Assembly: GCA_016191085.1 (NCBI GenBank) | Contig: JACPPJ010000031.1 | Location: 261 to 64,260 of the forward strand | Length of the DNA stretch: 64,000 nucleotides | DNA from: Acidobacteriota bacterium | GTDB taxonomy: Bacteria > Acidobacteriota > Terriglobia > 2-12-FULL-54-10 | Reading direction: 5' to 3' | Shown: positions 1 through 64,000 of the stretch, piece after piece | Numbering within the stretch: the first letter of the stretch is position 1 | Layout: each line of letters opens with the position of its first letter | Program-made: the position numbers and the translations under genes | Notes under the pieces: generated by a model | What the model was told of the DNA's origin: nothing | Database searches by the model: none | What the model saw: the letters and a program-made list of their open reading frames with translations, nothing else

Positions 1-141
1 TGGCTGTACAACATCTTGGAGAGTCGCATCTGGGAAAAAGAACAGAACCGTGTAGGAGCCCGGTTTGACGAGTCCAAGACATGGGTCATCGTACCCGTTC
101 GGTTCAATATGCCACTGCTCGAAAACCAATACAGCGGGTAG
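1..141 (+). CDS. 3' end of an unidentified CDS entering from upstream of the window
   Basis: The frame is open from base 1 to the TAG at 139-141 (…WVIVPVRFNMPLLENQYSG*). I do not recognise a family. Confidence 0.25.
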   Translation, partial: WLYNILESRIWEKEQNRVGARFDESKTWVIVPVRFNMPLLENQYSG

Positions 142-191
142 CCACGACGAAAGCTTTTGCCGCTGTTGTTTTGTCCGCCGGTCCAGCCTGT

Positions 192-438
192 TCAGGCGGC
201 GGGGACCTTCTCCTCATTCCGTATCGTAATGCTTGGATTCGAATTCTGCGGCGGCACGGGCAGCCCTTGAGCGAGCAGGAGCGACACATGTTCTTTCATG
301 CCCCATCTCGCCTGGTACAGGCAATCCTCCACGGAATGGCCCGATTCCGGTGAAGCCTTCGAGGTCAGGTGAGTAGAAGCCGAAATAATCCAGCTCTTCG
401 GTCGCCTCGATAACCAGGGAGTACGGTAAGTCGATCAT
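192..438 (-). pseudogene. hicB: HicB-family antitoxin, apparently frameshifted
   Basis: The N-terminus MIDLPYSLVIEATEELDYFGFYSPDLEGFTGIG is HicB-like. The expected continuation HSVEDCLYQARWGMKEHVSLLLAQGLPVPPQNSNPSITIRNEEKVPAA* lies in another frame, switching near the GGCCC run at 338-343. The ATG sits 12 nt downstream of the hicA stop. Confidence 0.6.
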
Positions 439-450
439 ATGGTCCTCTCA

Positions 451-640
451 TCAGGGCTTCTGGATGCCGGCGGCCTTCAGGATGGCATGACACGTCCCTG
501 TGGGGACTTCTTTGGAGCCGTGATAGTCCACCCGAAGCAGCTTCGCCGATCCCGGGTTCCCATAGTATCTGACTGATCTTTTTTTTCACGAGACTGAAGC
601 CGTTCTCTTCCAGCAATCGAATCAACTCGTCGAATCTCAC
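451..640 (-). pseudogene. hicA: HicA-family mRNA interferase toxin, apparently frameshifted in a homopolymer
   Basis: MRFDELIRLLEENGFSLVKKK is followed in a second frame by RSVRYYGNPGSAKLLRVDYHGSKEVPTGTCHAILKAAGIQKP*. The switch is at the 8-nt A run (T run 579-586 on the + strand); 7 A would restore the frame. Confidence 0.65.
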
Positions 641-891
641 GTGTTGCTCTCTTGCGCAAGAATATCACAGGCGTACTCCTTACCCTCAATCCGCCTCCGG
701 CTTAGCTCCTACTCTGGCCACTGAACAGTCACTTGAATATATTGCTGGTTCACTGGTCGATTTCATCTAATCGTTGTGGATAAATGGCGGTGGAATTTCA
801 GTTGACCCCGTGCACGTCGATAGGGCACTATTTTCTCAGAGTCGTTCTGTTTCATTGGCCTACTCAGTTAAGTGGCGGAGTGAATAACCGT

Positions 892-2082
892 ATGCCGAAA
901 CCCTCTCCGAAACGGCTCCGTTGTGCGGCTTCCCGCACCAAAATCCTACTGTGGACCGCGGTACTGCTGGCTTCGGCGGCGCCTGCAATCAGCGTCGGCG
1001 AGGCGCAATCCAGCGCGCCGATTCTCCAAAATGCACCACAACGCCGGCCAGCCATCTCTCGGGCCGAGTTCTCTGAGATGGTGCGACTGTTCGCCGAGGA
1101 AGAGGGAAGCTTTTTCTCCGACAATTTTGTATCCAACGAGACGGGCTATCTCCACGTCATAGGTAAGCTGAAGCGATTGGGGGTAAGCGGCGGCGCTTAC
1201 GTCGGCGTGGGTCCGGAGCAGAACTTCACGTATATTTCGAAAATCCGTCCCGAGATTGCTTTCATTGTGGACATTCGGCGCGGGGCCATCATCCAGCACC
1301 TGATGTACAAGGCGATTTTCGAGTTGGCCCCCGATCGCTCGCGATTCCTATCGCTCTTGTTCAGCAAACCGCTGGAAGGGAAGTTTGTTCCGGGGCGCGA
1401 CGCTTCTGCCGGAGAATTGGTGCAGTATTTCACGACTACTCCTTCGCAAGACGACCTCTTCAATCAGAATCTCGCTACGATCCGCAAGACCATTGAAAAA
1501 GGTTTCGACATTTCCCTTTCGCCGCACGACGAGCAGTTGCTGAACCGCGTCTATAACGCCTTTCGCGAGGCGAACCTGCGCATCTCCACGCGCTGGTCGA
1601 GCGGAGCCTGGTATGGAGGATTCCCCACCTTGAAGGATCTGTTTCTGGCCACGGATCTAAGCGGCAAGAACGGCAACTTCATAGCCACGCATGCAGACTA
1701 TCAATTCTTGCGCAATATGCACAAAAACAACCGCATCGTCCCAGTCGTCGGCGATTTCGCCGGCAAGAAGGCCCTGGCGGTCGTCGGCCACTATTTGAAG
1801 GAGAACGGCTATACGGTCTCGGCATTTTATACCTCGAACGTAGAGCAATACCTTTTTGGAGATCAGGTCTTCGATAATTTCGCCGAGAACGTCCGCAGAC
1901 TTCCCATCAATGAGAAGAGCGTGTTCATCCGTGCAGCGCGCGGCGGGCGGCGGTACCGCAATTTCCGAATGACCACCGTGTTGCAGAAAATCTCCGTCTT
2001 CCTCAAGGATTTCGATGAGGGCGCTTACACCGATTACGGCGCCTTGGTCACCACGCATCACATCTTCGGAGACGAACCATGA
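892..2082 (+). CDS. Secreted hypothetical protein, tandem paralog 1 (Rossmann/methyltransferase-like G-x-G and acidic beta-2 motifs)
   Basis: The long ORF is 784..2082. The internal ATG at 892 gives a signal-peptide-like N-terminus (MPKPSPKRLRCAASRTKILLWTAVLLASAAPAISVGEA). It is strongly similar to the next ORF (…EEEGSFFSDNFVSNETxYLHxxxKLKxLGVxGGAYxGVGPEQNFTYIxKxRPxIAFIVDIRRGA…). I cannot name the family. Confidence 0.7.
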   Translation: MPKPSPKRLRCAASRTKILLWTAVLLASAAPAISVGEAQSSAPILQNAPQRRPAISRAEFSEMVRLFAEEEGSFFSDNFVSNETGYLHVIGKLKRLGVSGGAYVGVGPEQNFTYISKIRPEIAFIVDIRRGAIIQHLMYKAIFELAPDRSRFLSLLFSKPLEGKFVPGRDASAGELVQYFTTTPSQDDLFNQNLATIRKTIEKGFDISLSPHDEQLLNRVYNAFREANLRISTRWSSGAWYGGFPTLKDLFLATDLSGKNGNFIATHADYQFLRNMHKNNRIVPVVGDFAGKKALAVVGHYLKENGYTVSAFYTSNVEQYLFGDQVFDNFAENVRRLPINEKSVFIRAARGGRRYRNFRMTTVLQKISVFLKDFDEGAYTDYGALVTTHHIFGDEP

Positions 2083-3263
2083 CATTGAGCTTGCGTTGCG
2101 GACCGCTGTTGCTGGCAGCCTCATTGGTTTTGGTCAACGGCCTGTTCGGAAGCCTGGCGGCGCAGAACACACCTGCTGCGCGTGCCGTCACGAAGCGATC
2201 TGTCACAGCCAACAAAGCCATAACGGCTGCGGAATTCTCGCGCATAGTGCGCTATTTTTCCGAAGAAGAGGGTAGCTTCTTTTCCGACAACTTCGTCTCA
2301 AACGAGACGGCTTATCTGCACATCGTAGACAAGCTGAAGGAACTGGGAGTAGCCGGCGGAGCCTACATCGGAGTCGGCCCGGAGCAGAACTTCACTTATA
2401 TCGCCAAGGTCCGGCCCAAGATCGCGTTTATCGTTGATATCCGCCGCGGTGCCATGATTCAGCACCTCATGTACAAGGCCCTATTCCACATGGCGTCGGA
2501 TCGTGTGCACTTTCTGTCTCTCTTGTTCAGTAAGCCGCTGCAAGGGGAGGCGCCGGGCCGCGATGCCTCGGCGACGGAGTTGGTGGACTACTTTAACAAT
2601 GTAGCCACGGAGGACAAGGCGTACGAGGAGACCTTGGCCGCTCTCCGCAACATGCTCGAGCAAGATTTCGAGTTCCCCCTTTCCGCGCGTGACGGCCAGA
2701 TATTAGAGCACGTCTACAGCGCTTTTCAGCGTGGCAATTTAGATATCTCGTTCCGGTTTGCGGGAGCAATGGGCGCTTGGTACGGCGGGTTTCCAACTCT
2801 GCGTGATCTGATGCTGGAGAAAGACCTCCGCGGCAAACAAGGGAATTTTTTGGCCAGCGAGAATGATTTTGGGTTCATCCGCGACCTGCACCGCAAGAAC
2901 CGCATCATCCCCGTGGTGGGCGACTTCGCCGGCTCGAAAGCTTTTGCAGTGCTGGGTGATTATCTGAAAGAGAACGGCTACACCGTTTCGGCATTCTATG
3001 TTTCCAACGTGGAGCAGTTTCTGTTCGGCGATCGCGTATTCGGCGCGTTTGCAGAAAACGTGCGCAGGCTGCCGATTAACGAGCGCAGCGTGATCATTCG
3101 CTCGCTGCGGGTCGGAGCGGGTCACCCCGCCCATGTTCCAGGCCATCGCATGGCCACCGTCTTGCAGAAGATGCAAGTCTTCCTCGACGATTTCGACGCA
3201 GGCCGCTTCCCAGATTATTGGAGCCTCGCCGTCACCGATTTCATCACCGGCAACGAACCATGA
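2079..3263 (+). CDS. Secreted hypothetical protein, tandem paralog 2
   Basis: A 394-aa ORF with an ATGA start/stop overlap with the upstream paralog. It has a hydrophobic N-terminal signal and is collinear with paralog 1 along its whole length. Confidence 0.75.
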   Translation: MTLSLRCGPLLLAASLVLVNGLFGSLAAQNTPAARAVTKRSVTANKAITAAEFSRIVRYFSEEEGSFFSDNFVSNETAYLHIVDKLKELGVAGGAYIGVGPEQNFTYIAKVRPKIAFIVDIRRGAMIQHLMYKALFHMASDRVHFLSLLFSKPLQGEAPGRDASATELVDYFNNVATEDKAYEETLAALRNMLEQDFEFPLSARDGQILEHVYSAFQRGNLDISFRFAGAMGAWYGGFPTLRDLMLEKDLRGKQGNFLASENDFGFIRDLHRKNRIIPVVGDFAGSKAFAVLGDYLKENGYTVSAFYVSNVEQFLFGDRVFGAFAENVRRLPINERSVIIRSLRVGAGHPAHVPGHRMATVLQKMQVFLDDFDAGRFPDYWSLAVTDFITGNEP

Positions 3264-3380
3264 GGGCAGCGGAACCCGCGGCCCCGAGGTAATGGGGCTC
3301 GTGCCTCTACCCTGTGAGCTACGGCGGCGTGTCTGCGCGCTCCGAGCTGGATTCAAACCAGCGCGCACGAGATTCACATA

Positions 3381-3791
3381 ATGCGATCTGGGTTTGCTAA
3401 ATTTGTCGTCCGGGTACAGGCGACAATATTTGCGGCGCACGCTGTGGTGTATTGGACCTGGACAAGCTTTTCATCCTCGGCCGACCCTCCAGGAATTTCC
3501 AGCGTCCAACTCATATTTGTACTGCTGTCGGTCAGCTTCGTCAGCGGATCGTTTCTGGCTTGGCGGTATTCTCACGTGATCGCAAGAGTGTTCTACAAGA
3601 TTGCGGCCGTGTGGCTGGGTGCGCTGAATTTTTGCTTTATAGCGGCCTGCTGCTGGCTGATCTATGGCGCGGCACTGGTCTTTGGATACCGCCCCAGCCA
3701 GCCTGTTGTTGCGCAGGTACTCTTTGGCTTGGCAATCGCTGTCAGCATCTATGGCGTCGTGAACGCCGCCTGGACGCGCGTCCGCATGTGA
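3381..3791 (+). CDS. Multi-pass membrane protein; corresponds to the N-terminal membrane module of membrane-anchored metallophosphoesterases
   Basis: A 136-aa ORF with about 4 hydrophobic segments. It ends in ATGTGA, which overlaps a GTG at 3788 that opens the phosphoesterase frame. Confidence 0.55.
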   Translation: MRSGFAKFVVRVQATIFAAHAVVYWTWTSFSSSADPPGISSVQLIFVLLSVSFVSGSFLAWRYSHVIARVFYKIAAVWLGALNFCFIAACCWLIYGAALVFGYRPSQPVVAQVLFGLAIAVSIYGVVNAAWTRVRM

Positions 3792-4516
3792 GCGTGCAAT
3801 TGCCGAACCTGCCCGAACCTTGGCGCGGCCGCGTGGCGGCTCTGGTGAGCGATACACATCTGGGCCACGTGAGGGGCCGTCGCTTCCTGCATCGGATCGT
3901 CAAGCTGTTGCGACGCACGCAGCCGGACGTCGTGTTCCTCGCCGGTGATATTTACGATGGCACCGCGGCTGATTGTGATCGTCTCGCCGAACCGTTGCGG
4001 GAGTTGAAGCCGCCCTTGGGCGTATATTACGTTACCGGAAATCATGAGGAGTTCACTGACCGCAGCAAATACATGAGAGCTATTGCACGAACCGGGGTGC
4101 GATTGTTGAACAATGAGAAGCTGGAACTCGATGGCCTGCAAATCGTGGGTATGCACTACTCCGAGTCGGTGAACCGGGATATGTTCCGGGCTGTGCTAAA
4201 TCGGGTTGCCCTGGACCGCAGCCGTCCCGTCGTGTTGCTGAAGCATTCGCCCGATCGTTTGAAAATGTCCGAACAGGCAGCCATATCGCTGGTGCTTTGC
4301 GGCCATACGCATGGCGGCCAGTTCTTTCCGTTTACCAGAATCACCAAGCACATCTATGGGCAATTCGTGCACGGCCTAAATCGCATTGGAAACCTGGTAG
4401 TGTTTACTTCGGTTGGCGCAGGCACATGGGGTCCGCCATTGCGCATCGGACCCAATCCGGAAATTGTGCTGATCCGTTTCGAGAATAGCTACGCGCAACA
4501 GCCCGGAACGTTGTAA
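3788..4516 (+). CDS. Calcineurin-like metallophosphoesterase (catalytic module)
   Basis: Motifs seen: LVSDTHLGH, FLAGDIYDG, VTGNHE, LLKHSP and CGHTHGGQ. The ORF-track frame opens further upstream (3452), but that stretch overlaps the membrane ORF. A GTG at 3788 is the plausible start if the gene is genuinely separate. Confidence 0.75.
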   Translation: MSVQLPNLPEPWRGRVAALVSDTHLGHVRGRRFLHRIVKLLRRTQPDVVFLAGDIYDGTAADCDRLAEPLRELKPPLGVYYVTGNHEEFTDRSKYMRAIARTGVRLLNNEKLELDGLQIVGMHYSESVNRDMFRAVLNRVALDRSRPVVLLKHSPDRLKMSEQAAISLVLCGHTHGGQFFPFTRITKHIYGQFVHGLNRIGNLVVFTSVGAGTWGPPLRIGPNPEIVLIRFENSYAQQPGTL

Positions 4517-4565
4517 ACTGTTTTGATTAGCGGAAAAGCAATTCCACATCCAACAGGGGTGAACG

Positions 4566-5522
4566 ATGCGAACACAAACTCCGAAGCCTGTGCAAGTGTG
4601 CGGAAAACACGAATCCAGGGATCTGAGACGCGGCGTACTGTTTGTCGCGGCGGCGATGATTCTGATGGCGGGCCAATCTCTGGTGGCGCAGCAATTGACC
4701 ATACCGCCTCGCGCCAACAACACCAATTACAGGAAGGAGCCATTCCGCATCATCGGGGATATTTATTGGGTGGGACATACTGAAATCGGCGCGTATCTGA
4801 TCAAGACGCCTGCCGGTTCGATTTTGATGGACACCACTTCGCTTGAGCAGTCGGAGTGGGTGCGGGAAAACCTCGATAAGCTGGGCGTGAAGATGAAGGA
4901 CATCAAAATCCTCATTAACTCTCACGAGCATGCCGAGCACATGGCTGGACTCGCCAAGTTCAAACAACTGAGCGGAGCGAAGCTGATCGCGTCGAAGCCG
5001 ACTGCCGACCAACTCGCCGTTGGCGGGCGCACCGATTTCCGCGAGAACGGGAGCGAACAGTATCCGCCTGTCAAAGCCGATCAGATCATTGAAGACGGCG
5101 GCAAGGTACAGCTGGGCGGCACGGTCCTGACTGCACACCTCACGCCAGGACATAGCAAAGGCTGCACCACCTGGACGACTACGGTTGAAGAAGACGGCAG
5201 GAAATACAATGTGGTGTGGGTTTGCGTCATGACCCCTTCCGGGCCCGATCGCGCGCCGCTCATTAATAACGCAAAGTATCCCAATATCGTAGAAGACTAC
5301 CAGCGTTCGTTCGCTTTTTTGACATCGATCCCATGCGATGTATGCCTGTACACTCGCGCAACCAACATGAAGCTGGCCGAAAAGCAGGCGCGCTTGGAGA
5401 AAGGCGAGAAACCCAATCCATTCATTGATCCCGCCGGTTGCAAACCCATCATAAAAGAAGCCGAAGACCTGTTCAACAAACTCCTCGCAGAGCAGCGCAC
5501 AGCCGCAAAGATCCAGGAATGA
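4566..5522 (+). CDS. Metallo-beta-lactamase-fold protein, subclass-B3-like, with non-canonical metal-ligand motif
   Basis: B3-like layout: YWVGHTEIGAYLIKTPAGSILMD, INSHEHAEHMAG, LTPGHSKGCTTW. There is an N-terminal signal-like segment. The motif is H-E-H-A-E-H instead of H-x-H-x-D-H. Confidence 0.7.
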   Translation: MRTQTPKPVQVCGKHESRDLRRGVLFVAAAMILMAGQSLVAQQLTIPPRANNTNYRKEPFRIIGDIYWVGHTEIGAYLIKTPAGSILMDTTSLEQSEWVRENLDKLGVKMKDIKILINSHEHAEHMAGLAKFKQLSGAKLIASKPTADQLAVGGRTDFRENGSEQYPPVKADQIIEDGGKVQLGGTVLTAHLTPGHSKGCTTWTTTVEEDGRKYNVVWVCVMTPSGPDRAPLINNAKYPNIVEDYQRSFAFLTSIPCDVCLYTRATNMKLAEKQARLEKGEKPNPFIDPAGCKPIIKEAEDLFNKLLAEQRTAAKIQE

Positions 5523-5858
5523 CGGGGATTCACTCCAGAAGGAGATTCTCTGTTGAAAAAGTGGGAAAGAAAGTAGAGGGTACTCCGAGAAGAACCGGGA
5601 TAGCACTGGGGTAAGTAGTGGAGCAAGGATGGGATCAGTTGCGTGAGCAAATCCTGGAGCAGTTGATCGAGGCTTTACTGATAGCGGAACGGGATCGGCG
5701 GTTGCGGGAGCGGAAACAGGCCGCGAGAAGGTATAGATACGGTGCGCAAAGGCTGGCAGACCCTGTGGGGCGAACTGCGGCAGGTAAGAGTACCGCTCCT
5801 GCGAGGCAGCATCCAGCTTTCAACAGAATTGCTGGACAATGCCAGAACACCCGGCCAG

Positions 5859-5888
5859 TTGGCGAAACCCTGCCGTTTCTGTTACAAT
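5859..5888 (+). promoter_or_regulatory. Candidate sigma-70-type promoter of rpmB
   Basis: TTGGCG (5859-5864), a 17-18 nt spacer, then TGTTACAAT with TACAAT at 5883-5888. It lies about 25 nt upstream of the rpmB ATG. Confidence 0.35.
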
Positions 5889-5911
5889 TTTGCTTCACTC
5901 GGGAGATTGAT

Positions 5912-6100
5912 ATGGCAAAGGTTTGTGAAGTCTGCGGCAAAGGACCGCGGTTCGGGAACAAGATCAGCCACGCTCACAACGTCAGCAAGCGGCGCTGGAA
6001 TGTGAACCTGCATCTCGTGCGCGCTATCGTCAATCGTGGTCATGCCTGGATACGCGTGTGTACCTCCTGTATCCGCTCGGGCAAGATTGTCAAAGCTTAA
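5912..6100 (+). CDS. rpmB: 50S ribosomal protein L28
   Basis: MAKVCEVCGKGPRFGNKISHAHNVSKRRWNVNLHLVRAIVNRGHAWIRVCTSCIRSGKIVKA is a typical L28. The ORF-track extension back to 5618 is not supported. Confidence 0.9.
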   Translation: MAKVCEVCGKGPRFGNKISHAHNVSKRRWNVNLHLVRAIVNRGHAWIRVCTSCIRSGKIVKA

Positions 6101-6222
6101 GCGTTTTTTCGCCCAACTATCAGAACTACCTTTTTTTACGCCCACGAGAAACCGGCGCGGACGGCGCACCGTCCAACTTCAATAGTTACTTGAATTAACC
6201 GCCGCTTCGGCCAAGAGGTCCT

Positions 6223-7620
6223 ATGCTCCGACTGTTACGCTTCTCTTCCGCGAGTGCACTCGTGTTGGTACTCAGCTCACTCCTTGGCGTGGGCACGTGG
6301 GTATCGCTGACCGGCAACACCCTACCCGCTGTCATGTACCGCGCGCCTTTGCCGCCTACAGGGTCTCCGCAACTGGTTTCTGTTGGGCTGCTGCCGCAGG
6401 CCCAAACCGAGGGCGAGATGTGCGAGTGGGTTCCGGCCAGCAGCCAGGAGCGGCTCGTGGCTATACCGCAGGAGAGGATGGCACGGACATCCACCGCAGC
6501 GGCCGAAGAAACCGGCCGAACCGCCGTATTGATAGAGCGCGCGCCACAACGAGTCATCAAGGATCCGTATCCGACCTACAGCGCGGTAGCGCTGGACCCC
6601 ATTTCGCGTGAAGTCGTTTTGCAAGACGAGAATCTGTTCCAGATCGTGACGTTCGATCAGAACGCCAACACTCCTCCAACGGCAAACTTCACCGAGCCCA
6701 AGCGCATCATCGGCGGCCACAACACGAAAATCGAATTCAACTGCGCGCTCTACGTTGATCCAAAGAACGGAGACATTTACTCCGTCAACAATGACACGCT
6801 GGACACGCTGGTCATCTTTGACCGCTCTGTCAGAGGAGACCAACCGCCCACACGCGAGCTCCGCACGCCCCATCGCACCTACGGAATTGCCGTCGATGAA
6901 GGGCAGAATGAGATGTACCTTACCGTGCAGGACCCGCCCATGGTGGTGATCTACGACAAGAACGCGATAGGCAACGACAAGCCGAAGAGAGTGATTCGCG
7001 GCAACAAAACCCGCCTGCAAGATGCGCACGGAATCGCGCTTAACAAGAAGGGCGGCTTGATATACGTGGCCAATTATGGAAACTACGCCCAGTACAGAGA
7101 CGGCGGCGGCAACAACCTGCCTGGGCGCAGCGATGACGACATGATCCGGGGCAGCGGCAAGTTTGCACCGCCGTCGATTGCCGTTTTCAAAATCGATGCC
7201 ATGGGCGACACGGCTCCCATCGGCCTGATCCAAGGGCCAAAGACAATGCTCAATTGGCCCGCTCACCTGTTCTATGATGAACAGCACCAGGAGCTTTTCG
7301 TGGCCAATGACGGAGACCATTCGGTGTTGGTCTTCCGGTCCATGGATACCGGGGACGTCGCTCCTACTCGTTTCATCAAAGGACCAAAGAGTCAGATAAA
7401 GAATCCGACGGGCGTGGCGGTGGATTCGAAAACGGACGAGCTGTTCGTCTCTAATATGGGCAACCATTCAGCCACCGTTTACAAGCGCACCGCGTCGGGC
7501 GATGTGCCGCCGATCCGAACCATCCGCAGCGCGCCCTCAGGTGCACCCGCTCTCCAGATCGGCAATCCCGGTGCGGTAGCATACGACACCAAACGCGACC
7601 AAATACTGGTTCCCAACTGA
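6223..7620 (+). CDS. Secreted beta-propeller repeat protein (NHL/YncE/lactonase-like blades), N-terminal part; ends at an in-frame TGA (locus A)
   Basis: It has a signal/anchor N-terminus and repeated blades of the form PxRxIxGxxTxLxxPxGxAxDxxxxELxVxNxxxxSxxVF. It is paralogous to 30424..31875 and 32049..33416. Confidence 0.8.
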   Translation: MLRLLRFSSASALVLVLSSLLGVGTWVSLTGNTLPAVMYRAPLPPTGSPQLVSVGLLPQAQTEGEMCEWVPASSQERLVAIPQERMARTSTAAAEETGRTAVLIERAPQRVIKDPYPTYSAVALDPISREVVLQDENLFQIVTFDQNANTPPTANFTEPKRIIGGHNTKIEFNCALYVDPKNGDIYSVNNDTLDTLVIFDRSVRGDQPPTRELRTPHRTYGIAVDEGQNEMYLTVQDPPMVVIYDKNAIGNDKPKRVIRGNKTRLQDAHGIALNKKGGLIYVANYGNYAQYRDGGGNNLPGRSDDDMIRGSGKFAPPSIAVFKIDAMGDTAPIGLIQGPKTMLNWPAHLFYDEQHQELFVANDGDHSVLVFRSMDTGDVAPTRFIKGPKSQIKNPTGVAVDSKTDELFVSNMGNHSATVYKRTASGDVPPIRTIRSAPSGAPALQIGNPGAVAYDTKRDQILVPN

Positions 7621-7641
7621 GTAGCTCACCCGCAGATTGCG

Positions 7642-7665
7642 GCCTTCGCCAGGATGGCGAAAGGC
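7642..7665 (+). promoter_or_regulatory. Candidate recoding (SECIS-like) hairpin 3' of the TGA at 7618-7620
   Basis: Sequence gcc-ttcgcca-GGA-tggcgaa-a-ggc: 10 bp with a 1-nt bulge and apical GGA, with the loop 31 nt after the TGA. Equivalent hairpins sit at the same offset in the two paralogs. Confidence 0.4.
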
Positions 7666-8475
7666 GGAGATGCTCCCCAGCGCGTGATATTCGGCCAGGC
7701 TACCAACCTCAGCCGAACCATGCATGACATCCGCTACAGCGCCAAGCGCGATGAGATCTATGTGACCAATCCGTTCGGACAAGCGGTCTTAGCGTTCCGC
7801 GGCACCGCAAGCGCCAACGAGGCGCCGATCCGCGTCATCCAAGGACCCAAAACGCAGCTCGGCAGCGAGGATACCCTGGAGATCGATGATATACACGATG
7901 AGATCCTGATTCCCACCGAGGATCGGATCCTGGTTTATCCAATTGATGCGAACGGCGACATCGCGCCGCTGCGCGTCATCAAGCCGGAGAACAATTACTG
8001 GAGAACTGGCGGCGGCATCGCTGTGGATCCTATCCACAACGTATTAGTGACCGACGGAACACTGCCCGGAGAGGAAACCATTGCCAGCGGACGCGCTGCG
8101 CGCGCCAATCGCCGCGATAGTATTCTGATCTTCGACCGCACCGCAAACGGCGAGGTCAAGCCGCTGCGTGTCATCCGAGGGCCTCGGACCGGCATCAAAG
8201 CGATACGCCAGATGCAGATCTATCCGAAGAACGGGTATATCGTGATCGCGCAGATAACCGATGGCGCTATCGCGGAGCCGGAGGGGACGTTTGTCGGTGT
8301 CTGGAGCATTAACGACAGCGGAGATGTCCCGCCGCGCTGGAAGATTGAAGGCAAGCCTGGCAATGGTATGAAGAAACCGCGTGGCGTCGCATTGAACCCA
8401 AAGCACAAGGAATTAATCGTCTCCGATATGCGACTCAACTCCGTCCTGACGTACTATTTCCCGGAGATGTTCTAA
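7654..8475 (+). CDS. Beta-propeller repeat protein, C-terminal part (locus A); conserved coding sequence actually begins at 7621, right after the TGA
   Basis: The ORF-track ATG is at 7654. The 33 nt upstream (VAHPQIAAFAR) are in frame and conserved in the paralogs. The blades continue through to the C-terminal YYFPEMF. Confidence 0.8.
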   Translation: MAKGGDAPQRVIFGQATNLSRTMHDIRYSAKRDEIYVTNPFGQAVLAFRGTASANEAPIRVIQGPKTQLGSEDTLEIDDIHDEILIPTEDRILVYPIDANGDIAPLRVIKPENNYWRTGGGIAVDPIHNVLVTDGTLPGEETIASGRAARANRRDSILIFDRTANGEVKPLRVIRGPRTGIKAIRQMQIYPKNGYIVIAQITDGAIAEPEGTFVGVWSINDSGDVPPRWKIEGKPGNGMKKPRGVALNPKHKELIVSDMRLNSVLTYYFPEMF

Positions 8476-8488
8476 CGCCGCCGCGACC

Positions 8489-8516
8489 CGGAAGTAAATT
8501 AAGCTCAGTTCCGGGC
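8489..8516. terminator. Hairpin between convergent genes (possible bidirectional terminator)
   Basis: A 7-bp stem cccggaa…ttccggg lies between the stop at 8475 (+) and the relA/spoT stop at 8527 (-). Only a weak T tract is present. Confidence 0.3.
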
Positions 8517-8526
8517 GAGCAAAAAT

Positions 8527-10758
8527 TTAGAGGGACGGCGCCGATTTCGATGGCGGGGCTTTGTGGATGCGTTCCACGTCGCGCACTCCTTGGATCTTCC
8601 GCATAGCGGTTATGAGGCGCTCCAGGTGCTTTTTATCCTCGATATCTAATGTCAACGCAATGGTGGCATCGCCGCCGCTCCCTACTTTGGTTTCAATCTT
8701 TCGAATGTTCGTCTTCTCGGAGATGGCCGCCGTCAATTCTTTTAGCAAACCGGGACGGTCTTTGGTGCGTATAGCAAGCTGCACCGCGTAAGCCTCTTCG
8801 CCGGAGGCCCACTCGACCTCGATCCTCCGCTCCACCTCGTAAAGCAGGCTCTGTACGTTTGGGCAGGTCTTGGAATGCACGGCCACGCCTTTGCCGCGCG
8901 TGATGTATCCAACAATTTCCTCGCCGCGGATCGGCTCGCAACATCTTGCGCGATACACCAGCATGTTGCCGTAACCCTTCACCTGAATGGCACCATCTTT
9001 CGATATGCCCAGCGCCTCGCTAAAGGTTTTGGCCAGCGACCTTTTCTCTGGAACATCTTCATGAACGTTTTCGGGGAAGATTTTCGCCAGTACCTGCCGG
9101 GGAGAGATCTTGCCGAAGCCCACGGCGCAGTAAAGCTCGTCAGCTTTTGGCCACCCTAAAGAGTGCGCCGCCTTGAGCAGATCATCCGCAGGAACCTTCT
9201 TCCAAGCGACGTGGAAACGGCGGCTCTCCTTTTCGAGCAGCTTCTTTCCGAGCTCGATGGCATTGGCCTTTTCGTTAGTTGTAATCCAATGTTTGATCTT
9301 GTTTCGCGCGCGCGACGATTTGACAAACGCCAGCCAATCGCGGCTGGGGTGAGAGCCTTTCTGCGTGACGATCTCGGCGATGTCGCCGCTGCGTAGGCGA
9401 TGACGCAAGGGCACCAGCTTCCCATTCACGCGAGCGCCCGTGCAGGTGTTTCCCACTTCAGTGTGGATGGCGTATGCGAAATCCACGGTAGTGCCGTCGC
9501 GAGGTAATACGATGACTTTCCCCTTGGGTGTGAAGGTGTAAACCTCGTCCGGATACAGATCAATCTTCAGCGCAGAAAGGAATTCGGCCGGATCGGACAA
9601 CTCCTGCTGCCATTCGATCAACTGCCGCAACCAGGCCATGCTCTTTTCGTCGGCGGGCGATGAAGGGCCGCCCTCCTTGTATTTCCAATGCGCCGCGATG
9701 CCTTCCTCAGCGGTGCGGTGCATCTCTTTGGTCCGGATCTGGACCTCGAACGGCTGGCCGTTGCTGCCGATGACGGTTGTGTGCAGCGATTGATACAGGT
9801 TGGGCCGCGGCATGGCGATGAAGTCCTTGATGCGACCCGGTATGGGAGGCCACAAATGATGAATGACACCAAGCGCCGCATAGCAGTCATTCACGCTCTC
9901 CGTGATGATGCGCACGGCGAGCAGATCGTAGACCTGGTTCATCTCCGACCTTTGTCGCTTCATCTTTTGATAAATGCTATACAGCCGCTTGATGCGCCAA
10001 TCCACCGCGGCTTGAATGGCGTTTTCTTTTAACTTCTCGTCAATGGTGGAAGAGACTTCCTTCAGGAAATCCTCACTGGCCCGGCGCTTGGCTTCCACTT
10101 CGCCCTCGATCTCCTGATACGCGATGGGGTCAATGTAAGCGAAGGCGAGGTCCTCGAGCTCACCGCGGATCTTCCCCATTCCCATGCGGTGCGCCAGAGG
10201 CGCGTACAACTCGAGCGTTTCCTGCGCGATCAGCTTTTGCTTCTCCGGAGGCAAATACTGTAACGTGCGCATGTTGTGGAGCCGGTCGGCCAGCTTGACC
10301 AGGATCACCCGCAAGTCGTCAACCATGGCAAGCAGCATCTTGCGAACGTTGTCGGCCTGGCGCTGCTCTCTGGTAGTGAAATTCAGGCGGCTGATCTTGG
10401 TGACGCCTTCTACCAGGTGCGCGATTTCCTCACCGAATTTCTCGCGCAGTTCATCAACCGTTACGCTGGTATCTTCGACAACATCGTGCAGCAATGCAGT
10501 GGCGATGGTGGATACGTCCATGCGCAGGTCGGCAAGGATATGTGCCACTTCCAGGGGATGTGTCAGATACAGCTCGCCAGAGAGACGGACCTGCGACATG
10601 TGGTAATGTGCCGAGAATTGGTAGGCATGACGGAGCAGGTCGAGGTTCTCGTTCGGCCGGTTCCGCTTAATTTTTTTCAGCAGGTCGCGAAACTTCGTCA
10701 ATGTAAGAAGATTCGTTGAGAAGGCCTGCCGAAACGATGTTGGTAACGAGGTGGACAT
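8527..10758 (-). CDS. relA: Bifunctional (p)ppGpp synthetase/hydrolase, RelA/SpoT family
   Basis: 743 aa. It has an HD domain (HPLEVAHILADL…LLHDVVEDT), a RelA_SpoT synthetase core, a TGS domain and a C-terminal ACT-like region. Confidence 0.95.
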   Translation of the reverse strand: MSTSLPTSFRQAFSTNLLTLTKFRDLLKKIKRNRPNENLDLLRHAYQFSAHYHMSQVRLSGELYLTHPLEVAHILADLRMDVSTIATALLHDVVEDTSVTVDELREKFGEEIAHLVEGVTKISRLNFTTREQRQADNVRKMLLAMVDDLRVILVKLADRLHNMRTLQYLPPEKQKLIAQETLELYAPLAHRMGMGKIRGELEDLAFAYIDPIAYQEIEGEVEAKRRASEDFLKEVSSTIDEKLKENAIQAAVDWRIKRLYSIYQKMKRQRSEMNQVYDLLAVRIITESVNDCYAALGVIHHLWPPIPGRIKDFIAMPRPNLYQSLHTTVIGSNGQPFEVQIRTKEMHRTAEEGIAAHWKYKEGGPSSPADEKSMAWLRQLIEWQQELSDPAEFLSALKIDLYPDEVYTFTPKGKVIVLPRDGTTVDFAYAIHTEVGNTCTGARVNGKLVPLRHRLRSGDIAEIVTQKGSHPSRDWLAFVKSSRARNKIKHWITTNEKANAIELGKKLLEKESRRFHVAWKKVPADDLLKAAHSLGWPKADELYCAVGFGKISPRQVLAKIFPENVHEDVPEKRSLAKTFSEALGISKDGAIQVKGYGNMLVYRARCCEPIRGEEIVGYITRGKGVAVHSKTCPNVQSLLYEVERRIEVEWASGEEAYAVQLAIRTKDRPGLLKELTAAISEKTNIRKIETKVGSGGDATIALTLDIEDKKHLERLITAMRKIQGVRDVERIHKAPPSKSAPSL

Positions 10759-10788
10759 AAATTAGAAGCGGCTACGGCCCCGCCCGCC

Positions 10789-10830
10789 CGGAAAAGAAAA
10801 AACCCTGAGAGGCACCAGCCCCTCAGGGTT
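10789..10830 (-). terminator. Rho-independent terminator after the tonB-exb-TPR operon
   Basis: On the minus strand, the aaccctgag…ctcagggtt 9-bp stem is followed by TTTTTTCTTTTCC. It lies directly downstream of the TPR gene stop at 10865. Confidence 0.55.
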
Positions 10831-10864
10831 CATTATAAGCCAGTAGCTACCGAGGAGAAGAGAC

Positions 10865-11662
10865 TTACCCCTGGAGAGTACCAGGTGCCTTGGCGGCCTT
10901 CTGCTTCTTGATCTCCAGTGTCTTGTCCATCCACGAATCAGCAGTCTTGAGGTCCGCGTCCCGCATTTCGGGCGAGTCCGCCAAGTCTGCCTTCTCGCGA
11001 TAGAGCAGGTTGAGATAAGCCATGGCATCGTCGTAATCGGGCCGCAGCTCAATGGCCTTGTTCAGCGAGTTCATGCCTTCTTCGATAAGAGGTAGGTTCC
11101 TCTCGGCGAGCGCCTGCCGCTCTTTAGCATCTTTGATGGCCTGGTCGGGTGGTATCTTCAACCGTGTCTTCAGCTCGATACGCGGTTGGTACGCCAGCGT
11201 CCAGTCGATCACTCCCACCGAGTACCAGGCTTCGGGATTGTTCGGATCCACCGCCAGCTGCCGCTTGTAATACTCTTTAGCCTCGTCCATCCGTTTCATC
11301 TGGAAGTACAGGTTCGCAATGCCGGTGATGCTGCCGACATTGTTGGGATCGTCCCGCAGGACCTCGTGAAATTCGGAGATGGCCTGCTCCGCGATCTTAA
11401 CGTTCTCTTCCTGCTCCGAACCAGGCACGTACTGATTGGCGTAAGCGGTGGCGAGATATAGCTTGGCATTCAGTAGCGTTGGATCGAGGTTTACCGCGCT
11501 TTTAAAGTGCTCAATGGCAAGCTGATATTTTCCCTCTTTATAAAACGCCACACCCTTATTCAGTTGATCTCTGGCTTGCAGTTTTGCACACCCGGAGGCG
11601 GACAGTAGCAGGCCAGCTACAATAGCGCATGCTAGCCACACGTTCTTTTTTAGTAAGTTCAT
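10865..11662 (-). CDS. TPR-repeat lipoprotein
   Basis: Lipobox signal (MNLLKKNVWLACAIVAGLLLSASGC) followed by multiple TPR-like repeats. It is the last gene of the tonB/exb operon. Confidence 0.8.
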   Translation of the reverse strand: MNLLKKNVWLACAIVAGLLLSASGCAKLQARDQLNKGVAFYKEGKYQLAIEHFKSAVNLDPTLLNAKLYLATAYANQYVPGSEQEENVKIAEQAISEFHEVLRDDPNNVGSITGIANLYFQMKRMDEAKEYYKRQLAVDPNNPEAWYSVGVIDWTLAYQPRIELKTRLKIPPDQAIKDAKERQALAERNLPLIEEGMNSLNKAIELRPDYDDAMAYLNLLYREKADLADSPEMRDADLKTADSWMDKTLEIKKQKAAKAPGTLQG

Positions 11663-11777
11663 CCTGAGACTCTCCGACTGAGAATTGCCCGTTGCGGCTG
11701 ACGGGCCTCCACAACTCAGCCGCCAGTCAGCCGTCGCTCGGCGGCTTTCGAGTGGCCACGTTCAATGGATTCCCCGC

Positions 11778-12203
11778 TTAGTTACCCTCTTCAAGTCTTT
11801 GAGTGATCAACCCGACCTTGTCTATGCCGGCGCCCTTGGCGATATCAATGACAGTGGCGACGGACGAGAACATGACGTCGGGATCACCCTTGACGAAGAT
11901 CACACGCTCGGCACGGGTTTTGAAAATATCAATCAACCTGGAGCCGAGTTGGTCAATCGTGACATCATCCTGGTTAATTTTCAGCCGGTTGTCTTTATCT
12001 ACCGAAACCACGACGGTACGGATATCCGGCTCATTTGCCTTATCTGCATTCGGATTGGGCTGGGGCACCAGCGCATCCAAACCTTTCGGGACCAAAGGGG
12101 TAATCACCATGAAGATGATCAGCAGAACCAACAAGACGTCGATGAGCGGCGTCATGTTGATATCTGAATTAACTCCCTTGTGCCCTCCGACTGCCATTGA
12201 CAT
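11778..12203 (-). CDS. exbD: Biopolymer transport protein ExbD/TolR
   Basis: 141 aa, with INMTPLIDVLLVLLIIFMV and a periplasmic domain typical of ExbD/TolR. Confidence 0.85.
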   Translation of the reverse strand: MSMAVGGHKGVNSDINMTPLIDVLLVLLIIFMVITPLVPKGLDALVPQPNPNADKANEPDIRTVVVSVDKDNRLKINQDDVTIDQLGSRLIDIFKTRAERVIFVKGDPDVMFSSVATVIDIAKGAGIDKVGLITQRLEEGN

Positions 12204-12309
12204 AACGATTCCTCCCTAATCTGGCCGCGCCTGGTGTGGTGAGCGGCGCCCACCCTGTAACCGGATAGGCGCGCGTTTAGCCAGGAGCGGAGCGGCAGCA
12301 CCCTGGCTC

Positions 12310-12747
12310 TTAAAGAGCCAGCCGTCTGGCCCTCTCTTCCACTTTCTCGGTGAGAAGCCCGAGTTGGTCTACGCCGGCGGACCGCACCTCGTCAACAGCT
12401 TTGACCACCGTTTCGAACTTAGCGCGCGCATCGCTCTTGATGTAGACGGTCTTGTCTATACGCTGCGAGATCATGTCGCGCACCTGGTTCGTCAGGTCTT
12501 CAAGTTTGATCTGGTCGCTGCCCAGGTAGATTCGGCCGTCGCGTGTAACAGCGACCACGACGGCGTCCTCTTTATCAGCGTCTGGCATAGAGCGCGGATT
12601 GGCGGATCTTGCCAAATCCACGCTAACGCCCTTTTGCAACATCGGAGTGACCACCATGAAGATGATCAGGAGCACCAGCATGACATCAACCATCGGCGTG
12701 ACGTTAATGTCAGAGGTCACATCCTTTAATTGTCTTCCGATTGCCAT
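12310..12747 (-). CDS. exbD: Biopolymer transport protein ExbD/TolR (second copy)
   Basis: 145 aa, with INVTPMVDVMLVLLIIFMV. It is a paralog of the downstream exbD. Confidence 0.85.
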   Translation of the reverse strand: MAIGRQLKDVTSDINVTPMVDVMLVLLIIFMVVTPMLQKGVSVDLARSANPRSMPDADKEDAVVVAVTRDGRIYLGSDQIKLEDLTNQVRDMISQRIDKTVYIKSDARAKFETVVKAVDEVRSAGVDQLGLLTEKVEERARRLAL

Positions 12748-12758
12748 GAAATACTCCC

Positions 12759-13499
12759 TTATCTCTTCACAGCGTTGGCGGTGCGCCGCTTAATGAAGTA
12801 GTCCACCAACTCCGACGATGAGTTGTCCATCTCCACGTCGAAAGCTTCCATCTTGGACGTGAAGTAGTTGAACAGCCACACGGCCGGAATAGCAACGAAC
12901 AATCCGATAGCCGTCGCCACCAGAGCTTCGGAAATTCCGCCGGCGACCGCCGCCAGACCTGTAGATTTCTCACTCGAGATGCCTTTAAACGCGTTGATAA
13001 TGCCAACCACCGTTCCGAATAGTCCCACGAAAGGGGCAGTAGCACCGATGGTAGCCAGACCGCTGAGTCCGCGCTTCAACTCCGCGTGAACAATTGCTTC
13101 GGCGCGATCCAGTGCCCGTTTGGAAGCTTCTATCTCTTCACCCGAAAGCTCTGCGCTCGCCTGGTGTGCCTGAAATTCCTGCAGCCCTGCCGTAATGACT
13201 TTGGCAAGATGTGATTTCTTGTGCCGCTCGGCAACATGAATGGCCTCTTCGATCTTGCCATCGCGCAACGCGCCCGCTACAAGTGGAGCAAACGTGCGCG
13301 ATTGATTGCGGGCGGCGGAGAACGCCAGCCAGCGATCAATCATGACACCGATCGACCACGCGGACATGATGAACAGTGAGATCACGACGAGACGTGCCGG
13401 CCAGCCCATCTGACGCCACAACGCGAGCGGATCCCATCCTACCGCCGCGGCTTCCTGCAATAACCACATAGCTGCCAAATTTAACTTCGCTCCTAACAT
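12759..13499 (-). CDS. exbB: MotA/TolQ/ExbB proton-channel protein
   Basis: 246 aa, with a conserved C-terminal TM pair (ATIGATAPFVGLFGTVVGIINAF…AGGISEALVATAIGLFVAIPA). Confidence 0.85.
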   Translation of the reverse strand: MLGAKLNLAAMWLLQEAAAVGWDPLALWRQMGWPARLVVISLFIMSAWSIGVMIDRWLAFSAARNQSRTFAPLVAGALRDGKIEEAIHVAERHKKSHLAKVITAGLQEFQAHQASAELSGEEIEASKRALDRAEAIVHAELKRGLSGLATIGATAPFVGLFGTVVGIINAFKGISSEKSTGLAAVAGGISEALVATAIGLFVAIPAVWLFNYFTSKMEAFDVEMDNSSSELVDYFIKRRTANAVKR

Positions 13500-13636
13500 T
13501 TTCGGTTCTCCTCCTCAAGAGCCATTGGCTCCGTTGATTCTTGGCTCCGGCTCGCTGCTGGAATGGCGAGGACCGGTTTATTTTCGGATCGTGACCTAAA
13601 TACAACTGCCGCCCGGGGCCGCACTGCGCGTGACAA

Positions 13637-14368
13637 TTACCCGCCCAGGGTGAAATTCACATCGACCGTAGTGACGACTTCGACAGGAACGCCGTTCAGC
13701 AAGGTAGGCTGATAGCGCCATTGCTTCACAGCCTCCAGGGCCGCCTGAATTAGCAGTGGGTGGCCGCTCACTACAGTCAAATTCTCGATTCTGCCGTCCT
13801 TGCTGATTACCGCCTCTAGCTTGACCGTGCCCTGAATTCGGGCCTGCCTCGCCAGGGGAGGATAGACCGGTTTGGGTTGTGCTACGAGCTTCGCTCCTTG
13901 CACGGCGCCACCCACGCGGATACGTTCCGCTTGCGGCGGCGGAGGCGGCGGAGGCGGCGGCGCGGCAGCGATCAAGCCGCCCAGAACACCGCCGGTAGCT
14001 CCTCCAATCGGTCCGGTTCCCCCGACTACGCCGGATGCCAGCGTTGATGGCGGGGGCGCTTCTTCCTTAATAATGGCTACCTGTTTGGGGATAACCTTTG
14101 GCTGCACCATCTCCTGCGGGGCGGGTGCTACCTTGGGTTTAATCACTACCTTGGGTGCCGCAGCCGGCGGTGGCGGCGGCGGAGGCGGAGGCGGGGGGGC
14201 CATCAGGAACGTGAGCAACTCGCGCTTCGGGAGGGCCTCCGTGTAAATCAGGGGAATCAAAATCATGATTCCCGTTATAACGCATTGGAGCACGAACGAG
14301 GCGAAGACCGTGAATTTCTTCTTGGTCTTCACTCTACCCGCTGATTCGAAAAGACTGTCTTCAAACAT
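13637..14368 (-). CDS. tonB: Energy transducer TonB
   Basis: It has an N-terminal TM anchor, two poly-proline tracts, and a C-terminal TonB domain (YPPLARQARIQGTVKLEAVISKDGRIENLTVVSG…). Confidence 0.85.
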   Translation of the reverse strand: MFEDSLFESAGRVKTKKKFTVFASFVLQCVITGIMILIPLIYTEALPKRELLTFLMAPPPPPPPPPPPAAAPKVVIKPKVAPAPQEMVQPKVIPKQVAIIKEEAPPPSTLASGVVGGTGPIGGATGGVLGGLIAAAPPPPPPPPPQAERIRVGGAVQGAKLVAQPKPVYPPLARQARIQGTVKLEAVISKDGRIENLTVVSGHPLLIQAALEAVKQWRYQPTLLNGVPVEVVTTVDVNFTLGG

Positions 14369-14614
14369 CTCGAGCTACCCTCTGCACCCTCCGAACGGGT
14401 GCCAGTGATTCAGACTCCAACTCTGCAGCGCCGCATTGCGGCATATCACTATTGCAACTCTAATTCACATTCGTCGATCTGTAAGAACCACTCTCCCGGG
14501 CAGGCCCAGCCGGAACCAACGACGCCACGGCTGAAAACTCGTATGGCACTGAACGGTCCCACAGAGTAATCCAAATTCCCGCGAATGGCAACAGGTCTTT
14601 TGCCCCGAGCGCAC

Positions 14615-15913
14615 TCACGCCTTTACTTTCGCGCCAGCTTGTGCGCGTCTGGCCCTGGCCTGATCGCGCTCCATAGCAACGACCCTGCCGCCGCGCCTGT
14701 CCCGATTATTGTACTCCTGCCAACTCGCAACCAGGGTGCTGGCCACCGCAATCGACGAATAAGTTCCCACCAGGATCCCGACCACAAGCGTAAACGCGAA
14801 GCCGCGCAGAACCTCCCCACCGAATAACAACAAAGCTAGCACCGAAAGAAAAGTCAAACCGCTGGTCAAGGCCGTCCGGCTGAGCGTCTGGTTAACGCTC
14901 AGATTCACAATGTCCGAAATGCTGTCCCTCCGCATCAACCTTACGTTCTCGCGGACACGGTCGAAAACCACGATTGTATCATTCACGGAGAAGCCGACCA
15001 GCGTAAGTAACGCAGCGATGACCGTGAGCGTAATCTCCTGATTGAACAGCGAGAGGAAACCCACGGCGACGATCACGTCATGAAGCGTCGCTATAACCGC
15101 GGCAAAGCCATAGATCCACTCGAACCGAAACGCGATGTAAATCAGCATGCTCGCCAGAGCCAGGAGCGTCGCGTTCAGCGCCTGCTTGCGCAGCGCCGCG
15201 CCCACCTTGGGGCCGACGATCTCTACGTTGCGCACGGCGAAATCGGAGAGCGTAAAACTATTCTGCAGGGCTGCGACAACTTGCGGCGTTACGCCCAGTA
15301 CTTGGCGCACTTCGTCAAAACTGCCCAGCAACCCGCTCCGCGGCGGCGTATCGCGATACTCGAGGATGCTTTGCGCCAACTGCCGGATCTGGTCGCCGGA
15401 AAGCGCATTGCGCACGGCCTCATCGGCCGATAACTGTTCCACAACGGAGGCAGCGCTGGCCTCATTCAAACTGGGTTTGGCACCCCCGCCAAATTCCTTC
15501 CTCAAAGCGTTTACGATCGACTGCTTGCCTGCCTCAAGATCCGTCTCGCTGGTGGATGACAGATCCAAGCCCACCAGAATCTCAGTTGAGTTCTCCGCAC
15601 CATATCTTTGCAATGTGCTATTGCGTAGGCCCTGCGTATCTAACGCGGCGCGCAGGCGGTCGAGTTGCGGCGCCTGGCGGAACTTCACGTGCACCATGGT
15701 CCCGCCTCTAAAATCAATTCCATAGCGCGGGCCGCCCTTGACAAGCAAGGAAGCCACGCCCAACCCGCTCAACAGGAGAGACAGGCCGACAAAATACCAC
15801 TTATTACGGATCCAATCTATCTTCGGATTGCGAAAAAACTCCATCTTTCCACTGCTCGATCCGGAGTGCCGCGGTTCCAGCCCACAGAACCTGTCTATGA
15901 ACTCTTTAGACAC
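14615..15913 (-). CDS. secF: Protein translocase subunit SecF
   Basis: GIDFRGGTMVHVKF plus the SecD/SecF C-terminal membrane domain. It lies immediately downstream of secD. Confidence 0.9.
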   Translation of the reverse strand: MSKEFIDRFCGLEPRHSGSSSGKMEFFRNPKIDWIRNKWYFVGLSLLLSGLGVASLLVKGGPRYGIDFRGGTMVHVKFRQAPQLDRLRAALDTQGLRNSTLQRYGAENSTEILVGLDLSSTSETDLEAGKQSIVNALRKEFGGGAKPSLNEASAASVVEQLSADEAVRNALSGDQIRQLAQSILEYRDTPPRSGLLGSFDEVRQVLGVTPQVVAALQNSFTLSDFAVRNVEIVGPKVGAALRKQALNATLLALASMLIYIAFRFEWIYGFAAVIATLHDVIVAVGFLSLFNQEITLTVIAALLTLVGFSVNDTIVVFDRVRENVRLMRRDSISDIVNLSVNQTLSRTALTSGLTFLSVLALLLFGGEVLRGFAFTLVVGILVGTYSSIAVASTLVASWQEYNNRDRRGGRVVAMERDQARARRAQAGAKVKA

Positions 15914-15959
15914 TCCATAAAATAAAAAGTTCCCAGCGGGAAACGGTCGCCCCGGCCGC

Positions 15960-17579
15960 TTAGATACTGAGCTCCGCCGCGCGGGGCTTCCGTCGCAGGA
16001 GATAGTCGAAAATCACTCGGGAAACAAAGATCGCGGTGAAGACGTTCGCTACCAGGCCGATGCTCAACGTGACCGCAAACCCTTTGACCGGTCCCGTTCC
16101 GAACAGGAACAGGAAGAATGCCGCGATCAGGGTCGTCGCGTTCGTATCGATGATGGTGAGAAATGCTTTGCTGAAGCCCGCATCCACACTGGAGACCACA
16201 GTCTTCCCATTGCGCAATTCTTCGCGAATGCGCTCAAAGACAAGGACATTGGCGTCCACCGCCATACCGATGGTCAGAATCACGCCAGCGATGCCGGGCA
16301 GAGTCAGCGTAGCCCGAATATACGCCAGCGCCGCCAGGAGGATTATCAGGTTCAGGAACAGAGCTACGACGGCATTGATTCCGGATACACGGTAATACAG
16401 CACCATGAAGAAAATGACTGCTGCCAGCCCGACCAAAGAAGCCACTATTCCCGCGCGAATCGAATCTGCGCCCAGTGAAGGGCCCACGGTCCGTTCTTCG
16501 AGATATCGCATGGAGGCCGGCAGAGCACCTGCGCGCAATACCAGTGACAGATCGCTGGCGCGCTGCTGGCTGAAACGGCCGGTGATTCGGCCGGAATCGT
16601 CAATGCGGCTGCGAATCGTGGCAACGGACTGGATTTTGTTGTCCAATACGATAGCCAAGCGGTTCCCGATGTTGTTCTGTGTGAAAGTGCCGAAACGGCG
16701 GGCGCCATCCGCTGTCAGTTTGAAGTCTACTTCGGGGCGGTTGTTTTCATCGCGCCCCGGGCTGGCTGTCCGCAGATCACGGCCGGAGACGGCAGGCATG
16801 CGGTTGACAAGGTACCATTCGTTGGCAACTGAGCCACTAGCGCCTTCAGGCCTTTCTACCGATTCCAGCAACTCCGTTCCCGGCGGGAGGACGCCACCCA
16901 ACTGCGAAAGAGCCTGCTCGCGAGAGGGGTACGGGCCGTCCTTGACCTCGGTGATCTCCAGCATCGCCGTCGTCTGCATGATCTCTTTGACGCGGGCAGG
17001 ATCGTCAACGCCCGGCAATTGCACCAGGATCTCGTACTCTCCCTGGCCACGCTCCTGGATCGTCGGTTCACTCACGCCCAGGCTATCAATACGGTTTCGG
17101 ATAGTCTCCAGAGCCTGTTGCAGGGTGCGTTCGCGGAGCTCAGCGGAAGCCGGTTTGCGCAATGTTAATTGATAGGCGCCACCTTGCGTTTGACTGTAGG
17201 TCCAGGTCGGCTCAGTTTGATCAATCGCCTCTCGGAAGGCACTGGTCTGCTCGACAGGGATCCCTTGCACCAGGATTCCACCATCATCGTGGATATCGAC
17301 GGCATCAATTCGCGTTATGTCGCCGTAGGTTATTTGCTTCTGCTTGAAGGTTGCTTTCAGCCGTTCGATGGTCTGATCGGCCTCCGCATTGATGGCGTCG
17401 TTGACCATTACCTGAAGGACCAGGTGGGTGCCGCCGCGGAGGTCCAGGCCAAGGCGAATGCGCTGCTGCAAATTCTCGCGCAACTCACGCCCATTCTTGG
17501 GAATCCCGAAGATTCCCCACAGGCATACTAGAATGATGACGACTATAAAGACGGTTCTCTTGAGAAGATTCTGAGCCAT
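15960..17579 (-). CDS. secD: Protein translocase subunit SecD
   Basis: 539 aa, with LGLDLRGGTHLVLQV, a large periplasmic domain and a C-terminal 6-TM module. Confidence 0.9.
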   Translation of the reverse strand: MAQNLLKRTVFIVVIILVCLWGIFGIPKNGRELRENLQQRIRLGLDLRGGTHLVLQVMVNDAINAEADQTIERLKATFKQKQITYGDITRIDAVDIHDDGGILVQGIPVEQTSAFREAIDQTEPTWTYSQTQGGAYQLTLRKPASAELRERTLQQALETIRNRIDSLGVSEPTIQERGQGEYEILVQLPGVDDPARVKEIMQTTAMLEITEVKDGPYPSREQALSQLGGVLPPGTELLESVERPEGASGSVANEWYLVNRMPAVSGRDLRTASPGRDENNRPEVDFKLTADGARRFGTFTQNNIGNRLAIVLDNKIQSVATIRSRIDDSGRITGRFSQQRASDLSLVLRAGALPASMRYLEERTVGPSLGADSIRAGIVASLVGLAAVIFFMVLYYRVSGINAVVALFLNLIILLAALAYIRATLTLPGIAGVILTIGMAVDANVLVFERIREELRNGKTVVSSVDAGFSKAFLTIIDTNATTLIAAFFLFLFGTGPVKGFAVTLSIGLVANVFTAIFVSRVIFDYLLRRKPRAAELSI

Positions 17580-17600
17580 TCCTTACCTAACTACGTAATT

Positions 17601-18035
17601 TTACTGCTCCCCGCTCTCGACGGTTCCGATTGCACTGCGCAAGACTTCCAGCTTCACTTGGTCTGGGGGCACACGCAGGACTATGTACTGATCCTTAATA
17701 CCGACAATCGTACCGTGAATTCCGCCGTTGGTAACTACCCGATCACCATTCTTCAAACCAGCCAGCATCTGTTGCAACTTCTTTTGTCGTCTTTGATTTG
17801 GCAGGATCAGGAGAAAGTAGAATACCAGGAAGATCGCAACTATAGGCAGCAGACTCAGAAATTGACTGCCAGTGCCATCAGTTTGCCACAGAACTTGGCC
17901 CCAAAGCAACTCTTGCTCAGCCCCCTGTTTGTCGATGCTCGAATTCTTGCCGGCTCGCTCTGCGGAACCCACTGGGGTACCCAAAACCCAGCGAGATTTC
18001 TCTGTCGATACAAGCCGCAGCGTTTTTAGCACCAC
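17601..18035 (-). CDS. yajC: Preprotein translocase subunit YajC (true start probably internal, e.g. TTG at 17909)
   Basis: The C-terminal ~100 aa (LLPIVAIFLVFYFLLILPNQRRQKKLQQMLAGLKNGDRVVTNGGIHGTIVGI…) is typical YajC. The tgt-yajC-secD-secF synteny supports the call. Confidence 0.8.
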   Translation of the reverse strand: MVLKTLRLVSTEKSRWVLGTPVGSAERAGKNSSIDKQGAEQELLWGQVLWQTDGTGSQFLSLLPIVAIFLVFYFLLILPNQRRQKKLQQMLAGLKNGDRVVTNGGIHGTIVGIKDQYIVLRVPPDQVKLEVLRSAIGTVESGEQ

Positions 18036-18043
18036 GTGCGGCC

Positions 18044-19207
18044 CTACGAAACTTCCCCTTGCACCCGATCGCTGAAACCTTTAAGGAAGCAGGAAAAGTT
18101 ACCAGCCGCGATAGTCTGACGTATATTGCGCATAGTGTCAAGGTAGAAAAAGAGATTATGGCAGCTATTCAGTATCGCGCCAAGCATCTCACCCGAGACA
18201 AACAGGTGCCGCAGGTAGGCCCGGGTGTAACGGCGGCACGTCGGGCAGCCGCAGGACTCATCGGGTGGCCGCGTGTCCCGGGCGAACCGGGCCTGCCTGA
18301 TGTGCAGCCTTCCGTGAGACGTAAATAGCATTCCGTTGCGGCCGTTGCGCGTCGGCAGCACGCAATCCATCATGTCTATGCCTTGCGCAACATAGTGAGG
18401 TAGCTCCTCGGGCAGCCCAACACCCATGACGTAGCGCGGCTGATCCTTGGGCAAGCATTCGGTCGTGGCTCCGACAAGCTCGTATGTTAACGTACGGGGC
18501 TCCCCGAGCGACAACCCGCCCAGCGCGTAGCCGGGGAAGCCAATCTCAGTCAGCCTTTGGGCGCATTCACGCCGCAACTCAGGAGAGACGCCACCTTGCC
18601 CGATCCCGAACAGCGATCCCGTCGCCGGGTCTTTGTCGTTGATGCAAAGTTGCTCCCAGGCCTCCTTGGACCGCACTGCCCAGGTGAGCGTGCGCTCCAT
18701 CGCCCTTTGTGAAATCGCATGACTCACCGGGTATTCGGTGCACTCGTCGAGTACCATCATTATGTCGGGACGAAGCGCAGACTGGATCTCCACTGCCCTC
18801 TCCGGCGAGAGCAGATGACGAGAGCCATCCAGATGCGACCGGAATTCCACACCCTCGTCGGTGACCTTCCGCAGATCCCGCAAGCTGAACACCTGGTACC
18901 CGCCGCTGTCGGTCAGGATTGCTCCCTTCCACGACATCAGCCGGTGCAAGCCGCCGACTTCGCGGATTACCGCCTCGCCTGGGCGGAGATAAAGGTGGTA
19001 CGTGTTCGCCAGAAGAATGCGAACACCTAATTGCTCCAGAATGTCTTGAGTGAGCCCCTTGACTGTACCCTGAGTGCCAACCGGCATGAATACAGGCGTC
19101 TCAATCAGGCCGTGAGCGGTTTGGAGAACACCGGTGCGAGCCTTGGTTTCAGCATCGTGGTGGGTGACGGTGAACTGGAGAGTAGGCATGGACGGGAGAG
19201 CGCTCAA
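18044..19207 (-). CDS. tgt: tRNA-guanine transglycosylase (queuine tRNA-ribosyltransferase)
   Basis: 387 aa, with ETPVFMPVGTQGTVKG, DCVLPTRNGRNG and the zinc motif CGCPTC…H. Confidence 0.95.
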   Translation of the reverse strand: MSALPSMPTLQFTVTHHDAETKARTGVLQTAHGLIETPVFMPVGTQGTVKGLTQDILEQLGVRILLANTYHLYLRPGEAVIREVGGLHRLMSWKGAILTDSGGYQVFSLRDLRKVTDEGVEFRSHLDGSRHLLSPERAVEIQSALRPDIMMVLDECTEYPVSHAISQRAMERTLTWAVRSKEAWEQLCINDKDPATGSLFGIGQGGVSPELRRECAQRLTEIGFPGYALGGLSLGEPRTLTYELVGATTECLPKDQPRYVMGVGLPEELPHYVAQGIDMMDCVLPTRNGRNGMLFTSHGRLHIRQARFARDTRPPDESCGCPTCRRYTRAYLRHLFVSGEMLGAILNSCHNLFFYLDTMRNIRQTIAAGNFSCFLKGFSDRVQGEVS

Positions 19208-20370
19208 TCAACGGTGGTCATCGGCGAGGCCATATCCGCAGCGCTGGCATGGCCGGCAGCTTCCGCATAGATATCCAGCACCTTGCTTACTGAGCGGTCC
19301 CAACTGAAGCGTTCGACCTGCCGGCGGCCCTTGGCACATAATTTGGCACGCAGATCAGGATCCAGGAGAACCTGCTCGATAGCACGCGCAATCTCGAAGA
19401 CGTTTTCCGGATTGACCAAAACGGCGGCGTCCCCTACGACTTCGGGTAGCGAGGAAACGTTGGAAGTCACCACGGGCGTTCCCTGCGCCATTGCTTCCAA
19501 AGGCGGTAATCCGAAGCCTTCGTGCAGCGAGGGAAATACGAACACCTCGGCGGATTGGTAAAAGACACGCAATATATCCACAGGCACGAACCCCAAGAAC
19601 CTGACCTCGTGCTGCATGCGAGTGCGCAGAACGGCGCGGCGCAAATCGGAATGTTCGCTGATCTCGTCACCGATAATCAGCAGCCGCAGGTTCCTGTATA
19701 CGGGATGCTCGCGCAAGCGGCTCTTGACCGCTGCGAACGCCTCGATCAACCTCGGCACGTTCTTCTGGGGCTTGGCACTGCCCACGTATAACAGAAACGG
19801 ATCGTCCACGCTGTAGCGCTCCAGAGCCCGCAGCTTGTCTTCTTCCGGGCAAGGGTGAATAAAACGCTCGTCGATAGCGTTCTCTACCACTGTGATACGG
19901 CTGGACGGCACCTGCAAAAGATCTTCCAGATCACGCTTGGTCGCATTAGAAACGGCTAGTATGCGATGCGCTTGGCGCACCGCGCGCTGCACCAGCCGCC
20001 ACCGTATATTCTGCTTAAAACCGCGCTTGGAGTCGTACACAAAATCGGCAACATCGTGGACCGTCATTACGTACTTACAAGGCACCAGAGGCGCCAGGTG
20101 GAGATGAGGAATGTGAAGAACGTCAACGGCGTGATTCTGCAGTAACCTATAGAGTTCCAGATGCATCCGCAAACCGTCGTGGCCGCCCCAGTGAATCAGA
20201 CGAAAGTTCTCATTACCGGGGATGGCTCCCGCCGCGGCTGCCTTCTCCAGTTCGCCAAATAGAATGTATTCGTTTTCGAAGTCGCGGGCCGCAAGCGTCT
20301 TGACGAGGTTGCGGATGTAGGTGCCGATACCAAAATCCTGAATCCGCCGGATATCAATCGCGATTTTCAT
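19204..20370 (-). CDS. Glycosyltransferase, GT4 (GT1-fold) family
   Basis: 388 aa with the C-terminal EGFGLPPLEAMAQGTPVV motif. It has a 4-nt overlap with tgt. Confidence 0.85.
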   Translation of the reverse strand: MKIAIDIRRIQDFGIGTYIRNLVKTLAARDFENEYILFGELEKAAAAGAIPGNENFRLIHWGGHDGLRMHLELYRLLQNHAVDVLHIPHLHLAPLVPCKYVMTVHDVADFVYDSKRGFKQNIRWRLVQRAVRQAHRILAVSNATKRDLEDLLQVPSSRITVVENAIDERFIHPCPEEDKLRALERYSVDDPFLLYVGSAKPQKNVPRLIEAFAAVKSRLREHPVYRNLRLLIIGDEISEHSDLRRAVLRTRMQHEVRFLGFVPVDILRVFYQSAEVFVFPSLHEGFGLPPLEAMAQGTPVVTSNVSSLPEVVGDAAVLVNPENVFEIARAIEQVLLDPDLRAKLCAKGRRQVERFSWDRSVSKVLDIYAEAAGHASAADMASPMTTVD

Positions 20371-20445
20371 TTTCGATTAGATCCGCCGGCATGGACCGGC
20401 AGCCAGGTTCGGCGCGGCAGCAATCGGCGGCTCATAGCTGCGCCG

Positions 20446-21735
20446 TTACACTGCCGATCGCGCCATATGCCAGCGGTAGAGCGGGAATTCCTCCGCAAGC
20501 TGCAACACCTGCCTGCGCACTCCCGCAATGCGCGCTTCGTCCTTGGGATCGCGCAGCACTTCTGCGACCCACCGGCCGATTCGGCGCATCTCCGGCTCTT
20601 TCATGCCGCGCGTGGTCACCGCGGGGGTGCCGACTCGGATACCGCTGGGGTTCATCGGCTTGTTGGTATCAAAAGGAATGGTGTTCTTGTTAACCGTCAT
20701 GTTCGCGGCATGCAGCGCCGTCTCGGCCTCTTTGCCTTTCACGCCCTTGGAGAAAACATCCACCAGCATCAGGTGCGTATCCGTGCCATTCGAGACCACG
20801 TGGAAGCCTTCCTGCATGAGTGTTTCCGCCAAGGCTTTCGCGTTAGCAGCGATCTGCCGCTGGTACTGCTGGAATTCCGGCTGCATTGCTTCGCGGAAGC
20901 AGACCGCTTTGGCCGCGATCATGTGCACCAGAGGTCCGCCCTGCAGCCCCGGGAATACTGCCTTGTCCACCTGCTGCGCGTATGCCGCTTTGCACAGAAT
21001 CAAACCGGCGCGCGGCCCTCGCAACGTCTTATGCGTAGTGGTCGTGACGATATCCGCGTAGGGAACGGGGCTGGGGTGAACTTTCGCGGCAACCAGTCCG
21101 GCGATATGCGCCATGTCTACCATGAGCAGAGCGCCGGCTTTGTCGCAGATCTGCCGCAGGCGTGGGAAATCGATGATGCGTGCGTACGCCGTCGCCCCGG
21201 CCTGGATAAGCCTAGGCTTTTTCTCAATGGCCAATTGCTCCAGCGCGTCGTAATCAATGGTCTCCGTGTCACGCCGCACGCCATAGGGAACAACCGCGTA
21301 GGTCTTGCCGGAGAAATTCACCGGGCTGCCGTGCGTCAAATGGCCGCCGTGCGAGAGGTCCATCCCCAGGATGACATCGCCGGGTTGCAGCACCGCCGCG
21401 TACGCCGCCATATTTGCCTGGCTGCCGGCGTGAGGCTGCACGTTGGCGTGCTCGGCCCCGAACAGCTCTTTGGCGCGCTCGATTGCCAGAGTCTCGGCGC
21501 GGTCCGCCCACTCGCAGCCGCCGTAATACCGCTTAGCGGGATAGCCTTCGGCGTACTTGTTCGTCAAGACGGAACCCATCGCCTCCAGCACCGCCTGGGA
21601 TACGAAATTCTCGCTGGCGATTAGCTCCAGATGTGAGTGCTGCCGTTCCGTTTCACGCTCGATTACCTCGGCGATCTCCGGGTCAACTTCGGCCAGCGGC
21701 CGCGACATTCGCTGCTCAATCTCGTTTAGCGACAC
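20446..21735 (-). CDS. glyA: Serine hydroxymethyltransferase
   Basis: 429 aa, with the [12 protein letters not shown] pyridoxal-phosphate lysine motif and full-length SHMT similarity. Confidence 0.95.
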
Positions 21736-21913
21736 ATTTCCCCCTTACCAGTTTTCCTGCTGATGATGCATTTTAACATTGAAACCAGACCCGAGCCTCA
21801 TGGCATGCCGGCCCGCCGATATTCAAACCCCCGGGCTCACGAATAACACTTTGTTTGCCGTGACATATGAATGCCATTACACTAATCACTGCGGAAACGA
21901 TTCCTGACTACAT

Positions 21914-22753
21914 TTGCGGGAGATCATCATGATCGCCCTTTCGGCGCCCTGGCAGATTGCTTCGACATTCGCGCGGAACTTAGGCCGTCGGCGAGGGCTG
22001 ATTTTTAATCTCGTGGTACGCGACTTCAAGCAGCGGTACATCGGCTCGTCGATGGGATGGTTGTGGGCGGCGGTGCATCCAGTCGTGCTGCTCGCCAGCT
22101 ATACGTTTGTGTTTGCGGTGATATTCAAGGTCAAGTTGGGACCCGAGGCGGGCACCTCGAATTTCGCCATTTTCCTTTTCGCAGGTATGCTACCGTGGCT
22201 GCTGTTCCAGGAAACCGTGCAGCGCTCGGCCAACTCGATCGTGGATTACGCCAACTTGATTACGAAATCCGTGTTTCCGGCGGAGTTGATTCCTATCGCC
22301 ATTTTTCTATCCAATCTGCTGAACCATCTCGCGGGCCTGCTGATTTTATTCGTTGTGGTTCTGATCGCCACGCACCAGCTTAGTCCGGTCGTAGTAATAT
22401 TGCCGCTCTATATCCTCCTGCTCGGCCTGTTTACGTTGGGCGTGAGCTGGCTTGTTTCCAGCTTGAACGTCTTTTTGCGCGACACCGCGCAAGCGCTGCT
22501 GATTGTGCTTACGTTCTGGTTCTGGTTCACGCCGATTTTTTTCACTGCGGACCGCCTGCCGCCGCAGGTTAGGTTCTTGGCGGTATGGAACCCTTTGGCA
22601 GCGGTGGTCAGTGCCTACAGGGACTGCATTTTGCTGGCACGATGGCCGTCCATGGCGGAACTCGGTCAATTGGCGGTGCTCTCGATTGGAACGTTTATAT
22701 TGGGCGGCTTGTTCTTCCGCCACAGCAAGGGCGCCTTTGGAGACGTATTGTGA
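21914..22753 (+). CDS. wzm: ABC-2 type polysaccharide/O-antigen export permease (Wzm-like)
   Basis: 279 aa with 6 predicted TM segments and an ABC-2 family N-terminus (FNLVVRDFKQRYIGSSMGWLWA). It is followed by the cognate ATPase. Confidence 0.85.
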   Translation: MREIIMIALSAPWQIASTFARNLGRRRGLIFNLVVRDFKQRYIGSSMGWLWAAVHPVVLLASYTFVFAVIFKVKLGPEAGTSNFAIFLFAGMLPWLLFQETVQRSANSIVDYANLITKSVFPAELIPIAIFLSNLLNHLAGLLILFVVVLIATHQLSPVVVILPLYILLLGLFTLGVSWLVSSLNVFLRDTAQALLIVLTFWFWFTPIFFTADRLPPQVRFLAVWNPLAAVVSAYRDCILLARWPSMAELGQLAVLSIGTFILGGLFFRHSKGAFGDVL

Positions 22754-22760
22754 AAGGATC

Positions 22761-22901
<141 letters not shown>

Positions 22902-22915
22902 AGGCATTTGACCCA

Positions 22916-24232
22916 ATGGGTGCTGTTCACATTCGCGGCGTGTCGAAGAGTTACCCGATCTACGCGCGTCCTGCGGACCGCTTGAAGGAACTGCTCACCT
23001 GGAACCGGCGCTCATACCATCAAGACTTCTGGGCACTGCGTGATGTGTCATTAGAAATTGCCAAAGGGTCCACGTTCGGACTTGTCGGCGAGAACGGGTC
23101 GGGCAAGAGCACGTTGCTGCAATTAATCGCCGGGATTTTGAAGCCCACCCGCGGCTCGCTGCAAGTTGAAGGGCGCGTGTCGGCGTTGCTCGAGCTTGGT
23201 TCGGGGTTCAACGGCGAATTTTCCGGCCGCGAGAACGTGTTCTTGAACGGCGCGATCCTGGGACTCAGTAACAAGGAGATCGAGCGGCTTTACCCCGCGA
23301 TCGAGTCATTCGCCGAAATAGGCGACTTCATCCGCCAGCCTGTAAAGACGTATTCGAGCGGCATGATGGTGCGTCTTGCTTTCGCCGTGGCAATTAATCT
23401 CGATCCTGACATTTTGCTCGTCGATGAAGCGCTCGCCGTCGGCGACATCTACTTTCGCCAGCGCTGCATGCGCAAGATCCATGAGCTGCACCGCCGTGGA
23501 GTCACCATCATCTTCGTGTCGCACAGCGCGGTCGATATCAAGAGCCTGGCTCAAGAGGTCGTGTGGCTGGAGCACGGGCGCATGGTTGAGCAGGGCGATC
23601 CTGATCGGGTTGTCACAAAATATCTAGCCGCGATGGTCAGCAAGGACGACCGCTACCGCAAACAGCAGGCGGCCGATGCCGAGGTCAAGCAACAGAGCCC
23701 GACCGCCGCGGTCGTTGCGCCGGAAATTGTCGAGCGCATCCCCAACATTGATTTCCGGTACGGTAACCGTGCCGCCGAGGTGATCGGCATCGCGGTCCTG
23801 AATGAGCAGGGAGAAGAGCTGGCGCTGTTGCCGCAAGCTGCGACCATCGTCGTGCGCATCAGCCTTCGCGCTAACGCGGAGGTCGCCATGCCGATTGTGG
23901 GATTCCTGATACGCAACCATCTTGGCATCGAGCTCGCCGGAACGAACACGGCTCTCGAAGAGGTGGAACTGCCCGCCTTCAGCCCGGGCGATGTCTACAC
24001 CATAGACTTCCACCTGAAACTGCCGGAGCTATATCCGGCGCACTTCTCCTTCACGCCCGCCATTGCAACCGGAACTCTGGAGGCGTTTGACATGTGCGAT
24101 TGGGTGGACAACGCCATCAGCCTGCAAGCGGAGAAGGGCCGAGCCGTCTACGGCTATCTCCACTTTCCTTGCCATGTCTATGTGAACGCGATCACTCCGG
24201 CGCGGGTCCGCGCAGGAGGCGGGCAGCCGTGA
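22916..24232 (+). CDS. wzt: Polysaccharide/O-antigen ABC exporter ATP-binding protein (Wzt/TagH-like) with C-terminal extension
   Basis: Walker A GENGSGKST, signature YSSGMMVRLAFA and Walker B ILLVDEALAVGD are present. About 190 aa of extra C-terminal domain follow the NBD. Confidence 0.9.
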   Translation: MGAVHIRGVSKSYPIYARPADRLKELLTWNRRSYHQDFWALRDVSLEIAKGSTFGLVGENGSGKSTLLQLIAGILKPTRGSLQVEGRVSALLELGSGFNGEFSGRENVFLNGAILGLSNKEIERLYPAIESFAEIGDFIRQPVKTYSSGMMVRLAFAVAINLDPDILLVDEALAVGDIYFRQRCMRKIHELHRRGVTIIFVSHSAVDIKSLAQEVVWLEHGRMVEQGDPDRVVTKYLAAMVSKDDRYRKQQAADAEVKQQSPTAAVVAPEIVERIPNIDFRYGNRAAEVIGIAVLNEQGEELALLPQAATIVVRISLRANAEVAMPIVGFLIRNHLGIELAGTNTALEEVELPAFSPGDVYTIDFHLKLPELYPAHFSFTPAIATGTLEAFDMCDWVDNAISLQAEKGRAVYGYLHFPCHVYVNAITPARVRAGGGQP

Positions 24233-25524
24233 ACTTCACCGGTGAACGTGTCATTTTGGGTCAGGGCGACCAGGACCTGATCAATGAGCATTTGGCGCGA
24301 TATTATTTTGCGCAGCGATTCTCTTCAGGAAAGATCGTGCTGGATGCCGCCTGCGGTTCCGGGTATGGCTCCGCCATGCTCGCGGAAAACGCGAAGGCCG
24401 TTGTCGGTGTGGACATCTCACAAGAAGCGGTGGACTATTCCCGCGCGCACTACACCGCGCCGAATCTGCGTTTCAGCACCGCCGATTGCATGGTGCTTCC
24501 CTTCCCCGGCGCTCACTTTGATTTAGTAGTCGCGTTCGAAATCATCGAGCATCTGCACGATCCCACGGCGTTCCTCAAAGAGCTCGAGCGCGTACTGAAC
24601 CCCTCCGGGCTGCTGATTATTTCGACTCCCAACCGCCTCTACTACACCGAGGAACGCGGCGAGATCAACCCGTTCCACGAGCGTGAGTTCACATATTCGG
24701 AATTCGATGAAATTCTCGCGCGATTCAGTCATTGGTGCATACTCTGCGAAGACCACGTGCCGGGGTTGCTGATTGCGCCTCCAGGCGAACGACCTGTGTT
24801 CTCTTCGGCATCGGATGTGGTCGCCGGGCGCCCCGAGATTCGGGAATCGGGAATCGGGATTCAACAGTCTCAATTCTCCGACTTCCGAACCCCAATTTCC
24901 GATTCCCGTTCGAGGGAAGAGGCGCAACGCGGGGCTTACTTCTTCGTAGCTGTGTGCTCGCACGAGCCGCTGGATGCCGTCGCACCGCTGCTGTATCTAC
25001 CTTCTACCGGAAACGTCCTTCGAGAACGGGAGAAACATATTCGGGACCTAACAAAGCTTCTCGCCGAAGCGGACGCCGAGGCCGAGCGCGCCAGGACCGA
25101 AGCTCAGCTCGCGATGGCCGCCGAGCAACGCGTCCGGGCCGAGGCACAACAGAAACTCGACGCCAAAGAGGCGGAGGTCGCGGAGCTACGCCCGCGTTAC
25201 GAGGCCCAGGTCGCCGAACGGACCGAGTGGGCTCGCAGCCTGGATGCCGAGTTGAAGCAGAAAAGTGAGTATCTGGCACAGCTACAGGCCGACTATGACA
25301 GCAAAGTGCAATGGGCGGTCTCGGTCAACAAGGACTTGGAACAGGCTCGGGCCGCGCTGCAGGCGCTGCGAGCTGAATTCGAAGAGCGCACCGCCTGGGC
25401 GCTGCAGTTGGATTCCGAAGTAAAAAAGCTAAGGACGGAACTCGGGCTCTTAGTCGATTCGCGTTGGTATCGCCTGGGAAAGAGCCTGCGCGTCAGTCCT
25501 GTTCCGCCCTCTGACCAGCGGTGA
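24229..25524 (+). CDS. Class I SAM-dependent methyltransferase with long C-terminal coiled coil (WbdD-like architecture)
   Basis: The GTG start overlaps the wzt stop (GTGA). SAM motif I is VLDAACGSGYGS. The C-terminal ~170 aa is heptad-rich (…AEAERARTEAQLAMAAEQRVRAEAQQKLDAKEAEVAELR…). Confidence 0.8.
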   Translation: MNFTGERVILGQGDQDLINEHLARYYFAQRFSSGKIVLDAACGSGYGSAMLAENAKAVVGVDISQEAVDYSRAHYTAPNLRFSTADCMVLPFPGAHFDLVVAFEIIEHLHDPTAFLKELERVLNPSGLLIISTPNRLYYTEERGEINPFHEREFTYSEFDEILARFSHWCILCEDHVPGLLIAPPGERPVFSSASDVVAGRPEIRESGIGIQQSQFSDFRTPISDSRSREEAQRGAYFFVAVCSHEPLDAVAPLLYLPSTGNVLREREKHIRDLTKLLAEADAEAERARTEAQLAMAAEQRVRAEAQQKLDAKEAEVAELRPRYEAQVAERTEWARSLDAELKQKSEYLAQLQADYDSKVQWAVSVNKDLEQARAALQALRAEFEERTAWALQLDSEVKKLRTELGLLVDSRWYRLGKSLRVSPVPPSDQR

Positions 25525-25539
25525 CGGAATCGTTGGATT

Positions 25540-27966
25540 ATGGGCAGGACCTTACATATCCTGAAGCAAATCGCGAAGCTGCTCTTTCTGTGCGCGGCCC
25601 CGCTATTGCTCCTGGGCATGTTCGTCGGTTTTCTCGCAACCGATCTACTGTGCCGTCTCACGCGTCTTTTCTCCGTACACCGTCCTGCCGAACTTGACTC
25701 CGACGGTACTCTGGACTCTCCTCCACGAAGCGCCAGCATCGTCATTCCCAACTGGAACGGGAAGGAACTGCTGGCAAAGTTCCTTCCCAGCATAGTAGAA
25801 GCGACTTCGGAGCAAGACGAAATTATTGTTGTGGACAATGCCAGCACGGACGGCAGCGCCGAATTCCTGCGGCAGCGTTTCCCGCGTGTGCGCGTGATCC
25901 AGACGGAGCGCAACCTGGGTTTCGGCGGCGGGTCCAACTTGGGAATTCAAGCCGCGCGAAACCGCATCGCGGTCCTTCTGAACAATGATATGCGCGTGAC
26001 GCCTGATTTCCTGCGTCCGCTGCTTGACGGATTCACCGACCCCGCCGTGTTCGCGGTCAGCTCGCAAATCTTTTTCAGCGACCCGAGCCGCCGGCGTGAG
26101 GAGACGGGCCTCATCTCCGGCCGGTTTGAAAAAGGCTTTGTCAGGGTACGTCATGAGGTGGACCCGGACATCCCGACACTCTACCCCACGTTTTACGCGG
26201 GCGGCGGGTCAACGGCATACGATCGCGAAAAGTTTCTGGAACTGGGCGGCTTCGATTCGCTCTTTGAGCCGTTTTATCTAGAGGACACCGACCTTTCCTA
26301 TGGCGCGTGGCGGCGCGGGTGGAAAGTGTTTTACCAGCCTGCAAGCCACGTGTTTCACGAGCATCGCGCCACCATCGGGAAACACTACTCGCGCGCGGCG
26401 ATCCTGGCCTACTTGCAAAAAAACTACGCGCTGATGGTGTGGAAGAACATCCATCGCTGGCGCTGGCTCGCGTCACACCTTGTTTACCTCTACGGTCACA
26501 TGGCGCTGTGCTGGGCAGGCAAAGAGACCGATACGCGCACCACTATTGGTTCATTTATTCTGGCCCTGAAGCATTTTCCACGAGCGCTGCGCCAGCGTTT
26601 TCATGCGCTGGAGCGCGCCACAATCAACGATCCCGCCGTATTCGCCCGCACCCGGCCTTCGATCTTCCGCGACGTATTTCAGAGCCGTGAGGGAGCGCGC
26701 GCGGGAACGAATGGCAAGACGGAAATCCGAGCCCCTTTGACACCGCTTGCCTCCAACGGGCCAACCAACCGCCCGCTTAACATCCTTTTCGTCTCCCCGT
26801 ATTCAATGTACCCGCCCATACATGGCGGCGCCGTATTTATGCTGGAGGCGATCCGCGAACTCGCCAAGCGCCACAATATTTTCGTGCTCATGTTTGTGGA
26901 CCGCGCCGAAGAGGTTGAGCCGAACCGCTCGCTGGAGAGCTTCGTGCGGAAGGTGGACGTACACGTGCGCCGCTGGAAGCAGCGCCGCAATTTCGGCCTG
27001 CGCTCCAATGCCGAAGAAACTTTCCGCGATCCTCAGTTCGCGGCGCTTCTCGACAAGGCGGTTTACCTCTACGATATTGACGTCATCCAATTCGAGTACG
27101 CGCAGCTCGCGCAGTACCACCTGCCGCTGGAGCACACGCCGCAATGCCTGTTCGAGCACGACGTTTACTTCCACTCGGTCTCTCGCCAGTTGGCTTCGGG
27201 CCCAGGAGGAGTGTTTGTAAAGGCCCGGGAATTTGTCGAGTGGTTGCGGGCGTTGCGCTTCGAGGTCTCTGCCGCCGAGAAGTTCGACGCGCTCTTCACC
27301 TGCAACGAACATGAAAAGCGCCTGCTGGAATCATTTCTGAACGGGCGCCAGCCGCCGGTGTATTCCGGAGTCCACGTCGCGATTGACGTCCACAGCTATT
27401 CCTACCACGGCGGTCCGCGCCGTCCCGACTCGCTGCTGTTTGTGGGAAACTTTCAACATCAGCCGAACGTGGACGGACTGCTCTATTTCTGCCGCGAGGT
27501 GCTGCCGCTGATCCGCGCGGCGCGGCCAACGGTGACGTTCAGCGTGGCGGGAGCGCATCCCCGCGCTGAAATACAACGCCTGCTGCCCACCGTCGGTGTA
27601 GAGTTTCTAGGCCAAGTGCCTGATATCCGCGACCCGCTCTCCGAATATGCCGTGTTCGTTTGCCCCATCCTCACCGGCGCGGGTGTCCGGGTGAAGATAT
27701 TGGAAGCATTCGCCGCCGGCATCCCGGTGGTCTCCACGCCTCTGGGCGCCGAAGGCATCGCGGGCGAAGATGGCACTCATTTTCTGCTGGCCAACTCCCC
27801 ACGCCAGTTCGCTGACCAAACGCTCCGCCTGCTGCAACACCCCGAAACGGCCGCCGCTATGGCAGCACAATCCCGCGAACTTGTGGAAGAACTCTACGAT
27901 TGGCCCGCCGCCGCCATGCGACTAGAAGGAATTTACCGGGAGCTGGTAGCCACCCGGAATGGCTGA
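25540..27966 (+). CDS. Two-domain glycosyltransferase (N-terminal GT2, C-terminal GT4)
   Basis: 808 aa. The GT2 part shows SIVIPNWNG…VVDNASTDGS…NLGFGGGSN…LLNNDM. The GT4 part shows a C-terminal …GAGVRVKILEAFAAGIPVVST… region. Confidence 0.85.
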   Translation: MGRTLHILKQIAKLLFLCAAPLLLLGMFVGFLATDLLCRLTRLFSVHRPAELDSDGTLDSPPRSASIVIPNWNGKELLAKFLPSIVEATSEQDEIIVVDNASTDGSAEFLRQRFPRVRVIQTERNLGFGGGSNLGIQAARNRIAVLLNNDMRVTPDFLRPLLDGFTDPAVFAVSSQIFFSDPSRRREETGLISGRFEKGFVRVRHEVDPDIPTLYPTFYAGGGSTAYDREKFLELGGFDSLFEPFYLEDTDLSYGAWRRGWKVFYQPASHVFHEHRATIGKHYSRAAILAYLQKNYALMVWKNIHRWRWLASHLVYLYGHMALCWAGKETDTRTTIGSFILALKHFPRALRQRFHALERATINDPAVFARTRPSIFRDVFQSREGARAGTNGKTEIRAPLTPLASNGPTNRPLNILFVSPYSMYPPIHGGAVFMLEAIRELAKRHNIFVLMFVDRAEEVEPNRSLESFVRKVDVHVRRWKQRRNFGLRSNAEETFRDPQFAALLDKAVYLYDIDVIQFEYAQLAQYHLPLEHTPQCLFEHDVYFHSVSRQLASGPGGVFVKAREFVEWLRALRFEVSAAEKFDALFTCNEHEKRLLESFLNGRQPPVYSGVHVAIDVHSYSYHGGPRRPDSLLFVGNFQHQPNVDGLLYFCREVLPLIRAARPTVTFSVAGAHPRAEIQRLLPTVGVEFLGQVPDIRDPLSEYAVFVCPILTGAGVRVKILEAFAAGIPVVSTPLGAEGIAGEDGTHFLLANSPRQFADQTLRLLQHPETAAAMAAQSRELVEELYDWPAAAMRLEGIYRELVATRNG

Positions 27967-28006
27967 TACGCGGGCGCGGGCCGGACACTCTCCCGCACCC
28001 GCGAGC

Positions 28007-28648
28007 TTAGCGGCCTAGCACTACCCCGCCTAGCACTGCGACCCGGTGCCACAGTCCTGCCGGAGCGTAGATGCTGCTGGGGATGGGCGTCAGATAATCG
28101 CGCACCTCGAACTTGGTCGATATGAAAGGCAGCACTCGTTTCTCTATCCCGCCGCCGAAGGTGCCCACTGGCGCTGTGAGTGTTTCGGGAACTCCCCTCG
28201 GGAACGGGACTTCCACCTGACTTTTTACGTCCACCGAGAATCGGCTGAGGCCAACTCCACCAAAACCGTAGGCTCGAAACCCGAAGAATCGCGGCGTGTT
28301 CAGACGGGCGTCGAATGTAACGGTGTGCGACTCGAGGTCCACCAGCGCTCTCGATCCGAACGCATCGCCGCGGCGCAGATCCAGCTCCGGCGTAGAGTGG
28401 CTGTAGTGAACACCGATCCCGATGAACGGAAGAAAACCGACGCCGCCATCAACTGCGACGATGGACGCGTTTGAGAATCCGGCGCGGGTAATTCCGCCGA
28501 TTATTCCGGCGGGCGCGCTCGCGCTCAGGTCTTGCGGCAGCAGCCCGCCTCCGGAGACTGCTACAAATTGCGCGCTTGCGGCGCTAGCAAACAGCACCGA
28601 CGTAAGAATCAGGTACTGAGGTTTGAACAGGTTCGATAACAGCTTCAT
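28007..28648 (-). CDS. Outer-membrane beta-barrel protein (OmpA-barrel/OmpW-like)
   Basis: Signal peptide (…LFASAASAQF) and alternating amphipathic beta strands rich in G and aromatic residues. 213 aa. Confidence 0.6.
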   Translation of the reverse strand: MKLLSNLFKPQYLILTSVLFASAASAQFVAVSGGGLLPQDLSASAPAGIIGGITRAGFSNASIVAVDGGVGFLPFIGIGVHYSHSTPELDLRRGDAFGSRALVDLESHTVTFDARLNTPRFFGFRAYGFGGVGLSRFSVDVKSQVEVPFPRGVPETLTAPVGTFGGGIEKRVLPFISTKFEVRDYLTPIPSSIYAPAGLWHRVAVLGGVVLGR

Positions 28649-28744
28649 GAGTCCTCCAGTGGTGACCTGTATCTGATTCGATTATGACATTGGTTGGGCA
28701 TCGATTCAGTTGCCGCTGCGGGACTCGCACGTGTGACATTACAG

Positions 28745-29587
28745 TTACGAGTGACGCTCTCGGTGGCGGACCGCTCCCTTGCGGTCGCGGCTCGGATTCA
28801 AGCGGAGCAGGTCAACGCCGTCCTGAAACTCCCGGCGCATCTCTTTGGTCCAATGATCGGTTTCGCGCAGCGGCTTGGGAATGCGATAGCCGTCGCAGCA
28901 GGCGAGTGTTAGGCGCACCCCGGTGCGCAGCGAAACGCGGTGCCCGCAGGAAACAAAGATTGGCCGCACGCCGTCGCGGGTGCGGAGCGCCGTGCCGATG
29001 ACTTCACCGCGATGTCGCAGCGGCGACGTGGAGCCTCGCGCGAAACCGGGCATTTCGTAATCGCCGATCAGGACAGATTTGGCGCAGCCGATCGCGGGAT
29101 TATCCAGCACCAAACCCAAATGGCAGGCCAGTCCGGCGCGGCGAGGATGCGCGTACCCGTGGGCGTCGGCAAGAATCAGGTCAGGACGCCGCGAGAGCTT
29201 CGCGAATGCGTGGAGCAGCAAAGGAATCTCCCGGAACGACAGCAGGCCCGGAATGTACGGGAAGCTCAGATCAGCGCAATACGAGGCGCGCTCCAACTCC
29301 TCCAGCTTCGGGAACGAGTAGACGATGACGGCGGCGAACCCGGTGTTTTCACTCAGGGCGACGTCGGCTGCCGCAACAGTGCGGACGCGCCCCAGGCGAT
29401 CGCTTCGGTTGACCATCGGCGCGATGCGCTCCTGCAACGACCGCGCCTCAGATGGAGTCACGTTGAGCTTGGCGAGTTCGTTGCGATCAACCAGCAGTGC
29501 GGATGTGATGGATTGAGTCAGATTGAAAGTCGATTTGCTGTCGGAGAGCTCCAGCCCAGGCGGGAGAGCCCTGGGCTGGAGCCACAT
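28745..29587 (-). CDS. nfi: Endonuclease V
   Basis: AADVAL…FPYIPGLLSFREIPLLL…DLILADAHGYAHPRRAGLACHLGLVLD…IGCAKS. The start lies 2 nt downstream of the locus-B propeller stop. Confidence 0.85.
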   Translation of the reverse strand: MWLQPRALPPGLELSDSKSTFNLTQSITSALLVDRNELAKLNVTPSEARSLQERIAPMVNRSDRLGRVRTVAAADVALSENTGFAAVIVYSFPKLEELERASYCADLSFPYIPGLLSFREIPLLLHAFAKLSRRPDLILADAHGYAHPRRAGLACHLGLVLDNPAIGCAKSVLIGDYEMPGFARGSTSPLRHRGEVIGTALRTRDGVRPIFVSCGHRVSLRTGVRLTLACCDGYRIPKPLRETDHWTKEMRREFQDGVDLLRLNPSRDRKGAVRHRERHS

Positions 29588-29589
29588 GG

Positions 29590-30423
29590 TCAGAATATCT
29601 CCGGGAAGTGATACGTCATTACGGCATTGACGTATTTATCCGAGACAATTACTTCCTTAGTCTTTGGCACCACCGTGATGCCGCGCACCTGCCGCAGCAT
29701 CTGGTTCGGGCCTCCTATCATCCACCGCGGTGGAACGTCGCCGTTGTCGGTTTCACTCCACACGCCAACCCAGTTGTTGGGAGACGATTTCTCCCGGCTG
29801 GGCATTCCGGCCAGAATCATCTTTGTCGGCGGGTAGACGGTGATCAGGGCTGTGAGCAGGATCTTGCTTTTGGGACCGAAGATCTGCGCCTTGGGCTTGA
29901 CGTTGCCGTTGTCCGTCCGGTTGAAGATGAGAATGTGGCCGTTTCTGCCGCTCTCTACGGCGCGCTCGTCTCCCTTCCGGGGTCGCTGGCCCGAAGCAAT
30001 GAGCAGATTGTTGACCGGATCGACAGTCAGAGCAGTGGCGCCCAACATTGTGTCAGGCCCCTTGATGGTGCGGATCGGTTTCACATTGCCCTCAGCGTCA
30101 CTGGGAAAAACCAGGATGGTGTCCTCCAGCGGAATGAAGACCTCTTTGTGAATCGGATCGAGGGCGAGCCTCGCCGGAGTGGTCATCTGCGTATCGGGAC
30201 CCATGATGATGCGGATCGGCTTCTCGTCTCCGTTCGCACCGCCGCGGTAGGTCATGATCGCCTGGGCATAGAACTGCGGGATGACGATCTCATCCGTGAT
30301 GGGGTTGTAGGCCATGTCGTGGATCGTGCGGGTGATCGCCGAATTCTGACCTGCGATTGAACGGGTGGGCTTGGCATTTCCGTTCGCCAACCTGGCGAAT
30401 GCCGCGATCTGCGGATGAGCCAC
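29590..30423 (-). CDS. Beta-propeller repeat protein, C-terminal part (locus B); begins at the GTG directly abutting the upstream TGA
   Basis: It starts (V)AHPQIAAFARLANGNAKPTRSI…, is collinear with 7621..8475 and 33417..34223, and ends …YHFPEIF. Confidence 0.8.
   Translation of the reverse strand: MAHPQIAAFARLANGNAKPTRSIAGQNSAITRTIHDMAYNPITDEIVIPQFYAQAIMTYRGGANGDEKPIRIIMGPDTQMTTPARLALDPIHKEVFIPLEDTILVFPSDAEGNVKPIRTIKGPDTMLGATALTVDPVNNLLIASGQRPRKGDERAVESGRNGHILIFNRTDNGNVKPKAQIFGPKSKILLTALITVYPPTKMILAGMPSREKSSPNNWVGVWSETDNGDVPPRWMIGGPNQMLRQVRGITVVPKTKEVIVSDKYVNAVMTYHFPEIF
30373..30403 (-). promoter_or_regulatory. Candidate recoding (SECIS-like) hairpin 3' of the TGA at 30424-30426 (minus strand)
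   Basis: The minus-sense RNA reads ggcat-ttcgcca-GGU-tggcgaa-cggaa-atgcc: a 7-bp upper stem, a 5-bp lower stem and an apical GGU. Confidence 0.4.
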
Positions 30424-31875
30424 TCAGTTGGCGACGAGCAACTCGTCGCGCTTGCTGTCCCAGGTCAGCGTGTGCGGATTGCCCATCATGGGAGCCGGAG
30501 CCTCGATGGGCCCGCTGCGGATGACGCGCAGCGGCGGTGCATCGCCGGAAGCGCCCAGCTTGTACACGGTTGCCGTGTGGTTGCCGAAGTTGGCCACCCA
30601 GAGCTCCTGATTCTTCAGGTCAGCGAAAACGCTGGTCGGATTCTTGATCAACGTCTTGGGTCCCTTCAGGACACGGATCGGAGCCACATCGCCGTTCGCA
30701 TCAGCCTTGAACACCAGCACCGAATCCACCGGATCGTTCGCCACATACAACTCGCCGCGTTCATGATCAATGCTGAGCGCGGTGGGCCAGTTGAGCTGTG
30801 TGCGCGGTCCCTGGATGACCCGGATCGGCGGGGTATCCCAGCTAGCGTCGCGTGGATACACCGTAATGGAAGGCGGCATGAACTTGCCGGAGCCTGGCAC
30901 TGCATCGTTGCGGCCAACCGGCCAGTTGTCTCTGCCGATGCCGCGATTCAGCGTACCGCTGTACTTGCCGGATGCGGGCCGTTTGTGGACGTTTACCGAA
31001 CCCCAGTTGCTGACGTAAATCTGGTCCGTCTTGGGATTATATGCAATGCCATGGGGATCAGCCATGAGAGTACGCGGACCTTGCAGCGTACGAATGGGCG
31101 AGTCCTTACCCGTCGCCGTCTTTTTGAACGTCACCACGGCGGCATCGTCCTGGACGGTCAGCATCAACTCCTGCGTCCTCTCGTCCACCGCGACTCCAAA
31201 CGTGGCCATCGGCGTATTGAGATAGCGCGCCGGCTTAGCGTTGCCGTTTGCGCCGTGGGGAAACACAGCCATCTTGCCGAGCGTATCGTTATTCACGGCG
31301 TAGATGTCGCCGTTGGCGGGGTCGATATAGAGAGAGCATTGGAACTCGATCTCGGTATCCTCGCCGTGGATCATGCGCTTGGGCTCGCTCAGCTTGGCAT
31401 TGGGCGGAGTGTTCTCGAGGCGGTCATAAGCGACGATGCGAAACTTGTTCTCATCCGTCATGAGCACTTCATTGTGGATGGGGTCAACCGCAACGGCGCT
31501 GAAGGCACCCCAGGGGTCATTGATGACTCGGATCGGTTTCCGTCGTGACGCGGCGAGCTTTTCTGCTTCGGTCACATCCGCGGCGGGCGGCGCAAATTGC
31601 TGCTGGAATGAAGCGAACAATGACGAGTTGGCGGCGCTGGCCGGTTCCCACTCGCACCTTTCACCATCGGCTTGCGGCAGCGGCTCAACCGAAACTAATT
31701 GTGGCTGTCCTGTGGCCTTTTGTGCTGGTCTCAATTGACCGCCCGCGCCCCAGAGTACAACCGTAGCAATGAGCGCGAGGAGAGCTAATATGCCGAGTCC
31801 GCCCGCCCTGTTTCGAAACAAACGTACACGCGCCATTCGTATTCCTCCTTTAATCCCAGCCGCTCCGCTATTCAA
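30424..31875 (-). CDS. Secreted beta-propeller repeat protein, N-terminal part; ends at an in-frame TGA (locus B)
   Basis: 483 aa with a signal/anchor, the conserved QPQLVSVEPLPQADGERCEWEPAS segment and seven blade-like repeats. It ends …DSKRDELLVAN-TGA. Confidence 0.8.
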   Translation of the reverse strand: MNSGAAGIKGGIRMARVRLFRNRAGGLGILALLALIATVVLWGAGGQLRPAQKATGQPQLVSVEPLPQADGERCEWEPASAANSSLFASFQQQFAPPAADVTEAEKLAASRRKPIRVINDPWGAFSAVAVDPIHNEVLMTDENKFRIVAYDRLENTPPNAKLSEPKRMIHGEDTEIEFQCSLYIDPANGDIYAVNNDTLGKMAVFPHGANGNAKPARYLNTPMATFGVAVDERTQELMLTVQDDAAVVTFKKTATGKDSPIRTLQGPRTLMADPHGIAYNPKTDQIYVSNWGSVNVHKRPASGKYSGTLNRGIGRDNWPVGRNDAVPGSGKFMPPSITVYPRDASWDTPPIRVIQGPRTQLNWPTALSIDHERGELYVANDPVDSVLVFKADANGDVAPIRVLKGPKTLIKNPTSVFADLKNQELWVANFGNHTATVYKLGASGDAPPLRVIRSGPIEAPAPMMGNPHTLTWDSKRDELLVAN

Positions 31876-32048
31876 TGCTCCGTAAAAGACCTTCCCCGTT
31901 GGCCGCCATTATACATCAGGGCTGCGGCCGGTTCCGGAATTTGACGCTTGAACTCCATAAACTCGTAACAGTTCGCAGGGACAGATCGTCTATCGTATAG
32001 TAGCTGAGTTAAGCGTGTGCTCATTGCGGCGCTACGGAGGTTTGTTAT

Positions 32049-33416
32049 ATGCATTGCAATTCGTCTGGAAAGGCTCTTCTGACCATCGTCGCGGTTCTAA
32101 TCGCAACGGGCGGCTTGTGTCTGGTATCCGGAACTCAATTTCAATTCGGCAAAGACCGCCCCAACGGCCAGCCGCGATTGATTGCGATTGATCCGCTGCC
32201 GCAAGCCGACGGTGAGGTTTGTGAGTGGCAACCGGCGAGCTTCAGCGCGCCGCAGGGGCAGGCCGGCACATCCTCTCCCTCATCTGCAGCAGACGAGGCG
32301 AAGAAGTCGGAGGTGGAGAAGCGCAAACCAATCAGGACCATTCGCGACCCTTACGCGGCATACAGTTCCGTGGCAGTGGATCCCGTCCACAATGAGGTGG
32401 TGCTGACGGATGAGAACCTTTTCAACATTCTAGTTTACGACCGCCTGGCGAATACTCCTCCTAACGCCAAAATGACCGAGCCCAAACGCATGATCGGAGG
32501 GCTGAATACCAAAATTGAGTTTCAGTGCGGGCTCTACATCGACCCGACGAACGGCGATATTTTCGCAGTGAACAACGACACGGTGGACACGTTGGTCATC
32601 TTCAACCGGCAGGCCAAGGGCAATGTGCCGCCTACGCGCGAGCTGTACACTCCACATGGAACGTTCGGTATCGCCGTTGACGAGCAGGCTCAGGAAATGT
32701 ACTTGACGGTGCAGCACGACAGCGCGGTGGTGGTATACAAGAAGTACGCTACGAAAAATGACTCGCCTCTGCGCCTGTTGCAGGGCGACAATACCATGCT
32801 GGCAGACCCGCACGGCATCGCCGTTGATCCGAGGACCAATGTGATCTTCGTGGCCAATCACGGCGCGACTCACTCGGTGGATGGGAAACTGAGCGAACAC
32901 ACAAGGCGGCCGAATTTCCCCTTGGAGCGAGCGTTTGCCGTGCCCGGATCGGGCCGCAGCCTGCCTCCTTCCATCACCGTGTACGAAAAGAACGCGTCGG
33001 GCGACACCGCTCCGATACGCGTGATCTCCGGTCCGAACACACGAATGAATTGGCCCTCCGGCCTGGCCGTGGATTCTGATCGCGGCGAGCTTTACGTTGC
33101 AAACGATATGGATGATTCGATCCTGGTCTTCGACATCACTGCCGAAGGCGACGCGGCGCCGAAGCGCGTACTGAAGGGGCCGGCAACCATGCTCAAGAAT
33201 CCTACTGGCGTGTTCCTCGATACGAAGAACGACGAGCTGTGGTCCGCGAATTTCGGGAATCACACCGCGACAGTGTTCAAGCGGACGGCATCCGGCAACA
33301 CACCGCCGTTGCGCGTGATCCGCAGCGGACCTACCAACGAGCCATCGCTCGGCATCGGCAACCCGCACCCGATTGCGTACGACAGCAAGCGCGAGGAGAT
33401 TCTGGTTCCCAACTGA
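32049..33416 (+). CDS. Secreted beta-propeller repeat protein, N-terminal part; ends at an in-frame TGA (locus C)
   Basis: 455 aa with a signal/anchor, the QPRLIAIDPLPQADGEVCEWQPAS segment and blade repeats. It ends …DSKREEILVPN-TGA. It is transcribed divergently from locus B. Confidence 0.8.
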   Translation: MHCNSSGKALLTIVAVLIATGGLCLVSGTQFQFGKDRPNGQPRLIAIDPLPQADGEVCEWQPASFSAPQGQAGTSSPSSAADEAKKSEVEKRKPIRTIRDPYAAYSSVAVDPVHNEVVLTDENLFNILVYDRLANTPPNAKMTEPKRMIGGLNTKIEFQCGLYIDPTNGDIFAVNNDTVDTLVIFNRQAKGNVPPTRELYTPHGTFGIAVDEQAQEMYLTVQHDSAVVVYKKYATKNDSPLRLLQGDNTMLADPHGIAVDPRTNVIFVANHGATHSVDGKLSEHTRRPNFPLERAFAVPGSGRSLPPSITVYEKNASGDTAPIRVISGPNTRMNWPSGLAVDSDRGELYVANDMDDSILVFDITAEGDAAPKRVLKGPATMLKNPTGVFLDTKNDELWSANFGNHTATVFKRTASGNTPPLRVIRSGPTNEPSLGIGNPHPIAYDSKREEILVPN

Positions 33417-34223
33417 GTGGCGCACCCGCAGATCGCGGTCTTCGCCAGGATGGCGGATGGAAACGCGGCGCCCACTCGAAAGATTGAAGGACAGAAAACT
33501 CTCCTCGGACGCACCATGCACGCGATCGCCTACGATGAGGTTCACGATGAGTTCATGGTCCCGCAACAGTTCGCCCAGGCAATTCTGACTTTCCGCGGCG
33601 CGGCAAGGGGCGAAGAGGCTCCGGTGCGCGTCATTCAAGGCTCTAAAACCCAGCTTGTCTCCCTGGACCGGCTGGCCTACGACCCCGTGCATGGAGAAAT
33701 CTTCGTGCCCGAAGGTGAAAAGGTACTGGTGTTTCCGCGCGCCGCCAACGGCAACGTTGCTCCCGTGCGCGTGCTGGGCGGCAAGGGCTCCTCATTACGC
33801 GCCAGCGCTGCTGCCGTGGACACAGTGCGTAATCTGCTGGTCGTGATGGGAGGCGAGCGAAACGATCCGCGGTTTGAGATTTACAACCGCACCGATGAAG
33901 GCAACGCTAAGCCCCTGCGTGTGATTGGCGGCCCCAAGAGCGGGTTCCGCCAACTGGGCGGCCCATTTGCCGTGTATCCGCCGAAGGGCTGGATCATCGC
34001 TTCGGATCGCGGACACGGAGAGCTGGTTTCCGACATAGCGTACGTGGGCGTCTGGAGTGTGGAAGACAACGGCGATGTGCCGCCCCGCTGGAGGTTCGGC
34101 GGACCGAACGGAGTGTTGAAGATGCCCCGCGGTATAACCCTTGATCCCAAGAACAAGAACGTCCTTGTCAGCGATAAGCGTCTGAATGCGGTGATGACTT
34201 TCGCCTTCCCAGAGCTGTTTTAG
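33417..34223 (+). CDS. Beta-propeller repeat protein, C-terminal part (locus C)
   Basis: It starts at the GTG immediately after the TGA, reading (V)AHPQIAVFARMADGNAAPTRKI…, and ends …FAFPELF. Confidence 0.8.
   Translation: MAHPQIAVFARMADGNAAPTRKIEGQKTLLGRTMHAIAYDEVHDEFMVPQQFAQAILTFRGAARGEEAPVRVIQGSKTQLVSLDRLAYDPVHGEIFVPEGEKVLVFPRAANGNVAPVRVLGGKGSSLRASAAAVDTVRNLLVVMGGERNDPRFEIYNRTDEGNAKPLRVIGGPKSGFRQLGGPFAVYPPKGWIIASDRGHGELVSDIAYVGVWSVEDNGDVPPRWRFGGPNGVLKMPRGITLDPKNKNVLVSDKRLNAVMTFAFPELF
33435..33466 (+). promoter_or_regulatory. Candidate recoding (SECIS-like) hairpin 3' of the TGA at 33414-33416
   Basis: Sequence gcg-gtc-ttcgcca-GGA-tggcgga-tggaaa-cgc: a 7-bp upper stem including one G-U pair, an apical GGA and a short lower stem. 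Confidence 0.35.
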
Positions 34224-34553
34224 CGAACTTCGGTAATAGGTCGCACAGACGGCCCGCCTGTACCCACGACGACAGCCCCCATTATCCTGGGAGCCGGGCG
34301 TTTCGCCCGCACATGGACAGCGGGCAAGATGCCGGCGCTCCCGAGAGCTGGCTCTGGCGCGCGGTGCTCTGGGCCGCATAACCCTCACATTTTCAGGTTT
34401 TTCACTCAACACCAGGGGTATTTGGCCCAATCTCCGCTCGTGAGAGCCCCACCCAAAAGGTAAAGCTATTGAGGGCACGCTGTTTCATTGGAAAAGCTCC
34501 TTTGGTAACGCAGTTGCTACTCTTTAATATGGAAGCATCCCGCCACGGAAGGC

Positions 34554-35009
34554 GTGCATATGAACATTCTTTTGGCCATTGACGATTCAAAGTACTCTGA
34601 GGCGGCTGTCCAAGCGCTCATCAACCAATTCCGGCTCCAGGACACCACAATTCGCGTCGTGCATGTTACCGAGCCGATTACGTTCGCCTTCCCACCGGAA
34701 ATAGCCGCTGAATATGCCGCAACACCTCACTTAACCTTGCTGCGACAGGACCAGTTGAAGAAAGCCGAGGCTTTGGTTCAAGCTGCGGCCGCCAAGCTGC
34801 GCTCGGCGAACTTTAATGTCGAAACAGCGGTGTATGAGGGGGACGTCAGGTCGGAGATCGTCGACTTGGCATCCCAATGGCCTGCCGACCTGATCGTTGT
34901 GGGTTCGCACGGGCGTAAGGGCCTAAACCGCTTTCTCATGGGCAGCGTTTCGGAGTTCGTAGCGCGTCATGCGCCTTGTTCCGTAGAGGTGGTCCGCGCA
35001 GCGGCGTGA
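34554..35009 (+). CDS. Universal stress protein (single Usp domain)
   Basis: ILLAIDDSKYSEAAV…LIVVGSHGRKGLNRFLMGSVSEFVARHAPCSVEVVR. Confidence 0.85.
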   Translation: MHMNILLAIDDSKYSEAAVQALINQFRLQDTTIRVVHVTEPITFAFPPEIAAEYAATPHLTLLRQDQLKKAEALVQAAAAKLRSANFNVETAVYEGDVRSEIVDLASQWPADLIVVGSHGRKGLNRFLMGSVSEFVARHAPCSVEVVRAAA

Positions 35010-35095
35010 CGGCAGTCAACGAGCGGCGATTTGCGAGTGAGCGTCTGGCCGGGACCCTCTTCCGGCAACACTGTCCTGGCAGTACGGTTCGGTGA

Positions 35096-36559
35096 TTGGA
35101 GGCTCGTTTCGTGTTAACCTTTCTGCCATCCCGCTCCCACCTGGATTCCTTCTATCATTTGGATGCGGATCCTGTCCCGACAGCCTGTCGCGGTCTGGCT
35201 TGCTTTGTCGCGCGACACCTGAATGCGCCGGCATGGCGGGAAGCGACGGCCCACAGCGAGCGCGTATACTGCCTGGGCAAGTGTTATGCGGCCCCGGCAT
35301 GCACGGACGAGGATCAGCGCCCCCGCGTCGAGGTGCACGCATCCACACCGGTGCTTCTAGGCCGCGTGCTTGGCGGAGGCGCTCCCGGTATTGACCGCTA
35401 TATAAAACGCCAGGGTTATCGAGCGCTCGAGCTGGCGTTGCGGCAGTCTCCTGAGCACTTAATTCAGACTATTTCCGAATCGGGTCTGCGAGGGCGCGGC
35501 GGCGCCGGGGTCCCCACCGGTCGCAAGTGGGATGCCGTTTTTCGCGAGCGATCAAACGAGAAGTTCGTGATCGCCAATGCCGATGAAGGCGATCCAGGCG
35601 CGTTCATGGAGCGCGTTCTGCTGGAAGAGGACCCGCACTCGTTGATCGAAGCGATGGTGATTGCCGGATTCGCGGTAAACGCCGCCCGGGGAATCATTTA
35701 TCTCCGCAAAGAATATCCGCGAGCGGCAGTCATGCTGCGCGAAGCCATCCAGGATGCACGGAGAAAAGGGATTCTCGGCTCGAACATCCTGGGCAGGCGG
35801 TTTTGCTTCGACGTGGAACTCGCAATCGGGCGCGGCAGCTATGTCTGCGGAGAAGAATCGGCTCTGCTGAACGCGCTGGAAGGAAAGCGCCCCGAACCCA
35901 GGCAGCGCCCGCCTTATGCCAGCGAAAGCGGCCTCTATGGCAAGCCGACACTCATCAACAACGTGGAGACATTCGCGAACGTCCCCTGGATTATTCTCAA
36001 CGGGGCCGACGCGTACAGCAGGCTGGGGTGTTCGACCAGCAAAGGGACCAAGTTGATCTCGCTGAACTCGCTGTTCCGGCGGCCCGGGCTGTACGAAGTG
36101 GAATTCGGCGTGACCGTCCGGCACGTAGTAGAACAGATCGGCGGCGGCCTCGCGGGCGAGTTGAAAGGTGTGATTATCGGAGGGCCGCTGGCGGGAATTG
36201 TTCCGCCGCACCTGCTCGACACTCCATTCGCGTTCGAGGAGTTGCGCTTGATCGGCGCCAGCGTGGGCCACGGCGGCATCGTAGCTTTCGACGAACACAC
36301 CAGCATTCGCGAGCTGATCCATCATATGTTCGAGTTTGGCGCTTATGAATCATGCGGCAAATGCACGCCGTGCCGCGTAGGCACGCGCCGCATAGAAAAG
36401 CTGTTCGCTCGCGCCTGGTTCAACGAAGCAGAAGACGCCGAGTGGCGCGAGATCGTTCGCGCGATGTCCCTAACCAGTTTCTGCGGAATGGGGACGGGGC
36501 TCGCCGAATTCGCGCAGAGCGCGATTCGTTATTATGCCGAGGAGCTTGCATTATGCTGA
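35096..36559 (+). CDS. NuoF-like NAD(H)-binding flavoprotein subunit (formate dehydrogenase beta / NuoE-F fusion type)
   Basis: GLRGRGGAGVPTGRKW, ANADEGDPGAFMER and a C-terminal 4Fe-4S motif ESCGKCTPCR. The N-terminus carries C-x4-C … C-x3-C, resembling a NuoE-type 2Fe-2S motif. Confidence 0.85.
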   Translation: MEARFVLTFLPSRSHLDSFYHLDADPVPTACRGLACFVARHLNAPAWREATAHSERVYCLGKCYAAPACTDEDQRPRVEVHASTPVLLGRVLGGGAPGIDRYIKRQGYRALELALRQSPEHLIQTISESGLRGRGGAGVPTGRKWDAVFRERSNEKFVIANADEGDPGAFMERVLLEEDPHSLIEAMVIAGFAVNAARGIIYLRKEYPRAAVMLREAIQDARRKGILGSNILGRRFCFDVELAIGRGSYVCGEESALLNALEGKRPEPRQRPPYASESGLYGKPTLINNVETFANVPWIILNGADAYSRLGCSTSKGTKLISLNSLFRRPGLYEVEFGVTVRHVVEQIGGGLAGELKGVIIGGPLAGIVPPHLLDTPFAFEELRLIGASVGHGGIVAFDEHTSIRELIHHMFEFGAYESCGKCTPCRVGTRRIEKLFARAWFNEAEDAEWREIVRAMSLTSFCGMGTGLAEFAQSAIRYYAEELALC

Positions 36560-39228
36560 GCGTGACAATCAACGGCATACAATGCAGGTGTCCCGAGGGC
36601 GTCAGCATTCTGGACGCTCTGAACTTGCTGAATATTAAGATGCCGTCGCTCTGCCATGATGACCGGCTGGAACCGTACGGCGGCTGCCGGTTATGTATAG
36701 TGCAGGTGAAGGGACACGATCGCCCCGTGCCTGCGTGCAGCACGCCGCTTGCCGAGGAGATGGAGATCGAAACGCATAGCGCGGAGATCAAAGAGCTCCG
36801 CCGGACGCTGCTGAAGCTGTTGGCGCATTCGTACCCCGCCGAGGCTGTGAAGGCGTTCCCCGATAAACCGTTCCATCGGTATCTGAAGAGCTATGGTGTG
36901 GAGGACGCTTGTGTTCACGGCTATTACCCCACGCTTGCGGACGAATCGCATCCATACATTCGTGTGGATATGTCGCGGTGCATGTATTGCCAGCGCTGCG
37001 TACGCATATGCCGGGAAGTACAAGGACAGTTTGTGTGGCAGGTGTGGGATCGAGCAGACGCCACCAGGATATTGCCCGACTCGGGCACCAATCTCGCCGA
37101 AAGCTCCTGCGTGGCCTGTGGCGCTTGCGCCGATACTTGTCCAACGGGTGCCCTGGAAGACAAGACACTTCTCTTGAGCGGCTCGGCATTGGCGGGCACG
37201 AGCACGACGTGCCCCTATTGCGGCGTGGGATGCGAGATGGAAGTGCGCACGCGCGGCAGCCGCATCGTAGCAATCAAGCCAGTGGTCAGCGCCCCGGTGA
37301 ATCGCGGGCACTTGTGCGTGAAGGGAAGGTACGCCTTTGAATTTGTGCACTCGCCAGACCGGATCACCGAACCGATGATCCGGCGCAACGGCGAATGGAA
37401 GCCTGTATCGTGGGAGTACGCCATTCATACTGTGGCCGAGGCGCTCCGCGAAAGCATCCAGCGCGAAGGTCCTCAAAGTACCGCGATTCTGGCTTCGGCG
37501 CGGGCAACGAATGAGGAGAACTACCTGACTCAGAAATTTGCGCGCGTGGTGCTGGGCACCAACAACGTGGATTGCTGTGCGCGGGTCTGTCACGCTCCAA
37601 CGGCTACCGCGATGAAGGCGATGCTTGGGACAGGCGCGGCTACCAACTCGTTTAATGATATCGAGCGGGCGCGGACGATTCTTGTATGCGGCGCAAACCC
37701 GACCAGCAACCATCCCGTGATCGGCGCGCGCATCAAGCAGGCGGTGCTGAAGGGCACCAGCCTGATCGTCATTGATCCGCGGCGGATCGAACTGGCCGAC
37801 TACGCCGACCATCACCTGCAAGTTCGGCCGGGCACCAACGTTCCGCTCCTGAACGCCATCGCTCACACCATTGTTGAAGAGAGCCTCTTCGACAGAGAAT
37901 TCATGCGGGAGCGTGTCTCGGATTGGGAGAGCTTCGCGCGGTTTATCCAGAACTTCGCGCCGGAAAAAGTGGCGACCGTTTGCGGTGTGAACGCTCAGTG
38001 CATCCGTGAGGCGGCACGCCTATATGCCACGGAAAAGCCCAGCATGATCATCCACGGGCTGGGCGTCACGGAACACACTCAGGGTAGCGAAGGCGTGATG
38101 CTGCTCGTCAATCTCGCTCTGCTTACCGGGAACGTCGGTAAGCGCGGCGGGGGTGTGATGCCGCTGCGCGGCCAGAACAACGTCCAGGGCGCTGCTCACA
38201 TGGGCTGCGATCCCGGGAGCCTTACGGGCGCAGTCGCTTTTGACGACGGCAAAGCCTTGTTTGAAGACGCATGGAGCACGTCGCTTCCTTCAACACCCGG
38301 TCTGAATTTGCTGCAAATGATGGATGCGGCTGCTGAAGGCAAGCTGAAGACGCTGTGGGCCATTGGATTTGACGTATTTCTCACGAACCCGCAGGCGCAC
38401 GCGACGTCCAGGGCGCTCTGGGAAATGGACTGCGTAGTCGTTCAGGATATGTTCCTGAACGAAACGGCGCGCGAATTCGGTTCGGTGTTCCTGCCGGCGG
38501 TATCATCGTTCGAAAAGGACGGTACATTCATGAACGCCGAACGCCGCGTCCAGAGGGTGCGGCAGGTGATTGAACCCCTTGGGCAAGCGAAAGCAGATTG
38601 GGAAATCTTATGCCTGGTGGCGCGCGCTATGGGTAAAGCCAACTTGTTTCCGTATACCAGCGCCGAGCAGATCTGGAATGAGATTCGGACAGTATGGAAG
38701 GCGGGCGCGGGTATCTCCTATGGCCGGCTGGAACAGGGCGGTTTGCAGTGGCCCTGCCCCGATGAAACGCATCCCGGCACAGAGATCCTGCACACCCAAT
38801 GCAGCTCTCCAAAAACGATAGCGCTCCGCGAAGTGCAATATCGTCCCACTCCTGAGAGAGTGGCGAAGGACTTTCCATTTCTGCTGATAACGGGTAGAGC
38901 GGCGTATCAGTTCAATGCCGGGACCATGTCGTCGCGCACACCCAACGTGGAACTCTGGCCAACGGATGTTCTGGAGATGGCGGCAGCCGATGCGCAACGG
39001 CTAGGCGTACGCAGCGGCGAACGGGTTCGCATCCGAAGCCGCTTCGGAGAGGCCGAACTGCCGCTGCAGATCAGCCCTGCCCTTCGCCCTGGCGAGTTGT
39101 TCACCACCTTTCACTCTCCGCAGGTCTTCTTGAACCACGTTACCAGCCCCTACCGCGACACGTTCTCCGACACTCCCGAGTACAAAGTCACTGCCGTCAC
39201 GGTCGAAAAAGTCAGCGATTCCGCATAA
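36553..39228 (+). CDS. fdhA: Formate dehydrogenase alpha subunit (molybdopterin, NuoG-like N-terminus), cysteine type
   Basis: The ATG at 36553 overlaps the upstream stop (ATGCTGA). The N-terminal 2Fe-2S/4Fe-4S cysteine clusters and a molybdopterin oxidoreductase core are present. The active-site segment is CCARVCHAPTA, with TGT at 37588-37590. Confidence 0.9.
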   Translation: MLSVTINGIQCRCPEGVSILDALNLLNIKMPSLCHDDRLEPYGGCRLCIVQVKGHDRPVPACSTPLAEEMEIETHSAEIKELRRTLLKLLAHSYPAEAVKAFPDKPFHRYLKSYGVEDACVHGYYPTLADESHPYIRVDMSRCMYCQRCVRICREVQGQFVWQVWDRADATRILPDSGTNLAESSCVACGACADTCPTGALEDKTLLLSGSALAGTSTTCPYCGVGCEMEVRTRGSRIVAIKPVVSAPVNRGHLCVKGRYAFEFVHSPDRITEPMIRRNGEWKPVSWEYAIHTVAEALRESIQREGPQSTAILASARATNEENYLTQKFARVVLGTNNVDCCARVCHAPTATAMKAMLGTGAATNSFNDIERARTILVCGANPTSNHPVIGARIKQAVLKGTSLIVIDPRRIELADYADHHLQVRPGTNVPLLNAIAHTIVEESLFDREFMRERVSDWESFARFIQNFAPEKVATVCGVNAQCIREAARLYATEKPSMIIHGLGVTEHTQGSEGVMLLVNLALLTGNVGKRGGGVMPLRGQNNVQGAAHMGCDPGSLTGAVAFDDGKALFEDAWSTSLPSTPGLNLLQMMDAAAEGKLKTLWAIGFDVFLTNPQAHATSRALWEMDCVVVQDMFLNETAREFGSVFLPAVSSFEKDGTFMNAERRVQRVRQVIEPLGQAKADWEILCLVARAMGKANLFPYTSAEQIWNEIRTVWKAGAGISYGRLEQGGLQWPCPDETHPGTEILHTQCSSPKTIALREVQYRPTPERVAKDFPFLLITGRAAYQFNAGTMSSRTPNVELWPTDVLEMAAADAQRLGVRSGERVRIRSRFGEAELPLQISPALRPGELFTTFHSPQVFLNHVTSPYRDTFSDTPEYKVTAVTVEKVSDSA

Positions 39229-39407
39229 GCATCCCTACGGGGCTTGGCTTTCACCTTGGAATATTACCCCAGCACTACCGTGCTGGGCCACCCAACACAA
39301 ACGCACAGTAGTCCCGTGAGGAACGGCTGAATCTTTTCTGTTACGGCCTTCCAACACTCTCGATTCTCTGTCTTATGTGATGAGCATCACCGCGCTGCGC
39401 TGTTATT

Positions 39408-40484
39408 ATGAGTTACTCTCAAGCTGTAAGAGTTTGCATCGAGTCCCGGCGTGAAGAGTGGCGGCCCGGATACACACGGAAAGGAGCGATCTCGATGCCT
39501 GCAAGACAGCTCGTGGGAGCAGCCGAACATCAATTGTTGCGCGATCCCCGTCGGCTCGACATACAAACCATCCTATGTCCGGTGGACTTCTCCGACTTCT
39601 CGTTTCGCGCGCTGACCTATGCCGCGTCAATCGGCCGGCATTTCTGCTCGCGGATTTTCGTTCAGCATACGATTGACCTGCCGCCCAAGTCATACCTCGG
39701 AGAGATTGAGCAGGTGGCAACTCGCGAAGTTCTGGAAGCGGAACTCCAACGCGCCAGCGTTCCTCCCCCACAGAAACGGGGCTCTCGCGCCGCAGATTTC
39801 CCGGAAGTTCATTTGCTCGTGAACGGCGGCGACGTGGTGGCACATATTCTCGAAAGCGCTGACAGGTACCATGCGGATTTGCTGGTGATGGGTACTCACG
39901 GGCACAAGGGTTTCAACCGTTTCATCCTTGGATCGGTAACAGAGCGAGTGGTGCGTCAGGCGCGCTGTCCAGTGCTGGTGGTGTCGCGGCCCGAGCGCGG
40001 ATTTGTAGACGAGGAAGAGCCAGAAAAAATCGACCTGAAGACTATTTTGCTCGCGACCGACTTCTCGCCTCATTCGGACCGGTCGCTGGCGTACGCGTTG
40101 AAGTGGGCCTCAGAGTGGCCGGCGAAGCTAGTGCTGTTTCATGCGGTCGAGCAAACTCCCCCGGAGATCCGCGGCCGAGTGGATCTGTTTCCTGAATACA
40201 ATCCATATTTCGAACAGGAGCTTGCGCAAGCCTGGCAGACCATCCAAACGCAGGTTCCGGCGGACCTAGCTGGTAGATGCGAGGTGTACTGCGAGGTGCG
40301 GCACGGCGACGCGCGGCAGCAGATACTGCAAGTGGCGGCGCAGCTACGAGCTAATTTGATTGTTATGGGGTGCCGCGGGGGACGCTACTCAGGCCCCGTT
40401 GCGACGTGGGGATCGACCGTCTCTGCCGTGGTCAGGGACGGCCGGTTTCCGGTGCTCACGGTCAAGCACCTGCGCGAGCGTTAA
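39408..40484 (+). CDS. Tandem universal stress protein (two Usp domains); start possibly the internal ATG at 39495
   Basis: Two Usp-type repeats are present (…LLVMGTHGHKGFNRFILGSVTERVVRQARCPVLVV… and …LIVMGCRGG…VVRDGRFPVLTV). Confidence 0.8.
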   Translation: MSYSQAVRVCIESRREEWRPGYTRKGAISMPARQLVGAAEHQLLRDPRRLDIQTILCPVDFSDFSFRALTYAASIGRHFCSRIFVQHTIDLPPKSYLGEIEQVATREVLEAELQRASVPPPQKRGSRAADFPEVHLLVNGGDVVAHILESADRYHADLLVMGTHGHKGFNRFILGSVTERVVRQARCPVLVVSRPERGFVDEEEPEKIDLKTILLATDFSPHSDRSLAYALKWASEWPAKLVLFHAVEQTPPEIRGRVDLFPEYNPYFEQELAQAWQTIQTQVPADLAGRCEVYCEVRHGDARQQILQVAAQLRANLIVMGCRGGRYSGPVATWGSTVSAVVRDGRFPVLTVKHLRER

Positions 40485-40535
40485 TACTTATGGGTCTGGC
40501 TGGCAGTCGCGCGCGAAACGCCATAGAATTGGCCA

Positions 40536-41531
40536 ATGAAGGCTTGCCTGCTCTCTGCAGTATCGAGGATCGAAATGAATCCTCTGCAGTTTACCGACGT
40601 ACCGAATCCTCAGCCGGCTCAGGATCAGGTGTTAGTGAAAGTGAAAGCGTGCGGTGTCTGCCGTAGCGATCTGCACGTGATCGAGGGCGAATTGCCACAG
40701 AGAAAGATGCCTGTGATTCCCGGCCATCAAGTCGTGGGTATAGTGGAACGCTCGGGGTCACGGGCCAGCCGCTTCCAACCCGGTGCGCGCGTCGGCATTC
40801 CCTGGCTGCACCGCACCTGCGGAACGTGCCAGTATTGCCGCGCTGGCAAAGAAAATCTGTGCGATAATCCCGAGTTTACCGGTTATGTCGTGGACGGCGG
40901 GTACGCTGAATACACCGTCGCGCCAGAGGCGTTTGTTTATCCTCTTCCTGACAGCTTCCCCGACGAGCAAACCGCCCCTCTTCTTTGCGCCGGCATCATC
41001 GGCTTCCGCTCACTGCGCCTGTCGGGAATCGAGCGCGGCGGGAAGTTGGGCATTTACGGCTTCGGTGCGGCGGCGCACGTCGTCATTCAGATTGCGCGCT
41101 ATTGGGATATCGAAGTCTACGCTTGCACACGGGACGAGCGGCATCAGCGCCTCGCTATGGAACTGGGAGCGGCGTGGGCCGGCGGCGCGCTGGACCAGCC
41201 GCCGGTGAAGCTCGATAGCGCTATAATCTTCGCACCCGCCGGGGAGATCGTACCAGCAGCGCTGAGCGCTTTGAAGAAGGGTGGCACGCTTGCGCTCGGC
41301 GGCATCCATATGAGTCCCACACCTCCACTCGCATATGATCTGTTGTATTACGAGCGCGTGGTTCGCAGCGTCGCTAACAACACGCGGCAGGACGGCGATG
41401 ATTTGTTGCGGTTGGCCGCACAGATCCCCATCAAGACGCAAATCGAGCTTTTCCCGCTGGCAGAAGCAAACCGCGCGCTGAATTCGCTGAAGAACGACGC
41501 AATTCGTGGGGCGGCGGTACTGCAGGTTTAA
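40536..41531 (+). CDS. Zinc-dependent alcohol dehydrogenase
   Basis: [12 protein letters not shown]…PGHQVVG, the structural zinc cysteines [15 protein letters not shown] and a GxGxxG fold. Confidence 0.9.
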
Positions 41532-41554
41532 TCCACCTTACCCCTATTCAGGAG

Positions 41555-42433
41555 GTGAACATGCTACCGATTTCCCGAATACTGGCGCCGGTGGACTTCT
41601 CCGACCGCTGTCTGCGGATGATGCCCTACGTCCGCTCCTTGGCTCAGACCTACAATGCGGAACTGATCCTCCTGCACGTCGTGAATCCTTTCTATGGAAT
41701 TCCGCCGACCGGAATCTCCGGACCTGCCATGATCCCGATTTCCCCAACGATCTTACAGGACAAGGCCAAGGAACTGGATGCATTTGCAGTGTCGGAGCTT
41801 CAGGGGCTTCCAGTGCGCCGGTTCGTTTACGAGGGCGATACGACCGCTCAGATCGTGGAGTTTGCTCGCGCCGAACGGGTGGGCTTGCTCGCCATGCCCA
41901 CGCATGGCTACGGCGTGCTGCGCCGCTTCCTGATTGATTCGGTGACTGCCAAGGTATTACACGATGTCTCTTGCCCTGTTTTGACGGGAGTACATCTCGA
42001 GAATCATTCGCCCGGCAGAGAAGGGATCTTCAAAAATATCCTATGCGCGGTAGACCTGGGACCGCAGAGCCAGGAAGCGTTGTCCTGGGCTGCACAACTC
42101 GCCTCCGACTTCGGCGCCAAGCTGGGTATTGTTCATGCTATGAGCGCGCTAAATCCCGGAGTAACGCTTCTGCTCTCGCCCGAATTTGAGTTGCAGATGG
42201 CAAAGCCTGTGCGCGCCGAGCTGCAGAAATTGCAAGTCGCCGCAGGAGCGGAGAAAGCGCCAATCTATATAGAAGAAGGCGATGCGCCCAAAACCGTTGC
42301 GACCGTAGCCAAAGGGATCGGCGCAGACCTGCTGGTTATCGGGCGCGGCACCAGGGAGGATGACACCGGACGTTTGCGTACGAACGCATATGCTATCATC
42401 CGGCAGTCGCCCTGTCCGGTGATCAGTATCTGA
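41555..42433 (+). CDS. Tandem universal stress protein
   Basis: ILAPVDFSDRC… and ILCAVDLGPQS… are two Usp halves. A …LLVIGRG… segment is present, and the protein ends …QSPCPVISI. Confidence 0.8.
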   Translation: MNMLPISRILAPVDFSDRCLRMMPYVRSLAQTYNAELILLHVVNPFYGIPPTGISGPAMIPISPTILQDKAKELDAFAVSELQGLPVRRFVYEGDTTAQIVEFARAERVGLLAMPTHGYGVLRRFLIDSVTAKVLHDVSCPVLTGVHLENHSPGREGIFKNILCAVDLGPQSQEALSWAAQLASDFGAKLGIVHAMSALNPGVTLLLSPEFELQMAKPVRAELQKLQVAAGAEKAPIYIEEGDAPKTVATVAKGIGADLLVIGRGTREDDTGRLRTNAYAIIRQSPCPVISI

Positions 42434-42514
42434 AGGCAGCATTCAGCGGTCAGCTATCAGCCAACTGCTGATGCAGCTCCACAAAGACGCGCCGGAGGCA
42501 CGGCACCACATGTC

Positions 42515-42955
42515 ATGAACCTGCCCGAGCGTAATCGGCCCGACTGCAAATTCTGCAAGATTCTCTCCGGTGAGCTTGCGGCCGCGATTGTGTTCGAAGA
42601 CAGCCAGTCCGTCGCTTTCCTGGACCATCGGCCTTTATTTCCGGGACACTGTCTGCTGATTCCGAAGAAACATTATGAGACGTTGTTCGACCTGCCATCC
42701 GATCAGGTGCGCGAGTTCTTCACAGAGGTGCAGAAGATTGCGATTGCTGTGGAGCAGGCGTTAAATGCCGAAGGGACATTTGTGGCCATCAACAATCGGG
42801 TGAGCCAGAGCGTGCCCCACCTGCACGTGCACATCGTGCCCCGGCGCAAGGGCGACGGTCTGAAAGGATTCTTCTGGCCGCGGCGTCAGTACCACGATGC
42901 CGCCGAAATGGCTCGCGTTCAAGCGGCGATCCGGACAGCGTTGGGGCAGGCGTAG
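42515..42955 (+). CDS. HIT-family (histidine triad) nucleotide hydrolase/transferase
   Basis: CKFCKI…, the HLHVHIVPR histidine triad, 146 aa. Confidence 0.9.
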   Translation: MNLPERNRPDCKFCKILSGELAAAIVFEDSQSVAFLDHRPLFPGHCLLIPKKHYETLFDLPSDQVREFFTEVQKIAIAVEQALNAEGTFVAINNRVSQSVPHLHVHIVPRRKGDGLKGFFWPRRQYHDAAEMARVQAAIRTALGQA

Positions 42956-42995
42956 CCACGGCGCGAGCGTTCGTGCCGTGGCTACGCAATTGCGT

Positions 42996-43862
42996 CTACC
43001 CCAGGTGCTTCTTCAGGAACGCAAGGGAGCGAGCCCAGGCGTCTTTAGCTGCGGCTTCGTTGTAGCGCTCCTTGTTGGTGTCGTTGAAGAAGGCATGCTG
43101 CGCTCCGTCGTAAATCTTCGCATCGTAGCTCTTCCCCAAGCTCTTCATTTTCTCGGTTGTGGCGGGGACGGTCGAAGTGACGCGCGCATCCTCACTGCCG
43201 TAGTTGCCTAGCACGGGAGCCTTTATGTTGGCCAGCTTTTCTTCAGACGGCGGCGAGCCGTAGAAGACCACAGCGGCCTTCAGCTTCGGGTTTGCCGTGG
43301 CGTAAAGGAAGCTGCGCTGGCCTCCCCAGCAGAAGCCCCATACCGCGCAGTCGTCTTTCTTCACCGCGGAATTGGACTGCAGGTACTTATATGCTGCATC
43401 GAGGTCTTTGATTACGACCTCGTCTGTCACCTTGCTGAAGGCCTTCGTGGCGTCTTCAGAAGTGGCGAAGGAAGCCGTGCCGCCCTCCCGCGAGAGAAAA
43501 TCGGGTACCAGGGTGGCGTAACCTTGCGCCGCGAGGCGGCGAGCCACGTCGCGGATGTGGTCGTTCAAGCCCCTGTTCTCGTGGATCAAAATCACGGACG
43601 GGAATGGCCCATTTCCCTTTGGCTTGCTGAAATACCCCTCGATAGTTGCGCCGTCGGATGGAAATTTGACCGTGGAAGAATCCACGTCCGCTTGGTCCGA
43701 TTCGGCAGGCGACAACAACGTCATCGCCAGCCCGGTCTGCTCCAGGAAATGATGGGCCAGCGGGTATGTTCCCAACACCGCGATCAAGCGTTCGAAGAAG
43801 ACGCGGCGATTGATCTTTCCGGTGCGGTATTCACTCACAATAGGTCCAATGCGCGAGTCCAT
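42996..43862 (-). CDS. Dienelactone hydrolase family protein (Tat-signal-like N-terminus)
   Basis: ILIHENRGLNDHIRDVARRLAAQGYATLVPD and WGFCWGG (nucleophile elbow) motifs. The N-terminus carries an RRVFFERL motif. Confidence 0.85.
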   Translation of the reverse strand: MDSRIGPIVSEYRTGKINRRVFFERLIAVLGTYPLAHHFLEQTGLAMTLLSPAESDQADVDSSTVKFPSDGATIEGYFSKPKGNGPFPSVILIHENRGLNDHIRDVARRLAAQGYATLVPDFLSREGGTASFATSEDATKAFSKVTDEVVIKDLDAAYKYLQSNSAVKKDDCAVWGFCWGGQRSFLYATANPKLKAAVVFYGSPPSEEKLANIKAPVLGNYGSEDARVTSTVPATTEKMKSLGKSYDAKIYDGAQHAFFNDTNKERYNEAAAKDAWARSLAFLKKHLG

Positions 43863-43943
43863 AGGTATCAGCTCCTCTGTCTTCCAATAGTGAGTAGCCC
43901 CGGGTAGGCCGGGGGAAGGTTGACGCTGTGCGTCAGATCAACA

Positions 43944-44501
43944 CTACTTCGCCGGTTGTGCCGCGGGCTGCGCCGCTCGGGCAGCCGTTCTGGGCGGCAC
44001 CATACCATTAAGGCGCACGTACACCACTAGATTTCCGTAGTGGTCCATATTGTCGGTCAGGTTGTAGAGCGCCGCGGTCCAACGGGGCACTTGCTGGCCG
44101 CGAATGGTGATCATCTCGGTGGCCTTCTGGTCCGTGAGCGCAGAGAGCGCTTTAGCACCGTAGTCGTAGCTGTCCTTAAGCGTCTTGATGATCTCATCCC
44201 TGTTCGTTAGAGCTTCCAGCTTCGCACGGTCGGGCGCCTTGTCGTCGGCCACCATGCTCATGTAGTAGAAATTCTCGCTGATCAGGTGCGTAAATTGCTC
44301 GCGAAACGACCGGACCTCAGGTGTGGGTTTATAGCCCCATTTGGATTCCGGAACGGCTTCCACCATGCCTACCACTAGCCCACGGGTGATCTCCCACTGC
44401 GCTTTTAAAGGTCCTGCGATGATATCCGCAGCGCGAAGTTGGCTGACCGCCAGCGCCATGCCTACGGCTAAGAACAACGAATACAGCACGACCCGTTTCA
44501 T
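43944..44501 (-). CDS. DinB-family protein (secreted)
   Basis: The internal ATG at 44501 gives the signal peptide MKRVVLYSLFLAVGMALAVSQLRA. The protein has a DinB_2-like four-helix pattern ending …NMDHYGNLVVYVRLNGMVPP. Confidence 0.75.
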   Translation of the reverse strand: MKRVVLYSLFLAVGMALAVSQLRAADIIAGPLKAQWEITRGLVVGMVEAVPESKWGYKPTPEVRSFREQFTHLISENFYYMSMVADDKAPDRAKLEALTNRDEIIKTLKDSYDYGAKALSALTDQKATEMITIRGQQVPRWTAALYNLTDNMDHYGNLVVYVRLNGMVPPRTAARAAQPAAQPAK

Positions 44502-44638
44502 TAGTGGTCCTCCTCTAGACTTCCGCCAAACGTCCCCGGACCAATCGATTTTGCCACGAATCCGCTCCCGCCAGGAGCATAATGCGCGCGCACTCAAGTC
44601 GCGGTACAGATTGCGTAGCCGCCCAGCCGAGGCTATCG

Positions 44639-44980
44639 TTACAAATTCTTCATCCGGTTTTGGATCTTCTTGGCGAGCTTCTCGATCTCCTCCGCCTTTT
44701 TCACTCCAGAGAGCGAGAGAACATCTTCATCATCGGTGATGGTAACCTGCTCCTCCAGCTCCGAGGCCAAATCGGAAAGGCGCTGCACGTCTTTTTGTAA
44801 CTGCTCGTAGCTTGCCTTGAGCATTTTCCGGTTGAGGCTGCGGCTGGGAGAAGGCGTGATATCGTCCGTGACGCTAGGCGGCCGGATCCCTCCCATGCGC
44901 CTCTGCTGTGGCCATGCCACAGTTGCCGTCAGTACCGCAATCAAAACAATAGCGGGCCGCAAAACGCTTTTGCCGTTCAT
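44639..44980 (-). CDS. Small secreted hypothetical protein
   Basis: The internal ATG at 44980 gives a signal-like N-terminus, MNGKSVLRPAIVLIAVLTATVAWP. The C-terminal half is helical and charged. No family recognised. Confidence 0.4.
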   Translation of the reverse strand: MNGKSVLRPAIVLIAVLTATVAWPQQRRMGGIRPPSVTDDITPSPSRSLNRKMLKASYEQLQKDVQRLSDLASELEEQVTITDDEDVLSLSGVKKAEEIEKLAKKIQNRMKNL

Positions 44981-45058
44981 GCATCCCCCTGGCTGACTAG
45001 ATTCGCTGCCTGAAGTTCCTTCTATCATACCTAAGGATGCATGCGGAGTCACGATGAA

Positions 45059-45274
45059 GTAGCGCCGAGTGCTGGGTCAGTTTGAATTTCGGCGCTTCTG
45101 ATCCGTGAAATCCGGAAGGGCAAGGCTTCAGCCATGCCGAAACGGAATGCACCGACGCGGCTTTAGCCGCTGAGGTTTGCACCTCAGGCGCTCAAGCGCC
45201 TCGCTTTGCTAATTGTACCGGCACGACTGAAGTCGTGCCCTTCCGTTTTCAAACTGACCCACTACCTAGCGCCG
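45059..45274. repeat. Multi-hairpin REP/MITE-like element, full copy
   Basis: The termini are inverted (GGGTCAGTTTGAA at 45075-45087 vs TTCAAACTGACCC at 45248-45260). The interior is made of short hairpins (gcggct-tt-agccgc, acctcag…, gcgct-ca-agcgc, ggcacgact-gaa-agtcgtgcc). The right half recurs, inverted, at 58215-58335. Confidence 0.6.
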
Positions 45275-45466
45275 CCGCCCTGGCGGCTTGTAGCGGCAGC
45301 AAAACTGGCTCGTTGGAACGGCGGACTGGCGAAAGGGAACGACTTCGGTCGGCCCGTAAATCACGCAATAACAATTCCGACTCTAGCCGCTTCGTTCAGC
45401 CATAGCAGGTTCTCACACATACTCTGAAGCCATGCCCTTACGGTTCCAGCTCCAGAAATCCTGTCG

Positions 45467-46201
45467 CTACTCGCGGAAGAAGAATTGCATCTTAATGCCG
45501 GACACTTCGATGGTATCTCCCTCGTGCAGGTCGTGCGGTGCGGTCAAGGTCTGCGCGTTGATTTTGGCTGCTCCTGCCTTGTCCGAAGGCGAGATGGTGT
45601 ACTTGCCTTCATGGCGGTTGATAATTGCGGCGACTTTCGGCGCGAACCAACCCTTCAGCTTTACGGTCGCCATATCCGACTTTCCTATGACGCAGAGCTT
45701 GCCTGTGAGGATGTATTCGTTCTGATCCGTTTTCCCATCCAGGACGGTCAGCGTGCCGATCTTCTCCTGCACCGACTGTGATACGCCCTCGGTTGCAATG
45801 CTGGTTGCCTTCGCAAGAAATTCCCGGCGCTTCTTAGTATCCAGCACGACTGTTGCATCCATTTGTTTGATCGGCTGGGTGCGATCCATCGTGGAGTCGG
45901 CCTTCGGAATGGCGCCCTCGCCACGAAAGATGAGCGTGTGCTTACCGATTAGAATTTCGTCGCCGTCGGAGAGCTGGCTTTTGCGGATGCGTTGGCCATT
46001 CAGGAACGTGCCGTTGAGGCTGTTCATATCCTCCACCAGGAAATGATCTTCCTCGAGCACCAGACGCGCATGCAGCCCGGATACGGCGAGGTTATCAATG
46101 ACGAGATCGTTTCCGGGCGTCCGCCCGATGGTCATAGTCGCTTTCTGCAGAGGGATTTCTTTCAAAACTGCAGCCTCATACTTGAGAATCACTTTGGCCA
46201 T
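45467..46201 (-). CDS. FHA-domain protein
   Basis: The ATG at 46201 sits just after the PP2C stop. The FHA core is TIGRTPGNDLVIDNLAVSGLHARLVLEEDHFLVEDMNSLNGTFLNGQRI. A second, degenerate FHA-like half is at the C-terminus. Confidence 0.85.
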   Translation of the reverse strand: MAKVILKYEAAVLKEIPLQKATMTIGRTPGNDLVIDNLAVSGLHARLVLEEDHFLVEDMNSLNGTFLNGQRIRKSQLSDGDEILIGKHTLIFRGEGAIPKADSTMDRTQPIKQMDATVVLDTKKRREFLAKATSIATEGVSQSVQEKIGTLTVLDGKTDQNEYILTGKLCVIGKSDMATVKLKGWFAPKVAAIINRHEGKYTISPSDKAGAAKINAQTLTAPHDLHEGDTIEVSGIKMQFFFRE

Positions 46202-46203
46202 GC

Positions 46204-47034
46204 CTAGTCTCCTCCAAACAGCGATCTTATACGATTCATCCATTCTGTCCAGCGGGAAGAAGGCTTGAGCCGGCCGACCACTGCCGTAACATTATCTTCT
46301 CCTCCGTTGTCGTTCGCAATTTCCACCAACCGCTCACAGGCGTGTTGCGCCGTGTTAGCCTCCGCCAACACCTGTGCGATGCCTGCATCGGAAACCATGC
46401 GGGTCAGGCCGTCGGAACACAACAAAACCTGGTCACCGCTCTGCACCCACAATTCGTCCACGTCAACCTGAACAGTGGGCTCGGCGCCCAGTGCGCGCAG
46501 AATGACGTTAGACATTTCCGAGTGCTCCGCCTCCTCAACGGTCATCAATCCCTTGCGCACCTGCTCCATCACCAGCGAATGATCACGGGTGAGCTGCCGC
46601 AGTGGTCCGTCACGGAGCAGATAAATGCGGCTGTCGCCGACATGCGCGATGCTAAGAACGTTTCCGGTGAGCTGCGCAGCTACCACAGTAGAACCCATGC
46701 CGCTGGTTCCGGGACGGCTCTGCGCAGCTTCACGAATGGCTTGGTTTGAAAGACGGATACCGCTGGCCAGCCGGTTCGTCGCGGCGGAGAATTCCTTTTT
46801 GTATTCGCCAACATACTCCAACTTCGGATTCTTCGTCGCGTGCCGGCAATGTTCGCTAATCACGTCCACGGCAAGCTTGCTGGCCACTTCCCCGGCCGCT
46901 TGCCCGCCCATGCCGTCACAGAGTACGAACAACTTCAGTTCAGGATCGACGGCGAAGCAGTCTTCGTTGTTGTGGCGCACCATCCCTACGTCGGATCTTG
47001 CGCCAACCTCGACGCGCAAACCAGCCTTCGCCAT
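46204..47034 (-). CDS. PP2C-family Ser/Thr protein phosphatase
   Basis: RHNNEDCF…DGMGGQAAGEVAS…GSTVV…HVGDSRIYL…CSDGL…GGEDNVTAVV. Confidence 0.9.
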   Translation of the reverse strand: MAKAGLRVEVGARSDVGMVRHNNEDCFAVDPELKLFVLCDGMGGQAAGEVASKLAVDVISEHCRHATKNPKLEYVGEYKKEFSAATNRLASGIRLSNQAIREAAQSRPGTSGMGSTVVAAQLTGNVLSIAHVGDSRIYLLRDGPLRQLTRDHSLVMEQVRKGLMTVEEAEHSEMSNVILRALGAEPTVQVDVDELWVQSGDQVLLCSDGLTRMVSDAGIAQVLAEANTAQHACERLVEIANDNGGEDNVTAVVGRLKPSSRWTEWMNRIRSLFGGD

Positions 47035-47079
47035 TTACTCGGGACCGTTCCTCTCCTTGTGCGTTACCCTATGCTGTGG

Positions 47080-49713
47080 TTAGTTTGTCGCGGCGGTTCC
47101 CTTCGCGAATGCTGGGACGGCCTGGCGCAGCGCTGCAGCTAGTTCCGAGCCGCGCTGGAACCGGTTGTTCGCGTCCTTCTCCATGCCCTTCTCAATGATC
47201 TGAATCACCTCGGCGGGGATTGTCTCATTGTACAGAGTGGGAGTAGGGGCGGGTTCGTTGGCAATCTTAAACATCAGCGTGGCCACGCTCTCCGCCTCGA
47301 ACGGCTTCTGCCCAGTCAGCATTTCATACAGGAGCACCGATAGCGAGAACAGATCCGAGCGCCCGTCCACTTTCTTCCCGGCGAGCTGCTCGGGCGACAT
47401 GTAGCTCGGAGTTCCCATGACAGTACCTGTCGCCGTCTTAGACGAACTGGTAATGCGCGCGATGCCGAAGTCAGTGACCTTCACCACGCCATTTTTGAGA
47501 ATCATGATGTTGGCGGGTTTGATGTCGCGGTGCACGATTCCTTGCTGGTGAGCGTAATCGAGCGCGTCGGCCACCTTGGCCACCAGTTCCATGACGTCAG
47601 CCGCAGGAAGCAGCATATTCTTCTGACAGTGATCTTTCAGATCCCCGCCATCCAGCAGCTCCATGGCGATGTAGGCTATATCGTGCTCTTCTCCCGCATC
47701 ATAGATGGTGACAATGTTCGGATGCGACAGGCGGCCGGCAGATTCCGCTTCGCGGAAGAATCGCTCCCGCACCGCTTTTCTCTCGTCCGGTTCGAGCGCG
47801 TCTTCATCCAGGCGTAGGGTTTTGATGGCGACCTCGCGGTTGATCTTAGGATCTTTGCCAAGGTAGACAATTCCCATCGCGCCACGGCCCAACTCTTTAA
47901 CCACTTCGTAGCGGCCGAGCGTCGCAGCCGTCGAGCTGCCTTCCATCATGATGGTGGAGTCGGCACCCCGCTTCATGCCGCCTGCTGCGCCGAAGATGAC
48001 CGTCTCGCCCGCTGTGCGCACTTTCTCCATTCGGGTTGTCAAGTCTTTGAACTTGGGATCGACCTTGGCGATGTGCTCGTACACCGCGACAGCCTTGTTG
48101 AACATGCGCTTGCGTTCGAAATCGAGTCCCAGGTTGTACAGCAGGTCCTTCATGGCATCGTCCACCGGGCATTTGCGGAACTTCTCGAACGCCAGGTCCA
48201 GCATGCCCTGCCCCTGGAAGGAAAGACCCAGCATCTTATTCGTCTCGATGCTGTCCACTTCGAGCACTTCTTTTTCCTGCTCCGTGATCAGGTAGCGTTT
48301 GGAAATGATCGCGGTGTAACCAAGCGCCAGTGTCAGGCCCGGATACAGCATTTTGATCCAGATGCCGTCCACGACAAACAGGTACGTGGCCAGTCCGACA
48401 ACGACTACAAACAGCAACACGGTTACGGCAGCGCTCTTTCCGGCCCCAAGCCGCGGCACCGCAAGAGCAATGAATGCCCCGAAAATCAGCATCAGCAAGA
48501 GTTCGAATTTGCTCGCCCAAGAGGGCCGGCGGATGAAATTCTGATCCAGGATGTTTTCAATCACGTTGGCGATCACTTCCACGCCCGGCAGACGCGGCGC
48601 GCGAGGCGTGACGTTCTGCTCGCCCAAGCCAATCAACGTGACTCCAACCAGCACGATCTTGTCCTTGAAGGCTTGCTCCTGAATCTTGTTGTTCAGCACG
48701 TCTCCGAATGAGTAATAGGTAAACGTCGGGTTGTGCTCCGCCGTCCAGCTCGGAGGACTGTAGCTCACCAGCATCTTGGATTGCGCATCAGTCGGGATGG
48801 CCACTTGACCCATTTGAATCTCCTGCCCCGGCCTCACCTTGATGTCGGATGGCCTCAGGTTCAGGTACGACGCGGCAATCTGTGTTGCGAATGACGGAAA
48901 GTATTTCCCGTTGTAGTCCACCAGCAGGACGTGGGATCGCAGCACACCGTCGGGATCGGGTTGGATATTAATATGCCCGAGCGATTGCGCCGCTTCAATA
49001 AACGGCAAAATCGGAGGCTTGATCTCGATACCTTGCAGCGCCAGGATCGAACTGCCGCTCGTCTCGACTTGCGATGCGAAGTTCTGCTGCAACTTCTCAG
49101 GCAGTTCGCCGTCAGGCCGGCCCAGCGGTGTTCCAATCGTGAAGTACACCGGCAACACTGCGTTTTGCGCTAGAGCGAGCGAGTCGGCGAGGCGCGTGTC
49201 AGAATCCAACTTTTGCGCCGATTCGTTGATCGCGCCCAAAATGTTTTCAAGCGCCTGCACGCGCTTGTCAGAGGATTGCGGCTTCGCCTCCGCTTCATCG
49301 TCTCCTGGCGGGCTCAACTTCACTTCGCGCCCGGCGAGAGTGACGCTGTTCTGGGAAACCAGGCTCTCGATGTTCTTCAGCGCGGCTAGTCCCTGGTTCT
49401 GCTCCGGATCGGGATAAAGGATGTCGAGGCCGATGACTTTGGGGCCGGCTTCTGAGATGACGTCCAGGCCCTCCGCAATGCGCGAACGTGGCCACGGATA
49501 ACGGCCTAGCTGCGCCACGCTGGACTCGTCAATTGCCACGATTGCAATCTTGTCGCCGGCGTTCTGCACATTACGCAGCCGCGCGCGCAGATCGTAGAGT
49601 TTTGCTTCGATGGTTTCCAGGGGTCCGAACTGCAGCAGGAAAAGCGCCAGCAGAATTACAGTGATGCCGCCACCCACCGCCCAGTCGGGAACCACCACAC
49701 GGGGTTTTTTCAT
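47080..49713 (-). CDS. CHASE2-sensor Ser/Thr protein kinase
   Basis: The N-terminal CHASE2-type extracytoplasmic domain (YPWPRSRIAEGLDVISEAGPKVIGLDILYPDPE) is followed by TM helices, TPR-like helices and a C-terminal Hanks kinase (GAMGIVYLG…VAIK…HRDIKPANIM…DFG). Confidence 0.9.
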   Translation of the reverse strand: MKKPRVVVPDWAVGGGITVILLALFLLQFGPLETIEAKLYDLRARLRNVQNAGDKIAIVAIDESSVAQLGRYPWPRSRIAEGLDVISEAGPKVIGLDILYPDPEQNQGLAALKNIESLVSQNSVTLAGREVKLSPPGDDEAEAKPQSSDKRVQALENILGAINESAQKLDSDTRLADSLALAQNAVLPVYFTIGTPLGRPDGELPEKLQQNFASQVETSGSSILALQGIEIKPPILPFIEAAQSLGHINIQPDPDGVLRSHVLLVDYNGKYFPSFATQIAASYLNLRPSDIKVRPGQEIQMGQVAIPTDAQSKMLVSYSPPSWTAEHNPTFTYYSFGDVLNNKIQEQAFKDKIVLVGVTLIGLGEQNVTPRAPRLPGVEVIANVIENILDQNFIRRPSWASKFELLLMLIFGAFIALAVPRLGAGKSAAVTVLLFVVVVGLATYLFVVDGIWIKMLYPGLTLALGYTAIISKRYLITEQEKEVLEVDSIETNKMLGLSFQGQGMLDLAFEKFRKCPVDDAMKDLLYNLGLDFERKRMFNKAVAVYEHIAKVDPKFKDLTTRMEKVRTAGETVIFGAAGGMKRGADSTIMMEGSSTAATLGRYEVVKELGRGAMGIVYLGKDPKINREVAIKTLRLDEDALEPDERKAVRERFFREAESAGRLSHPNIVTIYDAGEEHDIAYIAMELLDGGDLKDHCQKNMLLPAADVMELVAKVADALDYAHQQGIVHRDIKPANIMILKNGVVKVTDFGIARITSSSKTATGTVMGTPSYMSPEQLAGKKVDGRSDLFSLSVLLYEMLTGQKPFEAESVATLMFKIANEPAPTPTLYNETIPAEVIQIIEKGMEKDANNRFQRGSELAAALRQAVPAFAKGTAATN

Positions 49714-50382
49714 CCTCGCCTCCTGAACCAGAGCCCTTGGGGAGAGAGCAGCGCACGTAAGGGCAGGCGCTCAGAAGATTAACTCACTGCTATCAGGCAG
49801 TCAACAGAAGTTCGTGCTGTGGATGATGTTCACGGGGAGTAACTCGTATTGTAATCGCTGATAATTTTTGCGAATTCAGTGAACTTACCTTGACTTGCTT
49901 ACAGTGCTATGTCAGCATACGGCTTCTCTGAGGGCTGTTTCGTTGCGAGGGTGCAGAGTCGCAGCGAAACGACGATCCTGAGGGGATGCTGTGCGTGCAG
50001 CGCCCGAGTTGACCAGGTGGCCCAGAAGTTCTAGTCCTCAGATGAATCATTATGCCTCGTCTGGAGCAGTCCGGAGAGGCGTCGGATCTCGGGGCTCCCG
50101 ATTCCGTTCCTGTTGCCACTGCTCCTGTTCCGCTCCGTTCCATTTGAGTTCAGTTCCCGTTGACTTCACTTCAACCACTCTTATTGAGTTGCGCTGTGTT
50201 CATGTTCAGTTCTAGTTCCAGTTGCGCCGGGGAGCCCCGATCACTGTCTAATGCGCCCCTGACCGTGTAGCCACGGTGAGCGTCTTTCTCGCCGTGGGTT
50301 TGTTCTGTTGATGCCGCAGCAAAAGCCCACGACGAAAAGACCTTCGTCGTGGCTACCCATTCGTGAACTGAAACCCACAAAG

Positions 50383-50391
50383 TGTTACAAT
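50383..50391 (+). promoter_or_regulatory. Candidate extended -10 promoter element (TGtTACAAT) for the 50439 gene
   Basis: TGTTACAAT lies 48 nt upstream of the ATG at 50439. The same 9-mer precedes rpmB. There is no good -35 element. Confidence 0.3.
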
Positions 50392-50438
50392 CCATCTCGG
50401 TGATGAATCTCTAATCATTCTGGGCGGAGCTTCGCCTT

Positions 50439-51029
50439 ATGATGCAGAACTCTTCCAAACTCTCGTTCTATCTTGCCGTCCTGCTCGCTCTGGCCGCACC
50501 GTCGGCTTCTGCACAGGAACAATCCGGTGAAGAGCAGGTTAAAGCTACACGCATAGCGCTTGGAGGCGTCTCGGGTGGTGCGAAGAGCCAAGTCATGGTG
50601 CCGGTGTTTCTCACGCCCTACCCTGCCGGGACTGCTATTGGCAGCGTCACAGTGACCATTGAGTACCCCAACAAAGGCATCACGTTTTTGAAAGCTGAAA
50701 AGAGCTTTTTGCTCGATGGTGTGAATGCCGACTTCCAGGTCCAAAACGATAAAGACGCAAAGGACCCTTCCAAATCGGTGATCCAACTCGAGGTCTCGAC
50801 AAAAGGAGAGCCCCGCAAGCCGCTGCGCGAAGGGTTGATCCTGACGCTGATCTTCCGCATCGAACCCGACGCTCCTGCCGGAAACACCGTCAATCTATCG
50901 ATCCTGAAAGCTGGCGCAGTAAACCTGGAATCGAAACCGATCGAGCCGCTCGTTTCAAAGAACGGCAGCATCGAGATCCTGGCGCCGGAGGCGGTTCCCT
51001 ACGTCAGCTGCTTCTTCTTCACTCATTGA
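50439..51029 (+). CDS. Secreted cohesin-domain-like protein
   Basis: Signal peptide (…LALAAPSASAQE). A beta-sandwich-like pattern follows (GGAKSQVMVPVFLTPYPAGTAIGSVTVTIEYPNKGITFLKAEK…), as in cohesin/Ig-like modules. The C-terminus …VPYVSCFFFTH is unusual. Confidence 0.5.
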   Translation: MMQNSSKLSFYLAVLLALAAPSASAQEQSGEEQVKATRIALGGVSGGAKSQVMVPVFLTPYPAGTAIGSVTVTIEYPNKGITFLKAEKSFLLDGVNADFQVQNDKDAKDPSKSVIQLEVSTKGEPRKPLREGLILTLIFRIEPDAPAGNTVNLSILKAGAVNLESKPIEPLVSKNGSIEILAPEAVPYVSCFFFTH

Positions 51030-51167
51030 TCAGGTTTTTGCATTCCGAACCCGGCAGGTCGCGCGACCAACATCACACCCCGTCATGCGGTCGCCTAGTG
51101 CCTCGCGCCTGCTGCAATGTTATTCTGATCTTGAACTCACGCTCTATCTCATGCAGGCAGGAATTTC

Positions 51168-52430
51168 ATGGCAGTGCCGCTCGCTGAAGAGTTGAACCCC
51201 TGGGAATCCCAAGAACACCTTTTCGATGAAGCCGCCCGGCATCTGAAGCTCGCATCGGGCTTGGTCAAAGTGCTGCGCGAGCCGAACAAGGAAATCATCC
51301 TCCACATCCCCGTCCAGATGGATAACGGCGAACTGGAACTTTTCACCGGCTACCGTGTGCAGCACAGTATCGCGCGTGGACCCTGCAAGGGAGGCCTCCG
51401 CTATCACCCCGATGTTACGCTGGACGAGGTCCGCGCTCTGGCCTCGTGGATGACCTGGAAGTGCGCCGTGGTGAACATCCCCTTCGGCGGCGCCAAGGGC
51501 GGAGTCGTCTGCGATCCCAAGAAGCTCTCGAAAGCTGAACTGGAACGTATCACCCGGCGCTATACCGCTGAACTGCTCGACTACCTTGGACCGGAGCGCG
51601 ACGTCCCCGCTCCCGACGTGAATACGGACGAGCAGACAATGGCTTGGATCATGGACACGTATTCCATGCACGTGCGCCACACCTCCACGGCTTCGGTCAC
51701 GGGCAAGCCGCTCGATCTGGGCGGCTCACGAGGCCGCCAAGAAGCCACAGGCCGAGGTTGCATGATCGTCTGCGACGAAGCGCTGAAAAAGTTCCGCATG
51801 TCCCGCGACCGCACGCGCGTCATCATCCAGGGATTCGGCAACGTCGGCTCGGAGGCGGCGCGCAGCCTGCACTCGGAAGACTATCGCGTCATTGGCATCG
51901 CGGAACTCAGCGGCGGTATCTACAACTCGCGCGGCCTGGATATCCCGGCGCTGTTTGACTACAAGGCAAGAAACGGAACCATCCTGGGATTTCCCGAAAG
52001 CGAGCCCTACGATCCCTACGAACTGCTCTGTGCCGACTGCGATATTCTTCTCCCGGCCGCCACCGAGAACCAAATCACCAGCGCGAACGCCGACCGCCTG
52101 CGGGCGAAGATCGTCTGCGAGGGCGCCAACGGCCCCACCACGTTTGCCGCCGATGAGATTCTGCAGCAGAAGGGATTGTTCGTTATCCCCGACATCCTTG
52201 CCAACGCTGGGGGAGTCACCGTCTCCTATTTTGAATGGGTGCAGGACCGGCAAGGATATTTCTGGACACTGCCGCAGGTACGAGAGCGCCTGGAGCGCGT
52301 GATGCGCGCGACGTTTTACGACGTGATGAACTATGCAGCCAAGCACGACGTGCGCCCCCGGATCGCCGCCTACATGCTCGCCATAGACCGCGTAGCCTTT
52401 GCCATCCAGTTACGCGGAATCTACGCCTAA
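51168..52430 (+). CDS. gdhA: Glutamate dehydrogenase (Glu/Leu/Phe/Val dehydrogenase family)
   Basis: 420 aa, with [15 protein letters not shown], and the GFGNVG dinucleotide fold. Confidence 0.95.
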
Positions 52431-52532
52431 GGAACCAAAGTTGTGCCACAGCCAGCAATCGTGCGCATATTTCTGCTTTGTGTGTGATGTTCAAATCGTG
52501 CATAATTAAGCGGATTCAAGTGACGACTCTTA

Positions 52533-53969
52533 ATGGATACAACCGCCCTCGTGGAGATGTCAATGTCGAATCGAACATTGTGCGTAGTTTGCACGGCATC
52601 ACTGTTCCTCATTCTAAGCTGCGCATGGCCCGGAGCCGCACAGGACCCAACTGCGCCGTCTGATCTATCCGCCGCAGCGCCGGCCGGCGAGCAAGTTCCC
52701 GCAGCGGCCGCGAGCAAGATCGACAAAGGCGACACTGCATGGATGCTGACTTCGGCAGCACTCGTGATGCTAATGACTCCAGGCTTGGCGTTGTTCTACG
52801 GCGGCATGGTACGGCGGAAGAACGTCCTCGGCACCATGATGCACAGCTTCATTATGGTGGGGCTAGTCAGCGTGATGTGGGCTCTTTACGGTTACAGCCT
52901 GGCGTTTCACCAGGGATCGTTCTGGGGCGGGTTTGACTGGAGTTTCCTTCGCGGAGTCGGCGTCGACCCCGATCCGTACGGCTATGCCGGCACCATCCCT
53001 CACCAAGTCTACATGGTCTATCAACTCATGTTCGCGATCATCACGCCGGCATTGATCACCGGCGCCTTCGCCGAACGAATGAAGTTCAGCGCCATGATGT
53101 TGTTCATGCTGCTTTGGTCCACGCTGGTTTATTGCCCTCTGGCGCACTGGGTTTGGGGAAGCGGCGGATGGCTGCGCTACGGGGATCCCAACGCCATCTT
53201 CGGCGCGCTGGATTTTGCCGGCGGCACAGTCGTGCACGCCAGCTCGGGCATTTCGGCGTTGGTTGTGGCAATCATGATCGGCAGGCGATTGGGGTATGGA
53301 AGGGAACACATCATGCCCCACAATCTCACGTTGACGCTGATCGGGACTGGCTTGCTGTGGTTCGGCTGGTTCGGATTCAACGCGGGCAGCGCCGTCGGGT
53401 CGGGAGGACTTGCCGCCAGCGCCTTCATTGCTACCCATTTCGCCGCCGCATCAGCCACGCTGTCCTGGATGTTTGCCGAGTGGATCGCGAACGGTAAACC
53501 TACCGCGCTGGGCGCAGCCTCGGGCGCAGTGGCTGGATTGGTCGCCATCACGCCGGCGTCCGGTTTCGTCACGCCTATGGCAGGAATCATCATCGGATTG
53601 ATCGCGGGAGTGATCTGCTTCTGGGCCACTTCTTCGCTGAAGCGCAAGTTCAAGTATGATGACTCGCTCGATGTCTTCGGCGTGCACGGTATCGGAGGGG
53701 CTGCCGGCGCTATCCTGACCGGTGTTTTCGCAACCACCCTTGTAAATCCAGCAGCCACGAACGGATTGCTCTATGGCAATCCCCGCCAGGTGCTGATCCA
53801 ATTGTTGGCCGTCGCGACCACCTGGGTATTCGCGGGCGTGATGTCGGTCATCATCATCAAGATCGTTGACGCCGTGGTCGGGCTCCGTGTCACGGAAGAG
53901 GAGGAGCGAACGGGCCTCGATCAGACGCAGCACGGCGAAAGCGGCTATAATTTTGAAGAGGCACTGTAG
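52533..53969 (+). CDS. amt: Ammonium transporter
   Basis: 478 aa with Amt/MEP signatures (DTAWMLTSAALVMLMTPGLALFYGG, DFAGGTVVH, LDVFGVHGIGG). Confidence 0.95.
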   Translation: MDTTALVEMSMSNRTLCVVCTASLFLILSCAWPGAAQDPTAPSDLSAAAPAGEQVPAAAASKIDKGDTAWMLTSAALVMLMTPGLALFYGGMVRRKNVLGTMMHSFIMVGLVSVMWALYGYSLAFHQGSFWGGFDWSFLRGVGVDPDPYGYAGTIPHQVYMVYQLMFAIITPALITGAFAERMKFSAMMLFMLLWSTLVYCPLAHWVWGSGGWLRYGDPNAIFGALDFAGGTVVHASSGISALVVAIMIGRRLGYGREHIMPHNLTLTLIGTGLLWFGWFGFNAGSAVGSGGLAASAFIATHFAAASATLSWMFAEWIANGKPTALGAASGAVAGLVAITPASGFVTPMAGIIIGLIAGVICFWATSSLKRKFKYDDSLDVFGVHGIGGAAGAILTGVFATTLVNPAATNGLLYGNPRQVLIQLLAVATTWVFAGVMSVIIIKIVDAVVGLRVTEEEERTGLDQTQHGESGYNFEEAL

Positions 53970-53993
53970 TGGAAAAACTGTAAATTCTAGGCT

Positions 53994-54095
53994 CTAAATC
54001 CTAAACAAATTCCAAATCCGAGAAGCCAAAGCCTAAATGGAGTCGGTTTTCGAATTTGGACTTTGAATTTGGGTCTTGTTTAGGATTTAGTTTTT
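53994..54095 (+). terminator. Long AT-rich imperfect hairpin followed by a T run (terminator-like / MITE-like) after amt
   Basis: ctaaatcctaaacaa (53994-54008) pairs perfectly with ttgtttaggatttag (54076-54090). An inner tccaaatccga/tcgaatttgga pairing is also present. TTTTT follows at 54091-54095. Confidence 0.45.
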
Positions 54096-54130
54096 AGGAC
54101 TTAGAATTCAAGTTTTTAGGCCTTAGGATT

Positions 54131-55438
54131 ATGTCGTCTGCGTCGCATTCCATGAACGGGAGCTACAATCTGCAAAGCAAGCGCGTCCTGCTGCTGTTTA
54201 CGACGACCGGCTATCAAGCTGGATCGTTTCGTCAGGCGGCCGAGAAACTCGGCGTCACAATCGTAGCAGGAAGCGATCGCTGTAAGAACCTCGATGACCC
54301 GTGGCGCGACGGCGCCATTCCGCTGAAATTTCAGAATCCCGAAGCAGCCGCTGAAAACATCGTCAAAGCTGCGCGGCAGCATCCATACGACGCGATCTTG
54401 GCCATCGGTGACAAACCGACATTGACTGCCGCCCTAGCCAGCGAAGCCCTTGGCCTGCTCGGGAGTCCCGTCTCTTCGGTGCGCGCCTGCCGCGACAAGT
54501 TCCAATTCCGCGAGCGTCTACGCGCTATCGGCCTGCCCGGGCCTGCATACATGCGGCTACCCGCGAGTTCCGATCCCGAAGAAGCTGTCGAAACGGCTGC
54601 TCACATAGGATTCCCTTGCGTATTGAAGCCGCTGTGCCTGTCGGCCAGCCGTGGCGTAATTCGCGCCGATGATGCGCAGCAGTTCACGTCAGCGTTTCGA
54701 CGCGTTCGCGATTTGCTGCAAACGCCCGATATCCGCTTGCTCAAGGACGAAGCGGCGGAATGGATTCAGATTGAGAGTTTCCTAACTGGCTGCGAAGTCG
54801 CAGTCGAAGGCCTGGTGACACGCGGCCAGTTAAAGTTGCTGGCTATATTCGACAAGCCGGACCCGCTCGACGGTCCTTACTTCGAGGAGACGATCTACGT
54901 GACGCCTTCACGGTTGCCAGTCCGCGTGCAAGCCGAGCTCACTTACGCGCTGGAGAACGCCATCCAGGCCGTGGGCCTCCAGCATGGCCCGATTCACGGC
55001 GAGGTAAGGCTGACGCCCGGCGGCCCGGTTGTGTTAGAGATAGCGGCTCGTCCGATCGGCGGGCTTTGCTCCAAGGCGCTACGTTTTGACGGAGGGCTCT
55101 CGCTGGAGGAATTACTCATTCGCCACGCGCTCGGCGCACCAGTGAATTCCATTGAGCGCGAACACGCGGCGGCGGGCGTCATGATGATCCCAGTCCCGGC
55201 CGAGGGTATTCTGGAAGCCATTCGCGGTGAGGAGGAAGCCTCACGCGTTGCCGACGTCCAGGAGATCCGCATTACTGCCAAACTGCATCAGAGGTTAGTC
55301 CCCTGGCCCGAAGGGTCGAGCTATCTCGGTTTCATTTTTGCGCGGAGCGAGAGGCCCGAAGAGGTCGAGTCGAGCTTAAGACTGGCTCACGCGAAACTGC
55401 AGTTTGCAATCTCGCCGGCATTGCCGGTTTTGAGATAA
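54131..55438 (+). CDS. ATP-grasp domain protein (carboxylate-amine ligase type)
   Basis: 435 aa with a pre-ATP-grasp domain and an ATP-grasp core (CRDKFQFRERLRAIGLPGP…IGFPCVLKPLCLSASRGVIR…IESFLTGCEVAVEG…GPIHGEVRL). Confidence 0.8.
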   Translation: MSSASHSMNGSYNLQSKRVLLLFTTTGYQAGSFRQAAEKLGVTIVAGSDRCKNLDDPWRDGAIPLKFQNPEAAAENIVKAARQHPYDAILAIGDKPTLTAALASEALGLLGSPVSSVRACRDKFQFRERLRAIGLPGPAYMRLPASSDPEEAVETAAHIGFPCVLKPLCLSASRGVIRADDAQQFTSAFRRVRDLLQTPDIRLLKDEAAEWIQIESFLTGCEVAVEGLVTRGQLKLLAIFDKPDPLDGPYFEETIYVTPSRLPVRVQAELTYALENAIQAVGLQHGPIHGEVRLTPGGPVVLEIAARPIGGLCSKALRFDGGLSLEELLIRHALGAPVNSIEREHAAAGVMMIPVPAEGILEAIRGEEEASRVADVQEIRITAKLHQRLVPWPEGSSYLGFIFARSERPEEVESSLRLAHAKLQFAISPALPVLR

Positions 55439-55542
55439 TCGTTATCGCAAATTTCGTTTGGTCACGCTCCTGCGCTGCTGGCTCATGGAGTTGATCACTT
55501 CGAACCTGCTCACGTCAGCGACATTCTGAGCTGATGAACGCC

Positions 55543-56670
55543 TCAAAATTCGAGCTGGTACTGTGTACGAATTTCGTCCTTGCGAGTGCCGGTCAGCAGG
55601 TCTTTCAGGTAGTTCACTTGGAGTTTCGATCTATGTTCGTTCAAGAGCAGACTGAACCCGGCTGTTACGAGTCTGAGCTCATTGTCCTTAACTCGGTCGC
55701 TTCGTCCGATTTGCTCATATCGTATCACCGGCTGGATATGTGTGAGCCAAGTTGAACGGACGCGAAATGCCCAGTACGCTGCGGCATAATATGCCGTGCT
55801 CCAGATCTCACCATCTTGGGCGCGGTAGAATTCACTCTGCAAGCCGGACAAAGTGGACCCGATTCTCAATTCTGTGTTATAGCGGTCGCGGTTCCGGCTC
55901 TCCACTCCAGCGCTTCCGCGCAGCGCGGCAACTCCCCACGAGAACCAGGACCGTGGCGCCCAGACTACACGCGCTGTGGCGTCCTTGGAGCGATTGTCGT
56001 CCCGAAGCAGGCGACGGCCGCCATTGGTGACAGCAAACTGAAAAAGCCACCGATCCCAATGGCTCTCCAGATGAATGCCGAGTTCCTCCGCAGCCGCGAA
56101 GCGGTCGCTTACTTCCGATCGGTCTACGAACGGCAACTGTCCCGTCGGAGTTAACTCATCCAAGCCGATGGGGGCTTTTTCCAGTCCGAGCTTCAGGTGA
56201 AGCCTCTCCAAATGGCTCAAACGTAAATAGGTCCGGCGATACGGATCGTTGGGGCGCACTGGGTCAAGCTCCAGTGAAAAATCGACATGGGGGGTAATGT
56301 GACCTTTGAGTCCGACCTCTGCTTTTCGGAGAAAGAAAGTATGGTTGCGTGCGGTATTGGGGAAGAAATCTCCCCGGACCTGCATGAGAACGTCGAATCG
56401 TGGGGGCGTTTTCTGGAAGGCTTCTGGCCTCGACGGAGGCAGCATGGGAGGCGTATTCATAGCGGGCGCTCGTTGAATCGCCGGCGGGCGTGGCGTTTCC
56501 ACCTGAGGCTGTTCAGTTGCGATGCGTGCTAACACCACCTCCAGCTTGGCTATCTGCTGTTTGAGCCGGACAAGCTCACTTCGAAGTTCCTGTACAGCCG
56601 CGCTCTCTTGGGCATTGGCAAACGGCAGCACTGATAGCATCAGAAGCAAAACAACGACAGATAACCACAC
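55543..56670 (-). CDS. Phosphate-selective porin O/P-like outer-membrane porin
   Basis: It has a signal peptide, an N-terminal coiled-coil segment, a beta-barrel-like repeat pattern and a C-terminal aromatic residue (…QYQLEF). Confidence 0.65.
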   Translation of the reverse strand: MWLSVVVLLLMLSVLPFANAQESAAVQELRSELVRLKQQIAKLEVVLARIATEQPQVETPRPPAIQRAPAMNTPPMLPPSRPEAFQKTPPRFDVLMQVRGDFFPNTARNHTFFLRKAEVGLKGHITPHVDFSLELDPVRPNDPYRRTYLRLSHLERLHLKLGLEKAPIGLDELTPTGQLPFVDRSEVSDRFAAAEELGIHLESHWDRWLFQFAVTNGGRRLLRDDNRSKDATARVVWAPRSWFSWGVAALRGSAGVESRNRDRYNTELRIGSTLSGLQSEFYRAQDGEIWSTAYYAAAYWAFRVRSTWLTHIQPVIRYEQIGRSDRVKDNELRLVTAGFSLLLNEHRSKLQVNYLKDLLTGTRKDEIRTQYQLEF

Positions 56671-56739
56671 GTGAACCTCCTAAAAGGAGCATAGGATTTC
56701 CGCCCATCGCTACATCCTCTGAGATGCAGCGGGACCGAT

Positions 56740-57123
56740 TATAGGTCAGATTGAACAGGTGGTATGGCCGCTAACGGTGCAATTCGAACCCAAAGCGAGG
56801 TGGGCAGGACCGCCCGGCGGATCGGGCCGCGGATTGTTGCGGAGAGATTCGATTTTGCGCATCACACGAGCCAGAACATGTCCGATAAGTCTTCGAGCTC
56901 CGCGCGGAAGGCTTTACCTCGATGGCGTAGTTACTCACGAAGCCGCCGCGTTTGATGCCGCGTTTGATGAGGTCTGCCTTGACCCTCTCGAAGGGTATAC
57001 CCTTCTCCTTGCGGCGCTACTCCGAAATGGGCCCGTCCCAGAAATGCTCCAAGATCGCTCCGTACTTCTTCAGGTGGATCTGGACGGCTACGTTCCGAAC
57101 CTTCGCATCTGTAACAAACTGAA
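56740..57123 (-). pseudogene. Decayed antitoxin plus RelE/ParE-type toxin pair
   Basis: The minus strand reads VTGIQFVTDAKVRNVAVQIHLKKYGAILEHFWDGPISE-TAG-RRKEKGIPFERVKADLIKRG…. It then reads (V)SNYAIEVKPSAR / ELEDLSD / HVLARVMRKIESLRNNPRP… spread over three frames. That means one in-frame stop (57017-57019) and at least two frameshifts. Confidence 0.45.
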
Positions 57124-57188
57124 TCCCTGTCACGGCTTATCCTTGCTGGTACAGCGAAACCAAAGCACAGCCCGGAAGTATTCGTTCC

Positions 57189-57485
57189 CTACTGCTTGGT
57201 CTGGGGTGGCACATAACCGGGAGGAAGCGCCGCGCCCTCGCCGAAAAAGTACTCTTCCATCTGCTGAGCCATTATTTTCTGCGACTCGCGTTCGGCTAAG
57301 TTGAGCCGGTACTCATTGAGAATCATCTTCATGTGCTCGAGCCACATCTTCCAGGCGTCCTTCGAGACATTCTCATAGATGCGCCGGCCGAGCTCATTAT
57401 TGAAAGGCGGTTCGTCCAGCCCGGGAAGTTCACGCTGAAACTTCACGCAACGGACCATTCTCTGTGCCATTGATTCCTCCGACAT
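57189..57485 (-). CDS. yggX: Fe(2+)-trafficking / oxidative-damage protection protein YggX
   Basis: [54 protein letters not shown]… matches the YggX family. The start may be the internal ATG (MAQRMVRC…). Confidence 0.85.
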
Positions 57486-57625
57486 TCAGGCTACGTGGGT
57501 TCTCCGCGATTTGTCAACACAGCGTTAGGGACGCAAATCTGACGAACGAACGCCTGCGCGAGGGCAGGGGCGGGGAACGCCCACGTGCTGATTTTCATAT
57601 ATGAAATCTTTGGTGTTTCGATGGA

Positions 57626-58147
57626 TTATCGGGCGGCCGCCGCCACAGGCATACGACGGTGCCGCAACCACTCGTAGGAACCGAACATAAGCGCCGTGTA
57701 GGCCAGGTCACCGAGCACTGAATTCCTGAAGAATGGCAACGCGGCTATGTAGCACGTTGTCAGACCTTGCCACGTATGTGGATACATCCCCTCGGATGCC
57801 CACACACCGAAATTCGTAATCAGGAAAAACAGCAATGATCCCGCCAAGGAGCCGGCAGCTACGCGGGCCAAAGTGATTCGGTCGCGCAGCGCCCATCCGA
57901 TGACCCCGATGATCAGGAAACCGGCCCAGGTGTAAGGGCTAAACCATGCATAGGTGCCCTTGTATAGAAAATGGACTACGGCAAAGTCGCTGAGGAGGAG
58001 AGCCGCAAAGGGAACCAGCAAAGAATCGCGCTTGCTTCGGAACGTGGCGCCGCTGAAAAAGAACATCGCCGCCATCGGAGTTACATTCCAAGGATGAGGA
58101 AGAAGCCTGAGCACAATTGCCACTAGAACGTACAAGTACGGCATCAC
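57626..58147 (-). CDS. Integral membrane protein, DUF6580-like
   Basis: 173 aa with 5-6 TM segments. The N-terminus …VLRLLPHPWNVTPMAAMFFFSGATF resembles that family as I recall it. Confidence 0.5.
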   Translation of the reverse strand: MMPYLYVLVAIVLRLLPHPWNVTPMAAMFFFSGATFRSKRDSLLVPFAALLLSDFAVVHFLYKGTYAWFSPYTWAGFLIIGVIGWALRDRITLARVAAGSLAGSLLFFLITNFGVWASEGMYPHTWQGLTTCYIAALPFFRNSVLGDLAYTALMFGSYEWLRHRRMPVAAAAR

Positions 58148-58214
58148 GAACCCTCCTTAACTCGAGACGATCATATCACAAAAGCTGGACCGGCAGCCCA
58201 TGTCGCCGAATTGC

Positions 58215-58335
58215 TGGTAGTGGCTCAGTGTGAAAAGGGAAGGGCACGACTGCAGTCGTGCCGGTGCAATTAGCAAGCAAGGCGCTTCAGCGCCTGAGGT
58301 GCGGACCTCAGCGGCTGAACAGGCTGCTGAAAAAT
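58215..58335. repeat. Multi-hairpin REP/MITE-like element, half copy (inverted relative to 45150-45274)
   Basis: ggtagtggctcagtgtgaaaagggaagggcacgactgcagtcgtgccggtgcaattagcaagcaaggcgcttcagcgcctgaggtgcggacctcagcggctgaac aligns with the reverse complement of 45150-45274. Most differences are in hairpin loops. Confidence 0.55.
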
Positions 58336-58472
58336 TCGCTTGCGTTGGCGGTAGAATTGTTTCAGCTGTCACTTTTTTCGGGTTTCGCCGCAGCTCTGAT
58401 AGGATTTCCGCCTCTGCACGGGCCTATTGCCTTGGTGCAGAGACACTACTCGCTGCGCTTACTGCGCAGGAA

Positions 58473-58900
58473 TCACTTCACCATGGCTCGCGGAATCTTC
58501 TCGGGCCGCAGACTCATTTCGTCCAGCATCGCCAGGGCCGCCTCCCGCTCCGCCGTTGTACTGCACTGCCTGGCGCGGGCCGCTACCACCAACCCGTTGC
58601 GATTCTCGATGATCACATGTCCCAGGTTGCTGGGTTTGGCTTCTCCCGCCGTGCTCTTCTTATACAAGCGTGCTTGCGGGTCGGTCTTGGACTCATGCGT
58701 GTCCCGCAAACACTTCTTTCCGCGCGCTCCCGCCCCCACCACCGTGGTCGGGTCTTTCGCCACAAAGCTGTTCCGGCTGGCCCAGGCTTCCAGGATCGTT
58801 CCGTCCACCGTGAAATGCTCTTCGCTCAACAAGTCCTTGCTCCGCGCCTGCTCCATCACCGCCTGCAATCACCGCTGGACAAACATGGATACGGCTGCCA
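58473..58900 (-). mobile_element. IS5/IS1182-type DDE transposase fragment (internal piece, truncated both sides)
   Basis: …LLSEEHFTVDGTILEAWASRNSFVAKD…RDTHESKTDPQARLYKKSTAGEAKPSNLGHVIIENRNGLVVAARARQCSTTAEREAALAML… is typical of that transposase family. The N-terminal region and the C-terminal DDE part are missing. Confidence 0.65.
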
Positions 58901-58921
58901 TTCTTGTCCGTCCCACTCGCG

Positions 58922-59128
58922 TCAGTAATTTGCGCCAAGCGCAACTCTTGCCTCGAATCGTATCACTGTAGTATCGTTCGCGCTATGGTAGCCCGGCGGC
59001 GCTGCATACTGCAACATCTTCCGAACGGTCTCACGCGCCAGCCCATACTCCCGCGCTACCTGCCGTTCGCTCTTCCCCTCCACCTGCACTGCTCGTCGAA
59101 CTCGCGCATACAGCTCCACTGTGTACAT
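58922..59128 (-). mobile_element. IS21-family IstA transposase, N-terminal HTH fragment only
   Basis: MYTVELYARVRRAVQVEGKSERQVAREYGLARETVRKMLQYAAPPGY… matches IstA N-termini. The similarity ends after about 50 aa. Confidence 0.6.
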
Positions 59129-59372
59129 CCCTCCGGTATCCCACCAAACGTTTCCTTCCCGAACCGTTTCCTGAGATGGCTCTCCGGCGGTCTGTTTTTA
59201 CTCCGCCAGGCTCCGCCGCTCTCGCGGCGCTTCCTGGTCTAGTTTCTCTCCGGCGCGGACACTCGTCATCTCAATCCTCCTTTCGATCACATTCATCACT
59301 TCGGGTTGATCGAATAGCAACGCCTTTTTTCATCTTTCTTCGCGGGCATCGACGAGCCCGAACATTAGGTGA

Positions 59373-60025
59373 ATGCCCTACACGGACGAGCAATTACAAG
59401 CGCTTCGGAACGCGCTCGCGAACGGTGTGCGCGAGTCTGCTGGCCGATTCCATTAAGGAAGCGTTGGCATTCGTCAAGGAAATGACCGTCAAAGGGAGCA
59501 CAGGAGAAGGCGCGGCAAAAGATCAAGGCGGTTTACGGAGTAGACATCCCCGACAAGGGAATCCTGTCGCAGATCGTCCAGACTGCGAAGCAGGCCTTCA
59601 GCGGGAATCTGGATGTCGCCATCCAGAGCCCGCAGATCCGGGACCTGATTCAACTCTATGCGATGACCACGGGACAGAAGACCACCGGGATGCCGGGCAC
59701 GATGCGCCCGGTGTCCCTCGTCGAATCAAGTGGCTCGCTGTTCCAGCAGGCTGCGCTTTCGAACGGCAGCCCCATGCCTTCGCTCGGCGGTTTGCCGACA
59801 ATTGGTTTGAATCGGATCGGCACGGGCACGCCCCAGAATGCCGGACCGATTGTGATCAAGCTCGATGGACCGGCGACGACGAGCCTGCTGCGCGGAGCGG
59901 CCGTCCACGCCATTGCGGATAACCCGCGCATGGTCCAGTCCGCTACTCTTTCCGCGACAAAAGCCAATGCAGGTCGGCGGGAATTACTTAGCTTACAGTT
60001 GAGCCCGGGAACGCTCACGAGCTGA
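59373..60025 (+). pseudogene. Unidentified gene remnant(s) split over three frames (possibly mobile-element or phage derived)
   Basis: MPYTDEQLQALRNALANGV… stops after 28 codons. Plausible continuations lie in the other two frames: …LADSIKEALAFVKEM… and then …QEKARQKIKAVYGVDIPDKGILSQIVQTAKQAF…LSPGTLTS*. The family assignment is uncertain. Confidence 0.25.
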
Positions 60026-60258
60026 GTGGGGGTTTACAAACATTACTAAACAGAAGGCGACTACTCGTTACCAATGTCGACAGAGAGGTTTGAGCGGCGG
60101 CTTCCAAGGCGTCCTTGGGCGTTCTAATGTCATACAATGCTGGGCGTCTTTCAGCGGGCACTCTCTTTTGAGTGTGGCTCAATTAGACGCTTCGTCATCA
60201 GTACGAGACCGAAAATCTGCGTCCATTCTGAAACAATGTTCCATTTGAGACATAAAGG

Positions 60259-61665
60259 TCAATCGGGCTTGTCGTAGAACACTACGACGGCCACACCTTC
60301 CCAGTAGGTGCCGCTGTTATCCTTGGAGGCCACGGCGCCCATAGGCATCGTGCCCACATAGTTGGGGTCCAATCGAAACTTTTCCACCAGATATTCCCGA
60401 ACCTTTAGCGCGCGGTCTGTAGAAAGCAAAAATTGTTCACTCGTTAATCCTTTGCCACTATAACCCTCAACGATGATGGCACTGTTTCGCAGATAGCGCT
60501 GAAACTCCGCCATGACCGCATCGAGCCGACTCTTCCCGGCTGCCGACAGTTCTTCAGATCCATCCGAGCCGTGAGCGAACAGTTCGGTTTCATAAATCCA
60601 GGCCTGTTGCCTTAATTTGCCAGCGGCAAACTTTCCTTCCCTGTATTCGGCGACCGTTACGTTGTTGATATCGTAAAATCCACGGTTCTTAAAAAACCCG
60701 CGGAAGAAGAAGCTGCGCTTGAGTGCTTCCATGTTTTCCGCCAAACTCGACATGGCTTCACCGGCGCTGGTGATGGTGCGGCTTAGGTTCCCGGTCAAAC
60801 TTTCCCCCTTTCCGCCTTTGGCTTGGAAATCGGTTATCGCATCTTTGGCCTGTCCGGTCAGTTGCCGAACATTTTTCGTAATTTGTTCGATTTCCTGCAG
60901 GATTTTCCGCTCTTGAAATTCTGAAAGGATGTGAGTGAACTGTTGAGAAATCTCGCGAGTGTTGCCGGCCGCTTTCTCGAAGTCGCTGAAAGCCTTACTG
61001 GCACTGTCGGCGACTTTCTCGTCGTTCAATAGCCTGCCCACAGTGCCGCGTCCGGCTCTGATCCCGTCAGTGATCTCTTGTACGTCGTCAGTAACTTTCC
61101 TGCTCGTGGAGATGATGTTTTCCACATCCCCCCGGACGGACTCAATCAAAGCGTTGGCGTTTCCCGATGTTGTGGAGATCGACGCAAACACGTCACCCAT
61201 CTTGCCTTGGACCTCTTCCACGGTGTCTCTGATCTGCTGCAGGAGATCCGCGAAGTCAAAAGGCTCTCGACTGGGAATAGTGCTGCCGGGCGGAGCGGCC
61301 TGCGCCTGCGGAGCGCCTTGATCAATTTTCAAGAACTTATTTCCCAAGACTCCCTCTGTCTGAATGGTAGCGATGGAATCGGTGCGAACCACGGGATGAA
61401 GCTTTTCAATGATTCGCATTTTGACGCGAAATTTCGACTGGGGCTGTGGGGGCACCTCGATGTCGATTACTTCGCCGGCAGCCATTCCACCGACCTTGAC
61501 GTCGGCGCCATTTTGCAACCCACTCAGTTCCTTGAACTCCGCGTAAAGTTCGAAATCTTGGGAAAAGAGCTTTCGCCGATCGCCGATCATGAAAAGTCCA
61601 ACAGCAAACAACAGAATCCCAACTATCAGGAAAAGGCCCACTGCAAAATTTCTTGAAGAAGGCAT
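60259..61665 (-). CDS. mlaD: MlaD/MCE-domain protein with long helical region and C-terminal OmpA-like domain
   Basis: An N-terminal TM segment plus MCE domain (…YAEFKELSGLQNGADVKVGGMAAGEVIDIEV…). The C-terminus …IIVEGYSGKGLTSEQFLLSTDRALKVREYLV… resembles an OmpA_C peptidoglycan-binding fold. Confidence 0.8.
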   Translation of the reverse strand: MPSSRNFAVGLFLIVGILLFAVGLFMIGDRRKLFSQDFELYAEFKELSGLQNGADVKVGGMAAGEVIDIEVPPQPQSKFRVKMRIIEKLHPVVRTDSIATIQTEGVLGNKFLKIDQGAPQAQAAPPGSTIPSREPFDFADLLQQIRDTVEEVQGKMGDVFASISTTSGNANALIESVRGDVENIISTSRKVTDDVQEITDGIRAGRGTVGRLLNDEKVADSASKAFSDFEKAAGNTREISQQFTHILSEFQERKILQEIEQITKNVRQLTGQAKDAITDFQAKGGKGESLTGNLSRTITSAGEAMSSLAENMEALKRSFFFRGFFKNRGFYDINNVTVAEYREGKFAAGKLRQQAWIYETELFAHGSDGSEELSAAGKSRLDAVMAEFQRYLRNSAIIVEGYSGKGLTSEQFLLSTDRALKVREYLVEKFRLDPNYVGTMPMGAVASKDNSGTYWEGVAVVVFYDKPD

Positions 61666-61668
61666 CTC

Positions 61669-62418
61669 TTAACCTCCTCCTTCCGATTTCATGAATTCTC
61701 GTACCACAGGGTGATCACTCTGATCGAGCTCCTTAGCCGTCCCGTGAGCGATGAAATGCCCTTCGTGCATGACCACCAGTTCGTCTCCAATTCGGCGAGC
61801 GCTGGGAATGTTGTGAGTAACAACCACCAGCGTAGTATCCCGCTCCGATTTGAGGTTGAGCAGCAGACTGTCGATCTCGGCCGATGTCATGGGATCCAGG
61901 CCTGCGCTGGGCTCGTCCACAAGCAAGATCGAAGGATTCAAAGCGAGCGCACGAGCCAAGCCGGCGCGTTTTCGCATCCCGCCTGACAAGTCGGCTGGCA
62001 TCATATCGTACTCATGTTCCAAACCTACCTGGGCAAGCTTTTCACGCGCGCGATCCTTAATATCTGCCTCCGGTTTATTGGTGTGGCGCCGCAACGGGAA
62101 AGCCACGTTTTCACCCACGGAAAGAGAATCGAAGAGCGCGGCATTTTGGAAAAGAAAACCCATTGTCTTGCGAACCGGCGGCAATTCTCGGGCATGCAAG
62201 GCAGTAATTTCCTGGTCCTCAACAAAGATCCTTCCTTGCTCTGGTTTTAATAAGCCGATCATCAGTTTGAGCGTTACGCTTTTGCCGGTGCCGCTGCGAC
62301 CAAGAATGCAGAATGCTGAACCACGCGCGATATCGAAAGACACATCCTGCAGGATTCTCTTGCTGCCAAAGGACTTCGAAACCTCTTCAAAGCGTATGAC
62401 TGCTTCGTTTGCGCTCAT
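61669..62418 (-). CDS. mlaF: Phospholipid/lipid ABC transporter ATP-binding protein MlaF
   Basis: Walker A GRSGTGKS, signature LSGGMRKRAGLARAL and Walker B ILLVDEPSAGLD. Confidence 0.9.
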   Translation of the reverse strand: MSANEAVIRFEEVSKSFGSKRILQDVSFDIARGSAFCILGRSGTGKSVTLKLMIGLLKPEQGRIFVEDQEITALHARELPPVRKTMGFLFQNAALFDSLSVGENVAFPLRRHTNKPEADIKDRAREKLAQVGLEHEYDMMPADLSGGMRKRAGLARALALNPSILLVDEPSAGLDPMTSAEIDSLLLNLKSERDTTLVVVTHNIPSARRIGDELVVMHEGHFIAHGTAKELDQSDHPVVREFMKSEGGG

Positions 62419-63200
62419 CCAATCTCTTCCGGGAAAAAAAAGATGATCATTTTTACCAGGACCACATTGGCGAGGATGAGGAGGATCGAGCTATACACGA
62501 CACTCTTAGTGGATGCCTTCCCAACACCTTCAGCGCCCCCTGCGGCGTTATAACCAAGATAAGAAGAAACAGTGCCAATAATGAACCCGAATACTACCGT
62601 CTTGAGGGAAGCCGGAACGTAATCGACAAACTGCATGCTGGAAAAGGCGCGATCGAAATACAACCTGAACGACAAATCGGAGATCACCGTCTCGGCGACA
62701 AAACCCCCGACAATACCGGTAAAGCTCATGAAGGTGGTAAGAATCGGTTGAGCAATCATGCAGGCAAGCACACGTGTAACGACGAGGTACTTAAAGGAAT
62801 CGACCGCCAGCGATTCCAGGGCGTCAATTTGCTCGGTCACCCGCATCCCACCCAACTCGGCGCCGATGCCTGCACCCACCCGCCCGGAAACAAGCAACCC
62901 CGCCACCAGCGGGGCGATCTCTCTCGCCAAGGAAAGAGCCAGCACACTAGGAATCAAGGCCTCCGCTCCAAAACGCTCCAGAGAGGAGCGGGAATGCATG
63001 GACATTACGATCCCAACAGAGAATCCAGCCACGGCTATGAGCGGCGCCGACCGCGAACCGATGTCGTATAATTGGCGAAGCAGCTCTTTCGCCTCAAAAG
63101 GAGGCCTCAAAGCCTCACGGAGAGCGCGTAGTCCAAAAAGGCCTACCTCTCCCGCCCAGGCTAACGCGGCCACCACCAAGGCGCCAATGCGTTCAATCAT
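62415..63200 (-). CDS. mlaE: ABC transporter permease MlaE
   Basis: 261 aa MlaE-family permease (…VGAGIGAELGGMRVTEQIDALESLAVD…). It has a 4-nt overlap with mlaF. Confidence 0.9.
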   Translation of the reverse strand: MIERIGALVVAALAWAGEVGLFGLRALREALRPPFEAKELLRQLYDIGSRSAPLIAVAGFSVGIVMSMHSRSSLERFGAEALIPSVLALSLAREIAPLVAGLLVSGRVGAGIGAELGGMRVTEQIDALESLAVDSFKYLVVTRVLACMIAQPILTTFMSFTGIVGGFVAETVISDLSFRLYFDRAFSSMQFVDYVPASLKTVVFGFIIGTVSSYLGYNAAGGAEGVGKASTKSVVYSSILLILANVVLVKMIIFFFPEEIG

Positions 63201-63404
63201 CCACTAAACTCCCAAGTCTCAAGTCTTGAAGCGCTGAAGATATCGGCCGGAATTCCCATTCTAGCTCGCCGGCCCCACACTATCGAGGGATTCCAGCACA
63301 GCACACCATTTTTTCTTTGGCTGGGCCCAGGGCTCGGTACAGGGTCCCGTCTGCCCCATCGCGAGTCCCGAAACTGCTGCCTGCGGCCTTCCCATCCGCT
63401 TTTG

Positions 63405-63926
63405 TCAGACACCCCTACGTCTGCCGCTTTGCCAATGAGCCACTGTCCTGGGAAATGCTCTCCGACGCCGTGTGCTCGGTGGGCGTGACGCTAATCGAGA
63501 TTCCGTGCGCAGGCGTCGCCAACATATATCCTGAATTCGTCTCTCCTGCGTTTCCCAAGCACCGGTCTCCAAAACGCCCTCTTCGGCCAAGTCCAACAGC
63601 TCGTTCCACTGATCAAAATCCAGCCGAAGGATTACCCGGCCATCTACATCTCGGATCGGCGCTGCTTTATCGCTACGCAGCTCCTCGATCCACCGCCGAG
63701 CACGCAGCTTTACCACGCACGGCTTCTCGACTGGGATGGCATCTCGCAGTCGATAGGTAACGAAGCAGATGAAGCGCGTTTCACGTTCGGCAATGCAGAC
63801 CGTGTGATGCGTGATCTTGCCAACGACGTGGACCTGTTCAGATCCTCGATTGAGTTCAGCCTGTTTCATGTGGCGACAAGGCATCAAGCTCGATTTGTGG
63901 AAAGGCGAGATGATCGATTGGTCCAT
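63405..63926 (-). CDS. Hypothetical ORF of doubtful coding status
   Basis: It is the longest ORF in the region, but it has an Arg-rich tail and I see no recognisable family. Confidence 0.2.
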   Translation of the reverse strand: MDQSIISPFHKSSLMPCRHMKQAELNRGSEQVHVVGKITHHTVCIAERETRFICFVTYRLRDAIPVEKPCVVKLRARRWIEELRSDKAAPIRDVDGRVILRLDFDQWNELLDLAEEGVLETGAWETQERRIQDICWRRLRTESRLASRPPSTRRRRAFPRTVAHWQSGRRRGV

Positions 63927-64000
63927 GGATTCCGGCCCGGGATTTCACGTCACTGCCGCCGACGGCCTGTACGAACTCAACCTGCCGTACCCGACCCGCC

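Follow-up and report, generated by a model that had tools for sequence, protein, structure and literature searches.

The 64,000-nucleotide stretch of an Acidobacteriota contig analysed here (the window) carries three paralogous genes, designated loci A, B and C, which are 48–56% identical on both sides of an in-frame TGA that each carries within the motif N-U-VAHPQIA(A/V)FAR. At locus B, two ORFs on either side of the UGA together form a single membrane-anchored double-propeller gene. Its translation could begin with either TTG at 31875 or ATG at 31836, and the product has a conserved Cys74 in its disordered linker and U484 in the double propeller. Pfam searches of the host protein returned only the generic NHL, Lactonase and SGL families, and NCBIfam (release 20) holds no specific model for it, the weak generic matches falling far below cut-off. 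A structural search of the PDB with the locus B protein likewise retrieved only generic tandem propellers (WD40, YWTD) at a TM score of ~0.3 and gave no functional clue. The features of the three copies, with emphasis on the RNA element that follows the UGA of locus B, are collected in Table 1.

Table 1. Positions in the window of the locus B gene, its UGA-associated RNA element and the corresponding elements of loci A and C (nt numbers count the U of the UGA as nt 1)
Feature	Position	Strand	Basis or remark
Locus B host gene, 761 aa: N-terminal TM helix, disordered linker, double beta-propeller	29590..31875	(-)	NHL and Lactonase Pfam matches
In-frame UGA, codon 484 of the locus B gene, predicted to be read as selenocysteine	30424..30426	(-)	Translation runs through; loci A and C have their TGA in this column too
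Mini-hairpin, nt 13-25, CCGC-AGAUC-GCGG, 4 bp, 5-nt loop	30402..30414	(-)	Pairing, synonymous fixation, RNAalifold
Main SECIS helix, nt 26-46, presumed SelB-binding stem-loop	30381..30401	(-)	Pairing and covariation
7-bp core of locus B, U28-A34 / U38-A44 (UUCGCCA / UGGCGAA)	30383-30399	(-)	
Triloop of locus B, G35-G36-U37	30390-30392	(-)	
3' arm of the lower stem, UGCC, nt 51-54	30373..30376	(-)	Partner GGCA, nt 24-27, at 30400-30403; formable in locus B, not conserved
Locus A, UGA and same two-helix element, loop GGA	7618..7663	(+)	71.2 bits, family covariance model
Locus C, UGA and same two-helix element, loop GGA	33414..33459	(+)	77 bits, family covariance model

An earlier note had described a hairpin of 7+5 bp at this site, and several of its particulars proved exact: the UGA lies on the minus strand at 30426-30424, position 54 falls on 30373, and an upper stem of seven pairs is capped by the loop GGU (nt 28-44). 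The spacer that it put at 19 nt measures 20 nt from the UGA to GGCA (nt 4-23), and its total of base pairs counted one U twice. At the junction of the two proposed stems, given in the note as ggcau-uucgcca, locus B reads GGCAUUCGCCA, and because U28 can pair with A44 in the upper stem or with A50 in the lower stem, never with both, the hairpin could comprise 7+4 or 6+5 bp. The main helix of locus B opens with C26-G46, followed by a mismatch between A27 and C45 and then by the seven core pairs, and the loop is reached 31 nt after the UGA (nt 4-34), a spacing that is the same in all copies.

These dimensions can be set against the consensus bSECIS model (Zhang and Gladyshev, bSECISearch) in the version given by Fig. 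2A of PMC13188914, which describes a stem-loop directly downstream of an in-frame UGA and within the coding region, with an apical loop of 3–9 nt, an upper stem of 4–16 bp, a G at loop position 1 or 2 that is usually followed by G or U, a distance of 16–37 nt from UGA to apical loop, and a minimum free energy of −7.5 kcal/mol or lower. Locus B agrees with the model on every computable point (in-ORF position, 3-nt loop, 7–9 bp, G-G, 31 nt, −8.7 to −12.2 kcal/mol). It departs from the model in two respects: the propeller spacing is close to the longest that the model allows, and the gap between UGA and helix holds a second conserved hairpin of 4 bp that the model does not describe.

The question of which structure the family maintains was addressed by comparing its members. 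Folding energies for locus B are −8.7 kcal/mol for nt 26-46, −12.2 kcal/mol for nt 24-54 and −14.0 kcal/mol for nt 13-46. In the family consensus fold, the mini-hairpin (nt 13-25, 4 bp) is followed without a gap by a helix of 9 bp (nt 26-46) with a G-G-N cap. Among 94 sequences, 96.3% of the mini-hairpin cells are paired, with one compensatory change from C-G to A-U, as are 93.6% of those of the main helix across the family; RNAalifold independently predicts both helices, in the mini-hairpin the three inner pairs (14-16 with 22-24). Pair 27-45 covaries (AU 36, GC 15, UA 11, CG 6) to a degree reached in 0 of 500 shuffles, and for the two-helix fold overall, with 94.4% of cells paired and 36 cells changed on both sides, again none of 500 shuffles matched, although the aligned sequences are paralogs and relatives, so that such shuffle statistics overstate independence. 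The seven core pairs are almost invariant and are therefore backed by conservation, not covariation.

It is improbable that the SECIS is real but folds in locus B into the upper stem and, across a 6-nt internal loop, a distal lower stem (nt 24-27 / 51-54), with the mini-hairpin irrelevant. In isolation, nt 24-54 of locus B do fold with the lower stem (−12.0 to −12.2 kcal/mol; −13.7 kcal/mol for nt 21-56), and pair 27-51 shows some two-sided changes. Across the 94 family members, however, only 59.3% of the lower-stem cells are paired, G24-C54 in 28 of them, and the ensemble probability of this stem in locus B in wider context is 0.01–0.05, values on which it was rejected as a family feature. 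RNAalifold also omits it. G24 and G25 are common to the lower stem and the conserved mini-hairpin, so the two compete, and these nucleotides are 88–99% paired in the mini-hairpin, whose CCG and GCG codons face strong synonymous constraint. The specific 7+5 structure of the earlier note thus gives way, since it rests on an unconserved stem that excludes a conserved one, and two adjoining helices are the most likely functional fold. The mini-hairpin was in turn rejected as the sole SelB site, for its 13-nt spacing, a loop beginning AGA and a folding energy of −4.9 kcal/mol on its own fail three consensus criteria.

Constraint on this region is also visible at the codon level. In a synonymous test covering 388 informative codon columns in 103 genes, where the top codon holds a mean share of 0.57 (sd 0.135), codons +1 to +13 after the UGA have the most conserved synonymous sites in the gene, and the ten columns under the strongest constraint include +1, +4, +5, +7, +9, +10, +11 and +13. 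The mini-hairpin codons are fixed, with CCG for P+4 in 110/110 copies and GCG for A+7 in 103/104 Ala codons, and Arg+11 is AGG in 102/105 Arg codons (98%, against 9% for AGG overall in these genes). In the loop, position 35 is G in 110/110 and position 36 either G (103 copies) or U (7 copies); the triloop is GGU in 49 copies, GGC in 39 and GGA in 14. The description of the locus B loop as GGU stands, but its U cannot be called canonical for the family, of which only G35 is invariant. Together, these patterns argue strongly for selection at the RNA level on nt 4-46.

It could be objected that the hairpin is a by-product of the conserved peptide F-A-R-L/M-A and of codon bias, the UGA being decoded independently of the hairpin or through a signal located elsewhere. 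The stem is indeed made wholly of conserved codons, its seven core pairs barely vary, and single-sequence folding of locus B is unremarkable (z = −1.68). Yet in Cys forms of the protein, where the local peptide is equally conserved, the codons drift: AGG is used in only 11/33 (Fisher 2e-14, a value that overstates independence for the reason given above), GCC+10 in 22/30 and GCG+13 in 22/34. Cys forms that keep the hairpin all lie 0.13–0.17 substitutions per site from a Sec form, and none of those at a distance of at least 1.18 keeps it. The rarity of AGG in these genes, the clustering of constrained synonymous sites only at +1 to +13, and the covariation of wobble positions 27 and 45 further argue against a by-product. 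So does the recurrence of the same design, a 7-bp stem with a G[G/U]N triloop, after the UGA of unrelated selenoprotein genes, namely selD of relatives (GUCCAAA-GGU-UUUGGAC) and, in this genome, a rhodanese (GGCGCGC-GGA-GCGCGCC) and a UxxC redoxin (GCAACTC-GUU-GAGUUGC), which indicates that the propeller genes and other selenoprotein genes of the lineage have this predicted architecture in common. Of all TGA trinucleotides in the genome, only 0.24% have, 16–37 nt downstream, a G[G/U]N triloop on a stem of 7 bp or more. The by-product reading is accordingly very unlikely, and it is the comparative evidence, rather than the folding of any single sequence, that decisively places the predicted hairpin beyond chance.

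The family extends well beyond the window. This genome carries ~22 copies with the TGA in the same column, and 12 of 14 related genomes of the order carry 2–51 copies each, including 32 in one closed 3.8-Mb genome and 51 in a draft, both from soil Acidobacteriota. A further 80 public loci yielded 83 family matches, 81 with TGA and 2 with TGC, and the TGA forms among them include MAGs labelled Binatia and Verrucomicrobiia. In full-length database homologs the UGA column holds Cys in 119 of 120 and W in one (metagenome homolog P0114), an alignment that firmly supports a UGA/Cys correspondence.

This distribution bears on whether the TGA might be a true stop, leaving either a pseudogene or a split gene of 483 and 277 aa whose second part restarts at a GTG after the TGA. 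Such a GTG directly follows the TGA in 101/110 copies, gene callers give two ORFs, and searches of this assembly recovered neither SelB nor SelD. But in the other 9/110 copies the codon after the TGA is GTA, GTC or GTT, which are unable to start translation, and no Shine-Dalgarno sequence is visible upstream. Moreover, among the matches listed (>140 copies in 12 genomes) all but two have exactly one TGA, in one column and with the protein conserved on both sides, the Cys homologs are single polypeptides, and in the AF2 model of the joined locus B protein (pLDDT 87, pTM 0.84) the chain forms a single, confidently predicted double propeller, one of whose blades contains residue 484. A stop at this codon is hardly credible in light of these observations.

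The genome itself encodes a tRNA-Sec (71.5 bits; called SeC(tca) by ARAGORN) and SelA (540 bits). Neither SelB nor SelD turned up in the assembly, for which, at 88% completeness, a gap is the simplest explanation. The SelB candidates in this genome were rejected as EF-Tu (C72), CysN/CysC (C9), IF2 and EF-G, with a winged-helix Pfam match of only 13 bits; the best match in the search for SelD was ThiL, and selB is not among the neighbours of selA. Near-complete relatives of the same family encode SelB (350–433 bits) and SelD (343–358 bits, itself with a TGA) in 6/6 cases, and the machinery for Sec insertion is, from its genes, clearly indicated in the lineage. A genome-wide reassignment of TGA was also rejected, as TGA is the commonest stop (569/1455 long ORFs) and the genome has no additional suppressor tRNA. 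Decoding of the UGA as a residue other than Sec, either Cys by way of a SelB-dependent tRNA variant or Trp/Gly by near-cognate read-through, draws on the W recorded in P0114 and on the missing SelD, the supplier of the selenium donor, but is scarcely plausible given that the sole UCA-anticodon tRNA found is a typical tRNA-Sec, that SelA has as its only role the conversion of Ser to Sec on tRNA-Sec, and that SelD occurs in all six near-complete relatives.

The Sec/Cys column, the TGA shared by paralogs, the synonymous constraint, the tRNA-Sec and SelA genes, the SelB and SelD of relatives and the agreement with the bSECIS model all support the proposal of the earlier note that a SECIS-type hairpin serves the in-frame UGA. 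With considerable confidence, the hairpin can be regarded as the predicted SelB-binding stem-loop of a bacterial SECIS embedded in coding sequence, and what operates here is very probably the ordinary SECIS mechanism in an uncatalogued beta-propeller selenoprotein family of soil Acidobacteria. As the ribosome reaches UGA-484, SelB-GTP with Sec-tRNA(Sec) would be held on the G-G-N triloop of the GC-rich helix (nt 26-46) and would deliver selenocysteine, so that termination at UGA-484 would not occur and the product would be one membrane-anchored double beta-propeller selenoprotein of ~750 aa. We infer both steps, SelB binding and Sec insertion at the propeller UGA, from sequence.

In the selD, rhodanese and UxxC redoxin genes the loops lie 17–21 nt after the UGA, and the propeller spacing of 31 nt is 10–14 nt longer. 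The 13-nt mini-hairpin roughly accounts for this difference from the other selenoprotein genes of the lineage, and presumably fills the additional ~11 nt. It is enticing to speculate that the element is a composite, two-helix SECIS in which the mini-hairpin begins at the expected end of the mRNA channel, where other selenoprotein genes of the lineage have their helix base, and shifts the SelB-binding triloop to +31; a near-identical core in 20–50 paralogs per genome could then let the supply of selenium or SelB gate the whole set. This extension is tentative and, for now, rather doubtful. If it were true, the propeller family by itself would come close in size to the largest bacterial selenoproteomes so far reported (57–63 genes).

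The SECIS of E. coli fdhF has a bulged U in its upper helix, a GGUC-type loop and ~11 nt between the UGA and the minimal hairpin. The propeller element resembles it in lying immediately 3' of the UGA within the ORF and in having a loop of G followed by G/U, which in fdhF is recognised by SelB. Unlike the fdhF element, it lacks the bulged U, carries a G-G-N triloop whose U is not conserved in the family, and has its helix base 22–24 nt after the UGA. Because the propeller hairpin is bulge-less, more distant and capped by a G-G-N triloop with an unconserved U, E. coli SelB may not recognise it. Searches of Rfam returned no match at the gathering threshold across the window and none at E-values up to 10 for 30300-30500; no match is expected for bSECIS elements, and this result is not positive evidence.

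Like the catalogued prokaryotic selenoprotein families, the propeller family has a Sec/Cys pair at one conserved position and one Sec per protein; unlike them, it is hosted by an NHL/lactonase-like double beta-propeller and present in tens of copies per genome. The PMC13188914 review contains none of the terms propeller, NHL, lactonase or YncE, the Pfam accessions or words beginning 'Acidobacteri', BSepDB (PMC13326102) and deep-Sep (PMC12013277) have no propeller or NHL entry, and no description of a propeller selenoprotein family was found in the literature. The hairpin thus appears to mark a selenoprotein family unlisted in current catalogues and NCBI models, whose genes are split into two ORFs by gene callers and whose Sec would sit in a beta-propeller and not in a thioredoxin-like fold. 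If this is true, the selenium demand and selenoproteome size of abundant soil Acidobacteriota lie far above what has been assumed, and the near-identical SECIS core provides a simple and specific query for the re-annotation of the propeller genes.

Finally, the three copies in the window differ in ways that bear on their use in experiments. The earlier note had singled out locus B as the best-formed of the three and the most suitable for testing, yet the best local fold of nt 24-54 has an energy of −15.2 kcal/mol in locus A, −12.2 in locus B and −8.4 in locus C, and the lower stem invoked for this ranking has a low ensemble probability in locus B. In wider context, the ensemble probability of the complete upper stem is ~0.45–0.49 in locus B against ~0.8 in loci A and C, and in the thermodynamic ensemble of locus B a downstream hairpin (nt 42-68) competes with the outer three stem pairs. 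The covarying pair 27-45 is mismatched in all three copies, whereas several copies elsewhere in the genome, among them those on contigs C26 and C61, present a continuous 9-bp helix, and the choice of locus B as the most suitable test copy is not supported. Locus B alone among the three has the GGU loop, the commonest in the family, and obtains the highest score under the covariance model of the family (82 bits, against 77 for locus C and 71 for locus A), a ranking in which all three were training sequences. Locus A is the more stable copy, and locus B the one nearest the family consensus.

The two minus-strand reading frames on either side of the TGA of locus B, one of three beta-propeller paralogs (A, B and C) in the window, unite across it as a single frame of 761 codons, and the RNA element that follows is very probably a bSECIS for Sec at UGA-484. 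The window copies have the motif N-U-VAHPQIA(A/V)FAR in common and are 48-56% identical on either side of the TGA. Pfam matches are confined to generic NHL, Lactonase, and SGL propeller repeats, an NCBIfam search of the protein returned no specific match, and matches of the model in the PDB are to generic tandem propellers only. The AlphaFold model of the B protein (pLDDT 87, pTM 0.84) has a TM helix (residues 25-42), a disordered linker in which Cys74 is nearly invariant, and a double propeller (115-760) with residue 484 where one blade strand ends. As the nfi ORF starts immediately after the locus B stop, the two genes are probably co-transcribed.

Features of the window (nt positions), of other contigs of this genome, and of related genomes
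Feature	Position	Strand	Detail
Locus A, paralog copy	6223-8475	+	single TGA, same alignment column as B
Locus B, ORFs before and after TGA	30424-31875; 29590-30423	-	united across TGA
Locus B TGA	30426-30424	-	
Second hairpin, locus B	30359-30385	-	GAACGG...CCGUUC, nt 42-68 after UGA
Endonuclease V (nfi) ORF	28745-29587	-	starts 2 nt past locus B stop
Locus C, paralog copy	32049-34223	+	single TGA, same alignment column as B
NuoF-like and molybdopterin formate-dehydrogenase-like ORFs	35096-39228	+	adjoin locus C
Tandem array of six family copies	contig C34, about 4.1-24.4 kb		within ~20 kb
selD of three related genomes (L182-L184)			GUCCAAA-GGU-UUUGGAC, spacing 20
Rhodanese, probable selenoprotein (FYUQSGRR)	contig C70, TGA offset 14785	+	GGCGCGC-GGA-GCGCGCC, spacing 17
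UxxC redoxin, probable selenoprotein (DWUPYC)	contig C66, offset 875	-	GCAACTC-GUU-GAGUUGC, spacing 21
PAS/sigma-54-type regulator	contig C54, TGA offset 10377	-	6-bp hairpin, GGA loop, spacing 20

Of the order's 14 genomes, 12 contain the propeller family according to a six-frame search, with exactly one TGA in all but two of the matches listed. This genome carries 22 copies, a closed genome of 3.8 Mb carries 32, and a draft genome 51. Besides the C34 array, several other contigs carry two or three copies apiece, and C10, C61, and C76 also have tandem arrays. Eighty additional public loci yielded 81 TGA forms and 2 TGC forms; most of these loci belong to MAGs of Terriglobia, Bryobacterales, and Solibacteraceae, and a small number to MAGs under the labels Binatia or Verrucomicrobiia. 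In full-length database homologs the Sec column holds Cys in 119 of 120 cases and W in one: P0114, a protein from JGI metagenome 3300071358 (VPNWVAHPQIAAF), whose W may stem from a genuine TGG or from a TGA read with a different genetic code.

Genome-wide reassignment of TGA is ruled out because TGA is the commonest ordinary stop, ending 569 of 1455 long ORFs. The genome encodes a tRNA-Sec (71.5 bits; SeC with anticodon tca according to ARAGORN) and SelA (540 bits). Neither SelB nor SelD was found in its assembly, which is 88% complete; apparent matches were dismissed after proving to be EF-Tu and CysN for SelB and ThiL for SelD. Near-complete genomes of the same family carry SelB (6/6, 350-433 bits) and SelD (6/6, 343-358 bits), and the relatives' SelD itself has an in-frame TGA: it is a lineage selenoprotein (AAG-U-ASKLSPK) with a GGU-triloop SECIS.

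The minus-sense RNA of locus B, 54 nt from the UGA (U as nt 1) down to 30373, reads UGA GUGGCUCAUCCGCAGAUCGC GGCA UUCGCCA GGU UGGCGAA CGGAAA UGCC. This sequence bears out the UGA site, the upper stem of 7 bp (U28-A34 with U38-A44), and the GGU triloop described in the earlier note, but the spacer given there as 19 nt is 20 nt, and U28 had been entered twice in the 7+5 bp, so that the hairpin has 7+4 or 6+5 bp. Folded by itself, the 81-nt segment is unexceptional (z = -1.68). Across the whole genome, however, just 0.24% of TGA trinucleotides have, 16-37 nt downstream, a G[G/U]N triloop hairpin whose stem is 7 bp or longer.

Comparison of three structures on 94 distinct sequences favored a two-helix fold over the lower stem proposed previously. 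That stem (24-27/51-54) is paired in 59% of cells, with G24-C54 in 28/94, and has an ensemble probability of 0.01-0.05 in B. The RNAalifold prediction is instead a mini-hairpin (14-16/22-24) plus a main stem extended to 26-46, and the fold 13-16/22-25 plus 26-34/38-46 pairs 94.4% of cells, compared with at most 55% for each slid register. Both sides changed in 36 cells versus a shuffle mean of 11.1, and the covariation score of 0.128, versus 0.082 for shuffles, was reached by 0/500, although the paralogs and relatives are not statistically independent and such statistics overstate independence. Pair 27-45, which joins two codon wobble positions, covaries (AU 36, GC 15, UA 11, CG 6). The mini-hairpin pair C16-G22 undergoes a compensatory change to A-U in the divergent HPRIS subfamily, and main-stem pairs change from C30-G42 to U-A and from A34-U38 to G-C among this genome's copies. 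G24 and G25 are required by the mini-hairpin and by the proposed lower stem alike, so that the two are mutually exclusive; in B the two-helix fold (nt 13-46) has -14.0 kcal/mol versus -12.0 for the earlier one (nt 24-54).

Codon usage bears on whether this conservation belongs to the RNA or to the peptide. In a codon alignment of 103 Sec-form genes, the share taken by the most frequent synonymous codon averages 0.57 (sd 0.135) over 388 informative columns, and eight of the ten most constrained gene columns cluster directly after the UGA: V+1 (GTG, 0.91), P+4 (CCG, 1.00), Q+5 (CAG, 0.92), A+7 (GCG, 0.99), F+9 (TTC, 1.00), A+10 (GCC, 0.98), R+11 (AGG, 0.98), and A+13 (GCG, 1.00). Over these genes as a whole, just 9% of Arg codons are AGG. 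As a control, a metagenome scan for Cys forms with the peptide NCVAHPQI yielded 34 family members among its matches; these use AGG in 11/33 Arg codons (Fisher 2e-14, which overstates independence, the sequences being related) and GCG+13 in 22/34, and their stems have decayed. Because the codons drift and the stems decay in Cys forms, the RNA element follows the UGA and not the peptide, the direction of the effect being unambiguous. Distances to a Sec form in a protein tree are within 0.13-0.17 substitutions per site for every Cys form that keeps the hairpin, and the hairpin is absent from Cys forms at distances of 1.18 or more. The metagenomic loci L136, L140, L147, L171, and L175 form a Cys clade with a 'fossil' SECIS, and their sisters L141, L164, and L169 are starting to lose it (AGG to AGA or CGA, GCC to GCT, GCG to GCA); together they make up a natural series of decay following the replacement of Sec by Cys.

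The propeller element agrees in every respect with the bSECIS consensus as summarized by a 2026 review (PMC13188914): a 3-9 nt loop whose first or second base is a G with G/U next to it, a 4-16 bp stem, 16-37 nt of spacing, and an MFE no higher than -7.5 kcal/mol. It shares the 7-bp stem and G[G/U]N triloop of the lineage's other selenoprotein genes, among which the C70 rhodanese and C66 redoxin are probable selenoproteins of known types. On C54, a 1345-codon regulator frame is broken by one TGA (DPYT-U-IEALHPEDR), which could be Sec, a nonsense mutation at a Trp position, or chance. Spacing in the other genes is 17-21 nt, whereas that of the propeller element is 31 nt, the extra length corresponding to the 13-nt mini-hairpin that starts at nt 13. 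Established footprint data put the end of the mRNA channel of the ribosome at about nt 13, and the mini-hairpin may set the geometry of the propeller SECIS. Compared with E. coli fdhF, as generally known, the element has no bulged U and its loop is not of the GGUC type; Rfam gave no match to the hairpin.

The decoding mechanism is one already known, with Sec insertion at the propeller UGA a prediction, and it is the host family that is new to catalogues: it is absent from the selenoprotein table of the review (PMC13188914), from BSepDB (PMC13326102), and from deep-Sep (PMC12013277), and it has no NCBIfam model. By itself it reaches 32-51 copies per genome, against 57 and 63 genes in the largest bacterial selenoproteomes (PMC13188914). 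To the Sec reading itself the analysis adds the two-helix consensus with its covariation, the Cys-form decay series, and a comparison of the element with the lineage's other SECIS hairpins.

Locus B had been singled out as the best-formed of the window copies; by stability it is not, the local optima over nt 24-54 being -15.2 (A), -12.2 (B), and -8.4 (C) kcal/mol. When flanking sequence is included, the probability of the complete upper stem is ~0.45-0.49 in B versus ~0.8 in A and C, because the second hairpin, downstream of the SECIS stem, competes in the predicted ensemble with the three outer pairs of that stem. The covarying pair 27-45 is mismatched in all three copies (A.C in B), and the 9-bp helix is uninterrupted in several of this genome's family copies outside the window. 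With the family covariance model, for which all three served as training sequences, B scores highest (82 bits, versus 77 for C and 71 for A), and it alone among them has the GGU loop. GGU is indeed the commonest family loop (49, versus 39 GGC and 14 GGA), but the U of the supposedly canonical G-U is not conserved; G35 is invariant across the family and G36 nearly so.

What the first reader, a model, noticed from the sequence alone, without database searches (positions are those of the whole stretch)
32049..34223. Locus C: third copy with the in-frame TGA, arranged head-to-head with locus B
ORFs 32049..33416 and 33417..34223 are contiguous in one frame (724 codons). They read …DSKREEILVPN-TGA-GTG-GCG-CAC-CCG-CAG-ATC-GCG….

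Loci B and C are divergently transcribed from a 173-bp shared intergenic region (31876-32048). That arrangement suggests a duplicated and co-regulated pair.

In B and C the codon after the TGA is GTG, so termination followed by reinitiation at TGAGTG is a formal alternative here. Locus A (TGAGTA) does not allow that, which makes a single common mechanism of read-through or recoding more parsimonious.
Basis: partly seen in the sequence, partly recalled or inferred. Interest (0 to 1): 0.85.

Follow-up and report, generated by a model that had tools for sequence, protein, structure and literature searches.

The report
Uncatalogued beta-propeller selenoprotein gene family
The in-frame TGA in this gene is almost certainly read as selenocysteine, so the two "ORFs" are one gene for a membrane-anchored double beta-propeller protein. 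It belongs to a large family in soil Acidobacteriota that is missing from the current list of bacterial selenoproteins.

Summary
ORFs 32049..33416 and 33417..34223 form one 724-codon frame interrupted only by TGA (33414-33416). Two paralogues (A 6223..8475, B 31836..29590) have the same interruption.

The TGA is best explained as a selenocysteine codon:
- It aligns with a cysteine present in all 116 full-length homologues.
- The same TGA, never TAA or TAG, is found at 101 sites in Acidobacteriota genomes and soil metagenomes.
- The next codon is GTC, GTA or GTT at 14 of those sites, so reinitiation is excluded.
- An 8-bp stem with an AGGNU loop lies 30 nt after the UGA. It meets the published bacterial SECIS model, shows compensatory changes and has frozen synonymous sites. 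It is absent from distant Cys forms that encode the same amino acids.

The product is an N-terminally anchored protein with two six-bladed NHL-type propellers. Sec sits in a strand-connecting loop of blade 7.

I did not find the family among the 119 catalogued prokaryotic selenoprotein families or in NCBIfam. Its biochemical function is unknown. Sec machinery in this genome could not be checked. Co-regulation of B and C is untested.

The parts
32049..34223 (+). Locus C: one selenoprotein gene of 724 codons (Sec at codon 456), encoding an N-terminal anchor, a low-confidence arm and two six-bladed NHL-type beta-propellers
   Evidence: Searches show frame continuity. One search gives NHL, SGL and Lactonase Pfam hits above their cut-offs. 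One search finds full-length homologues of 730-750 aa. One search gives a model of homologue P0002 (61% identical) with pLDDT 84 and 12 blades.
32035..32039 (+). GGAGG Shine-Dalgarno sequence, 9 nt before the ATG at 32049
   Evidence: Read directly from the sequence.
32073..32129 (+). Hydrophobic N-terminal segment (ALLTIVAVLIATGGLCLVS), a signal or membrane anchor
   Evidence: Read from the translation. A and B have equivalent segments. That it acts as an anchor is inferred.
32220..32222 (+). TGT codon for Cys58 (CEW motif), the only other invariant cysteine of the family; a candidate partner of Sec
   Evidence: Cys in all 119 homologues that cover this column; the arm has pLDDT below 50, so its position in the fold is unknown.
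33414..33416 (+). In-frame TGA, read as a selenocysteine codon
   Evidence: aligned with Cys in 116 of 116 full-length homologues. TGA at 101 homologous sites, never TAA or TAG.
33426..33438 (+). Conserved mini-hairpin CCGC-AGAUC-GCGG between the UGA and the SECIS hairpin; role unknown
   Evidence: 95.8% of cells paired, with two compensatory events; synonymous sites frozen. It fails the SECIS spacing rule because its loop starts only 13 nt after the UGA.
33439..33459 (+). SECIS-like hairpin: core stem UUCGCC/GGCGGA at 33441-33446 and 33452-33457, apical loop AGGAU at 33447-33451, and two outer pairs that covary in other sequences
   Evidence: Searches show conservation in A, B and C.: -8.4 kcal/mol; 8-bp stem, 54 compensatory cells against 17.4 expected. 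One search gives the model criteria, all of which are met.
31837..32048 (.). Divergent intergenic region between B and C, with a promoter-like TTCGCA-18-TATAGT at 31972-32001 (+)
   Evidence: The promoter match is no better than chance. No inverted repeats were found.
29590..31836 (-). Locus B: paralogous selenoprotein gene, with TGA at 30426-30424 and the hairpin core at 30399-30383
6223..8475 (+). Locus A: paralogous selenoprotein gene, with TGA at 7618-7620 followed by GTA, and the hairpin core at 7645-7661

Best explanation
Locus C is one gene. Its UGA at 33414-33416 is decoded as selenocysteine by the bacterial Sec pathway: SelB bound to Sec-tRNA(Sec) is recruited by an mRNA hairpin inside the coding sequence, 30 nt downstream of the UGA. 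The product is a 724-residue protein with three parts: an N-terminal hydrophobic anchor (so probably extracytoplasmic), a poorly ordered arm carrying one invariant cysteine, and two six-bladed NHL-type beta-propellers. Sec456 lies in the short loop between two strands of blade 7, the first blade of the second propeller. Loci A and B encode anciently diverged paralogues that work the same way.

Shown here:
- frame continuity across the TGA;
- Sec/Cys correspondence with homologues;
- exclusive use of TGA at this site;
- a covarying hairpin that fits the SECIS model;
- loss of that hairpin in distant Cys forms;
- the double-propeller fold.

Inferred:
- that SelB and tRNA(Sec) exist in this genome;
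- that Sec is the catalytic, probably redox-active, residue;
- that it may cycle with the invariant N-terminal Cys;
- that the protein sits outside the cytoplasm.

The substrate is unknown.
For: 1. Sec/Cys correspondence. The TGA column is Cys in 116 of 116 full-length homologues. Cys-Val-x-x-Pro is invariant in a diverse 27-sequence alignment.

2. Recurrence. 101 homologous sites (95 distinct sequences) in Acidobacteriota assemblies and soil metagenomes carry TGA there, and none carries TAA or TAG. One of the three scan patterns required Cys, so the metagenome scan was not biased towards TGA. In a library of 50%-identity clusters, 24 representatives end exactly at ..LVPN and 10 span the site with Cys.

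3. Coding continues in frame. Third-codon-position entropy is about 1-1.9 bits on both sides of the TGA.

4. Reinitiation is excluded. The next codon is GTC 8 times, GTA 5 times and GTT once. The break lies between strands 477-481 and 488-493 of one blade.

5. The hairpin fits the published SECIS criteria: a stem of 6-8 bp, a 5-nt loop A-G-G-N-U, 30 nt between the UGA and the loop, and -8.4 to -10.4 kcal/mol in the three window copies.

6. RNA-level selection. 95.4% of cells are paired. There are 54 compensatory cells against 17.4 +/- 3.7 in shuffles (0 of 500 reach the observed value). Pair 33-51 occurs as AU 32, GC 20, UA 13 and CG 8. Synonymous sites in codons +4, +7 and +9 to +13 are frozen at 0-0.25 bit. 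The loop Arg codon is AGG in 89 of 95 sequences, although AGG makes up only 7% of Arg codons in the window's genes.

7. Specificity to Sec forms. Distant Cys forms encoding the same FAR[LM]A peptide use GCG-CGG..GCC or GCT and pair at only 4-5 of the 6 stem positions (L110-L112). A Cys clade 80% identical to Sec forms still keeps the hairpin.

8. UGA is an ordinary stop codon for about 40% of the other genes in the window, so its decoding here must depend on context.

9. Sec use is documented in Acidobacteria (PMC1794560; PMC12013277).
Against: - No selA, selB, selD or tRNA-Sec gene lies in the 64-kb window or in the flanks of 60 related loci. The rest of the genome could not be searched.
- The formate dehydrogenase in the window is the Cys type, CHAP.
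- Most stem positions are also constrained by the protein sequence, so covariation rests mainly on two outer pairs and a few rare events.
- A second conserved mini-hairpin does not fit the model.
- No Rfam family matches.
- There is no experimental evidence of selenium incorporation.
- The redox role and the Cys58 partnership are conjecture. The N-terminal arm is modelled with pLDDT below 50.
Confidence: 0.88

Rival explanations
1. Two separate genes are translationally coupled. Translation ends at TGA and restarts at the adjacent GTG, giving a 455-aa and a 268-aa protein that may assemble.
For: In B, C and 87 of 101 homologous sites the next codon is GTG, a legal start. Automatic annotation calls two genes.
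Against: - The next codon is GTC, GTA or GTT at 14 sites, including locus A.
- Val at that position is invariant in Cys forms too, so GTG reflects the protein sequence.
- No Shine-Dalgarno sequence lies at a working distance. The only GGAG is 18 nt upstream in C and is absent in A.
- The stop is always TGA.
- Homologues are single chains, and the break cuts a blade between two strands.
- It does not explain the frozen synonymous sites or the covarying hairpin.
Confidence: 0.02
2. The UGA is read through without selenocysteine. A near-cognate or suppressor tRNA inserts Trp, Cys, Arg or Gly, perhaps helped by the downstream hairpins.
For: Sec machinery was not demonstrated for this genome. Downstream structures can promote read-through in other systems (general knowledge). 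One database entry (P0033) shows Trp at the site, because the gene caller translated TGA as W.
Against: - The column is strictly Cys in homologues, the known signature of Sec, and never Trp, Gly or Arg.
- The hairpin meets the SelB-type SECIS criteria, including the G at loop position 2 and the spacing.
- Leaky read-through would give mostly truncated protein from 3 to at least 5 paralogues per genome, which is unlikely to persist over this depth of divergence.
- UGA is a normal stop elsewhere in the window.
Confidence: 0.07
3. The three copies are pseudogenes or carry assembly errors, each hit by a nonsense mutation.
For: None beyond the presence of a stop codon.
Against: - The same TGA is at the same column in three paralogues only 44-52% identical to each other, and at 101 sites in independent assemblies.
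- Codon-periodic conservation continues downstream.
- There are no frameshifts or further stops.
Confidence: 0.01

Closest known systems
Bacterial selenoprotein genes with an in-ORF SECIS (archetype: E. coli formate dehydrogenase H, fdhF)
   Same: An in-frame UGA aligns with Cys in homologues. A stem-loop lies directly downstream within the coding sequence. It has a small apical loop with G then G or U near its 5' side, sits 16-37 nt from the UGA, and is more stable than -7.5 kcal/mol. All model criteria quoted in PMC13188914 are met.
   Different: The protein fold and family differ entirely. An extra conserved mini-hairpin lies between the UGA and the SECIS hairpin. The genes are multi-copy (3 in this window, at least 5 in one assembled genome). 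SelB dependence is inferred, not shown.
Cys-containing members of the same family (e.g. P0002-P0120, annotated 'SMP-30/gluconolactonase/LRE family', 'beta-propeller fold lactonase family protein' or 'YncE')
   Same: They share the same architecture of 730-750 aa, 45-61% identity over the full length, the same invariant residues including the N-terminal Cys, and the same C-V-x-x-P motif.
   Different: They have TGC or TGT instead of TGA. Distant ones lack the hairpin and vary more in the FAR[LM]A segment. Their names come from automatic annotation. The YncE model is not met: 23 bits against a cut-off of 400.
NHL-repeat six-bladed propellers (TRIM2/3, Brat, NHLRC2, SOQ1) and tandem YWTD propellers (LRP6)
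   Same: Similarity is at the repeat level in sequence (E 4e-6 to 1e-2). The overall fold is a tandem propeller (Foldseek E about 1e-20).
   Different: Identity is 9-16% and TM-scores are 0.25-0.3. The conserved Cys/Sec site is not shared and nothing about function can be transferred. That NHLRC2 and SOQ1 combine NHL with thioredoxin-like domains is recalled knowledge and only a lead.
The 119 catalogued prokaryotic selenoprotein families (PMC13188914, Table 1)
   Same: A single Sec per protein, Cys homologues, and a likely redox role, as proposed for most of those families.
   Different: No catalogued family has an NHL, SMP-30 or beta-propeller architecture or an N-U-V-A-H-P motif. No NCBIfam selenoprotein model hits either half of the protein. 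Most known families have thioredoxin-like folds.

Membership tests
Bacterial selenoprotein gene (Sec-UGA plus bSECIS) | In-frame UGA aligned with Cys in homologues | tested here: met
   Cys in 116 of 116 full-length homologues; TGA at 101 homologous sites.
Bacterial selenoprotein gene (Sec-UGA plus bSECIS) | Conserved coding sequence continues in the same frame after the UGA | tested here: met
   A single tblastn alignment covers residues 1-724. Codon-periodic entropy holds on both sides of the TGA. The propeller fold is continuous across the site.
Bacterial selenoprotein gene (Sec-UGA plus bSECIS) | Downstream stem-loop with a 4-16 bp stem, a 3-9 nt loop, G in the first two loop positions, 16-37 nt from the UGA, and MFE of -7.5 kcal/mol or lower | tested here: met
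   Stem of 6-8 bp, loop AGGAU, spacing 30 nt, -8.4 kcal/mol for C and -10.4 and -8.8 for A and B. Covariation is supported.
Bacterial selenoprotein gene (Sec-UGA plus bSECIS) | selA, selB, selC (tRNA-Sec) and selD present in the same genome | not testable with these tools
   None found in the window or in the flanks of related loci. Sec use in the phylum is known only from the literature.
Bacterial selenoprotein gene (Sec-UGA plus bSECIS) | Selenium shown in the protein (75Se labelling or mass spectrometry) | not testable with these tools
   Needs an experiment.
Any already catalogued selenoprotein family | Match to a listed family, domain or NCBIfam selenoprotein model | tested here: not met
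   Not among the 119 families of PMC13188914 Table 1. The terms NHL, propeller, lactonase, SMP-30 and YncE are absent from three recent selenoproteome papers. No NCBIfam selenoprotein model hits.
NHL / SMP-30 / lactonase beta-propeller superfamily (Pfam) | Score above the Pfam gathering threshold | tested here: met
   NHL 36.7 to 42.3 bits (cut-off 20), SGL 33.7 (26.3), Lactonase 30 to 33.5 (21.7). The model shows 12 four-stranded blades.
YncE (NCBIfam NF052280) and 6-phosphogluconolactonase (NF008258) | Score above the curated cut-off | tested here: not met
   23.4 bits against 400, and 23.2 against 370. The database names 'YncE' and 'lactonase' should not be taken as the function.
Termination-reinitiation (translationally coupled gene pair) | A start codon at or next to the stop in all members, and a ribosome-binding site | tested here: not met
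   A non-start codon follows the TGA at 14 of 101 sites. No Shine-Dalgarno sequence lies 5-10 nt upstream.

The most novel reading that the evidence does not exclude
These genes define a previously unrecognised, very large selenoprotein family, and the first with a beta-propeller fold. It is exported or membrane-anchored and has expanded to 3 to at least 5 Sec paralogues per genome across soil Acidobacteriota (Terriglobia, Bryobacteraceae, Solibacteraceae, Vicinamibacterales). Automatic annotation systematically splits it into two genes. If so, abundant soil bacteria have a substantial hidden selenium requirement, and the family uses a two-hairpin recoding signal whose first hairpin lies outside the current SECIS model.
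Probability: 0.6. Interest if true: 0.72.

Novelty: new member of a known kind. Interest (0 to 1): 0.62.

Why it matters
- Selenoprotein catalogues are built mostly from thioredoxin-fold and metallo-enzyme families of anaerobes and marine bacteria. A propeller-fold, extracytoplasmic family that is widespread and multi-copy in a dominant soil phylum would widen the known chemistry of Sec and the known demand for selenium in soils.
- It would correct many mis-annotated 'two-gene' loci. In the 50%-identity cluster library, 24 of the top 150 representatives end exactly at this site.
- Natural Sec/Cys pairs, including a clade that switched recently and still carries the hairpin, give a ready system for testing what Sec offers over Cys.
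- The family also gives nearly 100 natural variants of one SECIS for refining prediction models. They include an extra conserved hairpin that those models do not describe.

Tried and rejected
- Rfam, at gathering thresholds over the whole window and at permissive thresholds around the site: nothing relevant. The only hit was a chance CRISPR-repeat match at E = 1.6.
- tRNA scans of the window and of 60 related loci found no tRNA-Sec.
- Pfam annotation of about 50 window genes found no selA, selB or selD, and no informative operon partner. The neighbours are endonuclease V, Usp proteins, a NuoF-like plus Cys-type FdhA pair, and an alcohol dehydrogenase.
- Neighbour clustering over about 110 loci gave only weak recurrence. 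A TonB-dependent-receptor-like outer-membrane barrel appears in 11 loci and two amidohydrolase-type neighbour families appear in 9 and 5 loci. That is too weak to assign a pathway.
- PDB searches by fold and by sequence found only generic tandem propellers and NHL repeats. No function can be transferred.
- A scan of the window for other ORF pairs bridged by TGA found only A, B and C as credible. The methyltransferase/glycosyltransferase pair at 25522 is two genes that share a frame by chance.
- The B/C spacer has no inverted repeats, and promoter matches are at chance level.
- Three look-ups of Cys-form DNA and one of the 'W' form returned no DNA.
- Reassignment of TGA for the whole genome was rejected because about 40% of the window's genes end in TGA.
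Full report
**Observation.**
The window carries ORF 32049..33416 (455 aa), which ends in TGA at 33414-33416. ORF 33417..34223 (268 aa) follows in the same frame, starting with GTG. Translated through the TGA, the frame is 724 codons long. tblastn with that protein returns one uninterrupted alignment at locus C and two paralogues. Locus B is on the minus strand, head-to-head with C (55% identity). Locus A is 24 kb upstream (50% identity).

All three read ..LV[PA]N-TGA-Val-Ala-His-Pro-Gln-Ile-Ala-x-Phe-Ala-Arg-[Met/Leu]-Ala.

One detail needs correcting. B most likely starts at the ATG at 31836, which has AAGGAGG seven bases upstream, not at the TTG at 31875. An independent gene call on a matching contig gives a 470-aa product and a 212-bp spacer.

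**What the TGA corresponds to.**
A search of 5.8 billion proteins found more than 3,700 relatives, most of them single chains of 730-750 aa. In a MAFFT alignment of the best 120, the column opposite the TGA is Cys in all 116 sequences that span it. One further entry has Trp, because the gene caller translated TGA as W. Cys-Val-x-x-Pro is invariant in a diverse 27-sequence alignment.

An in-frame TGA aligned with an invariant cysteine is the standard signature of selenocysteine.

**Recurrence.**
Scans of one genome per species and of JGI metagenomes returned 107 loci. Among them, 101 sites (95 distinct sequences) carry TGA at exactly this column. None carries TAA or TAG, and 8 carry TGC or TGT. 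One of the three metagenome scan patterns required Cys, so the search was not biased towards TGA.

The named hosts are all Acidobacteriota: Terriglobia, Bryobacteraceae, Solibacteraceae and Vicinamibacterales. One assembled genome (JADFGZ01) has at least five TGA paralogues.

In the library of 50%-identity clusters, the family profile hits 2,591 proteins at E <= 1e-30. That count probably includes other propeller-repeat proteins. Among the top 150 representatives, 24 end exactly at ..LVPN and 10 span the site with Cys. Gene callers therefore split this family routinely, and Sec forms are at least as diverse as Cys forms.

A, B and C each have closer orthologues elsewhere (60%, 81% and 76% identity in the C-terminal part) than to one another (44-52%). 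They are old paralogues that each kept the TGA.

**Reinitiation is excluded.**
- The codon after the TGA is GTC at 8 sites, GTA at 5 and GTT at 1.
- Val at that position is invariant in Cys forms too, so GTG reflects the protein sequence rather than a start signal.
- No Shine-Dalgarno sequence lies at a working distance.
- In the AlphaFold model of a 61%-identical Cys homologue (pLDDT 84, pTM 0.82), the residue lies in the six-residue loop between strands 477-481 and 488-493 of one blade. A break there would cut a blade in two.

**The recoding signal.**
Downstream of the UGA, all three copies and all 95 distinct Sec-form sequences have two hairpins:
- a mini-hairpin CCGC-AGAUY-GCGG (C: 33426-33438);
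- directly after it, a hairpin with core UUCGCC-AGGNU-GGCG(G/A)A (C: 33441-33457, loop 33447-33451).

RNAalifold extends the second stem by two outer pairs.

The second hairpin meets every criterion of the consensus bacterial SECIS model quoted in the 2026 review. The stem is 6-8 bp and the loop is 5 nt. The loop reads N1-G-G-N-N2, with N1 and N2 able to pair. It starts 30 nt after the UGA. Stability is -8.4 (C), -10.4 (A) and -8.8 (B) kcal/mol.

Pair counting on the 95 sequences gives 95.4% paired cells. There are 54 cells with changes on both sides, against 17.4 +/- 3.7 in shuffles (0 of 500 reach the observed value). All slid-register controls score lower. The outer pair 33-51 occurs as AU 32, GC 20, UA 13 and CG 8. 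In the core, rare variants keep pairing at the cost of amino-acid changes. An example is UUCCCC..GGGGAA, which encodes FPRLG instead of FARLA.

Third-codon-position entropy is 1-1.9 bits on both sides of the site but drops to 0-0.25 bit in codons +4, +7 and +9 to +13. The loop arginine is AGG in 89 of 95 sequences, while AGG is only 7% of Arg codons in the window's genes.

The structure is specific to Sec forms. Three distant Cys forms encoding the same FAR[LM]A peptide use GCG-CGG..GCC or GCT and pair at only 4-5 of the 6 stem positions. Two other distant Cys forms pair at 4-5 of the 6 positions. A Cys clade 80% identical to Sec forms still has the hairpin, which points to a recent Sec-to-Cys switch. 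The FAR[LM]A segment is also much more variable in Cys forms.

The mini-hairpin is equally conserved, with two compensatory events and frozen synonymous sites. However, its loop starts only 13 nt after the UGA, so it lies outside the model. I have no explanation for it.

**Other readings.**
- Reassignment of UGA across the genome is excluded, because about 40% of the window's genes end in TGA.
- Pseudogenes are excluded by the recurrence and by the conserved downstream frame.
- Read-through without Sec cannot be formally excluded, because the Sec machinery of this genome could not be examined.
- Sec use is documented in Acidobacteria (PMC1794560; PMC12013277).
- The formate dehydrogenase in the window is the Cys type, CHAP where selenoprotein forms have UHxP. 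That neither supports nor contradicts Sec use.

**The protein.**
Pfam places it in the NHL / SMP-30 / lactonase propeller superfamily, above the gathering thresholds. The curated YncE and 6-phosphogluconolactonase models are far from met, so the database names are not functional assignments.

The model has 12 four-stranded blades, which I read as two six-bladed propellers. Sec lies in blade 7. By general knowledge of propeller topology, the loop between the second and third strands of a blade lies on the face where propeller active sites usually sit. I could not inspect coordinates to confirm this.

PDB comparisons find only generic tandem propellers (LRP6, WD40 pairs) and NHL repeats.

All three copies begin with a hydrophobic segment, so the propellers are probably outside the cytoplasm. 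A second cysteine, in the poorly modelled arm after the anchor (Cys58 in C, TGT at 32220-32222), is present in all 119 homologues that cover it. It is an obvious candidate partner for a selenenylsulfide, but this is conjecture.

Genomic neighbours are not informative. An outer-membrane barrel recurs in 11 loci and two amidohydrolase-type neighbour families in 9 and 5 loci.

**B/C arrangement.**
Adjacent paralogue pairs occur in tandem (L013, L031), divergent (L038, L106, this window) and convergent (L046, L061) orientations. Clustering of paralogues is common, but the head-to-head arrangement is not conserved. The spacer shows no inverted repeat and no promoter match above chance. Co-regulation remains untested.

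**Novelty.**
The most recent catalogue of prokaryotic selenoproteins (119 families, May 2026) has no propeller, NHL or SMP-30 family and no N-U-V-A-H-P motif. Three recent selenoproteome papers do not mention such a family, and further literature searches found nothing. NCBIfam has no model for it. NCBI annotates this very gene as a 455-aa protein.

The mechanism is known, but the family appears to be new. I rate it a new member of a known kind. It should interest specialists because of its fold, its probable location outside the cytoplasm, its copy number and its spread in soil Acidobacteriota.

Noticed in passing
window 35096-39228: A NuoF-like flavoprotein gene (35096-36559) is followed by an FdhA-type molybdopterin oxidoreductase (about 36556-39228). 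The latter has Cys (ARVCHAPT) at the position where selenoprotein formate dehydrogenases have UHxP. The genome's formate dehydrogenase here is therefore the Cys type, while three propeller genes use TGA.
   Followed up: partly
window 33426-33438 (also 7630-7642 and 30414-30402): A mini-hairpin CCGC-AGAUY-GCGG lies between the UGA and the SECIS-like hairpin. It is conserved in 95 sequences with frozen synonymous sites. It fails the published SECIS spacing rule and directly abuts the second helix. Its role is unknown.
   Followed up: partly
window 24094-27966: A methyltransferase gene ends in TGA at 25522-25524, and a glycosyltransferase gene (its own ATG at 25540) follows in the same frame, 5 codons later. 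This looks like chance frame sharing between two separate genes, not recoding.
   Followed up: partly
window 32430-33692 (-) and 30415-31548 (+): Long antisense 'shadow' ORFs (420 and 377 aa) overlap the selenoprotein genes. In related loci such an antisense ORF is often the longest ORF at the site, because the TGA splits the real gene, so it can mislead gene callers.
   Followed up: partly
window 34554-35009, 39408-40484, 41555-42433: Three universal-stress-protein (Usp) genes flank the formate dehydrogenase and alcohol dehydrogenase genes just downstream of locus C.
   Followed up: no
window 45467-49713: A signalling cluster on the minus strand: a CHASE2-domain Ser/Thr protein kinase (877 aa), a PP2C phosphatase and an FHA-domain protein.
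   Followed up: no
window 784-3263: Two adjacent paralogous DUF7790 genes; the second overlaps the first by 4 bases.
   Followed up: no
P0033 (JGI metagenome 3300071358, 2.6-kb contig): A database homologue carries Trp at the Sec column (..LVPNWVAHPQ..). The gene caller evidently translated TGA as W. The DNA could not be fetched to confirm this.
   Followed up: partly
L003, L005, L018, L020, L023 (MAG JADFGZ01, isolate B32T1B5): One Acidobacteria genome assembly carries at least five paralogues of this gene, all with the in-frame TGA and the hairpin.
   Followed up: partly
L057, L058, L060, L062, L063, L064: A clade of Cys forms (TGC/TGT) is 80% identical to Sec forms. It still carries the SECIS-like hairpin, while its mini-hairpin is decaying. 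This looks like a recent Sec-to-Cys replacement.
   Followed up: partly
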